Virus record (IMG/VR): IMGVR_UViG_3300029319_000012
Coordinates: 42,406-106,405 of that record
DNA: 64,000 bases
Source of the DNA: a virus
Reading direction: 5' to 3' (one strand)
Shown: piece by piece, positions 1 to 64,000 of the stretch
Layout of the letters: each line of letters begins with the position of its first letter
Numbering within the stretch: the first letter of the stretch is position 1
Program-made: the position numbers and the translations under genes
The notes under the pieces: generated by a model
Seen by the model: the letters and a program-made list of their open reading frames with translations, nothing else
What the model was told of the DNA's origin: nothing
The model's database searches: none

Positions 1-489
1 GTTATTCATTTACGTGCAGGGGACAGGCTTTTTTATAAGAATGAGTTCGATACAAAGCCAACTGCTGAGCATTTTAAAAATGCAATAAAAAACTTTAATT
101 TTGATGGTTTACATATTGTCTCTGATATGCCAAAATGGGAGCATATAAATACTAAAGATTTAAACCATATGAGTTTTCATTATAATGTACCAAAAAAACA
201 AAGAGTAGAAGCACAAAAATCTGTTGACTACTTTAATTCTCTTGTTGATTGCTTTTCAAAATATAATCCTGTTTTTAAAAAGAGAAGCGTGGCTGATGAT
301 TTTCAGTTTATTAGGGGCTTTAAAAATATTTTATTTCAACACGGCACCATGAGCTGGTGGGCTGCTGCTTTAAGTGAAGCCGAAAGAGTGGGTGTTTACG
401 GTCCCTGGCGTCCATGGAAAGGCGCCTCAAACAAAAATTTAAGCAATGTGCCAATTGATAGTTGGTTTAAGTGGGGTGAGGATGTCTGA
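1..489 (+). CDS. GT11-family (alpha-1,2-fucosyltransferase-like) glycosyltransferase, 5'-truncated
   Basis: Frame is open from base 1. VIHLRAGD matches the GT11 HxRxGD motif and HGTMSWWAAAL matches the GT11 (N)STFSWWAAxL motif. The track start at 127 is internal. Confidence 0.75.
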   Translation, partial: VIHLRAGDRLFYKNEFDTKPTAEHFKNAIKNFNFDGLHIVSDMPKWEHINTKDLNHMSFHYNVPKKQRVEAQKSVDYFNSLVDCFSKYNPVFKKRSVADDFQFIRGFKNILFQHGTMSWWAAALSEAERVGVYGPWRPWKGASNKNLSNVPIDSWFKWGEDV

Positions 490-1360
490 TAAAAAAAGAT
501 GCTTGGTGACAGGACACAAAGGATACATTGGTTCTAAGCTATACAACAAGCTACAAAACATGGGTCATGAGGTTTTAGGGATTGATTTAGTTGATGGCGA
601 TGATCTATGCATGCTTAATTCTAACGATCATGCAAAGTATTTTAATTTTCAACCAGAGTATATATTTCATTTAGCATGCTGGCCACGTGTTGGATTCAGT
701 ATTGAAAACCCTGTAGCAACTATGAAAAATAATGTAATGGCTGGAACAGTCTTATTAGATTATGCAAAAAAAGTGGGCGCCAAAAGAGTTATTTACTCTA
801 GTTCTTCATCGATTCTTGGCAACGGTCAAGGACCTGAAAGTCCATATGCGCTACAAAAAATGGTTACAGAGGTTGAGTGCAAGTTATACGCTTCCCTTTA
901 TGATATTGACACAGTTTCTTTGCGTTATTTTAACGTTTACTCAGAAGATCAACAAGCAGATGGTCCATATGCAACAGCCATATGCAATTGGATGAAGTAT
1001 ATTAAAGAAGATAAAACACCATTTATTACAGGTGATGGAGAGCAGCGACGAGACATGTTGCATGTTGACGATGCTATCTCTGCCAATATATTTGCCATGG
1101 AAAGAGGTGAAAACTTTAATGGCGGCGTATATGATGTTGGTACCGGAAACAACATATCGCTAAACGAAGTAAAGCATATTGTAAATGGCTTCTTCCCTGA
1201 TGTATCTTTTGAATACCGTGACGATAGACCAAATGAAGTTAGAGAAACAAAAGCTTTAATTTATCCATTAAAACAATTAGGTTGGCAAACCAATATTACA
1301 ATTGAATCAGGAATATCTAGTTGTTTTGAAAATCTAAAACAGGAGTTAGAAAATGTATAA
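482..1360 (+). CDS. NAD-dependent nucleotide-sugar epimerase/dehydratase (extended SDR)
   Basis: TGHKGYIG Rossmann motif, IFHLA, YSSSS, catalytic YALQK (YxxxK), LRYFNVY, GDGEQRRD; ATG 482 follows a G-rich RBS-like stretch. Confidence 0.92.
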   Translation: MSDKKRCLVTGHKGYIGSKLYNKLQNMGHEVLGIDLVDGDDLCMLNSNDHAKYFNFQPEYIFHLACWPRVGFSIENPVATMKNNVMAGTVLLDYAKKVGAKRVIYSSSSSILGNGQGPESPYALQKMVTEVECKLYASLYDIDTVSLRYFNVYSEDQQADGPYATAICNWMKYIKEDKTPFITGDGEQRRDMLHVDDAISANIFAMERGENFNGGVYDVGTGNNISLNEVKHIVNGFFPDVSFEYRDDRPNEVRETKALIYPLKQLGWQTNITIESGISSCFENLKQELENV

Positions 1361-1529
1361 ACTATCAGACGAAGCGCTCGGAGCTGTTATGCTCGCGCTA
1401 CAAAATTCATTAATGCATCAAACGGATATTGTCCCAGTTTTAAAGAACTTTGATTTTAAGCCCGATGACAAAAGCGAGCTTTATGTGATGAATCCGCCTA
1501 TTCTTAAAATGGATCATCCAGAAGAATGA
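1353..1529 (+). CDS. Small hypothetical protein, 58 aa (MYKLSDEALGAVMLALQNSL...), absent from the ORF track
   Basis: AGGAG at 1341-1345, ATG 1353, TGA 1527-1529 overlapping the next start; exactly fills the gap between neighbours. Confidence 0.75.
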   Translation: MYKLSDEALGAVMLALQNSLMHQTDIVPVLKNFDFKPDDKSELYVMNPPILKMDHPEE

Positions 1530-1792
1530 TGCCAAAATACATCTATAAGTGTAAAAATTGCGATAGTCTTTTAACTTTTTATCATTCTGTATCTGAAAAC
1601 AGATCAGACTGCACAGAGTGTGGAACAAAAGATATTTTAGTTAAAACACCGCCAAATTTTATGCTGTATAAAGATGTTGATCAAAATAAGAAAGTCGGAG
1701 ATGAAGTTAAAAAATCAATTGAGGACTTTAGATCCGATCTTGAAGATGAGAAGCAGAGGTTAAGAGAGAGTGTTTGGCAACCAGATGATTAA
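1526..1792 (+). CDS. FmdB-family zinc-ribbon protein
   Basis: MPKYIYKCKNC...DCTECG follows the FmdB MPxYxYxCxxC...CxxCG pattern. Confidence 0.75.
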   Translation: MMPKYIYKCKNCDSLLTFYHSVSENRSDCTECGTKDILVKTPPNFMLYKDVDQNKKVGDEVKKSIEDFRSDLEDEKQRLRESVWQPDD

Positions 1793-2177
1793 ATATGGAT
1801 TAGCGGCATCTGTCATTATCAATGCTGTTTTTTTAATGTATGTGCTTGGTGTAGTTTATTTTTTGCTATACGTGAGTGCTTTAATTAATATTTTATTAAT
1901 TGTTTACTGTGTAACTCTTTTAAGAAAAGAAAATAGACTCAGGGATGATGTCATGTCAATTTTTAAGTCTATAGAGGAATTTTCAGATCATTTAGATAAT
2001 TTATATTCTCTAGAGACTTTTTATGGGGATGAAACCATTCAAGGCTTAATCGACCACTCTAGAGGTGTCATTAATGATATTGTCAATATGCAAGAAAAAT
2101 ATTATGATGACGTAGAAGTTGAGGAAATTAAGTATGACGAAGCCCAAGAGGACGCGCCGGAAAAGGACAACGAATAG
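1785..2177 (+). CDS. Hypothetical membrane protein
   Basis: Two N-terminal hydrophobic segments followed by an acidic helical region; ATG 1785 preferred over the track start. Confidence 0.65.
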   Translation: MIKYGLAASVIINAVFLMYVLGVVYFLLYVSALINILLIVYCVTLLRKENRLRDDVMSIFKSIEEFSDHLDNLYSLETFYGDETIQGLIDHSRGVINDIVNMQEKYYDDVEVEEIKYDEAQEDAPEKDNE

Positions 2178-2835
2178 GTACTTTACCAAAGTACATGAAG
2201 ACGCAATAATTAAATATGCTTTAACAGACTCTAGAGCTGTTAGATCTGATTTATATATTGAGTTTATCGAGCCAGCTTTTCACGAGATGGTAGAAAAGAT
2301 TGTTTTTACATATAAGTTTAATAATCTACCAAACATTGATTATTTAAAAGATGATTGTAAAATATGGCTAATGACAATCCTTGATAAGTATGATCCTAAC
2401 AGAAAGTCAAAAGCGTTCTCTTATTTTAGTGTTATTACAAAAAATTGGTTTATTCATAAAGTAAAGCAAAACTCTAAAAAACTTAAAAGAGATCTTAAGT
2501 ATGAAGATCTAACTAAAGAAACAGAGATTAAAGAGTTAATTGTAGAAAATACTTATGAATCTGACAGAGAAGAAAGAGAATTTTGGATGCATCTTTTTCA
2601 AGAGATGGAAAGTTGGGAAAAGCTTAAGCTTAAAGATAATGAGAAAAAAGTACTTGATGCCATAAAAATTCTATTTGACAGCATTGAACAAATTGAGATT
2701 TTTAACAAAAAAGCTATTTACCTATACATGAGAGAAATCACAGGGTTGAATACAAAACAGATTGTCAATAACCTGAATAGAATCAGAAAAAGGTATAGGA
2801 GCTTTGTTGTCGAATGGCAAAAGGGAAACATATAG
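2134..2835 (+). CDS. Phage sigma factor, probably gp55-like late sigma
   Basis: LDKYDPNRKSKAFSYFSVITKNWF resembles sigma region 2 (gp55 xFxYFxxI pattern); C-terminal HTH-like REITGLNTKQI; GAGG upstream of ATG 2134; lies just before the structural block. Confidence 0.7.
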   Translation: MTKPKRTRRKRTTNRYFTKVHEDAIIKYALTDSRAVRSDLYIEFIEPAFHEMVEKIVFTYKFNNLPNIDYLKDDCKIWLMTILDKYDPNRKSKAFSYFSVITKNWFIHKVKQNSKKLKRDLKYEDLTKETEIKELIVENTYESDREEREFWMHLFQEMESWEKLKLKDNEKKVLDAIKILFDSIEQIEIFNKKAIYLYMREITGLNTKQIVNNLNRIRKRYRSFVVEWQKGNI

Positions 2836-3110
2836 ATTCTGACGAATATATCAATGAAGCGATTGATAACGTTAGGAAAGACCGCGCTATGGCTTCGACT
2901 TTGCTTATAGAGGTCATGAAGCTTCTTAAGTCAGATGAAAACAAGCATCAATACTCTGGTCCTGTTGCAGCAAAATATTTAGAAACACTGCAGCGCTCAA
3001 ATGAGCAGCTTGTTAAGCTAGCTTCATTAATGTCAAAAAAAGAAGCAGCAGTGGCAGACATGTCTTCTATTGATAAATCTGACATATATGATATGATCAA
3101 AGAGGATTAG
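2814..3110 (+). CDS. Helical hypothetical protein (weak candidate for small terminase or late co-activator)
   Basis: 98-aa ORF overlapping the sigma gene; function inferred only from size and helical pattern. Confidence 0.55.
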   Translation: MAKGKHIDSDEYINEAIDNVRKDRAMASTLLIEVMKLLKSDENKHQYSGPVAAKYLETLQRSNEQLVKLASLMSKKEAAVADMSSIDKSDIYDMIKED

Positions 3111-3112
3111 AT

Positions 3113-6100
3113 GTGTCAAGAACAGTAGAAAATTGGGATTTTGCCAGGGTTCATGATTTTGGAATGATCAATAAGATCAATTCATCTATTCTAAGGTCCA
3201 GATACAACCCAAGAAACGGCGGCTTTGAAGAAGTTAAAAAGCTAATCAGCAGGCAATATGAATTTAATATTTTGCCTGAGCACCATGGTCCACATTTAGC
3301 AGTTGTCCTTAAAGTGTTAAATGATGGCGCAGACGGCATTTATGCTAGAACAAAAAGCTATAGAAGTTTTTTAAGCGATGATTCGCCCGGCGGGGCAGGT
3401 ACAAATCCAAATTTAGTCTTCAGTGAATTAAATCGATCTTTAGGACCAGACGGCGCAAAGCGCAATTTAACTCGTGTTATAGCAAAAGTGCCTGATTATG
3501 ATATCGACTTGCCATGGCCAGAAACAGCCTTTGATCGCAGAGCCTTAAATCTTCATGGTGAATATTGGGCACAATCAACAGACAAACAGTTTAGTAATCT
3601 AAAAGCCGGTCAAGTAATATTAGTTGTTTTTAATAACACGACAATTCGCTCCGCTGCAGCCGATGGAGAATATTCTGGTTTGATTGTTGGCGTCCCCACT
3701 GCCAGGTTTATGAATAGTCTTGCTTTTGCTTCAAACAATGCGGTCTCTTCATTTGAGCCTGTAAACTGCCCTAGCCCACGGCTTTTAATTGGACCAACTG
3801 GAAAAAAAGTTGTTGTTGAAACAAAATCTGATATGCCTACTAGGTTTTTACAAAATATTAAAAGTAAAATAAAAACAGGTATTTATGGAGATGGCACGAT
3901 ACAAACAAAAACACATTTTTCTAATTGCTTAAGTGCCTTTACAATTTCTCACAAAAACAAAATTAACAGCCCAGCCCCTGGTCCATCAAGTGCTTTTATA
4001 TGGGTTGGGCACCTTAGATCAAATGGACCATTGGATTTGCTTGACAGGGCAATGTCTAAGGGCAGAGAAACAATTATATACGCACCAAGGCACTTTGATA
4101 TTAATGCACCATTTGAGATAAAATATTATCTTCATGATTTTGCTGGTTTTGGTCGAGCATGGATTGAGGGTCCAGATACAGCGATTGATAAAGCTGCCAA
4201 GGCAGACCCTGAGCTTGGCGGTCCTAACGATTTTGTAACAAAAATCGCCCCTGCTATTAATGACATGATTAAAGATAAAAGAAACTTTATTTTAGTCATA
4301 CCAGAACTTATGCATTCTATGGGCTTTGGAACGGGCAATACAGAAACTGGCAGGGTCAGCGCCCTAGCAAACGGTGAACTATTTTCTGATGGCAATCATC
4401 CTTTTAAGCCAGAGTTTATTCCTCAAGAACGCTTGAGGTCAACTCCTCTAATGACGGATCCACAAATGCGGGCTGCAGTGTTTGGGTACTTAAACACAAT
4501 GTCTGCAAAAGTTGGTGAAAAGCTGTCAACAATAACCCTGCTAACAGGACGATCAGTTTCCTCTTTTACAGCTGGCTATACATCTGGAGATTTTCAAAAT
4601 TTTCATTCAGATGTTTTAGAAATATTGGAGCAATATTTAGGGGTAGATTATTCTTTATTAGATTACACACACCTAATCGGAGATAATGCCGGCGCACTTA
4701 CAATAGCCTCAATGGGTTCAACAATAGCTGCCAGCGAAAGCCACAATGCAGGACAAGATTCTTTCAACAGCATGATTGCAGCTGCTAAAGTTAGGAGGAT
4801 TGATTTTATTGACAGAGGCAGTGCCAATCAGACACTTGGCTTGTTTGAAAAAGCACCACCAGTCCAGTTTTATGAAGATTTTTTAAGCAATCTTAGCACG
4901 CCCTTGGAATTTAATTATGTTACTTTTCACAAAGGCGGCTCTTCTGTTGGTGCTTCTAGAACATTTTTCGATTTGTTGCCACCAGAAATTCACGTTAATG
5001 AGTTTTCAACGAATTACACTGCTGGCGTCGATGGCTTTGCTTTTTCTTTGAATAATGGTCCTGGAACTATTAATTTATTATTGCATAAGCCATCCAGCGG
5101 CGCCTCCACAGATGCAGCTACAGGGCTGTGCTTTTCCTATAAAAGTGATAATGACCAGGCGCCAGTTCGTCCAGCTGGTTCTTACACTTATCAACAGCCC
5201 TCAACCACACCAAATCATGCTGGCGCTCTGCAGAGATCATCAGGAAACCGCGAGGTTGCAGAAAGATTAGAAAAAATTACCAATCGAAACGTTATTTTAT
5301 CTTATTTTGAAACAGCGCTGCAGAGAATATCAACTAACGGATTAGCTGCTTTTTGCAACGATGACGAAAGTGTCCCACAAAATCAGTTAGTATATCAAAA
5401 ATATTGCGAAAATGGTATAGTAAATACACAGCAGGGTGGCATTTTTGCGATAGATCATTCATCTTGGATTGAAAATCGGTTTGGTCAATTAAAAGACAAT
5501 TATTTTCTTATTCCATTTTATACACAACTGAGTCAAATAAACTCTGAGGACGATTTCAAAGCACAAATAGAAGAATATAAAGCTGCTCTAGAAGAAGCTA
5601 AAAAAGAAATAAAAGAGTCGCCTGAAATTAACACATCAGTTGTTCCTGCGTTGGCATCGCTTAACGGAGCTACTATAAAAAAACGTTATGATTTATTAAA
5701 AACTTTTAATAAGGATTATTGGACTTCAGGCGGCGCGTATCAGTTTATGCTGGGGGTTGATAGTTTTAACAGTGCAGACGAAGCAACATCGTTATTGGAT
5801 CCAGCCGGCGGTTTTATTGGCGAAGTTTTATACGCTAATGCAAAAGCAGAAGCTTATGAAGAGATGGTTAAAGCTTTGGAGTCAAAAAAAGAAGATTTTG
5901 CAGAGCGCAATAAAGACCAAAGAGTTGCAACCAGTTTTGATTGTAAGCCAAATTCGAAAAGAATCAGCGAGCTGGGCGTTCGTCGACAAGGAAACGAAGG
6001 AAAAGTTGGAGACTCAGTTGATGTAGGCTGTTCTGGTCTTACCGTTCAAACTATTCGCGGAGCTTTTAGAAATACTAGAGATATTGTTTCATTTCTGCCT

Positions 6101-7216
6101 TATACTCCATCCTCTAGCGATTTTGAACCATTTGAAAAAATATCTAACGTAAGAGTTTCAAAAAACAATACTGGCATAAAAGAGAAAATTTCACAAAAAT
6201 ATTCTGAGTTTGGCAAAACTGCAGAGGCTGCAGATTTTAAAGGAATAGAAACAATTGTTAGAGTTAAAGATAACGCACAAGGAAGAATAGGAGCTGGATC
6301 TAAACGAAGTGTAAAAGTGTTTGGCTGCATAGCAAGATTAATTTCTGAATCTTGGGCAGAGGCTACTAGGCGATCTGGCTACTTGCCGTTCAGAGCTGTT
6401 AATGGGCTGGTGGGCGATCTTGGCGTTGAAGGAATAACTGCGTATTCAAGGGGCGTTTCCCCTTTTGCTTACGGGCTAGCTATAACAATTGATCCTTTTT
6501 TATGCCTTAGCGTGTCACCTGAAAATATGACTAATTCAATATGGACTGGTGCTTGGACTCCAAGCTTAACAAGCACAAAGGTGGTGGTTGAGCAGTTAAT
6601 GGAGTACGGTGTTTTTAAAACAGCTTCTGTTGATAATTTTAGAAAACTAGCTTTCACAAATGTTGCATCAAGGCAACTACGAGATGTTGGGGCACTCAAT
6701 CAAGCTTTTGTTGAAGGTGCCTATAACGTAGATATTGATGATATTAACAAATTGATGCAGCTAGCAAATGATAATAGTATTGGCGCTTATGGCAAGATAT
6801 CAAGAGATGCCGCAGGCTCATCAATTTGTCCTGTGATGGCAAATCCAACCAAGTGGATGGTTGAGTTTTGTGAAAGAAGTGGGATGAGATGGTACAATTC
6901 TTTCTTTTTAAAGAAAAGATGGAATCAAGGATCAAAAAAATGGATTGATATTCAAGCTGGGACGGCAAATGATTTTACCAGCAGAGAAAAAAACTTTTTA
7001 AGTAGAGTGTATGATATTCCAAATATCGTTGAAAGAGTTAGAGCTGTATCTGTTGATTTTAGAAAACCATATCATAGAATAGATAAGCATGCTCAATTCA
7101 TGTTTACGGATTTAAGAACACCATATATTCCATTTTCAGAAATTGTGCAAGCTAAGAATGCGGTTGATGCTATGGCACGTGCCTTCGCTGCACGAGATCG
7201 CGCGTTAGCAGATTGA
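3113..7216 (+). CDS. 1367-aa baseplate-hub-associated protein: gp5-like OB-fold N-terminus, degenerate alpha/beta-hydrolase and degenerate M15 peptidase-like regions
   Basis: GTG start after GAGGA; HLAVVLKV / RVIAKVP / LKAGQVILVVF resemble OB-fold strands; LIGDNAGA at the GxSxG position; GVSPFAYGLAITIDP at the SxHxxGxAxDI position. Confidence 0.55.
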   Translation: MSRTVENWDFARVHDFGMINKINSSILRSRYNPRNGGFEEVKKLISRQYEFNILPEHHGPHLAVVLKVLNDGADGIYARTKSYRSFLSDDSPGGAGTNPNLVFSELNRSLGPDGAKRNLTRVIAKVPDYDIDLPWPETAFDRRALNLHGEYWAQSTDKQFSNLKAGQVILVVFNNTTIRSAAADGEYSGLIVGVPTARFMNSLAFASNNAVSSFEPVNCPSPRLLIGPTGKKVVVETKSDMPTRFLQNIKSKIKTGIYGDGTIQTKTHFSNCLSAFTISHKNKINSPAPGPSSAFIWVGHLRSNGPLDLLDRAMSKGRETIIYAPRHFDINAPFEIKYYLHDFAGFGRAWIEGPDTAIDKAAKADPELGGPNDFVTKIAPAINDMIKDKRNFILVIPELMHSMGFGTGNTETGRVSALANGELFSDGNHPFKPEFIPQERLRSTPLMTDPQMRAAVFGYLNTMSAKVGEKLSTITLLTGRSVSSFTAGYTSGDFQNFHSDVLEILEQYLGVDYSLLDYTHLIGDNAGALTIASMGSTIAASESHNAGQDSFNSMIAAAKVRRIDFIDRGSANQTLGLFEKAPPVQFYEDFLSNLSTPLEFNYVTFHKGGSSVGASRTFFDLLPPEIHVNEFSTNYTAGVDGFAFSLNNGPGTINLLLHKPSSGASTDAATGLCFSYKSDNDQAPVRPAGSYTYQQPSTTPNHAGALQRSSGNREVAERLEKITNRNVILSYFETALQRISTNGLAAFCNDDESVPQNQLVYQKYCENGIVNTQQGGIFAIDHSSWIENRFGQLKDNYFLIPFYTQLSQINSEDDFKAQIEEYKAALEEAKKEIKESPEINTSVVPALASLNGATIKKRYDLLKTFNKDYWTSGGAYQFMLGVDSFNSADEATSLLDPAGGFIGEVLYANAKAEAYEEMVKALESKKEDFAERNKDQRVATSFDCKPNSKRISELGVRRQGNEGKVGDSVDVGCSGLTVQTIRGAFRNTRDIVSFLPYTPSSSDFEPFEKISNVRVSKNNTGIKEKISQKYSEFGKTAEAADFKGIETIVRVKDNAQGRIGAGSKRSVKVFGCIARLISESWAEATRRSGYLPFRAVNGLVGDLGVEGITAYSRGVSPFAYGLAITIDPFLCLSVSPENMTNSIWTGAWTPSLTSTKVVVEQLMEYGVFKTASVDNFRKLAFTNVASRQLRDVGALNQAFVEGAYNVDIDDINKLMQLANDNSIGAYGKISRDAAGSSICPVMANPTKWMVEFCERSGMRWYNSFFLKKRWNQGSKKWIDIQAGTANDFTSREKNFLSRVYDIPNIVERVRAVSVDFRKPYHRIDKHAQFMFTDLRTPYIPFSEIVQAKNAVDAMARAFAARDRALAD

Positions 7217-7220
7217 TCAT

Positions 7221-7249
7221 TTTACAATAATTTTTTCATAGGATATAAT
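7221..7249 (+). promoter_or_regulatory. Sigma70-type promoter
   Basis: TTTACA (7221-7226), 17-nt spacer, TATAAT (7244-7249) in a 40-nt intergenic gap; ATG is 7 nt downstream. Confidence 0.7.
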
Positions 7250-7256
7250 AAACAGC

Positions 7257-8615
7257 ATGCCCTCTAACATATCAATAACACAGGCGCAAAAGTCATCAGC
7301 TGATGGTCCAGTTTCTGTAACAAGAGTTTCAGTGACAGACGCTAGCGGACAACCAACTGCAGCTTTGACTACAACTTCAAAACAAAAAGCAGACAAGTTT
7401 GTTAATGAACAGCTTGATAAACATCCAGATGCTACAATAAACAATACACCCGCTGATGAATATAAACAAGAATCTGAGGCAAATCAAAATTTACCACAGA
7501 TATCACCCCCGCCTGCACCAGCACCAGCTCCTGAGCAAGGTCTAGGCGAAGAGAGCATATATGATGAAGCGCAAGGATCGTTCCCCGGTCCCCGTGGCGA
7601 AGAAACTACAAGACCGCCTGCGCTCACAAAACAAACAAGATTTACTGCTGGTGTGCATCCAGACAGACTTCAAAGCTATGACAGATTAACTGAGGCAGAA
7701 AAAGTTAAGTTTGGGGTAAATGGTGCATGCGGAAATATAAAAATGCAACCAAAATGCCATAGACCAAAAGCATTTAATGAAGAGGTCTTTAGAAACCCTG
7801 ATGGGAATGCGTTTATTGTTCTTGGAAGCGACCGCCCCGGTCGAAAACACACAGGCTATGGAGGCGCCGCTCATACTCAAACAGATGCAATTGATATATG
7901 TGTTGGCTTAGGAGGACCTAATCCGTATGAATACAGAAAGGCATATAATTCTGAAACGCGCAAAATGGAATATAAACTAAAAGAAACAAACCCTAATTTT
8001 TTTGAGGATGCTGCAAGAATTTATTTAAGCCAAAAAACTGATGTTGACAGAAACTTTGGTCTAAGACAATTTAAAGGAAAATCAAACGATTATGATGCAC
8101 CAGCCGGCGCAACTGGCGCTAAGTCTGCTATCGGAGTAAAAGCAGATCATATTAGAGTTATTGGGCGTGAGACAATTGATATTGTAACAGGCACCGACAG
8201 TAAAAATTCTGCAGGTGGTGATATAAATGGTGAAAAAACTGGCATCAATATTGTTGCCAATAATCAATATGATACCTTGCAACCAATGGTGCTAGGAACA
8301 AATGCAACATTGGCTTTTGACAGTCTGGCAGATAAAGTTGCAGAGCTAGCTACAATTGTTGAGGCATTTACAGAGTATCAGCTAGAGTACAATAATGTAA
8401 TTGCTACACACGACCATATCTCGCCTTTTTTTGGAATTCCAACAACCCAATCTAAACAATTGTTACAGTCAATATTTAGCACAACTTTTAAATTTTTTAA
8501 CAATACTAAAATGAGCATAATCAAGCATTTAACAAATTTATCTGGGTTTAAATCAAAATATTTGCGAGACAGTGGTAAATACTTTATACAAAGCGATAAT
8601 AATAAAACAAATTAA
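7257..8615 (+). CDS. Putative baseplate central spike (gp5 C-terminal / gpV-like) with HxH tip
   Basis: Beta-strand repeats (SAIGVKADHIRVIGRETIDIVTG), QPMVLG, and THDH near the C-terminus, like the metal-binding HxH apex of P2 gpV-type spikes; baseplate context. Confidence 0.6.
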   Translation: MPSNISITQAQKSSADGPVSVTRVSVTDASGQPTAALTTTSKQKADKFVNEQLDKHPDATINNTPADEYKQESEANQNLPQISPPPAPAPAPEQGLGEESIYDEAQGSFPGPRGEETTRPPALTKQTRFTAGVHPDRLQSYDRLTEAEKVKFGVNGACGNIKMQPKCHRPKAFNEEVFRNPDGNAFIVLGSDRPGRKHTGYGGAAHTQTDAIDICVGLGGPNPYEYRKAYNSETRKMEYKLKETNPNFFEDAARIYLSQKTDVDRNFGLRQFKGKSNDYDAPAGATGAKSAIGVKADHIRVIGRETIDIVTGTDSKNSAGGDINGEKTGINIVANNQYDTLQPMVLGTNATLAFDSLADKVAELATIVEAFTEYQLEYNNVIATHDHISPFFGIPTTQSKQLLQSIFSTTFKFFNNTKMSIIKHLTNLSGFKSKYLRDSGKYFIQSDNNKTN

Positions 8616-8627
8616 TCAGGAACATTC

Positions 8628-11600
8628 ATGCCAACACCAACAATAGATGAAGCTATAGTGGGATTTGCTAACGTTGTAGCATCTATCTCAGAACTGCTAG
8701 ACACTCCTGGGCAGGGGAATCAAGTGCTGTGGGGCATACCGATCGGAACAGCACAAGATCTAGATTGGGACGACTCTCTACCCTTTCCAATGACAATTAA
8801 TCAGCCTGAAGTTTCTTTTATGGGCTTCGATGATCTAGATGAACAAGAGCAAGAGTTTGCTAGCACTCAGGCGCTAAAAGAGGAGTTTATTCTTATATTT
8901 AAGGCGATTCGCGCAACCGCAGCTCTGATTATACAAGACGATAAAGCAATAACATTGCCTGCTCCTGCGCTAGAGGCACTAGGCATTACCCCTCTGCCAA
9001 AAAACATAAGCTCTTTTCAACAAAATATTATACCAAAAGTAAAAACATTTGTTGAAGATCTAAAAATAATGCAAGAAAATTATTATTTTTCTGCCAACCA
9101 AGACGAGCTGAATGAAGCCTTTACCCCCGCTCCTGGAGTTGAAATATTTAGTCAGATTTCATCTATTTTAGACCCTGACGGTGCTATTCTTGAGTTTCTA
9201 GGTCTTTTCGGTACAACTGTCAGCCTTTTGCCTGATGTAAGATCAATATCTACTACATCATCTCCTGCAAACTCAGTTTTTCTAACTGATTCTGAGCTTG
9301 AACGCTCACTAGGTTTTTTTGGTAACGCGCCTGATTACTATATTGGATTTTTATTATCACCAAAAAGATCTGGTATATTTGATGATCCAAATAATCCAGA
9401 CAAAAAATTTGTACGAAATAATGGCTATATACCAGCTAGGCGCTCGCCTTTTGCAGAGACTGGTTTTCGTGAAGAGCATGGCTGGGATAAGCCGGTTACA
9501 CAGCACTATGATGATATCAACGGTCTTGTAGACATAGTTGGAGGAACTTTTGATTCGAATGGTATTGAAATACCATTGGGTACAGCTGTATACGTAACTG
9601 AAATTGTTGAAGGTGCTGAAGGCTTGTGGGTTGGTTTTGTTCCATTCCCAAATGCTCAATTTACAGAGCAACAAATTAAAAATCTAACGTTAGATTACAA
9701 GTATATCCTGTACACAAGACCAGAGTTTATCAGAAAATCTGAAAACAGCGCTAATTTAAGTCCTGAGCCGTTACTAAAATATAATCCATCTTCAACAATA
9801 TCAAATTCACAATTAGAAGCAGCTTACGATCAGGTAGGGTCTGGTGTTGTTAAGACTTTGCATACTGCTAATAAATTAGCAAACGAGCAGTCAAAAGAAT
9901 TTTTTGATCCTCAAGGTCAATCTTTTAGCTGGACATCTCTAAAGAAGATGGATTTTTTCTTGCAATATGTTGATTTTGGCTTTTACAATGAAAAAGAATA
10001 TAGAGAAATCATTGCACCGCAAGGTCCTGATGGTTCTGGTCCGAGGGGTCCTCTGCTTCGCCCTGATATTCTAGAATCTAATACCAGATATAAGTTTTCA
10101 TCAGGATATTATTATTTTATTGTTGGCGATGGATCAACACCTCAGTTAGTTGCAACATCATCTGACGCAAATCCAACAAGCTATACAGCAGATGGAGTGC
10201 CAGTTGGTCTTTCGGATGATGAAGCCGAAGCAATAAGGGCAGGGAACTTAGGTGTTGTCAGCGAACAAACAAGAAATGCAGCGTTTAATGATTTATTGCG
10301 CGCCCTTGGAAAAGATACCACGCCATCAGCTCTTTTAAATTCTATAAAAAATAAATATTTTGCTGAGATTTCAAGTGCTGTTAATCCATCATCAATTAGT
10401 GACAGCAATCAAAGGGTGTTGTATGCTGTACCAGCATCGTACATTGAGCCTTTACCGGATTCAAAAGCAGCATATGATGAAGATTTCCTACCAGGCTCTC
10501 AGTTTTTAGGTGGAAAAAATTATATAGCAAACATAAAACTACAAGACTTTATTGTAGAGAATGAATCTGGAACATCAGCAGAAGGTGCGTCTGAGCAGAC
10601 TGAGCATGTAAAAAGTATTGTGGCAAAATTAGAAGAATTTTCTAAGCAAGTACAGATATTTGAAGATAACGGTGGAACTGTTTTAAATCCAAAAAGCTTG
10701 CCATTTGACATGCAAACTCAAATTGATGCGTTTAAAAAATTACCAACTATCCTTAGGGCGTTTCTACAAAGACAAGCAGCGCCCTATTCTGATAGCAGCG
10801 ATTTGCTTGATTCTCTTATTGCAGAGTCTATAACAGATCCTGAATCTAATCACAGGCTAGAAATTGGCTTAAAAGATAATGGAAAGCTTGGAGAAGATGT
10901 GAGGCTGACAATATCTTATGTTCTTTTTATACCTGACCCAGAATCTCAATCAACACTACGCTCAGCAATCACAGCTAGATCATCTTTTATTGACATATTT
11001 GATGCTGAAACTAATGCCCCAACTGGTATTGGCTTTATATTAAGAAGGGGGCTAGACTTTCTTAGAAACGAAATTGCAGGGCTCGATGTTTCAACAGGAT
11101 TAGTTGCAGACGCATCAACTGGTCAAGCGATAGACGAATTATCGACTCTTAATGATCAATCGTCTGTGATGGGAACAAGATCTTTATTTTATTTAATGCA
11201 TGCTGATTACATAAAAGATTTTTCTAGAAATGATGCTAGCGATGATCCTGTAAACAAGGCTAATAAATGGGTTTACGACTTGCAAGAAATTACAGTGCCA
11301 CCTTTATTAATATGGTACAGCAAAAAAGCAAGTGCTGCTAATGAAAAGCCAGATTGCTCTGAATTATATGAAAAGCTTCAAAGGCTTGGACCAAACCCAA
11401 CAGAAGAAGAGCTTCTTATTCAAGAGACCTACTATCGCGATTGTTTAGACTATCATTATGATAAATTTAAAAAACCAACTCCAGCAACTGGCTTAAGAAC
11501 TTCAAGGGTAAGCCTAGAGTCAGCGATGGATAAGATGTCAAATTCAAAAACAGGCGGCATGTCTAAAGAGGGCATGATTGTTTATCGAGCATTTTTAAAC

Positions 11601-14600
11601 CACCTAGACCCCCAAGGCATTATGAGTTTGATGATGGCATGTTTTCAGCATAAACTTGGCTTGCCACTAACCGCAGAAGCTATATGTGAATATGCTATTA
11701 CAAAATTAGTTGAAGCTGACTTCCTTGGTTTTAGTAAAGCTGTTAACGATTTTAGTCCAGTACTAGCTGCAGCTCTAGGGTTGACACCGACTTTTGTTGA
11801 TCCAGCAAAAAGAAAAGAACTTGAAGATAAGATTGATAAGAATTTATCAACAATCGCAGAAAATTTTGATGATGCCATGACTGCCGATGGCAAGCAGCCT
11901 CCTGATGAGCAAGCCTCAACTCGTGTTGGACCACTTGGACCAGTTGTTGATGATAGCTTTGCTGGCACAGAAGTAGCTACCGCGCTAGCTATTTTGTACG
12001 CACAAACAGAAGTACAGGAATCAATATTAGGCAATGATCCAAATGTAGCGGGAATTACCGAAGCCATTGAAGCTCTACGTAGGGCTGAATTAAAAGAATA
12101 TAGAATTGATTTAGTACCAGCGTTTAGAGCTAATCAAGACGCTCAAGCCGAGCTTGAAGCATATGAGCGAGTTCAAATCGAGCGAGAGAGAAAAAAATTA
12201 TTAGACTCTGGCTATAGCTCAAGACAAACTGATTCTATTTTAATTCTAAATGGTTTGCTGCGACCATCACCAACACAGATCGATGGTTTTTTAACCGGAC
12301 CAAACAATGTTTTTGATTCTGGTACTCGCGCTACAGACTTTTTAAATAAAACAGTTAGACCAGGCAGGATAGATGGTAGTCTTTCAACCGGTGCACCAGG
12401 TCTACAATCTGCTGCACAAGGTCTTCAAGAGGCGAAAGCATGGGTTAGCTGGGCAAAAAGGATTGTTGATCTAGGTGCAATTTGCGAAGCAGTTGTTGGA
12501 CCACTACTTAAATTGCCTGGAAATCTTCTTAAAGGCGACGGCGAAGGGTTCTTTGACGACTATGCTCGTCGACTCCAGAAATATTTTGATTTTCCTAAGC
12601 CAAAATTTAATTTACCGGACAACTTGCCAGTTGATAATCGAGTTGGAGACTATAATAAAAAGCTTCTAGAGGCGTTTTTGGGTATGATTGGCATGATGCT
12701 TGGACAAGTTGCCAACGCACTTTTAAGAGATCTGCTAGAGCGATGCTTTGAAGAAGAGGATCCTCAGTCTGCTGGTAGCCCTGTTGATAGCACGCCAGCA
12801 TTAGATATCCCAAGCTTGCAAAATAGAATCGCTCCGTTAATTCCAAATGCGCCAAGGGCAGATATTTTAGCTTGGCTGACTGCCTTGTTAGACCGATTAA
12901 ACAAAGCACAACTTTGTTCTTTATTGCGAAGAGAAGCTTCAACCCGTCTTTTAAATTTCTGTGTTGATTACACTAGAACAAGTCATCCGCTAGTCTATCA
13001 GTCAGGTATTGACTCAAGTGAGCAAATAAAGAATATATTTGCAATCCTTGGTGAGGAAGTTGGGCTAGATATCTGCAATACAATAGAAGCCGTCGAGGCT
13101 GTCTTAACAGAAGATGCTTGTGGAAAAGTAGAATACAATACTGATGACAGAATTAATTCGCTCATGGAAGCTGGATTAACACAAAAAGAAGCACAGCTTC
13201 AAACATTCAGAGAGCTGCAAGCGTTCAAGGATAAGATCTTCGACTTAGGAGAATTTTTATTCCCCAATAACAATCCATTAGAAAACAAGCTGCCTGATAT
13301 TTGTGGACCAAATGGGTTCTTTGTTTTGCCACCAGCCATCAAGACATCAATGAAAAAGATAACTGATAACATGCTGGCTCAAGTTAAAGGCGCGCTTATA
13401 TCTGATATGGCTGATCTAAAGTTTTTAACGCTTCCACCAAAAGCCATAACAGCAGCCAACAATCCAGATCAACTATTGGGATCTTTTGCAGATTTTACTA
13501 AAAATGCAAGAGATCCTTATAAGAAACTACTTTTTGCTTATGTCGGTCCTGGCAGAGTACAGTCAGTGGACGGAGATAATTTTAATATTGATTATGGAGG
13601 CATGCCAAATTATCAGCTTTGCTATAATGAGTCAGTCCATTACAATATGATTCATGTACCAAAGAGTCAAAGTGAAGTTGTTGATCAAATAATAAGTGAT
13701 CGTGTTGATAAATTTATTGCCGATCAAAAACAAAAAGCTCTCAACAATTTATATACTTCTCTAAATACCTATGAATCCGTTACTCTAGAAGCATTCGAGG
13801 CGCTTGTTGCAACTGGCGATGGTGATCTAGACGAAGGACTTAAATTTATTGTTGATCAAGCATTTGAATATTTTCTTGGCAACTCACATATTTCACTTCA
13901 AATTGGTGATGATGGAAAATACCACCCACACGACACCACAGCCGAAAACCTTCAAGGCAGTCTTGAGGACGCTATAAGACAAAGAATTCAAGGCACTGTG
14001 GGACCTGAAGGCTCAGCTTTATACGAGCAGACCGTGCATAAGCAAGGCGATGGAGATCAATCTAATATTTATGTTGGTGGAGATTTATCACATGAAATAT
14101 ATTATGGTGGTATGAATAACACCTCTCCACCATCGTTAATAAAAAATTTAAAGTTTACCGATGAGTTTACAATACTTGGAATGCCATTCATGATACAAGG
14201 TTCGGATAAATACCCAGATAATACAATTTTAATTGGAAAAGGTGATGCTGGTGAAGACGGTAAGAGTTTCCAGACTGATTACGGCGGCGGCGGTGCGAAT
14301 CGAGATTTAAGTGTTTATACAACCGGATCTTTTCAGACATTTGAATCAGACGTTGATTTGGAGCCTTTGCCAGAAGGAAGTGGGGTGGGAAGTTATGCTC
14401 AAGAGGTAAGAAGATTAATTCAGGAAAGAAGTAGCGCTTTATCCACTGGAAATAGCCTTTTAAGGGTTACATACGATAGCCCTGCAGCAGAACTTTTGAG
14501 CGCTCCAGGCTTTGTTCCGATAAATATTTCAACCCTCCTGCGCGAGTTTCCTCAAGATTTTATTTATGCTAAATCGTCTGGTCCACTCCTCGCTGAAAAT

Positions 14601-17600
14601 TTTGAGGACTACTCAGAAGAGCATGCATCGTTTGTTGCAAAGTTTCCTGCTGTTTTTACAAATTTATCTAATGCTTTGCAAGAGTATATGGAAAAAAATG
14701 ACCTTTTAAGTGTAAAGACAAAGGACTTAGCAGAGGGAACGTCACAAAACGGCGCGGAAGTAGTAGGTGCTCTCGGTTCGCCCGTGCAGATGACAGGGGA
14801 AGGTGAGGTAGTAGAACTCGGCGACGGGGAAACAACGATACTTTATGGACCTGCACCAAATGATTTTACTGGATTTAACTCCAGCATAATTGATGGAATA
14901 TCAGACCATATCAAAAGTCAATTTGCTAAAGATTTAAAGCCCATGGGTTTGGAAAACTTTATTTATTCTCATGAAATGCTAGTACATGGTCAAAAGTCAA
15001 AATATAGACCAGCCGCAGTGCTTGAAGATACTCTAGAGAGAGGTCCTGGCACTTCCTGGGGATTGAAAGCAACACCAGCTGTAAATCATGCAAAAACTGA
15101 AAAAGATGACCTTAGAGCAATATTTTCTAATTTTGGCTCAAGTCTTTCAAGGACTTATTTTTCTTTAGATACAAAATTAAAAGATATTTCACCCAATAGA
15201 AATCATTGGTATGGCATGCTCATGGCTTTTACTGGTGTTCAGCTCGATGGCGCTATTGACAATCTTAATAAATACAATATGGATAGCCACCCTGGCAGCT
15301 ACGAGGATGAAGGCGATACAGATAGATACTTTGAAGAATTAAAGATGTTTAGAGCTAGCCCAGGATTAAGATTTATAACTGAACACATAGCTTATGTAAA
15401 TGATAAAGATCACAATATTATTGATGCATTTATGGAGTTTACTTTAGGTGAAGCTTCAGGCATCACTGAAGAAAGAGTGTCTGCCATTTATCCTAATTTA
15501 AAAGGCATTGTTGGCAATATAAAAGGCGTTATGCTAACAAAAATGAGATTTTTCTGCGACACAGTTACCTATGAGGGTCACGATAGAAGATTTTTACATG
15601 ATGCAGGCGCAGCTGTTGGTCAGATGGACTCAATCCCAAGAGAGCCAAAGCCAAAAGATGATTCTGAATCATACGATGGAAACAAGCTTTATCCATCAAT
15701 AATGCCCTTGGCGATTCTTTATGAAGAGGTGTTTAGAGACCCAACTAACGCATGGAATCAAGATGCAGATACTTTATTAAACCTGTACTCTATGGACACG
15801 GAGCCTGTTAGCGAAGAATTAAAAGAGGCTTTAGAAAATTACAGTCCAAGTGGCTTCCCTCCATACTTTGGCTTTAAAGAGAATGGTATGGAAGATTATA
15901 TTTTGGGCAGGGCTGATAATGACTTCGCGCTGGCTTTAGAATCTTATCATTCATTTAACCCTAATACAATAAAATTAGATCTTCCAGTTAGAAATATTTC
16001 AGTGTTAAGTGTTGATGCAGGTGAAACAACAAAAAGAATCACAGATTTGTTTTCAGATTTAGGTTCAGGAATTGATGCAGCTAATGATGATCCAGAGTTA
16101 AAAGCAGAACTTTCTACGGTTAGTGAGCAACTAGGCTTGCTTTCAGTCAATAGTTCAATGATATATCAAAATTTTGATTCTGATGTATCATTAAGCACTT
16201 TATATCCTGATTATAAAGATGCATATTTCTTTGGTAAGGGCAAATTTGTTGAGTCAGATTTTGATAGCTTCTATTATGCCGTCGCTGAGCCCAGCAACAG
16301 CGATTCTGCACTTGTTAGAAAATTAAATAATGCTAAATATAATTTTAATATCTATAGATCTCAAGGGCTCGACATGGGTCAGAATGTTAGCAACTTATTG
16401 ACTAATATTTACACAATTGATCCGCCACTCAATCCGCCATACGAAAATTTTCTACCTAAAAAAGAGATTGTTGACACATATATTGAAACGATATATCCAT
16501 CCGAGCTTAATTATACTAATCAAATTACTCACGGGGCAGATAAGATCGTGATCGCAACAACTCCTGATAATCAAACGGCGGGCTTTTCAACTGTGCCAGA
16601 TTTGCTTCCAAATATGACTGGCAAACTCCCTCCTGAAGACCCAATTACAAGACTATTTCATCATGATAAAAACACAAGAGCAAAAATATTTGGTCGCTTG
16701 ATTACAAAAAAACTTGAAAAAGCATTTTTAGATAATGGAGGAACAGTAAATCAAGATGCCTTAGCTTATATCGAACACAACCTTTCTTCATACGGATATT
16801 CTGCAATGAAGATGGCTTATTCAAATCAAGCTTTTGCAAAGTTAAAATCCTCTAGGCTCAATACTAGAAAAATGTTGCGCAAGATTTGGGATAAAATTTT
16901 ACAGCTGCCAGAAAATAGCTCTGCAAGTCAAGAATGTAAAGATCTTTTTGATCGAATCAATCTTTCAACAACAAAAGATTTAATTAAGACAAATACAGAC
17001 TTTTTCAATGTTTCAAAGGTCAAAAATTTAATACTAGATTCGTTTGAAAAGGCAGCATGTCGCGATGTATTTAATCCTGAAACACCAAGAGACAGCGCAG
17101 CTCGCAATGCACTTCTTGAGGGATCGATTATTGTTTTAATAAAAGTTTACTGTCTAGAGATGTGTCTAGCAAGTGTTTTTGCTTGGGACAGTTTTAATCT
17201 GCGAGACGTATTTTCCAGTAAATTAATGACCAGAGTAATAGTGCAAAATATTAAAGAAGGCATTGTAACAAGCCCAAGAGCCATATCGTTTGACGATATT
17301 GCAAACGTGGCTAGCCAATATCTAATAAAAAAGATACCTAAGTATGATCAATACTACGCTGGTATAATACCTCAAAGCCCTTTTGAGAAAATGGTTGAAA
17401 TGGAGGCTAATGACTTAGCTGGTACAATCCAGAACATGTTGCCCAATAGCAATCCCCTTACAACAGATCTAACGATTGATTTAGTTAAAAATTCTGATCC
17501 CGATTTTGCTGTGTCGTTTGATACAAAGTTTCCAAGTTTTGTGGAGAACGAAGGGCAGTTTTTATATGCCCTAAGTAAACTTCTTAGTGAGACCGAGCCG

Positions 17601-20084
17601 GTTGATTATGTTGTTGGGGCAAGGATAACAAACAACCCATATACAATAAACATTGGACGCAATATTAAATCAGCCACGGTTAGTAATATGGCGTATATTA
17701 CTGATAATATTAATCAGTTTTTTGATAAGCATATAAATGATTCATATAACGATAAGGCAGATTTTTTTGGAAGCAGTCTTCCAAAAACAACACCAAGCCA
17801 GCGCGATTACTTTTATTCATTACCTGTAAAAACTATATATAATAATAATCCTGGAGATTTAAGTTTTGGCGGCATAGAGCGTTTTGTTTCGAATAGTACA
17901 GAAGTGCAGCAATACAAGAATTCTGTTAATAACATTTTCGCTTTTGATGATACCGCACCAAGCCCACTACCTCCACCGCCTTCAGGGGGAACAAATGCAG
18001 CTCCTGGCGCGATTACTAGAACGCGAGAAAGACTATCTTCTATTTTTCAAGGGGCTAGCCCTTGGAGCAAGGAAAATATTCACGAATTTTTAGTTCCAAA
18101 CGAAATCAATTCAAAATTAGGTAATTTTATTTTCCAACCGTTTGTTAAGATTGTAGAGCAAGATAATATTAACAAATTTTCTGTTGTTGAGTATCTAGAT
18201 CCAGTAACAAAAGTGCCTTGTGACTCTCCAGGTATTTTAAATATCATTCCTGGAGCACAAATATTGCCTATTCTAGAAGATTATCGATCTGGAAATAATC
18301 AATACAATTGTCATCTCTATGGCTATGTTCCCTTGAATGTCTGGACAGATTTTTATCAAAATGTATTTTTAACACAAATTGAAGAGGAGCCCTCTGGTAG
18401 ATTAAAAAAATTATTTGCTAGATATGGACTTGAGCCATTCTTTAAAAGTATAGAGATCGGCATTCGAATGACTTATATAGCTTCGCACCCAATTGAATTT
18501 AAGTTTTCAGGATTTAATTACGCAGATTTTGTAAATGAAAATATATCACCCTCAGCGCTAGAAAAAACAAAAAGCATTATATCTACTAGAGCAACAAGAG
18601 TTTATGGTCAGCCAACCACTGGGATTGGCGTGGATGAAAATGGCGCAGTCACTACACTTGTTAACGAAATGCATGTCCCTATCGTTGAAGTGTCAAGAGA
18701 ATTAAAGTTCTCTAAAAGAGGCTTTATTGTTGAGGGTAACCTAGAGAGCCAACCTTATTCAAAGCTAGGAAGTTATTTATTGCTTGATGCATCCACTGTT
18801 AGCACAATTAATGAGTTTATTATGGATATGAGCACAGTCGATTCAACTAATGAGCAATTTAATATGATTGATATTCTTTCAGATGTGGAAGATGTACAAG
18901 CTATTGCCGGTCTTGTTAAAAGCTTTGGTAATAATTTTTCACAACTATTCTATAAAGATTTAGCACAAGAATTGATAGATAACTTAAAAGCAACAGCAGA
19001 GTTTAAACTAATATTTGATCATTTATTGCCGATAAAAGATTATTCAGCGCTCGCTTTCTTGTATGGGGGAGATAGCCTTAGTCCGCTGATTAAAGAATCA
19101 TCAATCATACTTGAACAGACAAAAAATACTCTTAACAATATTGTTGATTCATTATTTAATGACGATCAATTTGATTTAAATCCTGATATTTTAACTGCTA
19201 GATTAGAAGACACCTTAAAAGCTGACCAGACTGATACCAGGGGTAAAGGTACTGATTTAGAAAAAGAAATAGCGAAAATAATATTAAGAACGCCACTTTT
19301 AGTTCTTAAAGGCTTTGTCGAGGTAACAGATCCCGCTATCATATTAGCTAAATTAATTATTGACATTGCTAATAGTGTTCAGCAAGCAGCAATCGCAGCT
19401 GCAGAAGCTGCTTTGAATGCTGCAAAACAAGCAGCACGTGGAGCCTTAAGGGAATCAGAGAATGCCAAGTCGCAAACAGAAATTCAAGTTCGCGTCGCTG
19501 CATCACTAGCACAATCAACTTATGACTCAGGAATAAAAGACTCTCTAGAGTCGCTTGGTCATGCAGACGCTGTTACTTTTGATGTTAGCGCTGATGCTAT
19601 CAGCGATTGGCAAGACACAGTGAAAGTAAATGATAGTCAAAAAGCAGAAATAAAAGCAAAGGCAGAGGAAGATCCTGAAACTTATGAGGCTATTTTAGCT
19701 TTCATTGAAACGGTTGAATCTCTAGAGGAGCTAATAGAAGTTTTTGTAGAGTTAGAAGAAACTGTAGAAACTTTAAAAGAAAAAGTTGCACAAATTCAAA
19801 ATGAAATAGATACAAAATTAGCTGAAGCAAAGAAGATCCTAAAAGATATTTTTGCTTCTCCATTCCTGCTTCCAGGGCTATGGGCAGCAATGGTGCCAAC
19901 CATGGTGCCTCTTGGAGGTGGTTTAATTCCACCGCCACCTGGCTTGTTTGTACCAACGCCACCGAGTACCATCCCTGGTATGATTTATTTAGCAATACTA
20001 TTTATAGATGGAGTAGAGCAAGCTATACATAATTCTACGCAAAACACCAACAACGAAGATAATAATTGCAGTGATGAACTGTAG
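8628..20084 (+). CDS. Giant 3818-aa hypothetical virion protein
   Basis: Uninterrupted 11.4 kb ORF between spike and gp25; acidic, with a C-terminal coiled coil and a Pro-rich hydrophobic tail. Confidence 0.8.
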   Translation: MPTPTIDEAIVGFANVVASISELLDTPGQGNQVLWGIPIGTAQDLDWDDSLPFPMTINQPEVSFMGFDDLDEQEQEFASTQALKEEFILIFKAIRATAALIIQDDKAITLPAPALEALGITPLPKNISSFQQNIIPKVKTFVEDLKIMQENYYFSANQDELNEAFTPAPGVEIFSQISSILDPDGAILEFLGLFGTTVSLLPDVRSISTTSSPANSVFLTDSELERSLGFFGNAPDYYIGFLLSPKRSGIFDDPNNPDKKFVRNNGYIPARRSPFAETGFREEHGWDKPVTQHYDDINGLVDIVGGTFDSNGIEIPLGTAVYVTEIVEGAEGLWVGFVPFPNAQFTEQQIKNLTLDYKYILYTRPEFIRKSENSANLSPEPLLKYNPSSTISNSQLEAAYDQVGSGVVKTLHTANKLANEQSKEFFDPQGQSFSWTSLKKMDFFLQYVDFGFYNEKEYREIIAPQGPDGSGPRGPLLRPDILESNTRYKFSSGYYYFIVGDGSTPQLVATSSDANPTSYTADGVPVGLSDDEAEAIRAGNLGVVSEQTRNAAFNDLLRALGKDTTPSALLNSIKNKYFAEISSAVNPSSISDSNQRVLYAVPASYIEPLPDSKAAYDEDFLPGSQFLGGKNYIANIKLQDFIVENESGTSAEGASEQTEHVKSIVAKLEEFSKQVQIFEDNGGTVLNPKSLPFDMQTQIDAFKKLPTILRAFLQRQAAPYSDSSDLLDSLIAESITDPESNHRLEIGLKDNGKLGEDVRLTISYVLFIPDPESQSTLRSAITARSSFIDIFDAETNAPTGIGFILRRGLDFLRNEIAGLDVSTGLVADASTGQAIDELSTLNDQSSVMGTRSLFYLMHADYIKDFSRNDASDDPVNKANKWVYDLQEITVPPLLIWYSKKASAANEKPDCSELYEKLQRLGPNPTEEELLIQETYYRDCLDYHYDKFKKPTPATGLRTSRVSLESAMDKMSNSKTGGMSKEGMIVYRAFLNHLDPQGIMSLMMACFQHKLGLPLTAEAICEYAITKLVEADFLGFSKAVNDFSPVLAAALGLTPTFVDPAKRKELEDKIDKNLSTIAENFDDAMTADGKQPPDEQASTRVGPLGPVVDDSFAGTEVATALAILYAQTEVQESILGNDPNVAGITEAIEALRRAELKEYRIDLVPAFRANQDAQAELEAYERVQIERERKKLLDSGYSSRQTDSILILNGLLRPSPTQIDGFLTGPNNVFDSGTRATDFLNKTVRPGRIDGSLSTGAPGLQSAAQGLQEAKAWVSWAKRIVDLGAICEAVVGPLLKLPGNLLKGDGEGFFDDYARRLQKYFDFPKPKFNLPDNLPVDNRVGDYNKKLLEAFLGMIGMMLGQVANALLRDLLERCFEEEDPQSAGSPVDSTPALDIPSLQNRIAPLIPNAPRADILAWLTALLDRLNKAQLCSLLRREASTRLLNFCVDYTRTSHPLVYQSGIDSSEQIKNIFAILGEEVGLDICNTIEAVEAVLTEDACGKVEYNTDDRINSLMEAGLTQKEAQLQTFRELQAFKDKIFDLGEFLFPNNNPLENKLPDICGPNGFFVLPPAIKTSMKKITDNMLAQVKGALISDMADLKFLTLPPKAITAANNPDQLLGSFADFTKNARDPYKKLLFAYVGPGRVQSVDGDNFNIDYGGMPNYQLCYNESVHYNMIHVPKSQSEVVDQIISDRVDKFIADQKQKALNNLYTSLNTYESVTLEAFEALVATGDGDLDEGLKFIVDQAFEYFLGNSHISLQIGDDGKYHPHDTTAENLQGSLEDAIRQRIQGTVGPEGSALYEQTVHKQGDGDQSNIYVGGDLSHEIYYGGMNNTSPPSLIKNLKFTDEFTILGMPFMIQGSDKYPDNTILIGKGDAGEDGKSFQTDYGGGGANRDLSVYTTGSFQTFESDVDLEPLPEGSGVGSYAQEVRRLIQERSSALSTGNSLLRVTYDSPAAELLSAPGFVPINISTLLREFPQDFIYAKSSGPLLAENFEDYSEEHASFVAKFPAVFTNLSNALQEYMEKNDLLSVKTKDLAEGTSQNGAEVVGALGSPVQMTGEGEVVELGDGETTILYGPAPNDFTGFNSSIIDGISDHIKSQFAKDLKPMGLENFIYSHEMLVHGQKSKYRPAAVLEDTLERGPGTSWGLKATPAVNHAKTEKDDLRAIFSNFGSSLSRTYFSLDTKLKDISPNRNHWYGMLMAFTGVQLDGAIDNLNKYNMDSHPGSYEDEGDTDRYFEELKMFRASPGLRFITEHIAYVNDKDHNIIDAFMEFTLGEASGITEERVSAIYPNLKGIVGNIKGVMLTKMRFFCDTVTYEGHDRRFLHDAGAAVGQMDSIPREPKPKDDSESYDGNKLYPSIMPLAILYEEVFRDPTNAWNQDADTLLNLYSMDTEPVSEELKEALENYSPSGFPPYFGFKENGMEDYILGRADNDFALALESYHSFNPNTIKLDLPVRNISVLSVDAGETTKRITDLFSDLGSGIDAANDDPELKAELSTVSEQLGLLSVNSSMIYQNFDSDVSLSTLYPDYKDAYFFGKGKFVESDFDSFYYAVAEPSNSDSALVRKLNNAKYNFNIYRSQGLDMGQNVSNLLTNIYTIDPPLNPPYENFLPKKEIVDTYIETIYPSELNYTNQITHGADKIVIATTPDNQTAGFSTVPDLLPNMTGKLPPEDPITRLFHHDKNTRAKIFGRLITKKLEKAFLDNGGTVNQDALAYIEHNLSSYGYSAMKMAYSNQAFAKLKSSRLNTRKMLRKIWDKILQLPENSSASQECKDLFDRINLSTTKDLIKTNTDFFNVSKVKNLILDSFEKAACRDVFNPETPRDSAARNALLEGSIIVLIKVYCLEMCLASVFAWDSFNLRDVFSSKLMTRVIVQNIKEGIVTSPRAISFDDIANVASQYLIKKIPKYDQYYAGIIPQSPFEKMVEMEANDLAGTIQNMLPNSNPLTTDLTIDLVKNSDPDFAVSFDTKFPSFVENEGQFLYALSKLLSETEPVDYVVGARITNNPYTINIGRNIKSATVSNMAYITDNINQFFDKHINDSYNDKADFFGSSLPKTTPSQRDYFYSLPVKTIYNNNPGDLSFGGIERFVSNSTEVQQYKNSVNNIFAFDDTAPSPLPPPPSGGTNAAPGAITRTRERLSSIFQGASPWSKENIHEFLVPNEINSKLGNFIFQPFVKIVEQDNINKFSVVEYLDPVTKVPCDSPGILNIIPGAQILPILEDYRSGNNQYNCHLYGYVPLNVWTDFYQNVFLTQIEEEPSGRLKKLFARYGLEPFFKSIEIGIRMTYIASHPIEFKFSGFNYADFVNENISPSALEKTKSIISTRATRVYGQPTTGIGVDENGAVTTLVNEMHVPIVEVSRELKFSKRGFIVEGNLESQPYSKLGSYLLLDASTVSTINEFIMDMSTVDSTNEQFNMIDILSDVEDVQAIAGLVKSFGNNFSQLFYKDLAQELIDNLKATAEFKLIFDHLLPIKDYSALAFLYGGDSLSPLIKESSIILEQTKNTLNNIVDSLFNDDQFDLNPDILTARLEDTLKADQTDTRGKGTDLEKEIAKIILRTPLLVLKGFVEVTDPAIILAKLIIDIANSVQQAAIAAAEAALNAAKQAARGALRESENAKSQTEIQVRVAASLAQSTYDSGIKDSLESLGHADAVTFDVSADAISDWQDTVKVNDSQKAEIKAKAEEDPETYEAILAFIETVESLEELIEVFVELEETVETLKEKVAQIQNEIDTKLAEAKKILKDIFASPFLLPGLWAAMVPTMVPLGGGLIPPPPGLFVPTPPSTIPGMIYLAILFIDGVEQAIHNSTQNTNNEDNNCSDEL

Positions 20085-20096
20085 AGGTTTAAGCAA

Positions 20097-20498
20097 ATGT
20101 CTGGAATAGGTCCAAAGTTACCATTATCACGAGATGTAGAAGAAGGTTTTTATGTTTCTAATAAAACGTATGCTGAGCAAATAAAGCAAAATTTCAAAAA
20201 CTTACTTTTAACATCACCTGGCGAACGAGCCATGAATCCTGATTTTGGAGTTGGTCTAAGGGATGTGTTGTTTGAGCCAAGACCGGTTGCAATTAACAAG
20301 ATTAAGCAAAGAGTTAATCAGCAAACGAAAAAGTACTTGCCATTCCTTGTGATAGAAGAATTAAACTTTGACCAAGGCGGCGATGACCAGTTTCATGTTG
20401 ACTCAAACATACTTTCTATTGAAATACGTTTTTCTGTACCAAGTTTAAATTTAAATTCTTCAATAATTTTAAATTCTGAGGATAATTATAGCACATGA
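20097..20498 (+). CDS. Baseplate wedge protein, gp25/GPW family
   Basis: QIKQNFKNLLLTSPGERAMNPDFGVGL matches the gp25 LLTxxGERxxxPxFG signature. Confidence 0.92.
   Translation: MSGIGPKLPLSRDVEEGFYVSNKTYAEQIKQNFKNLLLTSPGERAMNPDFGVGLRDVLFEPRPVAINKIKQRVNQQTKKYLPFLVIEELNFDQGGDDQFHVDSNILSIEIRFSVPSLNLNSSIILNSEDNYST
20481..20488 (+). promoter_or_regulatory. Candidate late promoter variant (GATAATTA)
   Basis: TAnTTA core 6 nt before the gp6 ATG, which lacks an obvious SD. Confidence 0.35.
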
Positions 20499-22288
20499 AA
20501 GATGAAACTAAAAAACTAATAAGATATACCAATAGAGACTTTAACTCTATTAAGCGTGGCTTGGTCGATTATGCTAAAAGATACTATCCAGATGTGTATA
20601 AAGACTTTTCTGAAGCATCATTCGGCTCGTTAATGCTCGATACTGTTTCTTATATTGGCGATGTTTTGTCTTTTTATCTAGATTATCAAGCAAATGAGTC
20701 GTTCCTTGATACAGCTATTGAGTACAACAATGTGTTAAGATTAGCAGAGCAAGTAGGCTACAAAGAGCATCTAAGCTCAAACTCTTTTGGTGTGCTAACA
20801 ATGTATGTTATATGCCCAGTTGATGTAGACGGTTCTGGTCCAGATTTAGATTACTTGCCAGTTTTGAACAAAGGATCAAAATTTTCAACTACAGCTGGTC
20901 AGATATTTACGTTGGTTGATGATGTTAACTTTGCTGATCCAAACAACGAGGCTGTTGTTGCAACACAAGACAACGACGGCGCACAGACTGCGTTTGCTAT
21001 TAAGGCATATGGAAATGTTATTTCTGGCGAGCTTACAGAGACAACCGTGAACGTTGGAGCATTTAAAAGATTTTTGAACATCCCAATCACTGAGCCAAAT
21101 ATAACAGAAGTTGTTTCAGTTGTTGATTCAGAGGGTCATGAGTATTTTGAGGTTGACTATCTTTCGCAAGACGTTGTTTATAGGTCTGTTGTTAATAAAG
21201 ACCCTGATACACGAGAAACAACACCAAACATCATAATAACAACATCGGTACCGAGGCGATATACTGTAAGTAAAAAGTTTGGTCAAGTCTCATTAAAGTT
21301 TGGCTATGGTTCTGAGGATACGTTAAAAGCAGATGCAGTGACTCACCCTGCAAATGTTGTTTTAAAGCGCCATGGCAGAGATTATGATTCAGATCTTTCA
21401 TTTGATCCAGCTAAGCTTATCCAGACTGATAAGTTTGGTATTTCGCCAGCCAACACAACAATGACAATTGTCTATAGGACCAATACTTCTGACAACAATA
21501 ATGTTGCTAGTAGGGCTCTAAATACTGTTACTCTTCCTTTAATGACTTTTGGAGCAAATGCAACAGATGCGTCAAAAAGAAGTCTTGTTTCAAACAGCCT
21601 AGAAATTCTTAACGATCTTCCAATTACTGGCGATATTTCTACACCTACTTTATCTGAATTAAAACAGCGAGCAACTGATGTGTTTGCATCACAAAATAGA
21701 GCTGTTACTGCAGAAGATTACGAAGCTGTGATTTACAGGATGCCATCAAAGTTTGGAAAGATTAAAAGAGCAAGAATTTTGAGAGATCAAGATTCTTTTA
21801 AAAGAAATCTAAATTTATATTTACTGACAGAAAATGCTGATGGACACCTCGCTTTTCTCAACGGGATATTAAAAAATAACGTTAAGACATGGATCAATAG
21901 TTATAAAATGGTCAATGATACAATTGATATTTTAGATCCTAAAATTGTAAATATCGGTATTAGATTTACTGCAATTGTTAATTATGATCAAGACAAATTT
22001 GAAGCTCTCAACTCTGCAATATCAACAATATCAAATATGTTTACAGAGAAACTAGATATTGGTCAGCCAATTTATATAACTAATATTTATAATCATCTCA
22101 ATAACTTAGAAGAAATTGTGGATGTTAGTAGTGTAGAGATCTTCTTAAATAGCGGCGGCTTGTATTCAGATCAAGAGGTTGACTTAAAACACATGACCTC
22201 AGCTGACGGTAGGATTTTATATGCTCCACCAGATACGGTGTATGAGTTAAGATTCCCTAACACTGATATTAAAGGAACAATTAAGTAA
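20495..22288 (+). CDS. Baseplate wedge protein, gp6 / baseplate-J-like
   Basis: RDFNSIK...KDFSEASFG...DVLSFYLDYQANESFLDTA N-terminus and QNRAVTAEDY motif typical of T4 gp6 homologs; follows gp25. Confidence 0.9.
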   Translation: MKDETKKLIRYTNRDFNSIKRGLVDYAKRYYPDVYKDFSEASFGSLMLDTVSYIGDVLSFYLDYQANESFLDTAIEYNNVLRLAEQVGYKEHLSSNSFGVLTMYVICPVDVDGSGPDLDYLPVLNKGSKFSTTAGQIFTLVDDVNFADPNNEAVVATQDNDGAQTAFAIKAYGNVISGELTETTVNVGAFKRFLNIPITEPNITEVVSVVDSEGHEYFEVDYLSQDVVYRSVVNKDPDTRETTPNIIITTSVPRRYTVSKKFGQVSLKFGYGSEDTLKADAVTHPANVVLKRHGRDYDSDLSFDPAKLIQTDKFGISPANTTMTIVYRTNTSDNNNVASRALNTVTLPLMTFGANATDASKRSLVSNSLEILNDLPITGDISTPTLSELKQRATDVFASQNRAVTAEDYEAVIYRMPSKFGKIKRARILRDQDSFKRNLNLYLLTENADGHLAFLNGILKNNVKTWINSYKMVNDTIDILDPKIVNIGIRFTAIVNYDQDKFEALNSAISTISNMFTEKLDIGQPIYITNIYNHLNNLEEIVDVSSVEIFLNSGGLYSDQEVDLKHMTSADGRILYAPPDTVYELRFPNTDIKGTIK

Positions 22289-23793
22289 TGGCTATAAAAA
22301 GATATACAGCAAACGCAGACAATACAATAACAAATGCCTTTGCCGCAGACTTAGTTACTAGAGGTACTGGCTCCAACATGGGTGCTGCTGATATACTAGA
22401 GGTTTTTTCTCTATATGGTCAAGGTAATTCAACCACATCAGCTGAATTGTCTCGTGCACTTGTACAATTTCCTGTTAGTCAAATTAGAAATGACAGGGTA
22501 AATGGTAATATTCCAGTTAGCGGCAGCGTTAGTTTTTATTTAAGAATGTTTAACGCTAAGCACTCTGAGCAGCTGCCACGAAATTTTACTTTAAATGTTT
22601 TAGCTGTTTCTCAGTCCTGGCAAGAGGGTACAGGATTAGACATGGAAGGTTACAAAGATATTACAAAAGATACGATCGATGGCTCGAACTGGAGTAATAG
22701 ACAAAAAGGTGTAGCTTGGGAAAAGATAGGCGGTTCTTATCATTCGTCATCATATGTTTCTGGCTCAACGATGCCTAATTACACTGCTACTTTTTCAAAC
22801 GGAACAGAAGACATTGATTTAGACGTTACTGAAGCGGTTGAAGAGTGGATAAGTGAAAACCAAGAGAATTACGGGTTTGGTGTTTTTCTTCCAACTGCTT
22901 CAGAGGCTTATAACTCTAATTCTTCTGGTGTTGATACCAGTATTCTCATTCACAATACTGCTGGCGCTCAAGCCAGTTTTTATACAAAAAGATTTTTCTC
23001 AAGATCGAGCGAGTTCTTTTTTAAAAAGCCATATATTGAAGCACGATGGGATTCAAGGGTAGAGGACGATAGAGGTAATTTTTATGCTAGCTCCTCTATG
23101 GTGCCTGGATCAGACAACGTTAATAATGTTTATTTATACAATTTTGTGCGCGGCTCGCTAAAAGATATCCCGCACACAGAGACTATTACCGTAAAACTAT
23201 TTGCTTCAACAAATGGCACTCCATCCGGCAACAGCTTAACTTCAGCTACGGCAACTAAAATTAGCACTGGAGTATACAAGGCTCAGTTAACCATTGATAC
23301 AGCGGAAACAGCGCTTCATGATGTCTGGTCTGGCTCTGTTGGGGGTCCGTATAAGACTGGATCAATATCTGTAAAAAGTCACGCGACAGACAATTTATTG
23401 TATAACAATACAAGTCAGTATGTAAGTAAAATTACTAACTTGAAACCCGTCTATGTTAACGAAGAGACAGCTAGACTTAGAGTTTTCACTAGAAGAAGAA
23501 ATACGAGTCCAACAATTTACACTGTAGCTACATCAAATGTGCAGGGTGAAATTATTCAGAGCGCCTCGTATGAAATCGTGCGAATGGTTGATAATGCAAC
23601 TGTGATACAAAATTCAACAGGTAGCAGCAACTATCAGACGTTTATGTCCTATGATACATCTGGCAGTTATTTTGACTTGGATATGGGCATGCTAGAGCCA
23701 GGCTACATGTACGGTATTAAACTATCTTTCTTTACGCTAAATGGCTGGAGAGAGCAAGAACAAGTATTTAAATTTAGAGTAGAAAATAATTAG
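22288..23793 (+). CDS. Virion structural protein with DNRLRE-like N-terminal domain
   Basis: ADNTI...NMG...LEV...SRALVQF...SWQEG...DVTEAVEEW...NYGF...PYIE pattern; baseplate context. Confidence 0.6.
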   Translation: MAIKRYTANADNTITNAFAADLVTRGTGSNMGAADILEVFSLYGQGNSTTSAELSRALVQFPVSQIRNDRVNGNIPVSGSVSFYLRMFNAKHSEQLPRNFTLNVLAVSQSWQEGTGLDMEGYKDITKDTIDGSNWSNRQKGVAWEKIGGSYHSSSYVSGSTMPNYTATFSNGTEDIDLDVTEAVEEWISENQENYGFGVFLPTASEAYNSNSSGVDTSILIHNTAGAQASFYTKRFFSRSSEFFFKKPYIEARWDSRVEDDRGNFYASSSMVPGSDNVNNVYLYNFVRGSLKDIPHTETITVKLFASTNGTPSGNSLTSATATKISTGVYKAQLTIDTAETALHDVWSGSVGGPYKTGSISVKSHATDNLLYNNTSQYVSKITNLKPVYVNEETARLRVFTRRRNTSPTIYTVATSNVQGEIIQSASYEIVRMVDNATVIQNSTGSSNYQTFMSYDTSGSYFDLDMGMLEPGYMYGIKLSFFTLNGWREQEQVFKFRVENN

Positions 23794-23811
23794 TATAAAG
23801 TTGGTTAACAC

Positions 23812-26800
23812 ATGAGCATTAAAGACCTATTTGATAAAGGCAAGACATTTAAGATCTTAAGAGATAAGAGTCAGCAGGATCTGCTGGAAGATCTTGAGTC
23901 GCCCAGGTTTATTGATGCATATAACGACAAGCAGCAAAGATTTATCCCTGATACTGACTTTACATCTGCTTCTAACTTTGCACGATTTGGTCTTGCAGAA
24001 GAGTATTACAGAGAAGCGATAGAGAGAATATATACAACTTACCCTTATGATGGGTCTCTAGCAGAAAGAACAGAGTGGGAAAATCAAAGTGGCTATTTAG
24101 ATCTTTTTATATTTGAGAATGAATATCCAAGAACTAATGGTTTTGTTAATATTAATCCAACAACCAGCTCTTATACTGGCGCTGGCACTAATAACGTACA
24201 TAATAGTACCGCGCCAGAATGGATCTACGTTAAAGGTGGTCCTCATGCAGATCCAAATTCAGATTTTAAAAGCGATTTTTCTGCTGGTCCTGATGGTGTT
24301 GGCGTTTCGAAAGCAAATATTTATCATACAGGCAGCAGAAGAACAAATAACTTAGAGTTAGACTTTACAAAAGGTGTAACAACAGAATTTTGGATGAAAA
24401 AAGACGGTTTTCATGCCTCCACCGCAGCGGTAGAAGTTATTTTTAGTAATCAAGTCATTAACAGTCATTTGAATACGTCTTACTATTCAGTGCAAGTTAA
24501 AAACGATGCGCAGACTAAAATTAACTTGGCGGCAGTTTCTGGTACAAAAGGAAGCTCTACAACTGCACTTTTTACGTTAGACTCTGGCTTGACAACCATA
24601 GCAGATGGTAATTGGCACCATTATGCAGTAACGGCTAAAACAAAAAATTCTCAAACTGAAGCTAACCTATATGTTGACGGTGTGCACACAGATAGACAAG
24701 TTGACAGTGATGCTCTTGGTGCTGTTACCGGCACCATGGTTGCAGGCATTGCTGCTTTGCCAGCTGCCATTGATTCAAATTATGGTGCAGGATGGGGTAA
24801 TATAATTTCTGCTTCCTTTGATGAGTTTAGATATTGGAAAGTTGAAAGAAACGCTCAGGAGATTGGTAGGAACTGGAGAACGCAAGTTAACGGCGGTACT
24901 AACACAGACAATTCCAAGTACGATGATCGCTTAAATACTGTTGATCTAGGTGTCTATTTCAAATTTAATGAAGGCATCGTTGGCAATTCAACAACAGACT
25001 CTACTGTTCTAGATTATTCCGGTCGCATATCTAATGGTTCGTTTAATAATTATAGCACATCGCACTCCAGAGAGACAGGCTCAGCGATAGTTTTGTCCGG
25101 CTTAGAAGCTACTGAGTTTAGAGATCCAATAATTTATTCAAGCCATCCTGATGTAGCTAGCCTGCTAGCATCTAAAGTAGCTTCTGGTTCTCTTCACGAC
25201 ACACAAAACTTTAACTCGATGTACAAATCTTTACCGGGTTGGATATTAGAGGAAGACGAAAAATCTTCTTTGCAGTTAAAAAATCTAACACAAATATTGT
25301 CTAGCTATTTTGATGATTTGTATTTGCAAATTGAAAAGCTACCAACACTCAAAGATATTAATTATCCTTACGACAATAGTTATGAAAAGCCACTGCCATT
25401 TGCACAAAGACTCTTATCAAGTCGTGGATTTGAAATGCCAGAGCTTTTTGCTGATGCATCTGCTTTGGCAAAATATCTTGAAAGAGATGAGAAAAAACTT
25501 TTTGAGAAAAAATTATATGAAGTAAAAAATATAATTTATCAAAACATTTATAACAACTTAATACACCTACAGAAAACTAAAGGCACGTTTAAGTCGCTGA
25601 GAAACTTTTTAAGATGTTTTGGCGTTGATGAAGACTTAATTAAGATTAATTTATACGCTAAAGACGATGTATATGAATTAAAAGAAAACACATCTAATAT
25701 ATCTATTAAGAAAAAGTATGCTGATTTTGATGATAGTGAAACCAGATTAGCGGCACAGAACAACACAACAAATTCGTATACAGCAACTGTGTATCAATAC
25801 TATGATCCTGATGATAGCGAGTCAATATCATACATACCAGCGCTCGGCGCGCCAGGCAATCAAAACGCTAGAATCAGTGGCTCATTTACTTTAGAAGCCG
25901 AAGTTATATTTCCAAAATTATCAACTAGAGAGACTGCAGCCAATCAAGAAATTTCTTTATTTGGCTTGCACAATGTTATTGCTAGCAATACCGACCTAGC
26001 TTTTATATCAGCTTCATCAGGCGATAATGCTAGTTTTAATATTGTTGCGACAAAGCAATCAAATAATGCTAGTGATGTAAAGTTTTCTATTAAAGGTTAC
26101 GATTCTTTTTTAACAGATCTAGAAACAGATAGTGCATATGTTAATGTTTATGACAATGAAAAATGGAATTTTGCTTTCCGACTTAGACCAACAAAATACC
26201 CAGTAAAGCCACACGTAAGCGGCTATTATGAACCAGCTGCCTCAGCGTATACTTACGAACTTTACGGCGTTAACTATCTTGCTGGAGTGCAAAAAAATGA
26301 ATTTACAATAAATGGAACTATGAGTGCTGCTGATGCCTTAAAGTTCTTTATAAGACCAAAACGAGTTTTTGTTGGTGCGAATAGAGTTGACTTTGAAGAT
26401 GCGCTCATTAGGCAGTCAGATGTCAAAGTTTCTTCTGTTAGATATTGGTTTGATTATATACCCAACGAGACCATCAAAGCTCACGCCAAAGACGCATCAA
26501 ATTTCGGCACAACAAATCCTTTTGAAGGCGCAACATCCTTGGTGACTGGAAGCATCTTTCAGCCCCAAACAGAGACGCTTGGCTTCCATTGGACATATGA
26601 AAACGTCACAGGCTCTAATGCTAGCGGACAGTTTTTAGTTAAAGATATATCATCTGGCTCTGCCGAAGTTAGAGCTAAAAGAGCTTATGGAACATTAAGC
26701 GCATTTACTGGCTATAAATACACTGGCAGGGGCTCTCACTTTGTTTCTGATGTAGGCTATCGTAACCAAGCAGTTGATGTAGAGTTTATTCCATCTGCAA

Positions 26801-28932
26801 AGCAAAAGCTACCTGAAGTCGTTAATAGCGATGACATGATTAAGATTTTAAACAAACAAGACGATGTAGTTTTTACAAGAGAAACAACTTATGTCCAGCA
26901 TATTATATCAATTGAAAAAAGCATGTATCAGGTTATTTCTGATGAAATGATTCGCCGCTTTGCAACGATTGTTGACTTTAACAACTTGATTGGCGAGCCA
27001 GTTAATCGCTATAGACCAAATTACAAAAGACTAGAAAAGCTTCGAGATTTATTTTTTGAAGACATCGAGAACGACCCAGATCTAGAAAAGTTTTTAGAAT
27101 ATTATAAATGGATAGATGATGCAGTTACTGTGATGATAGCAAAGCTTCTGCCGGCTTCATCAAATGTTCCAGACATGCTTAGAAACATGGTTGAGAGCCA
27201 TGTGCTTGAGCGCAGCAAATATCACTTTAAGTTTCCGACTTTAGAAGAAAAAACTATTGAGCCAATGAGTTCTTTGAAGAATCATTTAACTAATCCATCT
27301 TCAAAGTTAACGTCATACTCTAAAGACACCTTATCTAACAGAAATAACTTGTCTGACGCAGCTTTGATAATAAGTAAGATTGGTTATGATGGTGCTCGTC
27401 CTCACCCTCCAGAGTCTCCAATTCCTCAAAATAAAGGAGCAAATTGGTGGAAGTATAAAGCCGAGAGAAGCTTGGCGGATATAACATCAGGCGATGCTGA
27501 TGTTGACAATAATAGAGAAACTATCAGACAAAGAATAAGCAGGGTTGTATCTGGCTCAACAGCCACGTTAACACAGAAAGACGGCACCAGGTACGCCGCC
27601 TCTACACAGTACAACGATGCTTCGACACCATTTTTAAACTACAGTGCGCAAAAAACAAACACACTAAAAGGTGGCTCGAATCCCGTTGAGAAAAATAAAT
27701 ATGATTATTATAAAGGTGTTATACGATGGAACGACAGCAATAGAGGCATTGATTTAGATTTTTCCAGTCAGAAGACATTTGTTGATTTTAATTTTGCTGC
27801 TATTCCAGACCAACTGGAAGAGAAGAAAGTATTTTTAAATACTGAAGTCCGAACTTCTTTAATTACTCCTTTTGCTCTCCACTCTTCATCTGTTAACACT
27901 GGCTACCAAGGTTCATTCTCCAGTCACATTGGAGTTGATTTTACTGCTTTACATGAAGATAAGTATGGAAATGAATCTGAAAGACCAATGCAGGGTCCAT
28001 TTACAGAGCTGCATGTTGGCGGTGCACAACATCGCCATATAAAATTAAATCAAGGATCAGATAGCAGCACTAGCAGAGCTGAGGGGTGGTTCTTAAAAAG
28101 AGAGACAAATACTTCTTACAAGCTCATCCATCCCGCTGCTAGCGATACATCACTTCCATATGCAACAATGACCAGGGATCAGCTTGCTAAGCGACCGGTT
28201 AATATTAGAAACATTCATATGACTGGAAATACTCCAACAATTGCAGGAAATTTTCTTAATAGATATGAGTATGTTAGTACGGTAAGTCCTGAGGCTAACG
28301 ATCCATTTTTTGTTAAAAATGTAGATAGTTTAAACTCACATGTGCCAGAAATGTATAAGAGCATAATGTACGAAGATTTAATAGGCACACAGCCTGGGTT
28401 TAACAGAGCAACATACGGCTACAGGCAGTTTAGATTGTTAGATCGATCCTATATAGCTGGGACAACCAAAAATAAAACAAGAATTAGATCTAAATTTAGT
28501 TCGCCAGGAGATATAGAAACAACCTCTAGAGGGTTCTTAGATCCAGCACACGAAACGTTTGCTGTTGGCAGCACAGTTAATTTTAGAAATTCATCAGCTA
28601 GAACAATCTTTAACACGCAGATGCAGGCTCACCAAGGTCAGTTTGGCGTAAGCACGCATGGAGCTGGCTCTACATCGGCGCGTGTCTTTGGGTTGTCAAT
28701 GCGCGAGAAGCTTGGCAGTGTTAATAAAATTAATTATATTGTTGGCGTCGACGGCGCAGCAAAACACAAAATTCATAGAAACAACATTGAGAGATTAGAG
28801 CTATCCGGCTCTGCTTCTGATATAAGCTCTATGGCTGCAGTCACTGCATCATCTTTTGACAATGCTTTTGTATCTCATATGATTCCTAGAACAGATAATC
28901 AAACAAGATGGATAACAGCATCATTAATTTAA
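23812..28932 (+). CDS. 1706-aa baseplate protein with LamG/ConA-like domains and a gp7/P2-gpI-like motif
   Basis: DGNWHHYAVT, LYVDG, FDEFRYW, YFKFNEG (LamG-like); KTKGTFKSLRNFLRCFG (gpI/gp7-type KGT motif). Confidence 0.7.
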   Translation: MSIKDLFDKGKTFKILRDKSQQDLLEDLESPRFIDAYNDKQQRFIPDTDFTSASNFARFGLAEEYYREAIERIYTTYPYDGSLAERTEWENQSGYLDLFIFENEYPRTNGFVNINPTTSSYTGAGTNNVHNSTAPEWIYVKGGPHADPNSDFKSDFSAGPDGVGVSKANIYHTGSRRTNNLELDFTKGVTTEFWMKKDGFHASTAAVEVIFSNQVINSHLNTSYYSVQVKNDAQTKINLAAVSGTKGSSTTALFTLDSGLTTIADGNWHHYAVTAKTKNSQTEANLYVDGVHTDRQVDSDALGAVTGTMVAGIAALPAAIDSNYGAGWGNIISASFDEFRYWKVERNAQEIGRNWRTQVNGGTNTDNSKYDDRLNTVDLGVYFKFNEGIVGNSTTDSTVLDYSGRISNGSFNNYSTSHSRETGSAIVLSGLEATEFRDPIIYSSHPDVASLLASKVASGSLHDTQNFNSMYKSLPGWILEEDEKSSLQLKNLTQILSSYFDDLYLQIEKLPTLKDINYPYDNSYEKPLPFAQRLLSSRGFEMPELFADASALAKYLERDEKKLFEKKLYEVKNIIYQNIYNNLIHLQKTKGTFKSLRNFLRCFGVDEDLIKINLYAKDDVYELKENTSNISIKKKYADFDDSETRLAAQNNTTNSYTATVYQYYDPDDSESISYIPALGAPGNQNARISGSFTLEAEVIFPKLSTRETAANQEISLFGLHNVIASNTDLAFISASSGDNASFNIVATKQSNNASDVKFSIKGYDSFLTDLETDSAYVNVYDNEKWNFAFRLRPTKYPVKPHVSGYYEPAASAYTYELYGVNYLAGVQKNEFTINGTMSAADALKFFIRPKRVFVGANRVDFEDALIRQSDVKVSSVRYWFDYIPNETIKAHAKDASNFGTTNPFEGATSLVTGSIFQPQTETLGFHWTYENVTGSNASGQFLVKDISSGSAEVRAKRAYGTLSAFTGYKYTGRGSHFVSDVGYRNQAVDVEFIPSAKQKLPEVVNSDDMIKILNKQDDVVFTRETTYVQHIISIEKSMYQVISDEMIRRFATIVDFNNLIGEPVNRYRPNYKRLEKLRDLFFEDIENDPDLEKFLEYYKWIDDAVTVMIAKLLPASSNVPDMLRNMVESHVLERSKYHFKFPTLEEKTIEPMSSLKNHLTNPSSKLTSYSKDTLSNRNNLSDAALIISKIGYDGARPHPPESPIPQNKGANWWKYKAERSLADITSGDADVDNNRETIRQRISRVVSGSTATLTQKDGTRYAASTQYNDASTPFLNYSAQKTNTLKGGSNPVEKNKYDYYKGVIRWNDSNRGIDLDFSSQKTFVDFNFAAIPDQLEEKKVFLNTEVRTSLITPFALHSSSVNTGYQGSFSSHIGVDFTALHEDKYGNESERPMQGPFTELHVGGAQHRHIKLNQGSDSSTSRAEGWFLKRETNTSYKLIHPAASDTSLPYATMTRDQLAKRPVNIRNIHMTGNTPTIAGNFLNRYEYVSTVSPEANDPFFVKNVDSLNSHVPEMYKSIMYEDLIGTQPGFNRATYGYRQFRLLDRSYIAGTTKNKTRIRSKFSSPGDIETTSRGFLDPAHETFAVGSTVNFRNSSARTIFNTQMQAHQGQFGVSTHGAGSTSARVFGLSMREKLGSVNKINYIVGVDGAAKHKIHRNNIERLELSGSASDISSMAAVTASSFDNAFVSHMIPRTDNQTRWITASLI

Positions 28933-28939
28933 TATATAA

Positions 28940-28947
28940 TCTAATTA
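28940..28947 (+). promoter_or_regulatory. Candidate late promoter (TCTAATTA)
   Basis: CTAnTTA motif in a 37-nt intergenic gap, ahead of the GAGG RBS and ATG 28970. Confidence 0.5.
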
Positions 28948-28969
28948 TATGAGTAGGTTGAGGTAAGAA

Positions 28970-31900
28970 ATGGCTATAAGTGGATCTTTAAATTTTATAA
29001 CTTCAAGTAAATTTGCCATAATATCTGACGGAGGTTCGCCAACATTTGGTGATGATGAGTCGGCAGAAAATGGCTTGGATGGAGTTTTATATAATTTTGA
29101 CTTTGTTGGCTTAAATGTTGGTATTAATGAGCCTATCAGTTCCTCTGCAAATACTTTAGGGTACCCTGCTGACGTTGATGTCGCGGAGTATATTAACAAT
29201 AAAAAGCCTGGAGGCACATATTTAGTTGAAGAGTTAACTAGCGATCATCGTGCCAAAGTTTTAAATCCGCTTTTGCACCACCGTAATGGACCTTATCAGC
29301 ATCCATCCTGGAAGCAAATAAGAGGCGGGAATCACCCAATTGCGCGCCTTCACAGATCACAAAACACAATGTCAATTGATTTTAGCCAGCCAAGAAAGAA
29401 GGTTGTTAGTTATGATTTTGATGAAAACTATCCACAGCCACCTGAGGCTCTTAACCACGTATTGATTGTTAGTAGATCTAATGGTAAAACACATCCTAGT
29501 TTAAGACACTTTTATGAACCAGCGGTTATTTCACACCACAAGCCCATGAGTTATCGCATCGGCGCTGTGACTTTTAGACAGCCCGTACACAATGAAATAA
29601 GTTATTTTTCTAATCAGATTCTAAACGAAAAGCTTGATGTGTCAGACGGAGATATTAATACAACTTCGTCTTATAAAGATAAAGAAATTTATTATAGAAC
29701 ACTTCATATTGCTAAAGCAATTGGCGCAACTAACTTTTTATACTCTCAAACAATCTTTCCAAGAGGAATCAATACTTATAGAAAATTTAAGCTATTGAAG
29801 CCAAACTATGAAGAGGTCGCAGGCACCGGACCAAATGGATATGACCGTGCGCTTAATAGAAGCTTTTGGTCTGATACAGCAGACGGAAGACTTCGAACTG
29901 CTTTTCAGGCTTTAAACTCTCAAGAAACAAGGCAGGATAATACAATTAGTAATTTGTATTCTGCAATTAATTTTAGTGATGGCTATGGCGCTTCACCTCA
30001 AGCCAGCAGAACTGGCTCAGGAGATCCTGCTAGTGGTTTTGATTTTGGTGTTGAGTTTGTACCATATCACTATACTTTAAATGTTGCAGTTAGCGGAAAC
30101 TCTTCGACTGATCGTCCAAACAACCACAAGATTGCTTTTACACATAATGGAATTGTTGCTAATCAAATTAATACAATGTCGGGTACTTTAAATGAATTTG
30201 GCGAGCCAGCTGATGGTCGTGCACCTTTTGCGATTTTGGATGCTTACCAGCCTTATCCAATATCTCTTTTAAGTAAATGGCCATTAGAGGTTCGTGCAGA
30301 CATATATGATAAGCCTCATTATCTCACATCAACTTTTGGTGGAAACGGGCTGATGATTGGTTTGACGCCTAATTCTCTTTCAGCTAGTTTAGCAGGTTTA
30401 GGTAGCTCAAGCTACGCTGCAAGAATTACTGCTACTTTTGGTATGGTCACTAGATCTGCCGGAGAGTTAGTTTATAGCACAAAGCCTACTATTTTCTTTA
30501 GACAGGTACCTGGAACGACAATTGATTTTTCTGATAAAACTAATCGATTTTTTGCGGCTGGTGGAGTTGGAGATTCATATAAGAATCCCACTAATTCTCT
30601 TGATGCTACTTACGCTCATCCTTATCCTTTTGGAACCTATGGCGGCTTTAAGACAAATACAAAGATATTGGGATATTCACACGCCACAGCATCATTGCAA
30701 TACCATAGGCATGTTTATCCTTATAACACGCCTTTTTGGTCGACTCATAAAATTATTGGTAGAAATCCAATGTATAATTCGTATGAGGCTTTTATTGGCT
30801 CTGAATTAGACACAGTTTTTAAAGAATATTCAATATTGCCAGAATTTAGATTTGGAGACCATCTTGAGTATTATGACAAATTAATTCAAGAATATGAAAA
30901 GTTTCCAGGACCAGTTTTTGAAGCTATTAAACATGAGGTGCAAGATGATAAGCTTAAGCTGGCAAGAGCTGCAAAAGCAGATCTATTTGGCTTGTTTAGC
31001 CAGAAAGAGATTTTTAAGTATCACAAATTAAACTTCTTGAAACTTGATGGTGCAGACCATACTGCCAGCTCGGACTTACAATCGCTAAAAGACTTAGATC
31101 CAAGCACAGTAAACTATGAATATGATGAGCTGGTTGGTGCTGTTGCCGAGCCAACATTAGATCCCTCTGTACCATCAGCTTTATCCAACGTTCAAGCTTA
31201 TAAACGATCACAAGAGGCAGTTAATTTTTATTCAAAATATTCACACACAGATAGATTAATTAATTTTTCAAACTTAATGGCTCAAAATAAAAGTCTATTT
31301 ACAAACGATGATACAACAATACCATCAAAAATCACGTTTAAATGTAAAGCCGTTAAAAAACTTTTGCCTTATGATGGGTTTTATCCTGTTACAAGAACAG
31401 TACAGATAGGTAATTATCTTAAGCAAGCTTTTGGTTCTGATGCTATTCTGTCTTCTCAGCAAGTTTCAGCCTCTGGAAAAACTAGTATTCTAACAACTGA
31501 TGAGAAACTACAAGGGCTACTGGAACACCTGATGGCTCCTGGTGTATTTTATAATTCAATTAAATCTGGAATTGCAGTTGATTATCCAGTTATTCAAACA
31601 GATCTTAATAGGAATAGAGCCAATACTGGCCGCGGCGGCGAAGGACTTATCAACACCAATGTTTTTCATTATATCCCAACAGATACCGTTGATGATCCAA
31701 ATGTTTTAATACAACTTGTGGGTTCAAATTCGCTAACTAGTTCATACGGATATGGAGGATTTCAATCTGTTGGTGCTGCACCGGTTTTACCAGCAATATT
31801 AAAAAAGAATGCGTTCAGCGCTGGTCTGCAGTCAAGTAACCCCACCGACCGGGATTTTAATATTGGTAATTTTTCATCTAGATTGCCTTTTGAGTATCTT

Positions 31901-34327
31901 CGCAGCGTTTCATCCATTAAAGAGTTTTTTAAAAAAGGAGATGGAGAGTTTGCTAAAATAACTCACATGTTTGAAGATTATATTGATTTAGTACGAAACG
32001 ATGAGACTCAAGGCACATCGCCGAACATGTTTTCTTCTTCAGCTCGTGGTCAGGGATGGAATTTTTTCATTGAAAACCCAACTTCACCAAAAGCACAGAA
32101 TTTTGGTCAAGTTGCATATGAAAATTCTGTACAGAATTATCTAGCCGAATCAATGCATTTCTTCTTGGATGACATTCAGCCAAATGTTAAAATGCCAATA
32201 TTGTTTTCTAATTTAATGGAAGATGATATTAACTTAGATATTGATAAGCGTTATCATGCCGGAATTACTTTGCAAATGGGCAAAGACCAGGTAATGTGTG
32301 AAGGTCCTAGAAATGCCGGCATGCATATCTCTTCATCTCAAGAGTTTGGCGAACGTGATTCAACTTTAAATTATAGAATTACTGAACAGTCTGATCCATA
32401 TTATATTAGTCGACAGCCATCTTTGCGCGGCTACTTGTACGGTGGTCCTTGTGAGATCGTTGATGCTGGTGCAAGCTTTGTAACTGCTGTTTCATCTTCT
32501 GGTAAAGTTGCTAGCAGGTTCAGCTTAGTTAAAACTGACCCTGAAGGCTACTATGCATACAACCTGCAAGATCCTGCGTATCAAGCATTTACACCGCCGT
32601 ATTTTTATGGCAAGAGTAGTTTAATATTTAATTTTGAACCTGAATCTAGTGTTACAGACTTATCTTCAATTTTTGCTTCTTGCCAAAGCACTTCAGGTTC
32701 TATTTTTGAAGAGCTGTATGATTTAGAAAACGGACTGGCTAAATCAGTGCCGACAACTAGCTCATTATCTAAAAAATCTGCAAATAGGATGAAGATTGAT
32801 GCTAGTGTTGATATTTTTAACCCGCTGGTGCAATTCACAAACTTAACAAGCGGGCAAAAGCAAAAAGTTTGGTATATTACACCAAAATGGATTTGCCCTG
32901 TGCTTGATTTTTCGTCTTCATTTGCAGCAGTTGAAGAAGTTAAGTATACAAACAATCCAACTTTAGTTTCAAAAGAAAAAGTACGTAAGTTTAAGCTTGT
33001 AGAGAACATTTATCATGACGATACCACCGGAAAGTCAATGTGGGGTGGCTATGGAACTGATCCTTATGACTTTGCAGCAATGGATGAGATTTATGCTAGA
33101 GAGGGTAAAACTGCCACTGAATTTGAAAAAGGCATATACTTGTCTGTTGATGAAACTTTACAACAACAAAAAAATACCGTTTCTCTTGATGTTGATTTAA
33201 GATCTGATTTATCAACAGCAAGGTCTTCTTTTATGGATAGACAACAATCTGCAACCGATTTTACAACTGGCTCGATGCTGTCAGATTTAAGCATATTTGA
33301 TACTCAAAGAGTGCCGATTGGAAAAATGGCTCAAAGTAAAGAAATACATGAAGCTATAGCTATTATTCCTTACTTTGAAAGACCGCTGAGTTTTGGTCTT
33401 TCAGCAAAAGCATCACAAACAAAACTGCCAGAATTGGGCGGCGAGATTTATGAAACTAGAGAGATAATCCCTGGCAAGCACTTCTTGCCTATTAACAAAG
33501 GAGTATTTGAAAATATTCTAAGTGTTATGTTGACACATATTTTATATGATCCAGGTGATCCAAAGTATGGACAATTTTTTGGCTCTACATTAACTGATTA
33601 CACTGATGCAAAGGCAACTGATTGCGGCAGAATGATATCCGCTCTGCTTGGAGATCCAATTAGAAACAGCAAACCCGCATACCAATTGCCTCCAGAATTT
33701 GATTTTATAAATAATGCTGCAGTTGATCCCTTTCAGATTATGATCATGCCATTCTCTCACAAGCTTTCAAAGCAAGATTTAGTTAATATATATCAAGGCA
33801 TTATGCCTGATATATCCATACGTTTGCAAAAAGTTATTGAAGAAGTGAGCGTTCGACCTACAGCTGGCATGGGCAATCCAAATTTATACCCCCCTGTTGA
33901 TTTAGGTCCTGGACTACAAAACGTTAGCCTTGCTTCGTTTGGATTAGCTAACTTCTTGTCGCCAGCGGCTTTAAATGCCAGCAAGGGTCCTTTTGGTCAG
34001 CTTGTTGCTGATTCAAAAAAAATTATGGAGCTGCCGAATTGGACGTCAAAAGATTTTTACAAAAACTTAAAATTTATGACATTTAAAATAAAACAAAAAT
34101 CTATAAAAAATTATGATAGATACAAAAATAGACAAGTATCTTTAGGATTGCAAGCTAAGTTTTTAGATTCCAATATTAATTCTTTTGAGCTAGACATGTC
34201 TTCAGATCACAAAAAATATTTATATCAAATATTTAGAGATGAGGTGTACGGAACAAATTGGCCATATGATAATTTTTCATTAATTGAAGCGATTAAAATG
34301 GATATAGAAATTGGAGTTGATAAGTAG
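28970..34327 (+). CDS. 1785-aa hypothetical virion structural protein
   Basis: Long ORF within the baseplate/tail block; GAGG RBS; Ser/Thr/Gly-rich. Confidence 0.75.
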   Translation: MAISGSLNFITSSKFAIISDGGSPTFGDDESAENGLDGVLYNFDFVGLNVGINEPISSSANTLGYPADVDVAEYINNKKPGGTYLVEELTSDHRAKVLNPLLHHRNGPYQHPSWKQIRGGNHPIARLHRSQNTMSIDFSQPRKKVVSYDFDENYPQPPEALNHVLIVSRSNGKTHPSLRHFYEPAVISHHKPMSYRIGAVTFRQPVHNEISYFSNQILNEKLDVSDGDINTTSSYKDKEIYYRTLHIAKAIGATNFLYSQTIFPRGINTYRKFKLLKPNYEEVAGTGPNGYDRALNRSFWSDTADGRLRTAFQALNSQETRQDNTISNLYSAINFSDGYGASPQASRTGSGDPASGFDFGVEFVPYHYTLNVAVSGNSSTDRPNNHKIAFTHNGIVANQINTMSGTLNEFGEPADGRAPFAILDAYQPYPISLLSKWPLEVRADIYDKPHYLTSTFGGNGLMIGLTPNSLSASLAGLGSSSYAARITATFGMVTRSAGELVYSTKPTIFFRQVPGTTIDFSDKTNRFFAAGGVGDSYKNPTNSLDATYAHPYPFGTYGGFKTNTKILGYSHATASLQYHRHVYPYNTPFWSTHKIIGRNPMYNSYEAFIGSELDTVFKEYSILPEFRFGDHLEYYDKLIQEYEKFPGPVFEAIKHEVQDDKLKLARAAKADLFGLFSQKEIFKYHKLNFLKLDGADHTASSDLQSLKDLDPSTVNYEYDELVGAVAEPTLDPSVPSALSNVQAYKRSQEAVNFYSKYSHTDRLINFSNLMAQNKSLFTNDDTTIPSKITFKCKAVKKLLPYDGFYPVTRTVQIGNYLKQAFGSDAILSSQQVSASGKTSILTTDEKLQGLLEHLMAPGVFYNSIKSGIAVDYPVIQTDLNRNRANTGRGGEGLINTNVFHYIPTDTVDDPNVLIQLVGSNSLTSSYGYGGFQSVGAAPVLPAILKKNAFSAGLQSSNPTDRDFNIGNFSSRLPFEYLRSVSSIKEFFKKGDGEFAKITHMFEDYIDLVRNDETQGTSPNMFSSSARGQGWNFFIENPTSPKAQNFGQVAYENSVQNYLAESMHFFLDDIQPNVKMPILFSNLMEDDINLDIDKRYHAGITLQMGKDQVMCEGPRNAGMHISSSQEFGERDSTLNYRITEQSDPYYISRQPSLRGYLYGGPCEIVDAGASFVTAVSSSGKVASRFSLVKTDPEGYYAYNLQDPAYQAFTPPYFYGKSSLIFNFEPESSVTDLSSIFASCQSTSGSIFEELYDLENGLAKSVPTTSSLSKKSANRMKIDASVDIFNPLVQFTNLTSGQKQKVWYITPKWICPVLDFSSSFAAVEEVKYTNNPTLVSKEKVRKFKLVENIYHDDTTGKSMWGGYGTDPYDFAAMDEIYAREGKTATEFEKGIYLSVDETLQQQKNTVSLDVDLRSDLSTARSSFMDRQQSATDFTTGSMLSDLSIFDTQRVPIGKMAQSKEIHEAIAIIPYFERPLSFGLSAKASQTKLPELGGEIYETREIIPGKHFLPINKGVFENILSVMLTHILYDPGDPKYGQFFGSTLTDYTDAKATDCGRMISALLGDPIRNSKPAYQLPPEFDFINNAAVDPFQIMIMPFSHKLSKQDLVNIYQGIMPDISIRLQKVIEEVSVRPTAGMGNPNLYPPVDLGPGLQNVSLASFGLANFLSPAALNASKGPFGQLVADSKKIMELPNWTSKDFYKNLKFMTFKIKQKSIKNYDRYKNRQVSLGLQAKFLDSNINSFELDMSSDHKKYLYQIFRDEVYGTNWPYDNFSLIEAIKMDIEIGVDK

Positions 34328-35337
34328 TGGAGTTTTTTAATAAAAAGCAAGACGTAATAGAGCTAAAGCTAACTCAGTTTGGTCGGCATCTTTTGAGTGC
34401 CGGTCGGCTTAAGCCAACCTACTATGCTTTTTTTGATGATAATGTGATATATGATTTAAACAAAACAGATGCAAATGTCACTATAAGCGAGCAGCAAAAC
34501 ACTGCGCAAGAGCGCATAAAGGAAACACAACTAGTAAAATCTCAAGTAAGCTTCTCGTCGCTGCAAAAAGAATATGATGATGCTGGTGATCACTACTCAA
34601 GTGTAGAAAATGCTTATGATAATTTTCAAAAAAGTGCAGAGAAGAATTATTTGTTGCCGCGCCCGATTGGAACTAGCAAGATGAATTCTAACTTTTCACC
34701 AGCTTGGAATGTAAATTTTTTAAAAGGATTTATTTCCAGCTCGGCTCCTTCTTTGGTATTATCAAGTTCTCATGGTGGAAAAAATGAGCTGAATATCCCT
34801 CAATTGTTTTCTCATATGCAAGTTGACGTATTTTCTAATGATGCAGATTCTGCTAATGGCAGCTTGCCATCTGATGAGCAGTTGGAAGTTGTTTTTGATT
34901 TAGAAAATTCTGAAGAAATTGTTGATTCAGATAATTTGTTTTTTCTTTTAAAAATTGAAGAGCAAAATAGTGAGTTTCAAAAAAAGAATTTTGATATAGA
35001 AATGTTTGAAGTCGAAGAAGAATATACAAACGATGGCATTAAGTTGAATGAAACAATTAGACCGCTTGTTTTTGCGCCTACTACTATTGACAATCTACAA
35101 GCGTTAGAGGCAAAAAACATTTTAGCAGATGAGAATTATGCTGATTATTATTTTGACTTGCTCGTCGATGATGAAATTGATGATGCTGTAATATGTCAGT
35201 ATGATCCAATTCGTCAAAAAATGGGTGTGTTTGCTGATGAAAGAGCAAAGACATGTGAAGAGGTTGAAAAAGAAGAGTCAGAGAGAGTATTCGACATTTA
35301 TGATGACGAATCAGACTTCCCAGGGGAAATTTGCTAA
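34327..35337 (+). CDS. Structural protein with tail-collar-like N-terminus
   Basis: GTG overlaps the upstream TAG; IELKLTQFGRHLLSAG...YAFFDDNVIY aligns with the N-terminus of the 42853 protein. Confidence 0.6.
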   Translation: MEFFNKKQDVIELKLTQFGRHLLSAGRLKPTYYAFFDDNVIYDLNKTDANVTISEQQNTAQERIKETQLVKSQVSFSSLQKEYDDAGDHYSSVENAYDNFQKSAEKNYLLPRPIGTSKMNSNFSPAWNVNFLKGFISSSAPSLVLSSSHGGKNELNIPQLFSHMQVDVFSNDADSANGSLPSDEQLEVVFDLENSEEIVDSDNLFFLLKIEEQNSEFQKKNFDIEMFEVEEEYTNDGIKLNETIRPLVFAPTTIDNLQALEAKNILADENYADYYFDLLVDDEIDDAVICQYDPIRQKMGVFADERAKTCEEVEKEESERVFDIYDDESDFPGEIC

Positions 35338-38300
35338 TGGCTTACGATGTAAATGAAGGCACAAATTTCTTACCTCACGTATATTGTGAAAAAGTTATTT
35401 TAGAGACCGGTCGCCAAAAGGTTGAAAAAGCCGGCGACGAGGCAATAAAGAAAGAGAACCAGTCGATTGATACAACTTCTTCCAATGATAATATAACTGT
35501 CACTTTAAAGCTACAGCTTTTAGCTAATGTTAGCACGATAAATAATTGGCTATCAACAGATGCTAGCGCTTTTTTAAAGGATGTTAATTTGTTCGATGGA
35601 CTGTTTGTTCAGGTTGTTCCTGTTTTTGGCTCACAAATAAGGTCGCTTAAAGCAAGCTACTTACCTGCTAATCTTGGTGACAAAGAACCAACAAATATAT
35701 ACGTTGCAGGTCGGCAGTTAAATAATGAGGATTGGCTGCCATATGGTGCAGTCGGCGATTCAAAAGCATCTGCTGGAAATTGGTCAAACATAGTATTAAG
35801 CACGTTAGCAGTTGAGGGTAAAATTCCCACACCAATTAAAGTTTCAACGGCTACCATTTTTGGAGAAGGGCAAGCAGCTAGCTTAAACGACGCTTTGTTG
35901 CAAGGCAAGATAAGAGAAAAAAATATTGATGGTCAAGTTTATTATATTATACCAATGACGTATAGTTTTGTCTTTTCCTCTCAAGTAAAAAATCTTGGAT
36001 TTATGTTTTACTCTTTAATTCATACTCCTTATATTGTTGATAAATTCTCAACAGCCGGCGGTTCTCTTAGTGGTAACGCAGCTGGTGTTCGCTTCGGGTC
36101 TATCAATGCCGAAATTGTCCTTGAAAATGGCGTAGCTCCTGAAACCAGGGAAGCGTTTACAACGCCCACTGGGAAATATTGGGAGGGCTCTGTTCACCAT
36201 CATGCGACAGGTATTAATCCAGATCAAAATAACTATCAAGGTGACGGTAGTTTTGGACCTAATAAAGGCTGGATGGCAGGTCAAAGGCACATACCAGGCG
36301 CACAGCAGCCTAAATTACAACTCAATCAAGTTGCAAACTACAAGATTGACGATTTTAGAACAGGAAAAGGTCCTAAGATTATTGACAATGTTTTAGGAAT
36401 TCTTCCTGTTACAGAAAATTCATCTACGTTAGCAATCAAAAGAATAGATAGCCTAATAGGCGACTTTCAAAAAGAAACAAAGAAAGACCTTGAAAGAAAA
36501 AATGATGATGAATATTCAAAACTATATTTATCCAGAGACGCATCGGGCGCAGCCAGAGGCTTGTTTTTTATAAATATTTATAATTTTTTACGAAACAACT
36601 CAGAGCTGTTCAGTTCTCTGCAGGGACCACAAGGCATGATGACTTCAAGTCTAAATGAAATAATTGAAAATTGTAAAATTTTAGAATTAAAAGTATACAG
36701 AGATAGAGTTGAAGAAAAAAGTATATCTGGTAGAAAACAAAAAATATTTAAAAATGATACTTTCTATGAGCAGTCATCGTCATTAATTGGTGTCTTGTCT
36801 GACATTGAGACTTTTGGAGACCCAACTCAAACAAAACAATTGCATGAAATGTCTTTATCAAATGTTTTCGATGGTCATAGATATTTTGTCTTTGAGGACA
36901 AAGGCACAATTGGATTGACCGCTGGAGCCTATCAGTATAGAATCGAAATTAAGTTTAAAAACGGCACATATGAATTTATGAACACATATATTCAACGTTT
37001 AGAACTAATCCGCTCTAAATTACAGCAGTACTATCAACTTTCTCTAAGTGGAATACCTATTGATCAAGACAATAAAGTATTTAGAAATTCAATTATTTCG
37101 AATACGTATAAAGGACAAAGGTTTAAGCAGTATTTCGACGATCAATATGGCACGTTTGTGCCAGAATTTGCCGATACAATACTTGAAGAAGAATTTTCTG
37201 AAAGTAAGTTTCGCTTGGCAGGTGATAGTTTTTATATCTTCGACTCTGCTATTTTTGAACTTTCAAAAACAGGACAATTTTTTGATTTTATTAAGGACTA
37301 TAACGATATTGGAAATGTATTACTGTCTATGGTTAGTCCAATTTATGGCTCGCCACAAGGTATTAGCCATGTGATAAAAATTTATGATGCCCTAATAGGC
37401 AGACTGGAAGCTGTAACACGTATTAAAAAATATAAAAATGGCGGTTCTGATTTAACTTCAAAAACAAACACAGTTACGAACTACCAGGGCGGCTCTAGCT
37501 CTCCTATTTTTAATATAATCGATGATAGCCATGAGTTCGATGATCCATCCTCGCTTTACAAAGTTACACAAAATAACGAAGTTTTCGTTGATTATTTAGA
37601 AGTTCATCGTAGCCGCTTGCAAACAATAATTCAAGGCTTAAGGTCGGTTACTCCTGAATATTTTAAACAAAGGTGCCAGCTTGATGCGGCAAAGTTTTCT
37701 ACTTTTGCTAATAATTCGGAAGGATTTACTAATGTTGATATTGCTCGCTTGGTGCCCGATCAAGCTTTTTATTCTAACGCTGACAACTTCAAATTGGCTG
37801 TTAAGAATAATTTTGCTGGACCTACAATAAAAACGGTATCTGTCTCAAAAGATACGTTAGATAAAACAGCTTATAGCTTTTTATCGCCATCTATTGTTTT
37901 TTATAGAAATAGATCAAATAATAAATTAATGTTTTTTGATTCGTTCAGGTTAAACGCTAACGAGAAATTAAATACATTAGGCGGTAACTTGCTAGGTGCT
38001 AGTTTGCAAGGCGCAGATTATGATTTTTTGCTTTCTCATCTTGTTAACTTTTCATTAGAAAACAAAGAAAACAACGCAACACCCACAGATACGAACTTTC
38101 ATCCTTTTAGTGAATCTTTAGGCTCAATGTCCGCTTTGCTTGGAAAGTTAAATATTACAGCACATTCTGTATCAAATTTTAATGATTTTTATGACAAGGA
38201 GCCAGGTGCTGTCAATGGGGCTCTAGATGGAGTTTTAAACAGCTTTAAAGACATTTTTCCTTTAAAAGTACAAGATCATTCAGATGGACCGCTCAATATA

Positions 38301-39125
38301 GATTCGCTTAAGTTAAAATTGTCAGAATTTCTAACAAGAACAAACATACAGGGCATTAATCTTCCTGCGGCGAATGTGCTAGGTGGTATTAGTAATTACT
38401 ATACACAAAAATTACAAATACCCAACAACTTTAAACTTTATGATTATTACACTAACAGAAAAGCTTATGGCGTTCCAACAGATGATTTAAATCCAGTTTT
38501 TAGAAAAGCTTTTGAGGCAACAAAGCAAAATAATTCTATGTTATTTTTTAATTTTAACATGACTGCAAGAGTCGAAGTTTTTATACCAAATACTGCACTA
38601 AGTGCTAAAGATGATGAGGGCATGTGGCGCTTGCTAACTGAGGCAGATTTAAATTTAAATGACAGTAAAAAACTTTTTTGCAGGCTTAAATATTTTAATG
38701 AGTCTTTGCTTGGAAATATTGAAATACCAACATTAAATAAGCATTTTTTAATATACAACGGTGCGAATCAAAGTGTTCCAGCAGTAACAAACAAGATAGC
38801 TGCTAGTTCTGTGCCATCTTCAATAAAAAAAGCAGCTGCTGGCTTCTTGAGACAAAAAAATATAAAGGAACTGGGCACAAGAGTCGCTGAAGCTCCAGCT
38901 AATCCTGTGCGCACGCCATCTCGCACACCAAGACCTCTTGATCGCGCTCGCGGCAGCGTAACGCCAGCTAGATCACCACGGCGCGCCCCACAGACAGCAA
39001 CCGGTCGTGCAGCCACTCCACCTCCAAGTCGTTCCACTCCTGCACGATCTACACCATCGACAGCACCTCGTAGCACTACGCCAAGAACAGGCGGCACAGG
39101 TGGCGGTGGAGGAGGAGGATACTAA
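35337..39125 (+). CDS. Hypothetical virion protein (~1260 aa) with a His motif and a Pro/Arg/Thr-rich, Gly-Tyr-ending tail
   Basis: ATG in a TAATG overlap at 35337; YWEGSVHHH...WMAGQRH; ends GGTGGGGGGGY. Confidence 0.7.
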   Translation: MAYDVNEGTNFLPHVYCEKVILETGRQKVEKAGDEAIKKENQSIDTTSSNDNITVTLKLQLLANVSTINNWLSTDASAFLKDVNLFDGLFVQVVPVFGSQIRSLKASYLPANLGDKEPTNIYVAGRQLNNEDWLPYGAVGDSKASAGNWSNIVLSTLAVEGKIPTPIKVSTATIFGEGQAASLNDALLQGKIREKNIDGQVYYIIPMTYSFVFSSQVKNLGFMFYSLIHTPYIVDKFSTAGGSLSGNAAGVRFGSINAEIVLENGVAPETREAFTTPTGKYWEGSVHHHATGINPDQNNYQGDGSFGPNKGWMAGQRHIPGAQQPKLQLNQVANYKIDDFRTGKGPKIIDNVLGILPVTENSSTLAIKRIDSLIGDFQKETKKDLERKNDDEYSKLYLSRDASGAARGLFFINIYNFLRNNSELFSSLQGPQGMMTSSLNEIIENCKILELKVYRDRVEEKSISGRKQKIFKNDTFYEQSSSLIGVLSDIETFGDPTQTKQLHEMSLSNVFDGHRYFVFEDKGTIGLTAGAYQYRIEIKFKNGTYEFMNTYIQRLELIRSKLQQYYQLSLSGIPIDQDNKVFRNSIISNTYKGQRFKQYFDDQYGTFVPEFADTILEEEFSESKFRLAGDSFYIFDSAIFELSKTGQFFDFIKDYNDIGNVLLSMVSPIYGSPQGISHVIKIYDALIGRLEAVTRIKKYKNGGSDLTSKTNTVTNYQGGSSSPIFNIIDDSHEFDDPSSLYKVTQNNEVFVDYLEVHRSRLQTIIQGLRSVTPEYFKQRCQLDAAKFSTFANNSEGFTNVDIARLVPDQAFYSNADNFKLAVKNNFAGPTIKTVSVSKDTLDKTAYSFLSPSIVFYRNRSNNKLMFFDSFRLNANEKLNTLGGNLLGASLQGADYDFLLSHLVNFSLENKENNATPTDTNFHPFSESLGSMSALLGKLNITAHSVSNFNDFYDKEPGAVNGALDGVLNSFKDIFPLKVQDHSDGPLNIDSLKLKLSEFLTRTNIQGINLPAANVLGGISNYYTQKLQIPNNFKLYDYYTNRKAYGVPTDDLNPVFRKAFEATKQNNSMLFFNFNMTARVEVFIPNTALSAKDDEGMWRLLTEADLNLNDSKKLFCRLKYFNESLLGNIEIPTLNKHFLIYNGANQSVPAVTNKIAASSVPSSIKKAAAGFLRQKNIKELGTRVAEAPANPVRTPSRTPRPLDRARGSVTPARSPRRAPQTATGRAATPPPSRSTPARSTPSTAPRSTTPRTGGTGGGGGGGY

Positions 39126-42100
39126 TGTTTCATAATAGTTCTGGTGATAAATTTTCAAATAAGCCAACATCCGAAAAAATTGAAGCCGCATTTGGCGATC
39201 CTGTCGATCAGGATGAGTCAGGCGAAGATTCTGAGTTCAGCTCTGACCCGTTTGGCACTGGCAATGCAGCTGCGACAGAAGAGGGAGGCACAACCAACAA
39301 TCAGCAAATTTATAGTAATCAAGCTCCAGATGAAGAAGTAAAAAGTGCGCTAGACTTAATTGGTAGTAAGGAGTATTTTGATTCACTTCAAGATGGTGCT
39401 GGCACCAGCGCTGGTGTAAGAAATCAAGAGTTGGCTCCAGGGCTTTCTGGGCAAGAGGTTGAAAAAACAAGCTGGGCTAAGACTGCTATGGAGAAAAATG
39501 AGGATCTTTTTGTAGATCCAAAAACAGATGGTAGATATCTAAGTGATTTTCTAGCCGAGCTAGTTAAAAGAAAAAAACATGAATTTGCAGATAACTCTTT
39601 GATTAAACAACCGACTGTTGGCAAGACAAAGACAATTGTAGATAACAATTCATACGCTTTGGTGCCTAGGGATCCGTCGGACTTTAGAAAGTACGATCCA
39701 AATCTCAAGAAGTCTGTGCAGGGCAATGTTTCATTGTCTGCTTTTGCTGGGAAAGATTTATTGCGAATTGCTCTTGGTAGAAACTGGGATTTTTCATTTT
39801 TAAGTGCAGGTCACAGCGAGCAAGTTTTTGGTATGAATTGGCGTCCACCAAGCTTGTTTCAGGATGAACAAGTAGACCTTGAAAGCTGTGGACCTCCTAA
39901 AATGGTAAACATCGAAGGTGCTCTGCAAGATGATTTGGGCTCGTTAGCAACAGAGGAAAAAATAGTTGTTAGTTGCGATATGCCACCGAAAGGAAACGCA
40001 TTTGGCGGCTTGGCTGATGCAGAAGCTAAGTGGGTTAGATTCACTAAGTTTGGTGTTACCAATGATTTAGCATCATGCCCGCCAATAATTAACAGCACAC
40101 AAGTTTTTTATGATCATTACCACGAGGGTCAAAATCCTTTTAATCCTGAAGAACAACAAACAAAAGTCGTGCCAGCTAACGCTCAAGTTTATAATCATAC
40201 AAATTATTACAATGAAAGAATTGATAGTTCAGAATATGAATCGATATTATCTTCAAGAACTCAATTGCATAATTGTCTACCAAGCATTTACGGACTAGCA
40301 AGTTTTGTTACGAGGCTTGGTACCAATCCTGCATCAATTTTAACCTATCAACAATCAATAGAAAAGTTTTTAAGCTTTTATTATGTTCAGACACAATCAT
40401 ATTTACAAAGTGCTTTAAATGCATTAGGACCAACTAAACAAAGTCAAACAGCTTTTGATACAAATATTATTTATAAAAGACCTTTCGAAGTGCTGTTTAG
40501 TTTATATGGCTCAATGGGCACCCAGCAATATGATCCCCTACAAACTTCTGTTTTAAACTTAGGATATGATAATCCTTTAGCTGTTACAACAAATATTGTT
40601 CAGAGAATTATTGATTCAAAACGCAAGTCCGCAACTTCATACTATGGAGACGTTGACAGCTTTTTTGAAACATATTTCAATGAGTACGCTTACAGAATAA
40701 CACAAGACTCACAGCTAAATCAGCCTTTTGGTGACAATACTAAAATGGCGTTGTTAGAAAAATCTTTTACAAATATTATTTTTGATCCTGGCGTTGAGAC
40801 AAAGCTTGATTTTTTGATTGATTTATATAAAGATCGATTTCCTTTTTACACTGAAATAAGCTTTACAACAGCAAATTTTTCAGATTTAGGTCAAAAAATA
40901 CATGATTTAAATTTAAATAATTTATTCATATACCACCTAGCAGAATCAAATTCCCAATTTAGGGTTAATAGATTCAGAGAAAACACAACGCTTCTTGGGT
41001 TGCTGGATGTGCTATTTCCTCCAGTATATGTACCCCCAGCAAATATTGAAGCTATGACATCAGCGCTGTTGCCTGAATCTGATGAGCCTGAAACTTCCTC
41101 TATTTTTGCTGGATTACTTGCTGAAACAGTTGAGGATACAGAGGCGTCTGTAGAAAACCAAGTTGACACTGGTGTTGATATACCTGCTGAATCAACTTTG
41201 TATGATAAATCTTCTATCGCACCTTTTGTCGATTATAATTATGAAGCGCTTGTATCCATCAACAACGATGGAACAACAACCACAGAGACAACTCAAGTGC
41301 CTGTAGAAAATGAAAAGAGAATAACTGATATTTTTGAAATGCTTAACAACTATGTTGAGTCAGGTATTGAAAATTATTTTGTAGATTTTGATAGTGACAC
41401 ATTTGACATAAGAAATTTTGTCTCTCATATGCGTGCATCTTTTGACACGCCGGCACAAAAACAGGGAGAGTTTGGAGAGAATTTAAATGATTTTCTAGCC
41501 AAGACTGCAGGTGTAATACTTAGAAATGAACTCTTCTCAATATATCAAACAAATAAAAGATCTTGGCTTGACATTATGGAAGGCAAGCCAGCTTATACGG
41601 AAAATTTATTTTATAGAATTGAAAAGTCGTTAGTTACTGAAGCTAGCGATCGTCAAGTTATACAGAATATTTTTATTCCAAATCGTAATAAAACTCCCGA
41701 CGCGATTATCAAATTTGTCGATACGCAGGTTAAGTATCATACAGATATGAAATATAAGTATAGAGTTTTTGTTCATCGTGCTGTATTTGGCGCTAAATAT
41801 TATTATAGGTGGTTTACTGGCTCTGACGAAGGCGAGGCGTTTTTATCAAATCAAGGACCATATCCAAGAGTTGGTGCAGCAACCACCACTGATGAGCAGC
41901 TTGAGCAACTACAAGAAGACGGTACCAGGTTAGCAGGATTAAACTTTTACAACCCTACAACGCCCGATGGTACAAGCGCTGCTGATATGCCGGGTGAAGA
42001 AGATGGCATGCTAGACGCATCAAAGTTTAATCACTACGAGCAATTTTCTGCAGTATTCAAAGCAATTGTTGAGCCTTCAGTTAAAATTGTTGATGATCTT

Positions 42101-42802
42101 TTATTTGAAACACCAGAAATATTAATTATGGATAAGCCACCAGTGCCTCCTTTTGTTGACTTGGTGCCATACCGCGCTGTTAATAATAGAATCAAAATTT
42201 TGTTTGATGGGCTTGTTGATCGATTTAGGGCTGAGCCAATAGTCTTGTTGGAGTCTGATGAGGAGCAATTTGCTAATGCAGCGAAAAGCCAATTTGCTTA
42301 CGATGGCAAAATTGAGTTTGGCTCAGATGACCCTATATCTACATTCCAAATATTTAGGACAGAAAAACATCCTGAGGTTTATGCTGATTTTGAATTTTAC
42401 CAAGCTGTCAATGCTAAAGTGTTTGAAGAAACAATCCAGCCTAATAAAAAATATTTTTATATTTTCAGAGCAGTTGATCCGCACGGTCATGTATCGAACC
42501 CAACTGCAATTTATGAGGTTGAACTAATTGATGAAGCAGGTGCAGTTAAGCCAAAGATAAGAACTGTAGACTTTAAAAAGCCAGACTTAACAGATGATGT
42601 AAAAGATGTTAAAAAATACATAATGATAAGACCATCATTAAAACAATTATATAATTCACAAAACCCAGAAGTGGATAGCATCTTTTCATCTGGTCTTAAC
42701 AAAAAGAGAAAAAAATATAAGCTACGATTAACATCTAAAATGACTGGTAAGAAAATAGATGTTAATTTATCATTTGAGAAGAAAATTAAAAATGGTGCCT
42801 AA
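39125..42802 (+). CDS. 1225-aa hypothetical virion protein with C-terminal FN3/Ig-like domains
   Basis: FVDTQVKY...YKYRV and IQPNKKYFYIFRAVDPHGHVSNP resemble fibronectin type III strand motifs. Confidence 0.65.
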   Translation: MFHNSSGDKFSNKPTSEKIEAAFGDPVDQDESGEDSEFSSDPFGTGNAAATEEGGTTNNQQIYSNQAPDEEVKSALDLIGSKEYFDSLQDGAGTSAGVRNQELAPGLSGQEVEKTSWAKTAMEKNEDLFVDPKTDGRYLSDFLAELVKRKKHEFADNSLIKQPTVGKTKTIVDNNSYALVPRDPSDFRKYDPNLKKSVQGNVSLSAFAGKDLLRIALGRNWDFSFLSAGHSEQVFGMNWRPPSLFQDEQVDLESCGPPKMVNIEGALQDDLGSLATEEKIVVSCDMPPKGNAFGGLADAEAKWVRFTKFGVTNDLASCPPIINSTQVFYDHYHEGQNPFNPEEQQTKVVPANAQVYNHTNYYNERIDSSEYESILSSRTQLHNCLPSIYGLASFVTRLGTNPASILTYQQSIEKFLSFYYVQTQSYLQSALNALGPTKQSQTAFDTNIIYKRPFEVLFSLYGSMGTQQYDPLQTSVLNLGYDNPLAVTTNIVQRIIDSKRKSATSYYGDVDSFFETYFNEYAYRITQDSQLNQPFGDNTKMALLEKSFTNIIFDPGVETKLDFLIDLYKDRFPFYTEISFTTANFSDLGQKIHDLNLNNLFIYHLAESNSQFRVNRFRENTTLLGLLDVLFPPVYVPPANIEAMTSALLPESDEPETSSIFAGLLAETVEDTEASVENQVDTGVDIPAESTLYDKSSIAPFVDYNYEALVSINNDGTTTTETTQVPVENEKRITDIFEMLNNYVESGIENYFVDFDSDTFDIRNFVSHMRASFDTPAQKQGEFGENLNDFLAKTAGVILRNELFSIYQTNKRSWLDIMEGKPAYTENLFYRIEKSLVTEASDRQVIQNIFIPNRNKTPDAIIKFVDTQVKYHTDMKYKYRVFVHRAVFGAKYYYRWFTGSDEGEAFLSNQGPYPRVGAATTTDEQLEQLQEDGTRLAGLNFYNPTTPDGTSAADMPGEEDGMLDASKFNHYEQFSAVFKAIVEPSVKIVDDLLFETPEILIMDKPPVPPFVDLVPYRAVNNRIKILFDGLVDRFRAEPIVLLESDEEQFANAAKSQFAYDGKIEFGSDDPISTFQIFRTEKHPEVYADFEFYQAVNAKVFEETIQPNKKYFYIFRAVDPHGHVSNPTAIYEVELIDEAGAVKPKIRTVDFKKPDLTDDVKDVKKYIMIRPSLKQLYNSQNPEVDSIFSSGLNKKRKKYKLRLTSKMTGKKIDVNLSFEKKIKNGA

Positions 42803-42825
42803 CATTAACATTATTAAAAATATCA

Positions 42826-42833
42826 ACTATTTA
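42826..42833 (+). promoter_or_regulatory. Candidate late promoter (ACTATTTA)
   Basis: Intergenic, directly before the AGGAG RBS of 42853; same octamer at 50961, 59607 and 61669. Confidence 0.6.
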
Positions 42834-42852
42834 ATAAGAAAGGAGTACATGC

Positions 42853-43950
42853 ATGGCTTTCTTAGATAACTCTGGCGACATTATTTTGGACGCCGTTCTA
42901 ACAGACACTGGAAGACTTAGATTAGCTCAAGGCGATGGAAGTTTTAAAATCGCAAAATTCGCATTAGGTGACGATGAGATTAATTATGGTCTATATGATA
43001 AGAATCACCCTAGTGGTTCTGCTTACTATGATCTGCAAATTTTGCAGACGCCCTCTCTTGAGGCGTTTACAAACAATACGTCAAACCTAAAGACAAAGCT
43101 TTTAACAATTAGCAGAACAAATATTTTGTTTATGCCTGTATTAAAGCTAAATCGCAATAATACCGGCGTAGCTACCAACCAGCCTGCATCTTCAAAAATG
43201 TATGGCAGGCAAGGTGCTGCTAGTGGAACAGATACATCTGATACAAGATTTTATGTTGCAGTTGATGAAGATACATATAGAGTCCTGTCGACAGCCAGAA
43301 CTGGTGGCGCTGTAGGCGCTGGCACTGCAGTGCCGACTTTTACTGGCGTTATCAAGGGCTATGGCACTGGTGTTGAGAATGTATCTCAAGATTTTATTCG
43401 CATTGACCAGGGCTTAGATACAAATGAACTAGCACCAGAGCTTGGACTAGATGCTGATTTAATTGAGAGTTCATTTTTAGTAGAGTTAGATTACCGACTC
43501 GGAAGAGTTAAGCCGCTAAATGTTAATGCACCAGCAGCAGTTAACTTTATTGATGATGACAATATTGCTTCTTATTACCTGAGCAACAATAGCTATGTTA
43601 ATAGAGCTGACATTATCACTCCTGCTGTCGCAAATGTTAACGGCGATTACTCCTCGACCACATTAGCTGCCAATAATAATCCGCAGGTTTTTGACGGTCC
43701 AAGAGGAACTTCCTTAGCTCTTAGAATACATGCATCTCAGGAGTTAAATTCCTCAACCTACTTATTTACACAATTAGGATTTCAAGAAGCAGCGTCTTCA
43801 AACGCTAGGCTTGGTCTTGGTGCTTCATCAGCAGACGGGCTTCTTGCAGGTAAAACTGCTTACTTTATTGATTCAACAGTTAGAATCGTAGGCGCTAACA
43901 CGGGATTCAGAATTGATATTCCAATCAGATATGTGAAGATTGACGACTAA
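42853..43950 (+). CDS. Tail/baseplate structural protein with tail-collar-like N-terminus
   Basis: MAFLDNSGDIILDAVLTDTGRLRLAQG...FALGDDEINY; AGGAG RBS. Confidence 0.65.
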   Translation: MAFLDNSGDIILDAVLTDTGRLRLAQGDGSFKIAKFALGDDEINYGLYDKNHPSGSAYYDLQILQTPSLEAFTNNTSNLKTKLLTISRTNILFMPVLKLNRNNTGVATNQPASSKMYGRQGAASGTDTSDTRFYVAVDEDTYRVLSTARTGGAVGAGTAVPTFTGVIKGYGTGVENVSQDFIRIDQGLDTNELAPELGLDADLIESSFLVELDYRLGRVKPLNVNAPAAVNFIDDDNIASYYLSNNSYVNRADIITPAVANVNGDYSSTTLAANNNPQVFDGPRGTSLALRIHASQELNSSTYLFTQLGFQEAASSNARLGLGASSADGLLAGKTAYFIDSTVRIVGANTGFRIDIPIRYVKIDD

Positions 43951-43961
43951 AGGTAAAAATT

Positions 43962-45095
43962 ATGGCTAGCACTTTTAAAAGATTATTAAACGATGACGTT
44001 GTAAACTCAAGAACGCTTCTTCACGAGGCTATTCCAATCACAGGTACAATTGTTTCTGGTGCCTACTTAGAAAATAATTTGCAGTCAAATGTTAAAACAT
44101 TTTCACATGGCATGTTTCAATCTGTTTATGACTATCCATTCTTAAGCTCATCTGCAAATCATATTTTCGATGTTACCTTTGGTCTTAGTTCGGATGCTAG
44201 CTCATCTGCAAATACACAAAACCAGAAAAAACTAAACGTATACAATCAAATGGCACAAGTTCTTATGGGCTACGATGTGAGCGGTAATATTAGAAAATTT
44301 GATGCCGATGGAACGCTAGATGATTCTGCAGGGCAGATGAATCAGTGCTTTTTTATCAATTTTTCTCGCTTGTTGGTCAAAGATGAAATTAAAAAGAACT
44401 CACTAAGACTTAAGCTTTTTACTTCTGGCGCTCTCGGCTTGCCAGGCGCAGCGGGAGTTGCAGATGGCAGAACAACACTAAAGACAATTGGAGATTATAT
44501 CTCTGAAAACGAATATAGAACTAGCCCTGCTGGTGATTATGGTCTTTTGTTTACAGCTTCTGCAACAACTGGAGAAGAATACGCATCTGTTGGTTTGGTA
44601 TTCTATCAAGCTGGCATTGTTGTGTTGACTAGTTCAATTTTTATTGGTGAGTTTGGAACACCAACGACAAGCACCTTTGGTGGCGCGACCGCATTTAATC
44701 CAGCTACTTTTAGAGTAGACTCTAGAGCAGGCGGCACAAACGATGGACCAACTGGGTCTTTTAGAGCCGGTCGAGACTTAACAATTGAGCAGCTCGGCGA
44801 TGGCTTACGGTATGCTATCAATGACATTGATATCAACAATACAATTGAGCTAAATTCAACAATTTATTTCTGTCGTGCACACCACAATGAATTTAATTAC
44901 AGCTCTAATCCAACTTATGTAAGTGGAAGCAAACTAGTTGTTAAAAACAACGTTAATGATCTACCTGTTAGTTACATTACCACTATCGGACTATACTCGG
45001 CAGATAACGAAATGTTAGCAGCTGCAAAGCTCTCCGAGCCAATTCGAAAAGATCCGAATACAGAGTTAACATTAAGAGTTAGGCTTGATTACTAG
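43962..45095 (+). CDS. Tail/baseplate structural protein (paralog of 45107)
   Basis: C-terminal FNYSSNPTY...YITTIGLY...MLAAAKLSEPIRK...VRLDY shared with the next gene. Confidence 0.65.
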   Translation: MASTFKRLLNDDVVNSRTLLHEAIPITGTIVSGAYLENNLQSNVKTFSHGMFQSVYDYPFLSSSANHIFDVTFGLSSDASSSANTQNQKKLNVYNQMAQVLMGYDVSGNIRKFDADGTLDDSAGQMNQCFFINFSRLLVKDEIKKNSLRLKLFTSGALGLPGAAGVADGRTTLKTIGDYISENEYRTSPAGDYGLLFTASATTGEEYASVGLVFYQAGIVVLTSSIFIGEFGTPTTSTFGGATAFNPATFRVDSRAGGTNDGPTGSFRAGRDLTIEQLGDGLRYAINDIDINNTIELNSTIYFCRAHHNEFNYSSNPTYVSGSKLVVKNNVNDLPVSYITTIGLYSADNEMLAAAKLSEPIRKDPNTELTLRVRLDY

Positions 45096-45106
45096 GAGGT
45101 CAGCTA

Positions 45107-46312
45107 ATGCCCTCACATGAATCGACTTACGGTAGCTTTTTTAAGTTTAATAAAGATGATTTCTTTATTAACAGAGTTAAAACCTATCCTAAGAGTGAAT
45201 TTTTTGTCTACACTGGATCAGTTTATTATAACAATCAAGATCAAGCCGGCGACGAATATACTGACATTAGCCATGGCAATATTAGTCTTTATGAACTGAA
45301 TGTTGGAAGAGATGGCACTGATCTTATTCATCAATTTTTTGAAAAGAAAGGGTCTTTTACAGCCTTTAAAACTGTCTCTACAGCAGATTTTACGCATAAC
45401 TATAAGAATATTGACGGCGACTTAAGGGTTCTTGGTGAGGCTTACCCTCTTCAAGCAGGAATAACTTCAATGCAATATCCTGCCGGCGCCACTTTAAAAA
45501 ATAATCTTGGAGGGTTGCAAAGATTAAGGGCGCTAAAAAACACTTTTAATTTTTACACTCCGTTTAGCCCACATTACAATTACAGCTATGCAGATAGAAG
45601 TGTGACTGCCTCTTTTGAGGAAACTCAATTGAGCATGATTCAAGTGCCATCTATATTTTATGGCTCATCAATAAAAAAAGGATCAATTAGATTAAAGTAT
45701 TATATTACGGGCACTCTTATTGCAGAGGCTGCAGATATAAATAAAAATGGCGAACTAATACAAACAACTGGAGCGCATGGACTTAACCACACTGTTGGGG
45801 TTGTATTATACAATGAGGGCTTCATGTTCCTTACTGGTGCTACCTCCATTGAGACACATAATTCTGCCAAAGATACCTATTCAACATCCTCTGGAATATC
45901 AGCAGTTTCGCCAGCTTGGATTCATTTTGGCATTACAGGATCACACACTAAATCACCAAAGTCATCTTACAATATTGAGTTTGAGGGTGTTAATTATGTT
46001 GAGACCCTTACAATGCTAGCACATGCTGATAAAACTAAATTAAATTTTTCTAATAATCCAACTTTTATAACTGGAAGCGTAACAGGCTCTGTGTCGTCAA
46101 AGAGCTATTATGAGCATGGCTCGGCAGGTATCGCTAACATTGTTTCAAGCAGCTATAAAAACTATTCTGCTAGCTTTGAGCCCATTACATATATAACAAA
46201 AGTTGGTATTTATGACGACAATAAAAACTTAATAGCAGTTGCCTCACTTGCAAATCCTGTTAAAAAGACTCAAAGCTCAAACTATACATTTAAACTAAAA
46301 CTGGACATTTGA
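45107..46312 (+). CDS. Tail/baseplate structural protein (paralog of 43962)
   Basis: LNFSNNPTF...YITKVGIY...LIAVASLANPVKK...LKLDI; AGGAGG RBS. Confidence 0.65.
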   Translation: MPSHESTYGSFFKFNKDDFFINRVKTYPKSEFFVYTGSVYYNNQDQAGDEYTDISHGNISLYELNVGRDGTDLIHQFFEKKGSFTAFKTVSTADFTHNYKNIDGDLRVLGEAYPLQAGITSMQYPAGATLKNNLGGLQRLRALKNTFNFYTPFSPHYNYSYADRSVTASFEETQLSMIQVPSIFYGSSIKKGSIRLKYYITGTLIAEAADINKNGELIQTTGAHGLNHTVGVVLYNEGFMFLTGATSIETHNSAKDTYSTSSGISAVSPAWIHFGITGSHTKSPKSSYNIEFEGVNYVETLTMLAHADKTKLNFSNNPTFITGSVTGSVSSKSYYEHGSAGIANIVSSSYKNYSASFEPITYITKVGIYDDNKNLIAVASLANPVKKTQSSNYTFKLKLDI

Positions 46313-46318
46313 TATAAT
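46289..46318 (+). promoter_or_regulatory. Sigma70-type extended -10 promoter
   Basis: TGaTATAAT at 46310-46318 with a weak -35 (TTTAAA/TTAAAC ~46289-46295); ATG 6 nt downstream with no SD. Confidence 0.6.
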
Positions 46319-46324
46319 ATATTA

Positions 46325-46858
46325 ATGATTTTAGGTTTGGATATAAGCACCAGTATCACGGGTGCAACAATTATGAGTAACAATGGAGATATTCTTTTTT
46401 GCGAAGCGTGGGATATGCGGAACAAAAGATACTTTCCATCTTTTTTTGATAAAGCTAAATTTATTAAATCTAAAATTTGCGAACTAAAAAATAAGTTTCA
46501 AATTAAAGAGATTTATATTGAACAATCCTTGCAGAGCTTTCGCAGTGGTTTTTCTTCAGCTAAGACATTATCAACGCTATCTCGTTTTAATGGTATTGTT
46601 TCGTGGCTATGCTATGAGTTGTTTAATCTTGAACCTCAGTATATCGCGGCAACATCAGCTAGAAAAAAATGTGGGATTACAATACCAAAAGGATCCAAGG
46701 CAAAACAAGTTGTTATGCAATATGTGATTGACAATGTGCCAGATGTTTCTATAACTTACACTAAGAACGACAATCCAAAGCCTCACTGTTATGATATGGC
46801 AGATAGCTGGGTGATTGCAAAAGCTGGATTAGTAGATTGGCAGAGCAGAAAAAGCTAG
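46325..46858 (+). CDS. RuvC-like Holliday junction resolvase
   Basis: MILGLDISTSITG, IYIEQ and DMADS supply the RuvC D/E/D-x-x-D catalytic set. Confidence 0.85.
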   Translation: MILGLDISTSITGATIMSNNGDILFCEAWDMRNKRYFPSFFDKAKFIKSKICELKNKFQIKEIYIEQSLQSFRSGFSSAKTLSTLSRFNGIVSWLCYELFNLEPQYIAATSARKKCGITIPKGSKAKQVVMQYVIDNVPDVSITYTKNDNPKPHCYDMADSWVIAKAGLVDWQSRKS

Positions 46859-47775
46859 ATATATTAAAAAACATTCTTGGACGGTATCAGTATGAAAGCA
46901 AAGAGCAGCTTCTTTTTTCATGCCCTAAGTGCGAGCACCACAAGAAGAAGCTTTCTATAAATGTTGCAAGAAATGTCTTTAAATGTTGGGTATGCGGCTG
47001 GTCAGGTAGAGATCTTTACAGAATAGTAAAATCTTTTGGTTCTTTCACAGAAAAACAAACATGGCGCGCCCTAACACAAAAAGTAGAAATTAGTAATTTT
47101 TATGATGTCTTGTTTGGTGAAAAACAAGAATATAAAGAAACTTTGGAGCTGCCTGTTGGTTTTGTATCATTGGTAAACAAGAATCTGCCACCAACTGCAG
47201 CTTATCCTTTAAATTATCTTGAGAGCAGAGGCATCAATAAATTTGATATTGTAAAATGGAAGATAGGATACTGCACAAAAGGTCCCTTCGAAGGTAGGAT
47301 CATTATACCATCTTTTGATTTATGTGGCGATTTAAATTACTTTATTGCACGTGCATATGACGGTCATTGGAAAAGATATAAAAACCCAACTGTTTCAAAG
47401 AATATTATTTTTAATGAGCTTTATTTAGATTTTTTTGAAGAAGTTACCTTGGTCGAAGGTGTGTTTGATGCAATCAAAGCTGGAGAAAACTCAATACCTT
47501 TGCTGGGCTCTACTTTAAATGAGAGTTCAAAATTGTTTCGTAAGATTGTGGAGAATGATTCAACGGTCTATCTGGCTTTAGATTCAGATGCAGATAGAAA
47601 GACAAATGATATAATCGATTCTCTGTTAAGACATGACATTGAAGTTTATAAAATTAATATTGGTGATTTTTCTGATGTTGGTGAGATGAGCCATGAGCAA
47701 TTTAAATATTACAAATCATTAGCCGAGCCAATTAATTCAGAACAACATTTTTATAATAAAATTGTCAACCTGTAA
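46837..47775 (+). CDS. DnaG-type DNA primase (Zn finger + TOPRIM)
   Basis: CPKC...H...FKCWVC zinc finger, YLESRGI, RIIIPS, FIAR, LVEGVFDAI, LALDSDA; TTG start uncertain. Confidence 0.88.
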   Translation: MAEQKKLDILKNILGRYQYESKEQLLFSCPKCEHHKKKLSINVARNVFKCWVCGWSGRDLYRIVKSFGSFTEKQTWRALTQKVEISNFYDVLFGEKQEYKETLELPVGFVSLVNKNLPPTAAYPLNYLESRGINKFDIVKWKIGYCTKGPFEGRIIIPSFDLCGDLNYFIARAYDGHWKRYKNPTVSKNIIFNELYLDFFEEVTLVEGVFDAIKAGENSIPLLGSTLNESSKLFRKIVENDSTVYLALDSDADRKTNDIIDSLLRHDIEVYKINIGDFSDVGEMSHEQFKYYKSLAEPINSEQHFYNKIVNL

Positions 47776-47789
47776 AAGGTTGCTATATT
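47762..47789 (+). promoter_or_regulatory. Sigma70-type promoter candidate with an internal inverted repeat
   Basis: TTGTCA (47762-47767), TGcTATATT (47781-47789), CAACCT-N5-AGGTTG between them, AGGAG at 47796. Confidence 0.45.
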
Positions 47790-47804
47790 TTACACAGGAG
47801 TGCT

Positions 47805-50800
47805 ATGAAGTTTGCACATATAGCGGATACTCATATTCGCAATTTAAAGTTTCACAAGGAATATAGAGAGGTTTTTGCACAGCTTTATAAAAAGCTGCAA
47901 AAGCTTAAGCCAGATTACATTATACATTGTGGGGATATCGCACATACAAAAACTCAGATTAGTCCAGAGTTTGTTGAGATGTGCTCTGACTTTCTCAAAA
48001 ATTTAGCAGATATCGCACCCACTTATGTTATTCTGGGTAATCATGACGGCAATTTAAAAAATTCTAGTCGTCAAGACGCATTAACACCTATCGTTAATGC
48101 GTTAGAGCATGATTCATTATATTTACTTAAGGATTCAGGAGAGGTAATACTAAATGACCAATTTGCAATCAACGTTCTTTCAGTTTTTGACAGAGACAAT
48201 TGGCAGGACCCCACCGACAATAACCGAGTTAACATTGGTTTGTACCACGGTTCTATTAGTGGTATAAAAACTGATACTGGCTGGGTAATGGAGCACGGCG
48301 AAAATGATATCAGCATTTTTAATAATTTTGACTACGGCTTTCTTGGTGATATCCACAAGACAAACCAAAGTTTAAATGAAAGTGGCACAATAAGATACTG
48401 TGGTTCCACAGTTCAACAGAATCATGGTGAAAGCAATGATAAGGGTTTTCTTGTTTGGGATATTCAAGACAAAGACAACTATACTTGCGAGCATCATATT
48501 TTATTAAATCCTAAGCCTTTTATAAGTTTAGGTTTGACGCCCAAGGGTAGGTTGCCTCAGAAGCCTGAAGTACAAAAAGGTGCAAGATTAAGGCTAATTT
48601 CTGAGAATAATTTACCTTTAGATGCCATTCGTCGAGCAGTCGATGCAGCCAAAGTGCGCTTTAAGCCAGAGTCAGTGACCTACCTTAATAGAAATGCAGG
48701 TAATCATGGCAGTGTCGACAGTTTAGCTAATAAACTTTTTAAAGAAAATCTTCGTGATATTGCTGTGCAGGAAGAGTTGATCAAAGAATACTTGTCTGAC
48801 TATCAGCCTGATGACGATACGTTAGCTTCTATCTTCGAAATGAATAAGAAGTATAATATGATTGTCGAGAAAGAAGAAGAAACTAAGCGCAATGTTAATT
48901 GGCAGCTAAAATCTTTAGAGTGGGATAATCTTTTTAATTACGGTGAAGGCAACAAAGTTCAATTTTCATCACTTGATGGTATTGTTGGTATTCTTGGTAA
49001 GAACTTCTCTGGCAAGTCAAGCGTGATTGATAGCTTACTATACACCTTGTATAACACTACGTCAAAGAAAAATAGAAAAAACTATAATATCATTAACCAG
49101 AACGAAGAAAACGCTCGTGGCAAAGTTCAGATTGATATTGGCACAAAGACATACACAATTGAAAGAAAAAGTACAAAATATGTTAAGCGTCTCAAGGGCA
49201 AAGAAACCAATGAGGCTAAGACAGACGTAGAGTTTACTGTTTTTGACAACGCAACGGAAGTTGAGACTAGTTTAAATGGAATCACAAGACTAGAGACTGA
49301 CAAAAACATTCGCAAGGTGTTTGGCACACTAGATGACTTTCTTACAACGTCTATGGCTAGCCAGCTGGAGTCTTTATCGTTTATCAATGAGGGTTCTGTA
49401 AAAAGAAAAGAGACATTGGCAAAGTTCCTGGACCTTGAGTTTTTCGAGCAGAAGTTCAAACTAGCAAAAGAAGAGTCATCAGATCTCAAAGGCGCTATCA
49501 AAAAAATGCAAGATCGTGACTTTGATGCAGATATTAAAGAATCTGACACTGAGCTAGCTAGAGTTCAAACTGAGTTAATGAACAAGCAAAGACTGGAACA
49601 AGAAAAGCTAGAGCACATATCTGATCTTAAGTCTAATCTAGCAAACACACAAAAGCAAATTGACTCTGTACCGGAAGAAGTTGTTGATATCAAAAAGGTA
49701 TTAAAGAATTTAAAGAAAATAGAAAAGCAAGCCGCTGTTTTAAAAACTAATTTAGATAAGAAGCAGGAGGAGTTCGCGCATGATAACAAATTTTTACAAA
49801 AAATTGAAACATTCCTCGGGAGTTTTGATATTGAAAATGTTAATAGTGAAAAACAAACTGCAGCAAGATATCGAGAAGAGCTGCGAGAAATGGAACGAGA
49901 TTTTGAGCAATACGAAAAAAGAAGAGTAGTAATTGATGACAAGATAAGTTTTATGAAAGCTGCTCCATGTTCTTTAGCTTTGCAAGATAAATGTCAGTTT
50001 ATATCAGATGTCAGAAGGGCTGCTGATGATCTGAATAGGGTAAAGATTGGAATGAATCAGTTAACCTTAGTCAAGAACAAAAAACAACAGCAGCTAGACA
50101 ACATTAATGAAGTAAAGCTTGATGAGTATTCAAAAAAGTATACACAATTAATGGAGAAAAGAATTAGCGTGAAAGATGCTGTTTCAAAGCTTGAAGTTGA
50201 CATTGAAAAAGATAAGCTACAAGTTTTGAAAGCTCAAGGCATTCTTAAGGATCTTAAAGCAAAAGAGGCATTATACGAACAACATCGTGATGCTATTGAA
50301 AATGTTGAAGGTCTTGTTTTAGAAAAAGACAGATTATTGAAAAAAATTGATGTCGCCACAACAGACATGTCAGCCTTCAGAGGACAAATTGCGAAGCTGC
50401 ATCAGTCTGTTGGTCGAGAAGAAGAGCGAAACCAGCAGATTAAAAACCAAAAGCAAGATTTTGAAGATATGCAAAAAGAATTTACTGCTGCACATCTTTT
50501 TATGACTTGCATGCACGCCAATGGCATTTCATATGATATTATTAAAAAGCGCTTGCCTATTATTAATGATGAGATTGCAAAAACATTAAGCAACATTGTC
50601 GACTTCGAAGTTAACTTTGAAAACGATGATAAGAAACTAGACATTGCGATTAAACATCCAGCATATGATGCAAGACCCATTGAGATGGGCTCTGGTGCAG
50701 AGAAAACAATTGCAGCTATGGCTATTCGTTTAGCTCTTTTAAACGTTTCCACACTTCCAAAAGGTGATGTATTTATTCTTGATGAGCCAGGCACTGCCCT

Positions 50801-50960
50801 TGATGCAGATAATATGGAAGGCTTTATTAGAATTCTTGATATGATCAAGACACAATTTAAAACTGTCCTTCTTATATCGCACTTAGACTCATTAAAAGAT
50901 ATTGTCGATTCTCAAATTATGATTGAGAAACTAGAAGGTAAAGCATATGTCAATGAATAG
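47805..50960 (+). CDS. Fused SbcD/Mre11 nuclease and SbcC/Rad50 ATPase (T4 gp47-gp46-like) in one polypeptide
   Basis: ADTH, CGD, GNHD, YHG, GDIH phosphoesterase motifs, then GKNFSGKSS Walker A, long coiled coil, GSGAEK signature, FILDEP Walker B, ISH. Confidence 0.92.
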   Translation: MKFAHIADTHIRNLKFHKEYREVFAQLYKKLQKLKPDYIIHCGDIAHTKTQISPEFVEMCSDFLKNLADIAPTYVILGNHDGNLKNSSRQDALTPIVNALEHDSLYLLKDSGEVILNDQFAINVLSVFDRDNWQDPTDNNRVNIGLYHGSISGIKTDTGWVMEHGENDISIFNNFDYGFLGDIHKTNQSLNESGTIRYCGSTVQQNHGESNDKGFLVWDIQDKDNYTCEHHILLNPKPFISLGLTPKGRLPQKPEVQKGARLRLISENNLPLDAIRRAVDAAKVRFKPESVTYLNRNAGNHGSVDSLANKLFKENLRDIAVQEELIKEYLSDYQPDDDTLASIFEMNKKYNMIVEKEEETKRNVNWQLKSLEWDNLFNYGEGNKVQFSSLDGIVGILGKNFSGKSSVIDSLLYTLYNTTSKKNRKNYNIINQNEENARGKVQIDIGTKTYTIERKSTKYVKRLKGKETNEAKTDVEFTVFDNATEVETSLNGITRLETDKNIRKVFGTLDDFLTTSMASQLESLSFINEGSVKRKETLAKFLDLEFFEQKFKLAKEESSDLKGAIKKMQDRDFDADIKESDTELARVQTELMNKQRLEQEKLEHISDLKSNLANTQKQIDSVPEEVVDIKKVLKNLKKIEKQAAVLKTNLDKKQEEFAHDNKFLQKIETFLGSFDIENVNSEKQTAARYREELREMERDFEQYEKRRVVIDDKISFMKAAPCSLALQDKCQFISDVRRAADDLNRVKIGMNQLTLVKNKKQQQLDNINEVKLDEYSKKYTQLMEKRISVKDAVSKLEVDIEKDKLQVLKAQGILKDLKAKEALYEQHRDAIENVEGLVLEKDRLLKKIDVATTDMSAFRGQIAKLHQSVGREEERNQQIKNQKQDFEDMQKEFTAAHLFMTCMHANGISYDIIKKRLPIINDEIAKTLSNIVDFEVNFENDDKKLDIAIKHPAYDARPIEMGSGAEKTIAAMAIRLALLNVSTLPKGDVFILDEPGTALDADNMEGFIRILDMIKTQFKTVLLISHLDSLKDIVDSQIMIEKLEGKAYVNE

Positions 50961-50968
50961 ACTATTTA
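50961..50968 (+). promoter_or_regulatory. Candidate late promoter (ACTATTTA)
   Basis: Occupies most of a 12-nt intergenic gap, 4 nt before GTG 50973. Confidence 0.6.
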
Positions 50969-50972
50969 TAAC

Positions 50973-51524
50973 GTGCAGAAACTATTTGAAAATTGGCGAC
51001 AGTATCTACAGGAAAGTAAAGGCAGCAAATATAAAGAATTGCTAAGCGCCATTCTCAAAGGAGACCAGGCTTTAAGAAAAGAATTTGCATTGTTAATAAA
51101 AAAAGAAGGCGGCTGGTCAAGAGAATTGGCAAATAGATTTGCAGAAAAGCACGGCAATCCAAAAGACGATATATTTGGTGACAAAACAAGACATAAAAAA
51201 ATACTGCCAGTTTTACCTAAATTAGATTATCAAAACTTTGACGATGAAGATTGGAGCAATCTTGATCCTTTTATAATACATTTAAGAGATAGAAAATATT
51301 TACCTGTTCGTAAAAAAGTATTATTAGCCATGGTTAAATATAAAAGATACTGGCGAGATTTAACAACTGATATGGCAAGAGAACTTGATATGCTTCCAGA
51401 GCTTGAAAATACTCAATTATCATATCCAACAGATACTCAAGATAATGGAAAAGTTGACAAGCTTTTAAAAAGCAAAGGTATGGGTTGGGAGCAATTAAAA
51501 AATCAAGTTTTACAAACTAAATAA
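50973..51524 (+). CDS. Hypothetical protein with KLFENWR leader; body weakly DUF6624-like
   Basis: MQKLFENWRQYLQE leader; DQALR, IIHLRD, LTTD and NTQ recall the DUF6624 DQxxR / QH / LxDR / GTQ order. Confidence 0.6.
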   Translation: MQKLFENWRQYLQESKGSKYKELLSAILKGDQALRKEFALLIKKEGGWSRELANRFAEKHGNPKDDIFGDKTRHKKILPVLPKLDYQNFDDEDWSNLDPFIIHLRDRKYLPVRKKVLLAMVKYKRYWRDLTTDMARELDMLPELENTQLSYPTDTQDNGKVDKLLKSKGMGWEQLKNQVLQTK

Positions 51525-51531
51525 CTACTTA
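51524..51531 (+). promoter_or_regulatory. Candidate late promoter (ACTACTTA)
   Basis: Spans the last stop-codon base and the short gap; 4 nt before ATG 51536. Confidence 0.55.
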
Positions 51532-51535
51532 TTAT

Positions 51536-52093
51536 ATGAAAAAACTATTTGAAAACTGGCGAAAGTATGTAAACGAACAATCTTCTGTTGTCCCAGGCAC
51601 TGGACCTGAGGGCACTAGTGGAATTGAGCAAGCAACTCAAAGTTTGATTCGAAAAAAAATACTAGAGCCAAAGCCTAAGTCAGCCGGGTCTAAACAGGCA
51701 GCTGCAAATGTTGAATTTGATCCTGAGTCTTTAGAAGTTGCAACCGACGATTTTGATGATGAGGATGCAGCTGCCGAAGATACGCCTAGCGCCGAGCCTG
51801 AAGCAGCTGCAGGAGGGAGAGAGGCAAGAGAGTTTGTAGTCTTTTCCATAGATACCGATCACCAAGACGAAATAGTGGATGATTCTTATAAAGATATAAT
51901 GGCATCGAGAGATCCCGAAGAAATAAGACTGGCAGCACAATTTGCTCGTATGGGTGAAAAAGCGGCAAAGGACATACTCAAAAAGCAGTATCGTGAATAT
52001 ATGCAAGCAGTTGCCAGCGGTCAGGTACCACTCACCCCTGATGAAATAAGATCCCTGACAAAAGGGACCATGATCGCATCTGAGCCAAATTAG
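51536..52093 (+). CDS. Acidic hypothetical protein with KLFENWR leader
   Basis: MKKLFENWRKYVNE leader nearly identical to the preceding gene; remainder unrelated. Confidence 0.7.
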   Translation: MKKLFENWRKYVNEQSSVVPGTGPEGTSGIEQATQSLIRKKILEPKPKSAGSKQAAANVEFDPESLEVATDDFDDEDAAAEDTPSAEPEAAAGGREAREFVVFSIDTDHQDEIVDDSYKDIMASRDPEEIRLAAQFARMGEKAAKDILKKQYREYMQAVASGQVPLTPDEIRSLTKGTMIASEPN

Positions 52094-52102
52094 AAATAAT
52101 AA

Positions 52103-52110
52103 ACTACTTA
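52103..52110 (+). promoter_or_regulatory. Candidate late promoter (ACTACTTA)
   Basis: Intergenic, before AGGAGG (52118-52123) and ATG 52132. Confidence 0.55.
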
Positions 52111-52131
52111 CTGTACTAGGAGGTCCATATC

Positions 52132-52326
52132 ATGGCACAGATGAGAGCATGGCTTGACAAACACGTTGAGCGTTTTATTTCAAGAAAGTTTTTGGCGTGG
52201 GGTACGGCTACATACCTTGTCTATATGAACGCCCTTACGAGCGAAGATTGGGTTGCAGTCACGCTTGCTTATATCGGATCACAAGCACTTGTTGATCTTG
52301 CCACGCAATGGAAACATGGAAGATGA
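52132..52326 (+). CDS. Small two-TM membrane protein, holin-like
   Basis: 64 aa; SRKF followed by two hydrophobic segments and a short basic C-terminus; strong RBS. Confidence 0.55.
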   Translation: MAQMRAWLDKHVERFISRKFLAWGTATYLVYMNALTSEDWVAVTLAYIGSQALVDLATQWKHGR

Positions 52327-52439
52327 AAAATATATTACAAAAAATCTTAAACTTATTTAAAAAGGCTTGCTGCTGTGTAGAGCAGCGCTGCAAAAGCTGT
52401 TGCGCTTGCTGTAAGTGCGTTAGTTGCGAGGGATGTTAA
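52323..52439 (+). CDS. 38-aa cysteine-rich, metallothionein-like peptide, absent from the ORF track
   Basis: MKNILQKILNLFKKACCCVEQRCKSCCACCKCVSCEGC*; 11 Cys; ATGA overlap upstream and TAATG overlap downstream. Confidence 0.75.
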   Translation: MKNILQKILNLFKKACCCVEQRCKSCCACCKCVSCEGC

Positions 52440-52756
52440 TGAAAATCACAAAACAACGATTAAGGCAGTTAATCAAAGAAGAGCTGGGAAATATTGACAA
52501 AGACGGCGATGCGGATGATGCAGCTGAGTTGCGTGATGAAGGTCAGGAAGTAGAAGAGCTTGTAGGTGATTTAGATTTTTATCATTCTGAGGTGTCTAAA
52601 GATAATAAAGGATTTTTTGCATCTCTAGTTGATATGACAGGCAATTTCTTAGATCGTCGCAAGGATGAGCTAGCTGATGAGTTAAAGCAAGCTTGTATTA
52701 GAGTCTTGCTAGATGCAAAATCAAATGCCTATAAATCAAATTTTCCGTCAAGGTAG
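52439..52756 (+). CDS. Hypothetical protein with MKITKQRLRQLIKEE leader
   Basis: ATG 52439 in a TAATG overlap (preferred to track start 52424); amphipathic leader ending I-K-E, then acidic body. Confidence 0.7.
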   Translation: MKITKQRLRQLIKEELGNIDKDGDADDAAELRDEGQEVEELVGDLDFYHSEVSKDNKGFFASLVDMTGNFLDRRKDELADELKQACIRVLLDAKSNAYKSNFPSR

Positions 52757-52767
52757 GAGTGCATAAT

Positions 52768-53163
52768 ATGCTTACTGTTGTTTTTTGGAAAAAACTTTGG
52801 TCTTGGATTAAACACTATTGGTATTTTCCTATTATAATAGGATTAATAATCTTTGCATATATCTCTGGATCATCTGCAAAAGAGAAACTTTTTAAAGTTC
52901 TAACAGATCAAAAAGAAAATCACAAAAAAGAAATTGAATTAATTAACAATACAAATGTTGAAAAAGAAGAAATTAAAAAAGAAATTATTGAAAAACATAA
53001 AGAAGAAATTGAACGTATTGAACAAGAGCACGGCGTTCAAATTCAAGACCTAGAAGAGGAAAAGCAAGAAGAGCTGCTGTCTACTATTGAAGAAAAGAAA
53101 GATAAGCCAGATGATTTAGCAAAAGATATTGCTGCTCTCCTCGGTGCAAAACACATAGAATAG
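52768..53163 (+). CDS. Membrane-anchored coiled-coil protein (i-spanin-like topology)
   Basis: AGGAG 52755-52759 favours ATG 52768; one N-terminal TM, then an E/K-rich coiled coil. Confidence 0.55.
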   Translation: MLTVVFWKKLWSWIKHYWYFPIIIGLIIFAYISGSSAKEKLFKVLTDQKENHKKEIELINNTNVEKEEIKKEIIEKHKEEIERIEQEHGVQIQDLEEEKQEELLSTIEEKKDKPDDLAKDIAALLGAKHIE

Positions 53164-53173
53164 AAGGTGTAAA

Positions 53174-53632
53174 ATGTTTAAGAAAATTATCGCTGTCATT
53201 GTGTGCGCAATGATGATTATAATTCCAACTAGCGTGTCAGCACAGGAATTGCAAGGTAAAGTTATGTCCCTGGAGTATGATGAAAAAGCTCCCTATGCAG
53301 GCATTCTGCTTGACCCTATCGCAGCATCTAAGATGATTGTTGATAGAAAATACATTTCAAAAGAGATTGAGTTGGAGCTAAGAAAAGAATTTCAAAAAGA
53401 TTTGTCTGATAGAACATTATCACTTAATTTAGTTGAAGCAGAACTACAAAGTCTTCGCGACTTGCATACTAAAACAATTGAGTTGAAGGACAATCAGATT
53501 GATCAGTTGCAAATGGCTCTAAAAGATGAAGTGTCTGATGACCATACGGAGTGGTGGGCACTTGGTGGCGTATTGATTGGCATAGCTCTTTCTGTTGCCG
53601 TGTTTTATGCGAGTGTTGAAGTTGCCAAATGA
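53174..53632 (+). CDS. Exported coiled-coil protein with signal peptide and C-terminal TM
   Basis: MFKKIIAVIVCAMMIIIPTSVSA|Q signal-peptide pattern; WWALGGVLIGIALSVAVFYA C-terminal TM. Confidence 0.6.
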   Translation: MFKKIIAVIVCAMMIIIPTSVSAQELQGKVMSLEYDEKAPYAGILLDPIAASKMIVDRKYISKEIELELRKEFQKDLSDRTLSLNLVEAELQSLRDLHTKTIELKDNQIDQLQMALKDEVSDDHTEWWALGGVLIGIALSVAVFYASVEVAK

Positions 53633-54021
53633 AAAAAGATTTAAACTATATCGCAAAACTAGAGAAGGCGATTAAAAAAAAGTATGGCGACGAGGCGATT
53701 GAAAACCCAGCAAAACATTGGGATGAGCAAAAAGAAAAAGAATACCTCCTGCAGTTAAAAGATTTTGTTGAAAAGCAACGTAAAAAAGAAGCAGATGTAG
53801 AGCCTGAAAATGTTAATGGTGTTTTAATTACACGAAAACTACTTAATAGAGACAATAAAATAAATTGCCCAGTTTGTTCTAGTATGATTAGAACAGTCAA
53901 CGACGACATCTATATGTTAAAGTATGATTGCTGTGAAAAATGTTTTTTTCAGCACGTTGATGGTCGCGAAGACCGCTGGCTAAAAGGATGGAGACCAGAA
54001 AATGTCAGAAGCAGCACTTGA
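53629..54021 (+). CDS. Hypothetical protein with a C-terminal Zn finger
   Basis: CPVC...CCEKC; ATGA overlap. Confidence 0.7.
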   Translation: MKKDLNYIAKLEKAIKKKYGDEAIENPAKHWDEQKEKEYLLQLKDFVEKQRKKEADVEPENVNGVLITRKLLNRDNKINCPVCSSMIRTVNDDIYMLKYDCCEKCFFQHVDGREDRWLKGWRPENVRSST

Positions 54022-54529
54022 AATTGTAAAAGGAATATCCAGAGCAGCCGGCGATGCTTATGATGGCGCAATGGACGAAAACAATGAGCCAATCAAATTT
54101 GGCTTAAAGAGAGAGGAAGGAAATCCGCTTCTTGACCGTAGAACAATGGATGGATTTGGCTGTAAAGTAAGCGGCACTAAGCTAATATTGAGCTATCATT
54201 CTGAGATCCAACTTAAAGAAGTCTATGGTGGCGATTTTGAAGGCGAAATTGAGCAAAGATTAGCTGATATTGTTAGCGGTTTAAAGAAAAGATATAAGAC
54301 ACACACCGGCAAAAACCTTGGTCTTAAAGCTTTAGGCGAAGTTGATGCTCGTGTTGAAAAAATCAGTAATGTTCGTGTGCAGGTCACCGCGCAGAAAATG
54401 TATGAAATTGCTGGCATGGACGGTGTTGAGGTAGTTTTGGATGAATCAAAGCCAGAAGAAAGATTCAAAGAATTTCTATCTCAAAACTCTGACAAGCGCC
54501 CGCCTAATGACTCGCGCAAAGCAGAGTAA
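54002..54529 (+). CDS. Hypothetical protein immediately upstream of TerL
   Basis: 175-aa ORF coupled to terL by TAATG. Confidence 0.7.
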   Translation: MSEAALEIVKGISRAAGDAYDGAMDENNEPIKFGLKREEGNPLLDRRTMDGFGCKVSGTKLILSYHSEIQLKEVYGGDFEGEIEQRLADIVSGLKKRYKTHTGKNLGLKALGEVDARVEKISNVRVQVTAQKMYEIAGMDGVEVVLDESKPEERFKEFLSQNSDKRPPNDSRKAE

Positions 54530-56115
54530 TGTCTTTTAAATTATCGCGAGATGAAATCTTAAAAGAAATTGTTAAGTCTGGCAAGGATCCAGTTTATTTT
54601 ATTAACAATTATGCTAAGATCTCCCACCCAATGCGAGGTCTTATTCCTTTTAATACTTATGATTTCCAAACTGACTTGTTGAAAGATTTCAATGATTATC
54701 GTTTCAATGTCATTCTTAAAGCCCGCCAGCTGGGTATTTCAACAATTACAGCTGCATATGTCGCATGGATGATGATGTTTCATCGCGACAAGAATGTTTT
54801 GGTTATAGCGACAAAGTTTAGCACTGCTGCAAATCTTGTTAAGAAAGTTAAGTCAATACATAGAAACTTGCCAAAATGGATGAAATTAGCGGACATATCT
54901 ATCGATAATAGAACTTCTTTTGAGTTGACTAATGGCTCGCAGATTAAGGCTAGTTCGACATCTGGCGACGCCGGTCGTTCTGAAGCGCTATCTCTCTTGG
55001 TTATTGACGAGGCTGCACACGTTGAAGGTCTGGATGAACTATGGACTGGCTTGTACCCTACACTGTCTACTGGTGGTCGCTGTATTGCTCTCTCAACTCC
55101 TAACGGCGTTGGCAATTGGTTTCATCAAACTTGCATTGACGCAGAGATAGAAAAAAACGATTTTCATTTAGTTACTTTGCCATGGCAAGTACATCCTGAC
55201 AGAGATCAAGAATGGTTTGACAAAGAAACAAAAAATATGTCACGCCGTCAAATTGCTCAGGAGCTAGAATGCAACTTCAATATGTCTGGCGAGACTGTTT
55301 TTCACCCAGAGGATATGGAGCTAATTTCACAAGGTGTTGAAGATCCGAAGTATAAAACTGGCTTTGACAGAAACTTGTGGATTTGGGAAGAGTATAAACC
55401 AGAAAATAATTACATGCTTTCGGGCGATGTCGCTCGGGGCGACGGCGCTGACTATTCAACGTTTCATATCTTTAAATTAGAAACAAATGAGTTGGTTGCA
55501 GAGTACAGAGGCAAGCCAACACCTGATATCTTTGCTGATATGCTGATGGGCGTTGGAAAAGAATATGGTAGTTGTATGATGGTTGTTGAAAACAATTCAG
55601 TTGGATGGACAGTCCTTAACAAGTTGCAAGAGCTAGGCTACCCCAATATATATTATTCTAAGAAATCAACACATGAATATGTTGATCCATTAATGGCGGA
55701 AAGCTCAAATTCAGTCGTGCCTGGATTTACAACTTCTCAAAAAACAAGACCTTTGGTTGTAGCCAAATTAGAAGAGTTTGTTAGAAATAAACTAATTAAC
55801 ATTAGGTCGAAGAGATTATACAATGAGATGAAGACGTTTGTGTGGCAGAATGGCAAGCCACAAGCAATGAAAAAACACAATGATGATTTAATTATGGCGT
55901 GTGCAATAGGCTGCTGGGTTCGTGACACTGCTTTTGCGGTGAACCAAAGAGATGTTGAGTACCAAAAAGCATTTTTATCATCAATAACCACTTCAAATAG
56001 AAAACTAAACACAACAATTCCTGGAATGATTGCTTACGATAAGCTAAAAACAGAGAAAAAATTAGAAAATGCATCAAAAATGTACACTGATCATTTGTGG
56101 CTGCTAAAGGGGTAA
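54529..56115 (+). CDS. terL: Terminase large subunit (T4 gp17-like)
   Basis: KARQLGIS Walker A variant, LLVIDEAAH Walker B, STPNG motif, DVARGDGADYS and HNDDLIMA nuclease motifs. Confidence 0.96.
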   Translation: MSFKLSRDEILKEIVKSGKDPVYFINNYAKISHPMRGLIPFNTYDFQTDLLKDFNDYRFNVILKARQLGISTITAAYVAWMMMFHRDKNVLVIATKFSTAANLVKKVKSIHRNLPKWMKLADISIDNRTSFELTNGSQIKASSTSGDAGRSEALSLLVIDEAAHVEGLDELWTGLYPTLSTGGRCIALSTPNGVGNWFHQTCIDAEIEKNDFHLVTLPWQVHPDRDQEWFDKETKNMSRRQIAQELECNFNMSGETVFHPEDMELISQGVEDPKYKTGFDRNLWIWEEYKPENNYMLSGDVARGDGADYSTFHIFKLETNELVAEYRGKPTPDIFADMLMGVGKEYGSCMMVVENNSVGWTVLNKLQELGYPNIYYSKKSTHEYVDPLMAESSNSVVPGFTTSQKTRPLVVAKLEEFVRNKLINIRSKRLYNEMKTFVWQNGKPQAMKKHNDDLIMACAIGCWVRDTAFAVNQRDVEYQKAFLSSITTSNRKLNTTIPGMIAYDKLKTEKKLENASKMYTDHLWLLKG

Positions 56116-56118
56116 AAA

Positions 56119-58113
56119 ATGGCATCAAAGATTAACAAAAAAGGGTCAAGAAACCCAACAAATCCTTTATTTCAGCAGCTGACCAAGCTTTTGTCTGGTC
56201 CATTGGTTAACTATCGCAGGCAGGACACTAGAAAACTTAAAAGAAGGCAGCTAGATAAGTACAAAACTCGCTTTCGATCAGCCAGCGGCAAAGAATTTAA
56301 GCTTTCTTCCTACGATGATATCTATGGTTCCTTGCAAGCTGATTTTTATGCTAGCCAAAATAGAATTGATAGGTATGTTGACTTTGATCAAATGGAGTAT
56401 ACACCAGAAATTGCATCTGCAATGGATATTTACGCAGATGAAATGACAACCAGCTCTGTCTATAGACCGATTCTTAATATTATTTGTAGCAATCAAGAAA
56501 TTAAAGCAGTTCTTGAGACCTTGTTCTATAATGTTTTAAATGTAGAGTTCAATTTATATGGTTGGTCAAGGTCCATGTGTAAATATGGTGATTATTTTTT
56601 ATATTTGGATATCGAAGAGGACCAAGGAATAAAAAATGTTATTGGCTTGCCTGTTAACGAAGTCGAGCGCCTTGAGGGTGAAGATAAAAATAACCCAAAT
56701 TATGTTCAGTATCAATGGAATACAGCCGGCTTGACATTGGAAAATTGGCAAATGGGTCATTTTCGTATTTTAGGAAATGATAAGTTCGCTCCGTATGGCA
56801 CGTCTATATTGGAGCCGGCAAGAAGAATTTGGAGACAGTTAACTCTTATTGAAGATGCGGTAATGGCTTATAGAGTTGTCCGATCTCCTGACAGAAGAGT
56901 TTTTTATATTGATGTTGGTAACATTCCGCCTGAAGATGTTGAGCAGTACATGCAGCGCGTTATGACACAAATGAAGCGCAATCAGATTGTCGATGTTAAC
57001 TCAGGTCGTGTTGATTTAAGATACAACCCTCTAAGTGTTGAAGAGGATTACTATATTCCTGTGAGAGGACAAGCCTCAAATACAAGAATAGAAAGTCTAG
57101 GTGGAGGAAAATACACTGGGGATATTGAAGATTTAAAATATTTAAGAGATAAGTTGTTCAGTGCGTTAAAAATACCAATGTCTTATTTATCTAGAGGTGA
57201 TGGGCAGGCAGAAGACAAGTCTACCTTGGCACAGAAAGATATTCGCTTTGCAAGAACAATTCAAAGGCTTCAGCGTTCTGTCGTATCGGAGCTAGAAAAA
57301 ATTGCTATTGTTCATTTGTTTACAATGGGCTATCGCGGCAATGATCTATTATCTTTTAAACTAAACTTAAACAATCCGTCAAAACTTGCAGAGCTTCAAG
57401 AGCTAGAGCATTGGAAAGCTCGCTTTGATGCTGCAGGAAATGCTTCAGAGGGCTACTTTAGTCGACGCTGGATTGCAAAAAATATTCTTAATGTTCAAGA
57501 GGAAGAGTTTGAAAGAATGCAGAATGAGATGTTCTATGATAGAAAACATGATTTTGCGTTAGAGCAAGTTGGTGAAGCCATGGCTGCAGCTGCAGGCGGC
57601 GGTGGAGGAGCTGCTCTTCCAGGTCTTGAGGGTGAAGCAGGAGCAGCACCTGATGCTGGTGATATAGACTTGCCTGAACCGGAAGCAACTCCAGAGCCGG
57701 AAGCACCAGCAGACACAGGTCCACTTTTGGCGACACCAGGAGCCGAGCCAGCCGCAGAGCCTAGTCCTGCAGCCCCTGGAAAAAGAGACGACGAAGTAAA
57801 AGATAAATTTGGTCGTACCGTGCGTGTCACAAAAGGTGCAAAGGGTAAAAAGTATCGCCCTGTTGTGGGCGAAGATGGCAGGTCGGGACCAGGCGCTAGA
57901 ATTAAATCTAGGCGCGGTTCTTACGCAGGAGGACCTAAGTCATCTTTCCCAGGCTCAAGCGAGATAAAGAGCATAGCAAAGATGACTAGGCTTTCAGAAA
58001 ATGTTAATGCTAATTATAATGAGCAAGAACAAAGTATATTTAACGACAATAGTCATGTAAAGAAGCTTATTGAGTCTTTAGAGAGGTCCACGGATGAAGC
58101 ACAGTCACAATAA
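56119..58113 (+). CDS. Portal protein (T4 gp20-like)
   Basis: LIEDAVMAYRVVRSPDRRVFYIDVGNIP, EEDYYIPVRG, DIEDLKYLRDKLFSALKIP; follows terL. Confidence 0.95.
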   Translation: MASKINKKGSRNPTNPLFQQLTKLLSGPLVNYRRQDTRKLKRRQLDKYKTRFRSASGKEFKLSSYDDIYGSLQADFYASQNRIDRYVDFDQMEYTPEIASAMDIYADEMTTSSVYRPILNIICSNQEIKAVLETLFYNVLNVEFNLYGWSRSMCKYGDYFLYLDIEEDQGIKNVIGLPVNEVERLEGEDKNNPNYVQYQWNTAGLTLENWQMGHFRILGNDKFAPYGTSILEPARRIWRQLTLIEDAVMAYRVVRSPDRRVFYIDVGNIPPEDVEQYMQRVMTQMKRNQIVDVNSGRVDLRYNPLSVEEDYYIPVRGQASNTRIESLGGGKYTGDIEDLKYLRDKLFSALKIPMSYLSRGDGQAEDKSTLAQKDIRFARTIQRLQRSVVSELEKIAIVHLFTMGYRGNDLLSFKLNLNNPSKLAELQELEHWKARFDAAGNASEGYFSRRWIAKNILNVQEEEFERMQNEMFYDRKHDFALEQVGEAMAAAAGGGGGAALPGLEGEAGAAPDAGDIDLPEPEATPEPEAPADTGPLLATPGAEPAAEPSPAAPGKRDDEVKDKFGRTVRVTKGAKGKKYRPVVGEDGRSGPGARIKSRRGSYAGGPKSSFPGSSEIKSIAKMTRLSENVNANYNEQEQSIFNDNSHVKKLIESLERSTDEAQSQ

Positions 58114-58903
58114 AAAAAGAAACACAGCATTTATATTTGAAGCATTGATAAAAGAGCTGGCTAAGGCTTCAATGGATAAAGACGCAGACAGAAAAAACAA
58201 ATGCTTGTCGATCATAAAAGAATTTTTTAAAAAAGGCTCGGTGCTTAAAAAAGATTTAGAGATATATGATTCACTTTCGCAAGTCGATGATTTAGACCAA
58301 GTAACAATTGAGAAGATAGTACAAGAATCAAAAGTTCAATTTAAAAGACTCAATAGAGAAAAAGTGTTTAACCAGCAAAGTCGTCTAATAAACATTATTA
58401 ACAAAGTTTTAGGTGAATCTGTGTGGGACAATTTTACTGTTAAATATAAAAAACTAGCAACAATTAATCAGGTGCTAGAACAGCAAAAAAACCCTAAATC
58501 ACAAGTGTTGGTCGAAAGCAAGTTGGTTAGCATGCTTTGCGCCACAGAAACTAAGACTCCCTTTCCTAATGTTAACAACCTCGCAGTGAAGACATTTATT
58601 GAAAAGTTCAATGAGCAGTATTCTGAAAACTTATCTGAGTCACAAAAGTCATTTTTGTCAAAGTATATTCAGACTAATGGCGAAGATAGCGTAGATTTTA
58701 AAGTTTACGTTTACCAAGAGATTGATAAAATTAAATCTTTCCTAAATGAAAATATACAAAATTATGATGGGGCTTTAGCTGAAAATGTAAAAAAAGTAGT
58801 AGACAAAGTATCTAAGTTTAATACTAAGAAGTTTGATGATGAGTTTGTTTTTGATGTTTTAAGAATACAAACTTTAGTGGAGAAATTAGAGCACAATGGC
58901 TAA
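58094..58903 (+). CDS. Head-module hypothetical protein (possible prohead core component)
   Basis: MKHSHNKKRNTAFIFEAL; several L-x-E sites; between portal and protease. Confidence 0.65.
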   Translation: MKHSHNKKRNTAFIFEALIKELAKASMDKDADRKNKCLSIIKEFFKKGSVLKKDLEIYDSLSQVDDLDQVTIEKIVQESKVQFKRLNREKVFNQQSRLINIINKVLGESVWDNFTVKYKKLATINQVLEQQKNPKSQVLVESKLVSMLCATETKTPFPNVNNLAVKTFIEKFNEQYSENLSESQKSFLSKYIQTNGEDSVDFKVYVYQEIDKIKSFLNENIQNYDGALAENVKKVVDKVSKFNTKKFDDEFVFDVLRIQTLVEKLEHNG

Positions 58904-59423
58904 AGTAAAAATTAAAATAATTGCTGATGAAAAGCAAATACAAAAAATATTCCTTAAAGCAAAAAAGACTTTAGACGATAATATTATTATATATGATCAT
59001 CCTGAGGTAGAGATTCTCGTTATGCCCACTACTAATAAAATAGTTGCAATGCCTAAAGAGCAACTAGACGATGAAATTTATGACACACAAATGAGAATGT
59101 TTAAATTTCTAGCTTCTAAAGGTGTTGTTAACCATGACTCAATTCAAGCAGGTAACATATTCATGTCTATGGAAGGCACAATACCAGCCATGAAAGATGG
59201 AGATGCCCTTCAGCATGTTTTGCTAGTGCTTTCTAAGTTTATCGAAGGAGATTTACCATTCTACAAAGACTTAGAAAACTTTGAGAAAGAAACAGAACAA
59301 GCTTTGCTTGATCCAGAGCCTGATGAATATTCAGATTTTGATCCAGATCGACATGCCGAGAAGAAAGGCAGCTTAAGACCGCAATATCAGCAGTATGGTG
59401 TTGGTGCATTTTATAGAATATAG
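58896..59423 (+). CDS. Hypothetical protein
   Basis: 175-aa ORF overlapping the upstream stop. Confidence 0.7.
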   Translation: MAKVKIKIIADEKQIQKIFLKAKKTLDDNIIIYDHPEVEILVMPTTNKIVAMPKEQLDDEIYDTQMRMFKFLASKGVVNHDSIQAGNIFMSMEGTIPAMKDGDALQHVLLVLSKFIEGDLPFYKDLENFEKETEQALLDPEPDEYSDFDPDRHAEKKGSLRPQYQQYGVGAFYRI

Positions 59424-59430
59424 GTGATTT

Positions 59431-59754
59431 ATGGATTTAATTTATTTTATTCTGTGTTCATACGGAATGACTTTTATTTTGGTATACGGCTCTATCTTTA
59501 ATGCAATTAGACCAACCAGCGGTAAGTTAGGGGAATTATTTCATTGCCCACTTTGCACTGGCTTTTGGGTTGGCGTGTTTTTGTGGAGTATCAATTGCCT
59601 AACAGAACTATTTACTTATGATTACAATTTGATAAATGGTTTACTTTTGGGTAGTTTATCAGCCGGCACAAGTTATTTCTTGAGCATGTTGTTAGACGAT
59701 TTTGGCTTAAAATTTAGAAATACACAAGGGGGTGATGAAAATGAGACGGCGTAA
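59431..59754 (+). CDS. DUF1360-like membrane protein
   Basis: Hydrophobic segments with LFHCPLCTGFWVG (CPxCxxxW); AGGTGA RBS. Confidence 0.6.
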   Translation: MDLIYFILCSYGMTFILVYGSIFNAIRPTSGKLGELFHCPLCTGFWVGVFLWSINCLTELFTYDYNLINGLLLGSLSAGTSYFLSMLLDDFGLKFRNTQGGDENETA

Positions 59755-59806
59755 TTGTCCAGAAGTTCGACGTTGCTGCAATGGTAGCGAAACCATGCGG
59801 GGGTGA
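59735..59806 (+). CDS. 23-aa Arg/Cys-rich leader-like peptide (MKMRRRNCPEVRRCCNGSETMRG), absent from the ORF track
   Basis: AGGGGGTG RBS-like sequence upstream; ATG at 59735 or 59741; TGA lies in the loop of the downstream hairpin. Confidence 0.5.
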   Translation: MKMRRRNCPEVRRCCNGSETMRG

Positions 59807-59817
59807 GCCCCGCTTTT
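59797..59817 (+). terminator. Intrinsic-terminator-like hairpin
   Basis: GCGGGG-GTGAG-CCCCGC followed by TTTT; unusually GC-rich for this genome. Confidence 0.65.
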
Positions 59818-59838
59818 ACATAAGGAAAAACGATATTA

Positions 59839-60459
59839 ATGTCGAAAGAATTACTTCAAGAATATTTTGAACTGTGCCCTGAAGGTCGCTGCCCTGTACA
59901 TGCGCTAAATGAATCAGAAAAGAAAAGCGTCATGGAAGGAGCGGTCTATCTTGTTGGTATATGCCAAAAAGCTGGTACAAAAAATGGTAATGGTAGAGTG
60001 TATAGAAAAGAGACACTGCAGCGCGAAGTTGAAAGATATCAAAACGCAGTTCGCGAACGTCGTTCTTTAGGCGAGCTTGATCATCCAGATGACTCTGTAA
60101 TTAATTTAAAGAATGCCTCCCACCTTGTAACAAAAATGTGGTGGCAAGGCGATAATGTCATGGGTAAAATTGAGGTGCTAGATACACCATCTGGTAAGAT
60201 TTTAAAAGAGCTGGTAAAGTCTGGAGTGAAATTAGGAATTTCTTCTAGAGGATTAGGCTCTGTTTCTAAAAAAGGTGACAAGCTAATGGTTGAGGATGAT
60301 TTTCAATTAATTTGCTTTGATATGGTTTCGGAGCCATCAACGCCAGGTGCCTACATGAATAAAGATTCTAATGTTGATGCATCAATAAATGTCTACTTAA
60401 AAGAAGAGAAAGAAAATAATAATTTAGACAACCTATTTAAATCGATTTTAAAGGATTAA
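59839..60459 (+). CDS. Prohead core protease (T4 gp21-like)
   Basis: NGNGRVY, GELDHP, GISSRGLGS, FDMVSEPSTPGA. Confidence 0.95.
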   Translation: MSKELLQEYFELCPEGRCPVHALNESEKKSVMEGAVYLVGICQKAGTKNGNGRVYRKETLQREVERYQNAVRERRSLGELDHPDDSVINLKNASHLVTKMWWQGDNVMGKIEVLDTPSGKILKELVKSGVKLGISSRGLGSVSKKGDKLMVEDDFQLICFDMVSEPSTPGAYMNKDSNVDASINVYLKEEKENNNLDNLFKSILKD

Positions 60460-60460
60460 A

Positions 60461-60850
60461 ATGAAAACTGCAGAATTTAAAAAAATAATCAAGCCCCTTA
60501 TTAAGCAGACGGTAAAAGAAGTATTGCTTGAAGAGGGTGTTCTTTCTGGAATTGTTTCAGAGGTAGCAAAAGGCTTATCAAACCAAAGATTGTTTACTGA
60601 GGGCATTACCGTTGAAGCTAAGCAAGAAGATTTACAAGCAAAAGCTGAAAAAATGGAACAAGAAAGACAAGAAAAAATAAAACGTCTTAATGAATCGGCA
60701 AAAACTTCTGGTGCTTTTAAAAACACAAGACCAATACCTGATTCTGGAGGGCATGGACCTTTATCAGGAGTTAGCTCTGGAGATAAGGGCGTTGACATCA
60801 CTGCTATTCAGCAAATAGCTAATGGCAAGTGGAAGGCTTTAATGGGTTAG
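60461..60850 (+). CDS. Head-module hypothetical protein with amphipathic leader
   Basis: MKTAEFKKIIKPLIKQTVKEVLLEE leader; several L/V-x-E sites. Confidence 0.7.
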   Translation: MKTAEFKKIIKPLIKQTVKEVLLEEGVLSGIVSEVAKGLSNQRLFTEGITVEAKQEDLQAKAEKMEQERQEKIKRLNESAKTSGAFKNTRPIPDSGGHGPLSGVSSGDKGVDITAIQQIANGKWKALMG

Positions 60851-60853
60851 AAA

Positions 60854-61087
60854 ATGTCTGAAAAAGTAGTAAATGTGAAAGTTACAGCAAAACAATGCGG
60901 GTATGATATTACAAAGATGATTCGCAGATTTACAAAAAAAGTTAAAAAACAAAGAGTAATTCAAGAGGTGCTCGACCGCAGGTTTTTTGAAAAACCCTCT
61001 AAAAAAAGAAGACTTGCAAGACTTAAAAAGAAAAGAAACGCTCAAAAAGCAGAGCGAGAAAGAAATAAAAAACTAGATATAAAGTAG
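60854..61087 (+). CDS. rpsU: Phage-encoded 30S ribosomal protein bS21
   Basis: VKV...KMIRRFTKKVKK...EVLDRRFFEKPSKKRR matches the bS21 V-x-V...LRRFK...E...R..YEKP(S/T)..R pattern; 77 aa, highly basic. Confidence 0.85.
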   Translation: MSEKVVNVKVTAKQCGYDITKMIRRFTKKVKKQRVIQEVLDRRFFEKPSKKRRLARLKKKRNAQKAERERNKKLDIK

Positions 61088-61097
61088 GAGAATTAAA

Positions 61098-61607
61098 ATG
61101 GCACTAGACCCAATAACAGGACAACCAATTTATGGTGGCTCACCCGGCGTGGGCTTAAGAAACGTAGGCTCATATCAGGTCTCTGGCGCACCTTTTGTAA
61201 CGCAATCTTTAAGTCTAGATTCGGCCAAGATGCACATGGTTGAATTTCCTAACGTGACAAAGCGCGTTGTTGTAACAAACTTAGGCACCGTTGCAAATAA
61301 ATTTATTCTTGTTATGTTCAATAGCGGCTCGACAACAACTGAGATTACTTTTCCAGGATCGTCAGGCGCGCAGGACTTCGCTACAACTGCAGATGTTTAT
61401 GCTAACTTTCATTATGTTCCTGTCGCAGCAGGAGCAAATTTTGATATTAACGCCAAGGTTAAAAGAATTTATGTGGCTAATTTAACAGAAGAAACACGCT
61501 GGGGTGGATCAGCCACTAATGGTTTAGGCTACATGGTTACTGCTGAGTTAACAAATGTTCCGACTGCTAGGATGTATGAGCTTACCGGCTCTGGCATCAC
61601 AGAGTAA
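61098..61607 (+). CDS. Hypothetical virion (decoration-like) protein
   Basis: AGGAG RBS; beta-rich, GLRNVGSYQVSGAPF; between bS21 and scaffold. Confidence 0.6.
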   Translation: MALDPITGQPIYGGSPGVGLRNVGSYQVSGAPFVTQSLSLDSAKMHMVEFPNVTKRVVVTNLGTVANKFILVMFNSGSTTTEITFPGSSGAQDFATTADVYANFHYVPVAAGANFDINAKVKRIYVANLTEETRWGGSATNGLGYMVTAELTNVPTARMYELTGSGITE

Positions 61608-61668
61608 TCTAACAATTAGTTAGCTAGAGTTAGAACAGCTTAAAAATATTCTTTTAAATCTGGAGGGC

Positions 61669-61676
61669 ACTATTTA
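61669..61676 (+). promoter_or_regulatory. Candidate late promoter (ACTATTTA) for scaffold and capsid
   Basis: Intergenic, ~20 nt before the AGGAG RBS (61697-61701). Confidence 0.6.
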
Positions 61677-61708
61677 TTATTGACAAATTGTCTTCTAGGA
61701 GCTTAAGC

Positions 61709-62851
61709 ATGTCTGAAATGTTAGAACAAGCGATTATTGATGCAACTGCTTTAAAGCAAGCTGCAGTTAAAAACGCAGAAACTTTAGTATTAGAAAAATA
61801 TTCAAATGAGATTGAAAGTGCGGTGCAAGCACTTTTAGAGCAAGATGCCCCTGAGGCAGATTTGCCAGACATGCTCGGTACACCTGACGCCCCTGAAGCT
61901 GATTTGGGCGGATCAGATCCTACTGCTGGTCAAGCTCAGCTTTCTGTTAGTGACGATATACCAATGGCGTCGACAGATGATTCTGATGCAACAATTGAAA
62001 TTGCTTTAGATCAGCTAATGGAAGAGCTAGATTTAGCTGCAGAGGACTTAGACATGGATCTTACAGAAGAAGACTTGGATCCTCTAGAGGAGCTTGAGCT
62101 GGCTGAGATAGAGCTTGAAGAGGAAGAGGCTAAGCCAGAGGAGCCGGTTGAAGATGATGCTGCAGCAGCTATTGAAAAAGCCAATCAGACATCTGATGAG
62201 AGTTTTATTGCGCGCATGACACAAGCCATGGCTGAAGCACGCCAAGAAACTGTTGCCGAGCAATTGACTGTTGATATCAAGCCAATGAAGAGAGGCTGGG
62301 CAGGCATTTCTGAAGGCGAGCTAGAAATCGCCGAAGAAGAGCTTCTTGCAATGGAGCAAGACTCCAAAGTTAGAGAAGAGCGCGCAGCAATCAGAAAAGC
62401 TGTTAAAGCTTTAGAGGGAGTGAATGAATCACTCGTCGAAAAAAACAATACATTAAAAGAAAGCTTATCTAACAAAGATGGCAAAATAAAACAATTACAA
62501 AAAATCGCTAGTTTAATGAAAGAGGAATTGGAAAATCTTTCCCTAACAAACACCAAGCTAGTGTTACAAAATAAGGCACTTACAAGCGACTCGTTAAATG
62601 GGCGGCAAAAGCAAAAGCTTGCCGAAGCTATCTCAAGTGCCGAGACAGTTGAAGAGGCTAAAGTTATTTACGAAACCCTTCAAAGCACAGTGGGCAGCAC
62701 CTCAAGCAAAAAGCAGCCAGAGTCACTAGGCGAAGCAGTTCAAAAAACCTCTTCTATAATATTGTCGAATAGGAACCAAGGTTCTGAAAGACAAAAAGCT
62801 AATCCAACGCTCGATCGTTGGAAATTCCTTGCTGGAATACAAAAAGACTAA
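61709..62851 (+). CDS. Prohead scaffold (T4 gp22-like)
   Basis: Very acidic, coiled-coil, many L-x-E sites, ends RWKFLAGI; directly before the capsid gene; ATG 61709 has AGGAG. Confidence 0.8.
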   Translation: MSEMLEQAIIDATALKQAAVKNAETLVLEKYSNEIESAVQALLEQDAPEADLPDMLGTPDAPEADLGGSDPTAGQAQLSVSDDIPMASTDDSDATIEIALDQLMEELDLAAEDLDMDLTEEDLDPLEELELAEIELEEEEAKPEEPVEDDAAAAIEKANQTSDESFIARMTQAMAEARQETVAEQLTVDIKPMKRGWAGISEGELEIAEEELLAMEQDSKVREERAAIRKAVKALEGVNESLVEKNNTLKESLSNKDGKIKQLQKIASLMKEELENLSLTNTKLVLQNKALTSDSLNGRQKQKLAEAISSAETVEEAKVIYETLQSTVGSTSSKKQPESLGEAVQKTSSIILSNRNQGSERQKANPTLDRWKFLAGIQKD

Positions 62852-62875
62852 ATTTAAATTATAGGAGATAAAAAA

Positions 62876-64000
62876 ATGTCTGTATTACAAAAGCTTACTG
62901 AAGGTATCGTCGAAAGATCCCTCCAGAGAGAAGGTGCTGCACTTTTAGATAAGTGGGAAGCAACCGGACTTCTTGAGGGCCTGGGTGACGATAACAACAA
63001 AGCGGGCATGGCCCGTCTTTTAGAGAACCAAGCAGCCCAGCTTCTTAAAGAGGCTTCATCCATGGCTCAAGGTGATGTCGAAGGCTTCGCAAGCGTTGCT
63101 TTCCCAATTGTCCGTCGTGTTTTCGGTGGACTTCTTGCTAACGATTTAGTTAGCGTCCAACCAATGAGCCTCCCATCGGGACTCATTTTCTTTATGGACT
63201 TCACTTACAGTGATCAAACAAGAGCACGCCTGGGCCTAGACCAGGGCGAGTCTGTTTACGGTGGTGGCGTGGTTGCCAGCCAGCTCACAGGTGGTGTTTC
63301 TGACATTACTGAAGAGGGTGGCGGTTTCTACAACCTCGCAAACGCTTACTCTTCGCCTACCGGTTCTGCGGGTGCAGCTAATGACACTGGCTTAGGCATG
63401 CGTGTTGTTCACCTCACCGCAGGTGGCAAGCTTGTTTCGGCTCTTACTGATGCTGAGAAGAAGCTTGTTAAGTACGATCCTGACCTTCTTGCTAACACTA
63501 CACACAAGGTTCAGGTTATTGACTGCGATTTTAGTGATCTTAGTAATCTTAACCTTGACATGGTTCAAGCCATTGAGCTTCAAACATCTTCAGACATCAT
63601 TCAAGGTTTTGATGATGATGATGGTGGCGTCGAGGGTCTCGGTGCTTCCACAATTACACATGTGCGTCGCTTGACACAGTTAATTGAGACAACTCCTGGA
63701 AGTGGTGTTAGGGATCTTCTTCGTATTGTCCTCGTTGATAGCACTGGTGCTGATACAATCGACTTCGCCGGTCAAGCGTTTGTGCCTCAAACTGACGGTG
63801 TAAACACAGACCAGCTCGGTGTTGCTTCTTACCCAATTGCTGACTCTTTCACACATGTTGAGCTTGGTAATGTCCGTGGTTCTAACTTCCCTCTAGAAGG
63901 TTCACCAGACACCAAGGCTGGAACTTCAGGTCTTAACATCGACATCCCTGAGATCGATCTCAAGGTGGATTCAATTCCTGTCACTGCGATGACCAGAAAG
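62876..64000 (+). CDS. Major capsid protein (T4 gp23-like), 3'-truncated, absent from the ORF track
   Basis: AGGAG at 62863; MSVLQKLTEG...KWEATGLLEG...ARLLENQ...PIVRRVF...LVSVQPMSLPSGLIFF...IPEIDLKVDSIPVTAMTRK; open to the window end. Confidence 0.95.
   Translation, partial: MSVLQKLTEGIVERSLQREGAALLDKWEATGLLEGLGDDNNKAGMARLLENQAAQLLKEASSMAQGDVEGFASVAFPIVRRVFGGLLANDLVSVQPMSLPSGLIFFMDFTYSDQTRARLGLDQGESVYGGGVVASQLTGGVSDITEEGGGFYNLANAYSSPTGSAGAANDTGLGMRVVHLTAGGKLVSALTDAEKKLVKYDPDLLANTTHKVQVIDCDFSDLSNLNLDMVQAIELQTSSDIIQGFDDDDGGVEGLGASTITHVRRLTQLIETTPGSGVRDLLRIVLVDSTGADTIDFAGQAFVPQTDGVNTDQLGVASYPIADSFTHVELGNVRGSNFPLEGSPDTKAGTSGLNIDIPEIDLKVDSIPVTAMTRK

Follow-up and report, generated by a model that had tools for sequence, protein, structure and literature searches.

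Two neighbouring genes of a marine T4-like virus start with nearly the same short peptide and continue as proteins with no detectable resemblance to one another. The locus raises the question of what is being repeated (a peptide, a stretch of regulatory DNA that runs into the first codons, or both) and what such a repeat might do for the different proteins that carry it. The genes lie in a window of 64,000 nucleotides (positions 42,406 to 106,405 of the IMG/VR record IMGVR_UViG_3300029319_000012), to which the coordinates given below refer, unless they are said to be those of the genome.

A common start on two different proteins

Gene 1 (50973-51524, + strand; 183 aa by ORF translation) starts with GTG rather than ATG, its first residue being read as M, and is followed by gene 2 (51536-52093, + strand; 185 aa, also by ORF translation). 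Their N-termini, MQKLFENWRQYLQE and MKKLFENWRKYVNE, are identical at 12 of 14 residues. The leader codons of gene 1 (50973-51014, + strand) specify M/V-QKLFENWRQYLQE, ending in L-Q-E|S, and those of gene 2 (51536-51577, + strand) specify MKKLFENWRKYVNE, ending in V-N-E|Q (the bar marks the predicted cut). The DNA of the two loci agrees at 9 of 12 nucleotides upstream, at 34 of 42 in the leader codons and at 10 of the next 54. The resemblance of the paired starts in protein and DNA, and the divergence of the two proteins past them, had both been pointed out in the sequence-only reading of this DNA and are borne out; full-length paralogy, which that reading named as the finding that would speak against a grafted leader, does not hold. 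BLASTP alignment of gene 1 with gene 2 is confined to the leader region, so the two are not full-length paralogues.

The mature parts have quite different properties. That of gene 1 is basic (pI 9.5) and all-helical; it has no family match in Pfam or PHROGs, and nothing similar to its AlphaFold model (pTM 0.73) was found in PDB or BFVD. The leader or a variant of it is retained in all five full-length homologues of gene 1 that were read (the sixth sequence being a C-terminal fragment). The mature part of gene 2 is acidic (pI 4.4), with disorder predicted over most of its length; Pfam and PHROGs searches with it also gave no match, its C-terminal 120 aa are an orphan, and the leader with a linker of ~45 aa is the sole portion that it has in common with two other proteins. 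An ESM Atlas search returned no usable match. In the AlphaFold predictions the leader forms a helix of its own (residues 2-14, low confidence), followed by a break where cleavage is predicted.

A leader HMM trained on other contigs alone and run on the six-frame translation of the whole genome matches exactly three ORFs (E 3e-10, 1e-8 and 8e-7; the next match has E 3), and the conserved start of genes 1 and 2 therefore exceeds chance. In this 106-kb phage record, an amidase protein bears the third exact copy and a NUDIX protein a diverged fourth one; the cargoes of the three exact copies and the diverged one have no detectable mutual similarity. Nor is the leader confined to this genome, which was the other finding that might have counted against a transferable element: a scan of IMG/VR turned up 91 leader genes in 83 stretches. 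All of the leader-bearing contigs come from one uncultured marine T4-like lineage, whose terminases are ~67% and portal proteins ~65% identical. Among 50,697 named phage records, searched at the DNA and the protein level, none was found to carry the leader or its cargoes. Judged by the portal protein, the named phages most closely related are Microcystis phage Mel-JY01 (44%) and Flavobacterium phage immuto (41%), in which a pattern search allowing 2 mismatches found no leader. In 185,579 cellular genomes (596 Gb) there were 8 chance-level matches, none of them starting a comparable ORF. The leader is virus-specific; the string 'LFENWR' was not found in the published literature.

The leader as a peptide, and its cargoes

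The consensus of the leader, M-[KQN]-K-L-F-E-N-W-R-x-[YFH]-[LIV]-x-E, comprises 14 residues, among which KLFENWR is nearly invariant. Every degenerate codon position in it varies (5 Leu codons and 6 Arg codons are in use), so selection on the leader acts at the level of the peptide. It is amphipathic and charged throughout (K, E, N, R, K, N, E). A Sec, Tat or lipoprotein signal peptide was considered and rejected, the leader being without a hydrophobic core (7 or more residues after a basic N-region). Its end is of a protease type: [LIV]-x-E ends at residues 13-21 in 71 of the 75 distinct N-termini, against a background of 12.7% per 11-residue window, most of the N-termini with the site at residue 14 sharing descent. 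All 15 N-termini with shifted spacing retain [LIV]-x-E, and the remaining 4 of the 75 have T/F-N-E at residues 12-14. L/I-x-E is the cleavage motif of the T4 protease gp21 (PMC9026906).

The catalogue of cargoes that had been proposed along with the leader scan could be drawn up from the IMG/VR genes: clustered at a BLASTP threshold of 1e-5, the 91 leader genes fall into 44 unrelated cargo clusters and thus encode at least 44 different proteins. (A homology search with the first 40 residues alone returned a single candidate and is not usable for such a catalogue.) Amidase_2, Peptidase_M74, NUDIX, thioredoxin and nucleotidyltransferases are among the cargo domains; two cargoes are peptidoglycan hydrolases, and the cargoes include enzymes of 350-690 aa. 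Leader genes are often in tandem, and some cargoes share second-tier modules that follow the leader. These two features would suit a single fast-evolving paralogous family in which the N-terminus alone has stayed recognizable and has no transferable function, but the Pfam folds just listed are unrelated and cannot go back to a common origin, which means that the leader has been attached to its cargoes; we find descent from one family scarcely credible.

A short peptide conserved on such different proteins might also be the recognition sequence of a modifying enzyme, RiPP-like or radical-SAM, and the genome does encode a radical SAM enzyme (genome positions 39708-40106). That enzyme, however, belongs to a glycan island ~50 kb from the leader genes of the window, and no conserved enzyme gene lies beside the leader slots. 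A radical-SAM tag as such was rejected on finding that radical SAM genes are missing from 4 of the 6 complete leader-bearing genomes, and recognition by a modifying enzyme is altogether a very improbable function.

The motif upstream and the start of translation

Both window genes are preceded by a promoter-like motif whose placement the sequence-only reading had described correctly: ACTA(T/C)TTA ends exactly 4 nt before each start, as ACTATTTA (50961-50968, + strand) before the GTG of gene 1 and as ACTACTTA (51524-51531, + strand) before the ATG of gene 2, with no Shine-Dalgarno sequence upstream of either. Taken by itself, the octamer ACTAYTTA shows no enrichment in the window (10 copies vs 6.3 expected). 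The placement of CTAYTTA is nevertheless non-random: genome-wide, the + strand has 33 copies against 6 for the - strand, and 12 stand just 5' of called start codons. At the three exact leader copies and at one gene with another type of leader, the start comes exactly 4 nt after CTAYTTA, without a Shine-Dalgarno sequence; the distance in relatives is 4-5 nt. CTAYTTA in the leader cassettes is probably a late promoter, and because the motif stands so close to starts that lack a Shine-Dalgarno sequence, the leader genes of this phage probably have leaderless starts, a reading taken from geometry only. GTG starts are poor for leaderless translation, which counts against that reading in the case of gene 1. 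The candidate reader of CTAYTTA is a gp55-like late sigma factor encoded at 2119-2835 (+ strand; phrog_234, E 4e-5). (A)CTAYTTA does not meet the consensus of the gp55-dependent T4-type late promoter, TATAAATA centred near -10, and would at best be an analogue of it. If it is read in this way, the abutting promoter and start codon make a compact case for leaderless late phage expression.

The motif and the leader can each be found without the other. CTAYTTA also lies 5' of ordinary genes that possess a Shine-Dalgarno sequence (a further copy of ACTACTTA, at 52103-52110 on the + strand, is followed by 21 nt and AGGAGG before the next gene), and it is found upstream of the scaffold candidate described below (as CTATTTA) and of the gene after the protease, where a 129-aa protein is encoded (60461-60850). 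Many relatives, for their part, have the leader behind other upstream sequences, after a 19-nt untranslated region with a Shine-Dalgarno sequence, or translationally coupled to the preceding gene, with a start that overlaps the upstream stop; and the diverged fourth copy in this genome has no promoter of its own. The promoter had been proposed as a fixed part of the grafted module, and that proposal has to be given up: the conserved module is the peptide, selected at the amino-acid level, and the promoter is not obligatory. (In many relatives a conserved stretch of 24 nt lies in front of the leader gene and was considered as a 6-codon upstream ORF. That interpretation was rejected; the stretch encodes the C-terminus, ...SMNGLAT*, of a conserved gene product, and the stop of that upstream gene overlaps the leader start codon.)

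These arrangements also bear on whether the conserved start serves sorting at all or is instead an expression element, providing the N-terminal codon or nascent-peptide context in which a leaderless late mRNA is translated. The constant spacing from CTAYTTA where there is no Shine-Dalgarno sequence would fit such a role, as would the A-richness of the first leader codons. But the same peptide is kept behind Shine-Dalgarno sequences and stop-start overlaps, and on a copy with no promoter of its own; moreover, synonymous codons are free to vary while the amino acids are kept, including Trp-Arg and the distal [LIV]-x-E. A role purely in expression is, in our judgement, improbable.

The head module and a capsid-targeting reading

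The leader genes of the window fill a variable slot bounded upstream by the gene of a fused SbcD/SbcC-like nuclease-ATPase (47805-50960, + strand) and downstream by that of a conserved 64-aa membrane protein (52132-52326, + strand). In relatives, 45 of the 91 leader genes are directly upstream of the homologue of this membrane protein, in one slot just before the head module; 6 of the 91 are directly before the terminase gene and 2 are between the portal and protease genes. Leader genes thus cluster beside the head module and not the tail module. The genome encodes a T4-type portal (Portal_T4) and terminase, a prohead protease of the T4 gp21 family (59839-60459, + strand; Peptidase_S77, E 1e-30) and a Gp23-like major capsid protein (62876-64000, + strand), which is truncated where the record ends. 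Between the protease and capsid genes lies a scaffold candidate (61688-62851, + strand), an acidic, coiled-coil-like protein with many [LIV]xE sites, assigned from position and composition and having no family match. Peptidase_S77 homologues are present in all 6 complete leader-bearing genomes, a co-occurrence that is confounded by kinship, all leader contigs being of one lineage.

Because it heads unrelated cargoes, has a protease-type end in a phage that possesses the protease, is located at the head module and is selected as a peptide, the leader is best read, in our view with a fair measure of probability, as a transferable capsid-targeting propeptide like the capsid-targeting sequence (CTS) of T4, with a new sequence and joined in this phage to what are probably a late promoter and a leaderless start. 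We infer the following course of events. The leader genes would be expressed late from the CTAYTTA promoter, read by the gp55-like sigma factor, and the transcript would begin at or beside the start codon to give a leaderless mRNA. The amphipathic leader helix would dock the protein on the scaffolding core during prohead assembly, the gp21-type protease would cut after the Glu of [LIV]-x-E and free the mature cargo inside the head, and the cargo would exit together with the DNA at infection.

The leader might instead be an uncleaved docking helix that takes its proteins to some other late assembly or partner (tail, baseplate, membrane complex or phage-made compartment) and not to the capsid interior. 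Virion-associated cell-wall hydrolases are often tail-associated, and peptidoglycan hydrolases are, as already mentioned, among the cargoes. The strictness with which the leader is conserved also fits a docking helix: KLFENWR is almost invariant, whereas T4 targeting tolerates many substitutions and depends mainly on residues 4 and 7 (PMC9026906); and the assignment of leader proteins to the capsid is indirect. A docking helix would, on the other hand, have no need for [LIV]-x-E to survive shifts of spacing, nor does it account for genes that cluster near the head rather than the tail module, or for the prediction of a leader that stands apart from the cargo fold and is followed by a break at the supposed cleavage site. 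We regard uncleaved docking as unlikely.

As for the capsid-targeting reading, the analogy with T4 that first suggested it stands in part. T4 IPI, IPII and IPIII bear the CTS MKTYQEFIAE, a peptide that the prohead protease gp21 cuts off (Mullaney and Black 1996, as relayed in PMC9026906). Like it, the leader is a short amphipathic N-terminal peptide on otherwise unrelated proteins that ends in the gp21 motif, [LI]-x-E, in a phage whose protease is of the gp21 family, whose portal and capsid protein are of T4 type and whose variable slots lie beside the head module; leader copies within one genome are near-identical in DNA, as in T4, where the ipII and ipIII leader codons agree at 30 of 30 positions. 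What does not stand is any similarity of sequence: the leader has 14 residues rather than 10, and only M1, K2, a hydrophobic residue 4 and E6 coincide with the T4 peptide, so it is an analogue and not a demonstrable homologue of the CTS. The cargoes also differ from T4 internal proteins in including large enzymes and not just small basic proteins, and the function of the T4 CTS is established, whereas capsid targeting by the leader is a prediction from sequence. The propeptides of giant phages are long and different in each protein, unlike the one near-identical 14-residue tag that is common to all cargoes here. In phiKZ, 201phi2-1 and SPN3US, head and inner-body propeptides are cut after Glu by gp21-like proteases (PMC9026906, PMC5694885); the likeness lies in processing after a short x-x-E by a diverged gp21 homologue, which in those phages extends to many head-internal proteins and is predicted here for the leader proteins.

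The capsid protein of this phage has a propeptide of its own, ending ...ARLLENQAAQLLKE|ASS at residue 59. The site, L-K-E|A, is of the same kind as the end of the leader; it is conserved as L-[KR]-E|A, and as [LIV]-S-E|A in Mel-JY01 and immuto, the T4 gp23 propeptide serving for comparison. By eye, the leader (...KLFENWRKYVNE|) and this propeptide (...RLLENQAAQLLKE|) both have the pattern L-[FL]-E-N ... hydrophobic-x-E; the leader HMM gives no match to the capsid protein, and propeptide mimicry stays a lead. A bolder and rather doubtful idea is that a lineage-wide, sequence-predictable address tag loads a large and fast-changing set of proteins (cell-wall hydrolases, a NUDIX hydrolase, a thioredoxin and nucleotidyltransferases would be among them) into the capsid for delivery to the host. 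The tag may, on this idea, have arisen as a copy of that segment of the capsid propeptide which lies next to the cleavage site and, fused to the leaderless late promoter, would form a self-contained cassette by which any captured gene could be made cargo through one recombination event.

If the tag indeed directs entry into the capsid, the set of proteins injected by widespread uncultured ocean phages would become readable from sequence. Anti-defence and host-takeover proteins are to be expected in such a set, and at least 44 cargo families, the majority without known function, are now listed. Packaging of foreign proteins in phage heads makes use of the T4 principle, of which the tag would then be a second natural example, independent of the first. 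The thioredoxin, NUDIX and cytidylyltransferase cargoes are of a housekeeping type, with no obvious reason to be injected, and count against the capsid reading. A canonical endolysin without the leader (PG_binding_1 + Amidase_2) is encoded two genes away from the leader-amidase gene; its presence weakens the case for the leader-amidase as endolysin and suggests that this amidase is an additional cell-wall hydrolase with a different address.

The internal-protein loci of T-even phages are hypervariable, with repeated promoter cassettes on their flanks (Repoila et al. 1994 and Comeau et al. 2007, as relayed in PMC2839356), and RB49 and phi1 have PeSL regulatory cassettes (PMC2839356). Here, too, variable cargo genes are confined to few slots and a repeated regulatory sequence, a possible homology patch for exchange, precedes each gene; the repeated element consists of a probable late promoter, close up against the start codon, and of the leader codons themselves, in contrast to the early promoter and stem-loop of the T-even and RB49 loci. 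It is plausible that the ~54 bp of near-identical DNA (motif plus leader codons) serves as a site of homologous exchange by which cargo moves between the few permissive slots. In a relative, an 84% identical cargo occupies a different slot.

A common leader on unrelated proteins

Gene 1 (50973-51524, + strand; 183 aa, GTG start, N-terminus MQKLFENWRQYLQE) and gene 2 (51536-52093, + strand; 185 aa, ATG start, N-terminus MKKLFENWRKYVNE) begin alike and then diverge. Their DNA agrees at 9/12 positions immediately upstream, at 34/42 over the 14 codons of the leader and at 10/54 over the following 54 nt; BLASTP alignment of the two proteins is confined to the leader region, so that they are not full-length paralogues. 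In each, a promoter-like motif (ACTATTTA for gene 1, ACTACTTA for gene 2) ends exactly 4 nt 5' of the start codon, with no Shine-Dalgarno sequence between the two. The sequence-only reading had described this pair with its common start and abutting motif, and the description holds, the sole correction being the GTG start codon of gene 1.

Behind the leader, the mature part of cargo 1 is basic (pI 9.5), and AlphaFold models the cargo as a helical domain (pTM 0.73) that has no structural match in PDB or BFVD; in the model of the entire gene 1 product, residues 2-14 form a separate low-confidence helix, with the break at the predicted cut site. The few homologues of cargo 1 are 50-82% identical to it, and all the full-length ones retain the leader or a variant of it (MRRLLENWR...LLKE, for example). 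Cargo 2 has an acidic pI of 4.4, and most of it is predicted to be disordered, with a short helical C-terminal region. Among 1.84 billion representative proteins, two others have only the leader and a ~45-residue linker in common with the gene 2 protein; the C-terminal 120 residues are an orphan, with no relative in that set.

The window is the final 64 kb of a 106,405 bp record (CheckV completeness 59%, GC 37%, essentially all genes on one strand), and it comes from an uncultured phage, T4-like but distant. The T4-type head module includes large terminase (54529-56115), Portal_T4 (56119-58113), a gp21-family prohead protease (Peptidase_S77; 59839-60459; E 1e-30) and a Gp23-type capsid protein (from 62876; incomplete, the record ending within the gene); a gp55-like late sigma factor is encoded at 2119-2835. 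The nearest named phages by portal protein, Microcystis phage Mel-JY01, Flavobacterium phage immuto and Rhodothermus phage RM378, are only 35-44% identical.

The leader occurs well beyond this pair. The scan and cargo catalogue that had been proposed, run on IMG/VR with an exact degenerate-DNA pattern for M-x-K-L-F-E-N-W-R, finds 91 leader genes in 83 stretches, with 75 distinct N-termini, and a third exact copy lies elsewhere in the window's own genome. With the first 16 residues removed, BLASTP at 1e-5 sorts the cargoes into 44 clusters, 33 of them singletons. Most cargoes match nothing in a domain search; the domains identified are Amidase_2, Peptidase_M74, NUDIX, thioredoxin, NTP_transf_2, cytidylyltransferase and DUF3293. 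Since these folds are unrelated, the leader was joined on to its cargoes; it is not what a single diverging family has left in common. Records searched with a looser pattern have 1-5 leader genes each, in every case on the coding strand and frequently in tandem; the same search with the pattern reversed, as a control, matches nothing. The leader is virus-specific. The same scan of 185,579 bacterial and archaeal genomes, one per species, returns 8 matches, about the chance expectation, and none lies at the start of a comparable ORF. No carrier was found among cultured phages, and no paper containing the motif was found.

The end of the leader and the T4 targeting sequence

The 76 distinct leader DNAs vary at every degenerate position, with five codons in use for Leu4 and six, both CGN and AGR, for Arg9. 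The constancy of K3-L-F-E-N-W-R9 is imposed by the search pattern, but residues 11, 12 and 14, which the pattern leaves free, are still conserved. Synonymous variation combined with conservation at the free residues argues against a purely nucleic-acid signal and for selection on the leader peptide. That the leader is a pure expression element is unlikely on the same codon variation, and also because its distal protease motif is conserved and its upstream contexts are varied.

An [LIV]-x-E ending at residues 13-21 is present in 71/75 distinct N-termini (at residue 14 in 56 of the 75), the background rate in cargo parts being 12.7% per 11-residue window; the remaining four have T-N-E or F-N-E at residues 12-14. 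All 15 N-termini in which extra residues shift the spacing retain [LIV]-x-E. Ala is the commonest residue after the leader Glu, followed by Asp, Gln, Gly, Glu or Ser. The T4 gp21 protease cleaves after L/I-x-E, and the capsid targeting sequence (CTS) of T4 internal proteins ends in L/I-x-E (PMC9026906). The phage's own capsid protein has ...QLLKE/ASS (slash, cut site) at residue 59, immediately before the start of the Gp23 domain; this site is conserved in two relatives as well as in Mel-JY01 and immuto, and is equivalent to ...FLTE/AEI of gp23 in the T4 record. Taken with the [LIV]-x-E of the leader, the conserved capsid L-x-E/A site makes it very probable that the lineage's protease has T4 specificity and that the leader's end is one of its sites. 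The S77 protease is present in 6/6 complete leader-bearing genomes, a co-occurrence that kinship alone would lead one to expect. It is less likely that the leader serves instead as an uncleaved docking tag for another assembly, which would leave unexplained the survival of the protease motif through changes of spacing.

As far as sequence reaches, a T4 CTS-like capsid-targeting propeptide is the supported reading of the leader. Four of the six features that define the T4 CTS/internal-protein system were tested and are found here: a common N-terminal tag on unrelated proteins, the L/I-x-E end of that tag, a gp21-type protease together with a capsid protein predicted to be processed, and hypervariable loci with repeated regulatory DNA. 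The sixth is physical packaging, which is predicted here together with cleavage and ejection. The CTS itself (MKTYQEFIAE, checked in the T4 record) has no sequence similarity to the leader, which would make the leader an analogue and not a demonstrable homologue. The system appears, then, to be of a known kind, with a new variant sequence, in an uncultured marine lineage.

Two other roles are rejected: recognition tag for a radical-SAM enzyme (a radical SAM gene is missing from 4/6 complete genomes with the leader) and signal peptide (a hydrophobic core is lacking).

The leader and the cleavage-proximal part of the capsid propeptide look alike by eye, both having L-[FL]-E-N followed by hydrophobic-x-E, and a motif of this type is kept in the propeptide from T4 (AKIFENQ) to the window's lineage (ARLLENQ); the leader HMM does not detect the propeptide, so the likeness is a lead only. 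Comparison of capsid propeptides (window 62876-63052 and, by locus handle, L087:19346, L088:18060 and L102:6946) shows two motifs kept from T4 to this lineage, LL-x-KW...LLEG and, shortly before the L-x-E/A cut, hydrophobic-hydrophobic-E/Q-N-Q, which may mark contacts with scaffold or protease. In four leader-bearing stretches of relatives (L028, L035, L065, L073) the cargo proteins are mosaics of short modules that recur in differing orders, with junctions often after ...EMNE, a Met-x-Glu site like the leader's end, which suggests small polyproteins cut at several sites.

Probable promoter, start codon and upstream DNA

The + strand of the genome has 33 copies of CTAYTTA and the - strand has 6. 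Behind twelve of them a called start codon follows at 4-21 nt; behind a thirteenth, an internal ATG, the probable true start of its gene, follows at 16 nt. One class has 15-21 nt spacing and a clear Shine-Dalgarno sequence (the 64-aa gene at 52132 and the one that follows the protease gene belong here); the other has exactly 4 nt and no Shine-Dalgarno sequence, and its four genes all carry N-terminal leaders, three being copies of the window's leader and one of a second type. For the scaffold candidate (61688-62851, an acidic coiled-coil-like protein) the spacing is 11 nt as called, or 32 nt if the true start is the ATG past AGGAG. Relatives that have the motif show the same two classes, at 4-5 nt, or at 19 nt with a Shine-Dalgarno sequence. 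T4 late promoters are similar in having a single -10-like element and a gp55-like sigma factor, but their consensus, TATAAATA, differs from CTAYTTA. In T4 the late motif has its centre near -10; the same placing here would put the transcription start 4-5 nt past the motif, at the start codon, making leaderless mRNA a reasonable inference for the 4-nt-spaced leader genes. GTG, the start codon of gene 1, is poor for leaderless translation.

Between the scaffold candidate and the genes on the protease side, the head module also contains a ribosomal protein S21 homologue (60854-61087; Pfam Ribosomal_S21, E 3e-8, above cut-off). Mel-JY01 carries an annotated one in the equivalent position, and the protein may be relevant to the coexistence of Shine-Dalgarno-led and apparently leaderless late genes.

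In many relatives the DNA ahead of the leader is quite unlike that of the window, and in some the leader gene's start codon overlaps the stop codon of a conserved preceding gene whose product ends in ...SMNGLAT. Promoter and leader are therefore separable: the proposed 55-bp cassette is real in the window's phage and its closest relatives, but is not a conserved unit of the lineage. In ~22 of the 83 leader-bearing stretches (L001-L083) a conserved 24 nt (ACTAAGTATGAATGGATTAGCAAC) immediately before the leader gene codes for the ...SMNGLAT end of the upstream gene plus stop, with the upstream TGA overlapping the leader gene's ATG, which would imply translational coupling in place of the window's abutting promoter.

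Leader slots and further copies

All leader-bearing contigs with enough flanking DNA are of the window's lineage (identity ~67% for terminase, ~65% for portal, ~62% for protease). The window's slot, 8-11 kb upstream of the protease, between a fused SbcD/SbcC-like gene (47805-50960) and the gene of a conserved 64-aa membrane protein (52132-52326), accounts for 45 of the 91 leader genes; six lie directly before the terminase gene, two between portal-side genes and protease, and the others in a few further slots, that of the amidase copy described below among them. In the latter slot of one leader-bearing stretch (L001), a homologue of cargo 1, 84% identical, sits beside another leader gene, so cargo genes move between slots. 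The T-even internal-protein loci are comparable in their confined, variable cargo genes and repeated regulatory DNA: two small loci contain all of the more than 30 variants, and the repeated promoter elements on their flanks are proposed mediators of exchange; the homology required by T4 recombination is reported to be under 50 bp (PMC2839356).

The flanking genes have features of their own. The SbcD/Mre11-like nuclease and SbcC/Rad50-like ATPase are fused in a single 1051-aa frame, a fusion kept in relatives at about 47-51% identity. Just 5' of the packaging genes, 52132-53632 may be a lysis-type cassette: the 64-aa membrane protein, a 43-codon ORF (38 from the second ATG) with 11 Cys, a 134-aa protein that starts with a membrane helix and weakly matches an Rz-like spanin (E 0.007), and a protein of 152 aa with, by eye, a signal-peptide-like N-terminus.

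The third exact leader copy, found by six-frame motif search, lies outside the window at genome 8398 (N-terminus MKKLFENWRNFINE); it starts 4 nt past CTATTTA, and the protein that it begins, 438 aa long, has an Amidase_2 domain. Directly after it, at genome 9711, a 519-aa NUDIX-domain protein begins with MNPIIEKWKQFLKE, which looks like a diverged leader; its gene has no promoter motif of its own, and the leader HMM does not detect this N-terminus. That HMM, trained solely on contigs other than the window's genome and run on the whole six-frame translation, matches just the three exact copies (E 3e-10 to 8e-7; next match E 3). A canonical endolysin (PG_binding_1 + Amidase_2) without the leader stands two genes beyond the amidase gene, so that the leader-amidase is a second cell-wall hydrolase and not the obvious lysis enzyme; the three genes stand in a row (genome 8398-12107, L084). 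In the relative L053 the position of the leader-amidase is taken by a murein endopeptidase (Peptidase_M74) that carries the same leader.

A second leader type, MKITKxxLKQIIKEE, likewise ending in hydrophobic-x-E, heads at least five small proteins of the genome (window 52439-52756; genome 22862, 23799, 24519 and 24742, in L085); the gene at genome 22862 starts 4 nt past CTATTTA. Similar N-termini, MKKSQLRQIIKEAL and MKKSQIVKAVQEVLEE (L088:4352 and L088:14519), one of them between the portal and protease genes, occur in Flavobacterium phage immuto, a cultured phage in which the second type could be put to the test.

What the first reader, a model, noticed from the sequence alone, without database searches (positions are those of the whole stretch)
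52323..52439. Hidden 38-aa, 11-cysteine metallothionein-like phage peptide
Seen: MKNILQKILNLFKKA-CCCVEQRCKSCCACCKCVSCEGC. Eleven of the last 23 residues are Cys in CCC, CC, CxC and CxxC clusters, with no aromatic or His residues in that part. The ORF tiles exactly between its neighbours (ATGA and TAATG overlaps) and Cys codons alternate TGC/TGT, so it is not a simple DNA repeat. Known: such clusters define metallothioneins, and CKSCCACC resembles the vertebrate MT segment CKKSCCSCC more than cyanobacterial SmtA. The first 15 residues form a basic amphipathic helix. Inference: a membrane-associated Zn/Cu sink or redox buffer expressed late with the holin-like gene, possibly supplying metal for assembly or blunting metal/oxidative defence. 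I know of no described phage metallothionein of this form, but cannot search.
Basis: partly seen in the sequence, partly recalled or inferred. Interest (0 to 1): 0.85.

Follow-up and report, generated by a model that had tools for sequence, protein, structure and literature searches.

The report
Cysteine-cluster micro-peptide of marine phages
A 38-codon gene that gene finders missed is real and belongs to an undescribed family of tiny peptides in large ocean phages, each a short helix joined to a knot of about twelve cysteine/histidine residues that most likely grips metal ions, although metal binding has not been measured.

Summary
The ORF at 52323-52439 (+) is as described: 38 aa, 11 Cys in the last 23 residues, with ATGA and TAATG overlaps to its neighbours. 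It is a real gene. DNA-pattern scans recovered 82 distinct relatives (31-49 aa). Nearly all come from uncultured marine phage contigs of a distant T4-like group. The N-terminal helix is conserved through saturated synonymous change. The window peptide belongs to a rarer His-free subtype found on nine contigs.

The most informative result is that Cys+His equals 12 in 73 of 82 members. The states are 10C+2H, 11C+1H and 12C+0H, so lost His is replaced by gained Cys. This points to a defined metal-ligand set rather than a loose thiol sponge.

No Pfam, NCBIfam, PHROG or PDB family matches, metallothioneins included. It is therefore metallothionein-like in likely mechanism, not in descent.

I found no support for membrane association, late expression, or a holin partner. 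The gene is a single-copy accessory gene in hypervariable regions, among arrays of genes with T4-style capsid-targeting-like leaders.

A RiPP precursor, a shared leader and a lipoprotein were tested and disfavoured.

Earlier runs of this scan reported other nine-Cys phage micro-genes, but not this family.

The parts
52323..52439 (+). Micro-gene for the 38-aa peptide (stop included). It is a member of the His-free, 11-12-Cys subtype of the family.
52323..52367 (+). Codons 1-15: basic amphipathic helix with an h-h-p-p-h-h-p-h-h pattern. It is the counterpart of the family's conserved L-H-[KR]-L-x-N-L-F-N helix.
   Evidence: Hydrophobic moment 0.71. AF2 helix at residues 2-12. Conserved across the family with varied synonymous codons. 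The motif is never found without the Cys cluster.
52368..52436 (+). Codons 16-38: Cys cluster, C3-x4-C-x2-C2-x-C2-x-C-x2-C-x2-C. The closest relatives have Cys where the window has Arg22, giving them 12 Cys.
52132..52326 (+). Upstream 64-aa gene with two weakly hydrophobic segments. Its stop overlaps the peptide's start, so the two are probably translationally coupled. It is conserved in at least 149 related phage contigs.
   Evidence: No holin family match.
52103..52110 (+). ACTACTTA, a copy of a promoter-like motif (ACTAYTTA) 29 nt upstream of the 64-aa gene. The same motif lies 28-61 nt upstream of the peptide gene in 25 of 69 relatives.
52439..52756 (+). Downstream 105-aa gene whose start overlaps the peptide's stop. 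Its N-terminus belongs to the M-K-I-T-K..L..I-I-K-E-E leader class that flanks the peptide gene in many relatives.

Best explanation
The ORF is a genuine single-copy accessory gene of a distant T4-like marine phage. It belongs to an undescribed, phage-restricted family of 31-49-aa peptides. Each member has a conserved 15-residue amphipathic helix fused to a Cys-packed tail.

The peptide most likely folds around a defined metal-thiolate cluster that uses about twelve ligands. Most members use 10 Cys + 2 His, the window's subtype uses 12 Cys, and the window itself has 11. That ligand count is comparable to the four-metal clusters of the metallothionein alpha domain (11 Cys) and of cyanobacterial SmtA (9 Cys + 2 His); both comparisons come from my own knowledge of the literature.

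The helix either packs on the cluster, since its His6 looks like a ligand in most members, or docks the peptide on a partner. In mechanism it is metallothionein-like, binding soft metals such as Zn, Cu(I) or Cd, or possibly Fe-S. In descent it is unrelated to any described family.

Shown: the gene is real, the family exists, the ligand count is conserved, and there is no homology to known families. Inferred: metal binding, which metal, and the role during infection (metal buffering or hand-off versus a purely structural cluster).
For: Gene and family:
- A pattern scan of IMG/VR found 86 loci, 85 of them true members with strong GGAGG ribosome sites.
- An independent pattern based on the N-terminus, requiring only CCC, re-found the same loci plus variants.
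- Seven metagenome contigs carry the window's subtype.

Selection:
- The helix residues were not part of the first search pattern, yet they are conserved (H 72/75, L 70/75, F 69/75) while synonymous sites are saturated (pS 0.81, pN/pS 0.38).
- Cys codons are roughly evenly split between TGC and TGT at most positions.

Ligand count:
- Cys+His = 12 in 73 of 82 distinct peptides.
- The three states are 10C+2H (67 peptides), 11C+1H (1) and 12C+0H (5), so His loss goes with Cys gain.

One unit: the helix motif occurs 95 times in 2.46 Mb read in six frames. It is followed by a Cys-rich stretch in 94 cases; the 95th is cut off by the end of a locus after five Cys.

The tail has CC, CxC and CxxC spacing and no aromatic residues. 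Each of five large genomes checked carries one copy.
Against: - No metal measurement exists.
- No metallothionein or other family matches.
- A run of five consecutive Cys is unusual for known metallothioneins.
- The neighbourhood holds no consistent metal-transport or resistance genes.
- The His-to-Cys compensation rests on only two lineages (one or two events).
- The main scan pattern fixed His16 and eight of the Cys, so part of the constancy is by construction. The N-terminus-based scan eases this only partly.
- The window peptide itself has 11 ligands, not 12.
- AlphaFold2 gives no confident fold.
Confidence: 0.6

Rival explanations
1. The metal cluster is only structural. The peptide is a small knuckle-like binding module that docks on a host or phage target (protein or DNA), acting as a host-takeover or counter-defence factor like other small genes of hypervariable phage regions.
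For: - The helix is more conserved than a simple metal sink would need.
- The gene sits in hypervariable arrays of leader-bearing polymorphic genes, the kind of region where T4 keeps diverse anti-restriction internal proteins (PMC3012670).
- Several members end in a basic tail with an R-G-R-P AT-hook-like core. The Pfam AT_hook match is only E = 0.27.
Against: No target is known. The tail varies freely in non-Cys positions and its C-terminal Cys spacing varies, so a specific binding surface is not evident. Basic tails occur in a minority of members only.
Confidence: 0.2
2. It is a virion-packaged internal peptide. The N-terminal helix acts as a capsid-targeting signal, and the peptide travels with the DNA into the next host.
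For: - The phage has a T4-type prohead protease (Peptidase_S77) and a Gp23 capsid protein.
- Flanking genes carry conserved leaders ending in I/L/V-x-E, like T4 capsid-targeting sequences.
- Some members have DNA-binding-like basic tails.
Against: - The peptide's helix has no x-E cleavage site.
- It scores no better against profiles of the two leader classes than the top 10% of background ORFs.
- The helix motif is never found on any other kind of protein.
Confidence: 0.08
3. It is an iron-sulfur cluster carrier or scaffold accessory rather than a Zn/Cu thiolate peptide.
For: IscU (NifU_N) and IscA (Fe-S_biosyn) genes lie within about 2 kb of the peptide gene in some six loci. In L209, IscU is immediately upstream.
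Against: The link holds in only a small minority of the roughly 100 loci, probably one subclade. Both are accessory genes that land in the same variable region. The Cys spacing (five in a row) is unlike known Fe-S motifs. The window genome shows no such neighbour.
Confidence: 0.07
4. It is a RiPP precursor: a leader helix recognised by a maturase, and a Cys-rich core that is converted to thioethers or thiazoles.
For: The leader-plus-Cys-core layout resembles precursors such as SCIFF-type peptides (from my own knowledge).
Against: - No enzyme gene is a consistent neighbour in 83 loci.
- Radical SAM genes are absent from two of four (near-)complete genomes that carry the peptide. Where present in the window's closest relative, they lie about 60 kb away.
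- YcaO is absent from all five genomes checked.
- No NCBIfam RiPP model matches.
Confidence: 0.04
5. The product is irrelevant. The ORF is a regulatory upstream frame whose Cys codons gate translation of the coupled downstream gene according to cysteine supply.
For: The window gene overlaps both of its neighbours, and about half of the relatives overlap or abut the downstream gene.
Against: The amino-acid sequence of the helix is conserved through synonymous change. The downstream gene differs from locus to locus. Many copies have their own strong ribosome site and a promoter-like motif.
Confidence: 0.03

Closest known systems
Vertebrate metallothionein alpha domain (four divalent metals on 11 Cys; Pfam PF00131)
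   Same: Small and about half Cys, with CC-x-CC, CxC and CxxC spacing and no aromatics in the Cys part. The window peptide has exactly 11 Cys. The stoichiometry of the alpha domain is from my own knowledge.
   Different: No detectable sequence relation. The phage peptide has a conserved N-terminal helix, a run of three to five consecutive Cys and a single domain, and it is encoded by a phage.
Cyanobacterial SmtA/BmtA (Zn4 on 9 Cys + 2 His; Pfam PF02069)
   Same: It is a bacterial-world metallothionein that mixes His with Cys as ligands. Most family members have 10 Cys + 2 conserved His. The SmtA cluster composition is from my own knowledge.
   Different: No Pfam hit for any of 44 members at E<=10. 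The Cys spacing differs. The window subtype has no His at all.
Nine-Cys, 20-23-aa micro-genes of marine phages noted earlier in this scan (e1-5788367, e1-5813887 and others)
   Same: They are unannotated, Cys-packed micro-genes on uncultured marine phage contigs and were judged metallothionein-like. Metal binding is untested.
   Different: This family is longer, carries the conserved helix and two His, and has 12 ligands. No 15-30-aa Cys-rich micro-gene of another kind lies in the loci fetched here.
T4 internal proteins with a capsid-targeting sequence (PMC3012670)
   Same: The genomic setting matches: a T4-like phage with an S77 prohead protease, and hypervariable arrays of genes that share only a short N-terminal leader.
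   Different: This applies to the neighbours, not to the peptide. Its helix is a separate motif without the x-E site.

Membership tests
Metallothioneins (functional class) | Small size, very high Cys content in CC/CxC/CxxC motifs, and few or no aromatic residues | tested here: met
   38 aa and 29% Cys overall; 11 of the last 23 residues are Cys, and that part has no aromatic or His residue. The helix part does contain one Phe.
Metallothioneins (functional class) | Forms metal-thiolate clusters with defined stoichiometry | not testable with these tools
   The only evidence is indirect: Cys+His = 12 in 73 of 82 members, with His loss going with Cys gain.
Curated metallothionein sequence families (Pfam Metallothio, Metallothio_2, Metallothio_Pro and others) | Significant match to the family profile | tested here: not met
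   No MT family matched the window peptide at E<=0.1 or any of the 44 aligned family members, the window peptide included, at E<=10. No solved MT chain matched the family profile or the single peptide. The search of 1.84 billion representatives returned family members only, plus one repetitive 393-aa protein just under the cut-off (E 5.3e-4); none looks like an MT.
RiPP precursor peptides | Genetic linkage to a maturase (radical SAM, YcaO, lanthipeptide synthetase) | tested here: not met
   There is no consistent enzyme neighbour. Radical SAM is missing in 2 of 4 complete genomes, and YcaO in 5 of 5.
T4-type capsid-targeted internal proteins | N-terminal targeting leader shared with other packaged proteins, ending in an I/L-x-E protease site | tested here: not met
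   The first 15 residues hold no Glu. Profile scores against both leader classes are unremarkable. The helix motif is exclusive to this family.
Bacterial lipoproteins / o-spanins | Signal peptide with a lipobox (L-[AS]-[GA]-C) | tested here: not met
   The residues before the first Cys are F-K-K-A. The N-terminus has no uninterrupted hydrophobic core.
Nine-Cys phage micro-gene family of earlier scan notes | 20-23 aa with nine conserved Cys | tested here: inconclusive
   Length and Cys number differ. No shared words were found in the findings index. Sequences of that family were not available for alignment.

The most novel reading that the evidence does not exclude
Large ocean phages carry a dedicated, previously unseen class of metallopeptide: a helix joined to a twelve-ligand Cys/His cluster. 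With it they capture or redistribute scarce trace metals (Zn, Cu, or Fe as Fe-S) inside the infected cell. This would be an auxiliary metal-handling gene that standard gene calling has missed across marine viromes.
Probability: 0.3. Interest if true: 0.8.

Novelty: new variant of a known kind. Interest (0 to 1): 0.65.

Why it matters
If the peptide binds metal as inferred, phages of the trace-metal-poor open ocean encode their own miniature metal-cluster proteins. That is a kind of auxiliary function absent from current virome annotations, because the genes are too short and too odd for gene callers. The family offers a very small (31-38 aa), naturally varied scaffold with a fixed ligand count and natural His/Cys swaps. 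This makes it directly testable by peptide synthesis and mass spectrometry. It also shows that hypervariable regions of T4-like marine phages hold conserved micro-genes alongside the leader-tagged polymorphic genes.

Tried and rejected
- Word-based protein search with the 43-aa extended ORF found nothing. The 38-aa form was too short for the tool.
- The search for related loci with the three-peptide alignment re-found only L003's contig.
- A looser Cys pattern returned mostly TGC/GCA simple repeats. Only four loci were true.
- ESM Atlas gave no usable hit for two members.
- tblastn of a 50-aa member against cultured and deposited phages found nothing. The nearest cultured relative by terminase, Flavobacterium phage immuto, lacks the gene.
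- AlphaFold2 on the family alignment reached pLDDT 57, so no fold search was attempted.
- The T4 late-promoter consensus TATAAATA is not placed informatively.
- The sigma-70 and terminator scan and Rfam showed nothing at the locus.
- The idea that the helix is a variant of the neighbours' leaders was rejected.
- The GTDB genome scan gave eight hits. Six are GC-rich or out-of-context chance frames. Two are phage-like contigs binned into MAGs.
It was redone from the stored loci.

Full report
**Observation.**
- It encodes 38 aa. The first 15 residues are basic and amphipathic. The last 23 hold 11 Cys, encoded by 7 TGC and 4 TGT.
- The start overlaps the stop of a 64-aa gene (ATGA). The stop overlaps the start of a 105-aa gene (TAATG).
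- There is no tandem repeat.
- No other six-frame stretch of the window comes near this Cys density.
- The helical hydrophobic moment of residues 2-15 is 0.71, matched by 0.4% of shuffles. AlphaFold2 predicts only a helix at residues 2-12, at low confidence.

**What genome this is.** The window is the last 64 kb of a 106-kb IMG/VR virus record estimated 59% complete, with 37% G+C.
- Its terminase is gp17-like, 45% identical to that of Flavobacterium phage immuto.
- The portal, a Peptidase_S77 prohead protease and a Gp23-family capsid protein follow downstream.
- It is therefore a distant T4-like phage. No deposited phage matches at the DNA level.
- The upstream 64-aa gene has relatives in at least 149 marine viral contigs.
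- In most of them it is followed directly by a 134-aa protein (a membrane segment plus coiled coil) and a 152-aa protein with a signal-like N-terminus.
- In a minority, a variable insert sits between the first two of these genes.

**The ORF is a gene with a family.**
- Two close relatives (L002, L003) carry a Cys-rich micro-ORF in that insert.
- A degenerate DNA pattern for H-C5-G-C2-x-C found 86 IMG/VR loci. Of these, 85 encode peptides of one family, nearly all with a GGAGG-type ribosome site 6-9 nt upstream.
- A second pattern, built on the N-terminus and requiring only three Cys, re-found the same loci plus variants.
- A metagenome scan for the window's own Cys spacing found seven more contigs. 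Five are in the same position after the 64-aa gene. One (L303) begins at the peptide gene, so its upstream side is not seen. One (L306) lies between two leader-type genes.
- In all there are 82 distinct peptides of 31-49 aa, median 33.
- The consensus of the main type is M-K-x-[FLV]-L-H-[KR]-L-x-N-L-F-N-x-x-H, followed by C5-G-C2-x-C and a variable end (either G-C-C or C-x-G-x-C).
- The helix residues were not part of the first pattern, yet they are conserved while synonymous sites are saturated (pS 0.81, pN/pS 0.38). Every Cys position uses both codons.
- Window versus L003: 11 synonymous and 9 non-synonymous codon differences, with every Cys of the window peptide kept.
- In 2.46 Mb of fetched DNA read in six frames, the helix motif occurs 95 times. 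It is followed by a Cys-rich stretch in 94 cases; the 95th is cut off by the end of a locus after five Cys.

**The key regularity.** Cys+His is 12 in 73 of 82 members.
- 67 members have 10 Cys + 2 His.
- One (L238) has lost His6 and has 11 Cys.
- The window's subtype has lost both His and has 12 Cys.
- The window itself has Arg where its relatives have Cys22, giving 11.
- His loss paired with Cys gain is what one expects if both are metal ligands and the number of ligands is selected.
- Caveats: the compensation rests on two lineages, and the main pattern fixed His16 and eight Cys.
- From my own knowledge, 11-12 ligands fit four-metal clusters such as the metallothionein alpha domain (11 Cys) and SmtA (9 Cys + 2 His).

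**What it is not.**
- No Pfam, NCBIfam or PHROG family matches the window peptide. In the Pfam and NCBIfam scans of all 44 aligned members at E<=10, metallothionein models do not appear.
- No solved structure matches. The sole weak hit, to a designed pentameric coiled coil at E = 2.5, is only a hint that the helix could self-associate.
- An exhaustive profile search of 1.84 billion representative proteins returned eight true members, all unnamed, and no cellular family.
- The GTDB species genomes hold two true copies. Both are on contigs over 100 kb binned into MAGs. One (L299) is phage-like by gene content. The other (L297) has the same length as an IMG/VR viral contig (L292).
- It is not a RiPP precursor by the linkage test.
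- It is not a lipoprotein (no lipobox).
- It does not share its leader with its neighbours.

**Context.**
- The gene is single-copy and present in only some relatives. By my own comparison of the contig lists, about 6 of the 22 related contigs longer than 100 kb carry it.
- Its positions vary: after the 64-aa gene, after the primase, and elsewhere.
- Its commonest neighbours are polymorphic genes that share only a short N-terminal leader, of three kinds: M-K-I-T-K..L..I-I-K-E-E, M-K..L-L-E-N-W-R..Y-L-N-E, and K-K-R-I-D-P-R-Y-F-L-N-E.
- With an S77 protease present, these recall T4 internal proteins and their capsid-targeting sequence (PMC3012670). That is an analogy for the neighbours, not a result for the peptide.
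- A promoter-like ACTAYTTA motif precedes the peptide gene in 25 of 69 relatives, against 2.4% of random windows. In the window it precedes the 64-aa gene. Its timing class is unknown.
- 'Late with the holin' is therefore not established. The 64-aa protein has no holin match and there is no endolysin nearby.

**Verdict.**
- The metallothionein-like reading is the best available for mechanism, at about 0.6, but membership in any metallothionein family is not supported.
- The physiological role is open: a metal buffer or donor, a structural cluster in a small binding module, an Fe-S role suggested by IscU/IscA neighbours in about six loci, or a packaged peptide.
- Earlier runs of this scan reported other nine-Cys micro-genes in marine phages but not this family.
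- The papers searched describe no phage metallothionein.

Noticed in passing
window 50973-51524, 51536-52093, 52439-52756; many loci (e.g. L237, L256, L280): There are arrays of polymorphic genes that share only a 14-16-residue N-terminal leader ending in I/L/V-x-E, with unrelated bodies. Three leader classes occur. 70 ORFs of the I-I-K-E-E class were counted in the fetched loci. With the S77 prohead protease at 59839-60459, they look like T4-style capsid-targeted, protease-trimmed internal proteins.
   Followed up: partly
window 19997, 42826, 50961, 51524, 52103, 61669 (+ strand): An ACTAYTTA motif lies in the short gaps just upstream of gene starts; six of the nine + strand copies in the window lie just upstream of ORF starts. 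It also lies 28-61 nt upstream of the peptide gene in 25 of 69 relatives, against 2.4% of random windows. It is a candidate phage promoter of unknown timing class.
   Followed up: partly
L245:12876-13022, L249:12470-12616, L255:7050-7193, P0001, P0002, L299 copy: Some family members carry a basic C-terminal extension with an R-G-R-P core, like an AT-hook (Pfam AT_hook only E = 0.27). This hints at DNA or polyanion contact in a subset.
   Followed up: partly
L299:6001-6688, L247, L229, L209, L214: IscU (NifU_N, E 1.7e-52) and IscA (Fe-S_biosyn) auxiliary genes lie within about 2 kb of the peptide gene in a subclade of these phages.
   Followed up: partly
window 52132-53632: A trio of genes (64 aa; 134 aa with a membrane segment and coiled coil; 152 aa with a signal-like N-terminus and a C-terminal hydrophobic segment) is conserved upstream of the terminase in most relatives. 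The only hit is a weak Rz-like spanin match (E 0.007). There is no endolysin beside it, and its function is unknown.
   Followed up: partly
window 47805-50960: A single 1051-aa ORF fuses an Mre11/SbcD-type phosphoesterase to an SbcC/Rad50-type ATPase.
   Followed up: no
window 8628-20084, 23812-28932, 28970-34327, 35331-42802: There are very long ORFs (3818, 1706, 1785, 1264 and 1225 aa) on the + strand. They were not examined.
   Followed up: no
L299 (NHHP01000006.1) and L297 (PBIO01000025.1): Two contigs of 116 kb and 101 kb that carry the peptide gene are filed inside MAGs named Candidatus Pelagibacter sp. TMED166 and Halobacteriovorax sp. SP2999. L299 is phage-like by gene content. L297 has the same length as an IMG/VR viral contig. 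The binning may be a host hint or a mis-binning.
   Followed up: partly
L227, about 200 nt upstream of its family member: A second, degenerate copy of the peptide gene keeps the H-C5-G-C2 core but then runs into unrelated residues.
   Followed up: no
G000:C1:16392-16475 (outside the window): A stop-to-stop frame holds C3-G-C2-x-C2-x-C (8 Cys) with no ATG. It is probably an out-of-frame chance stretch and was not checked.
   Followed up: no
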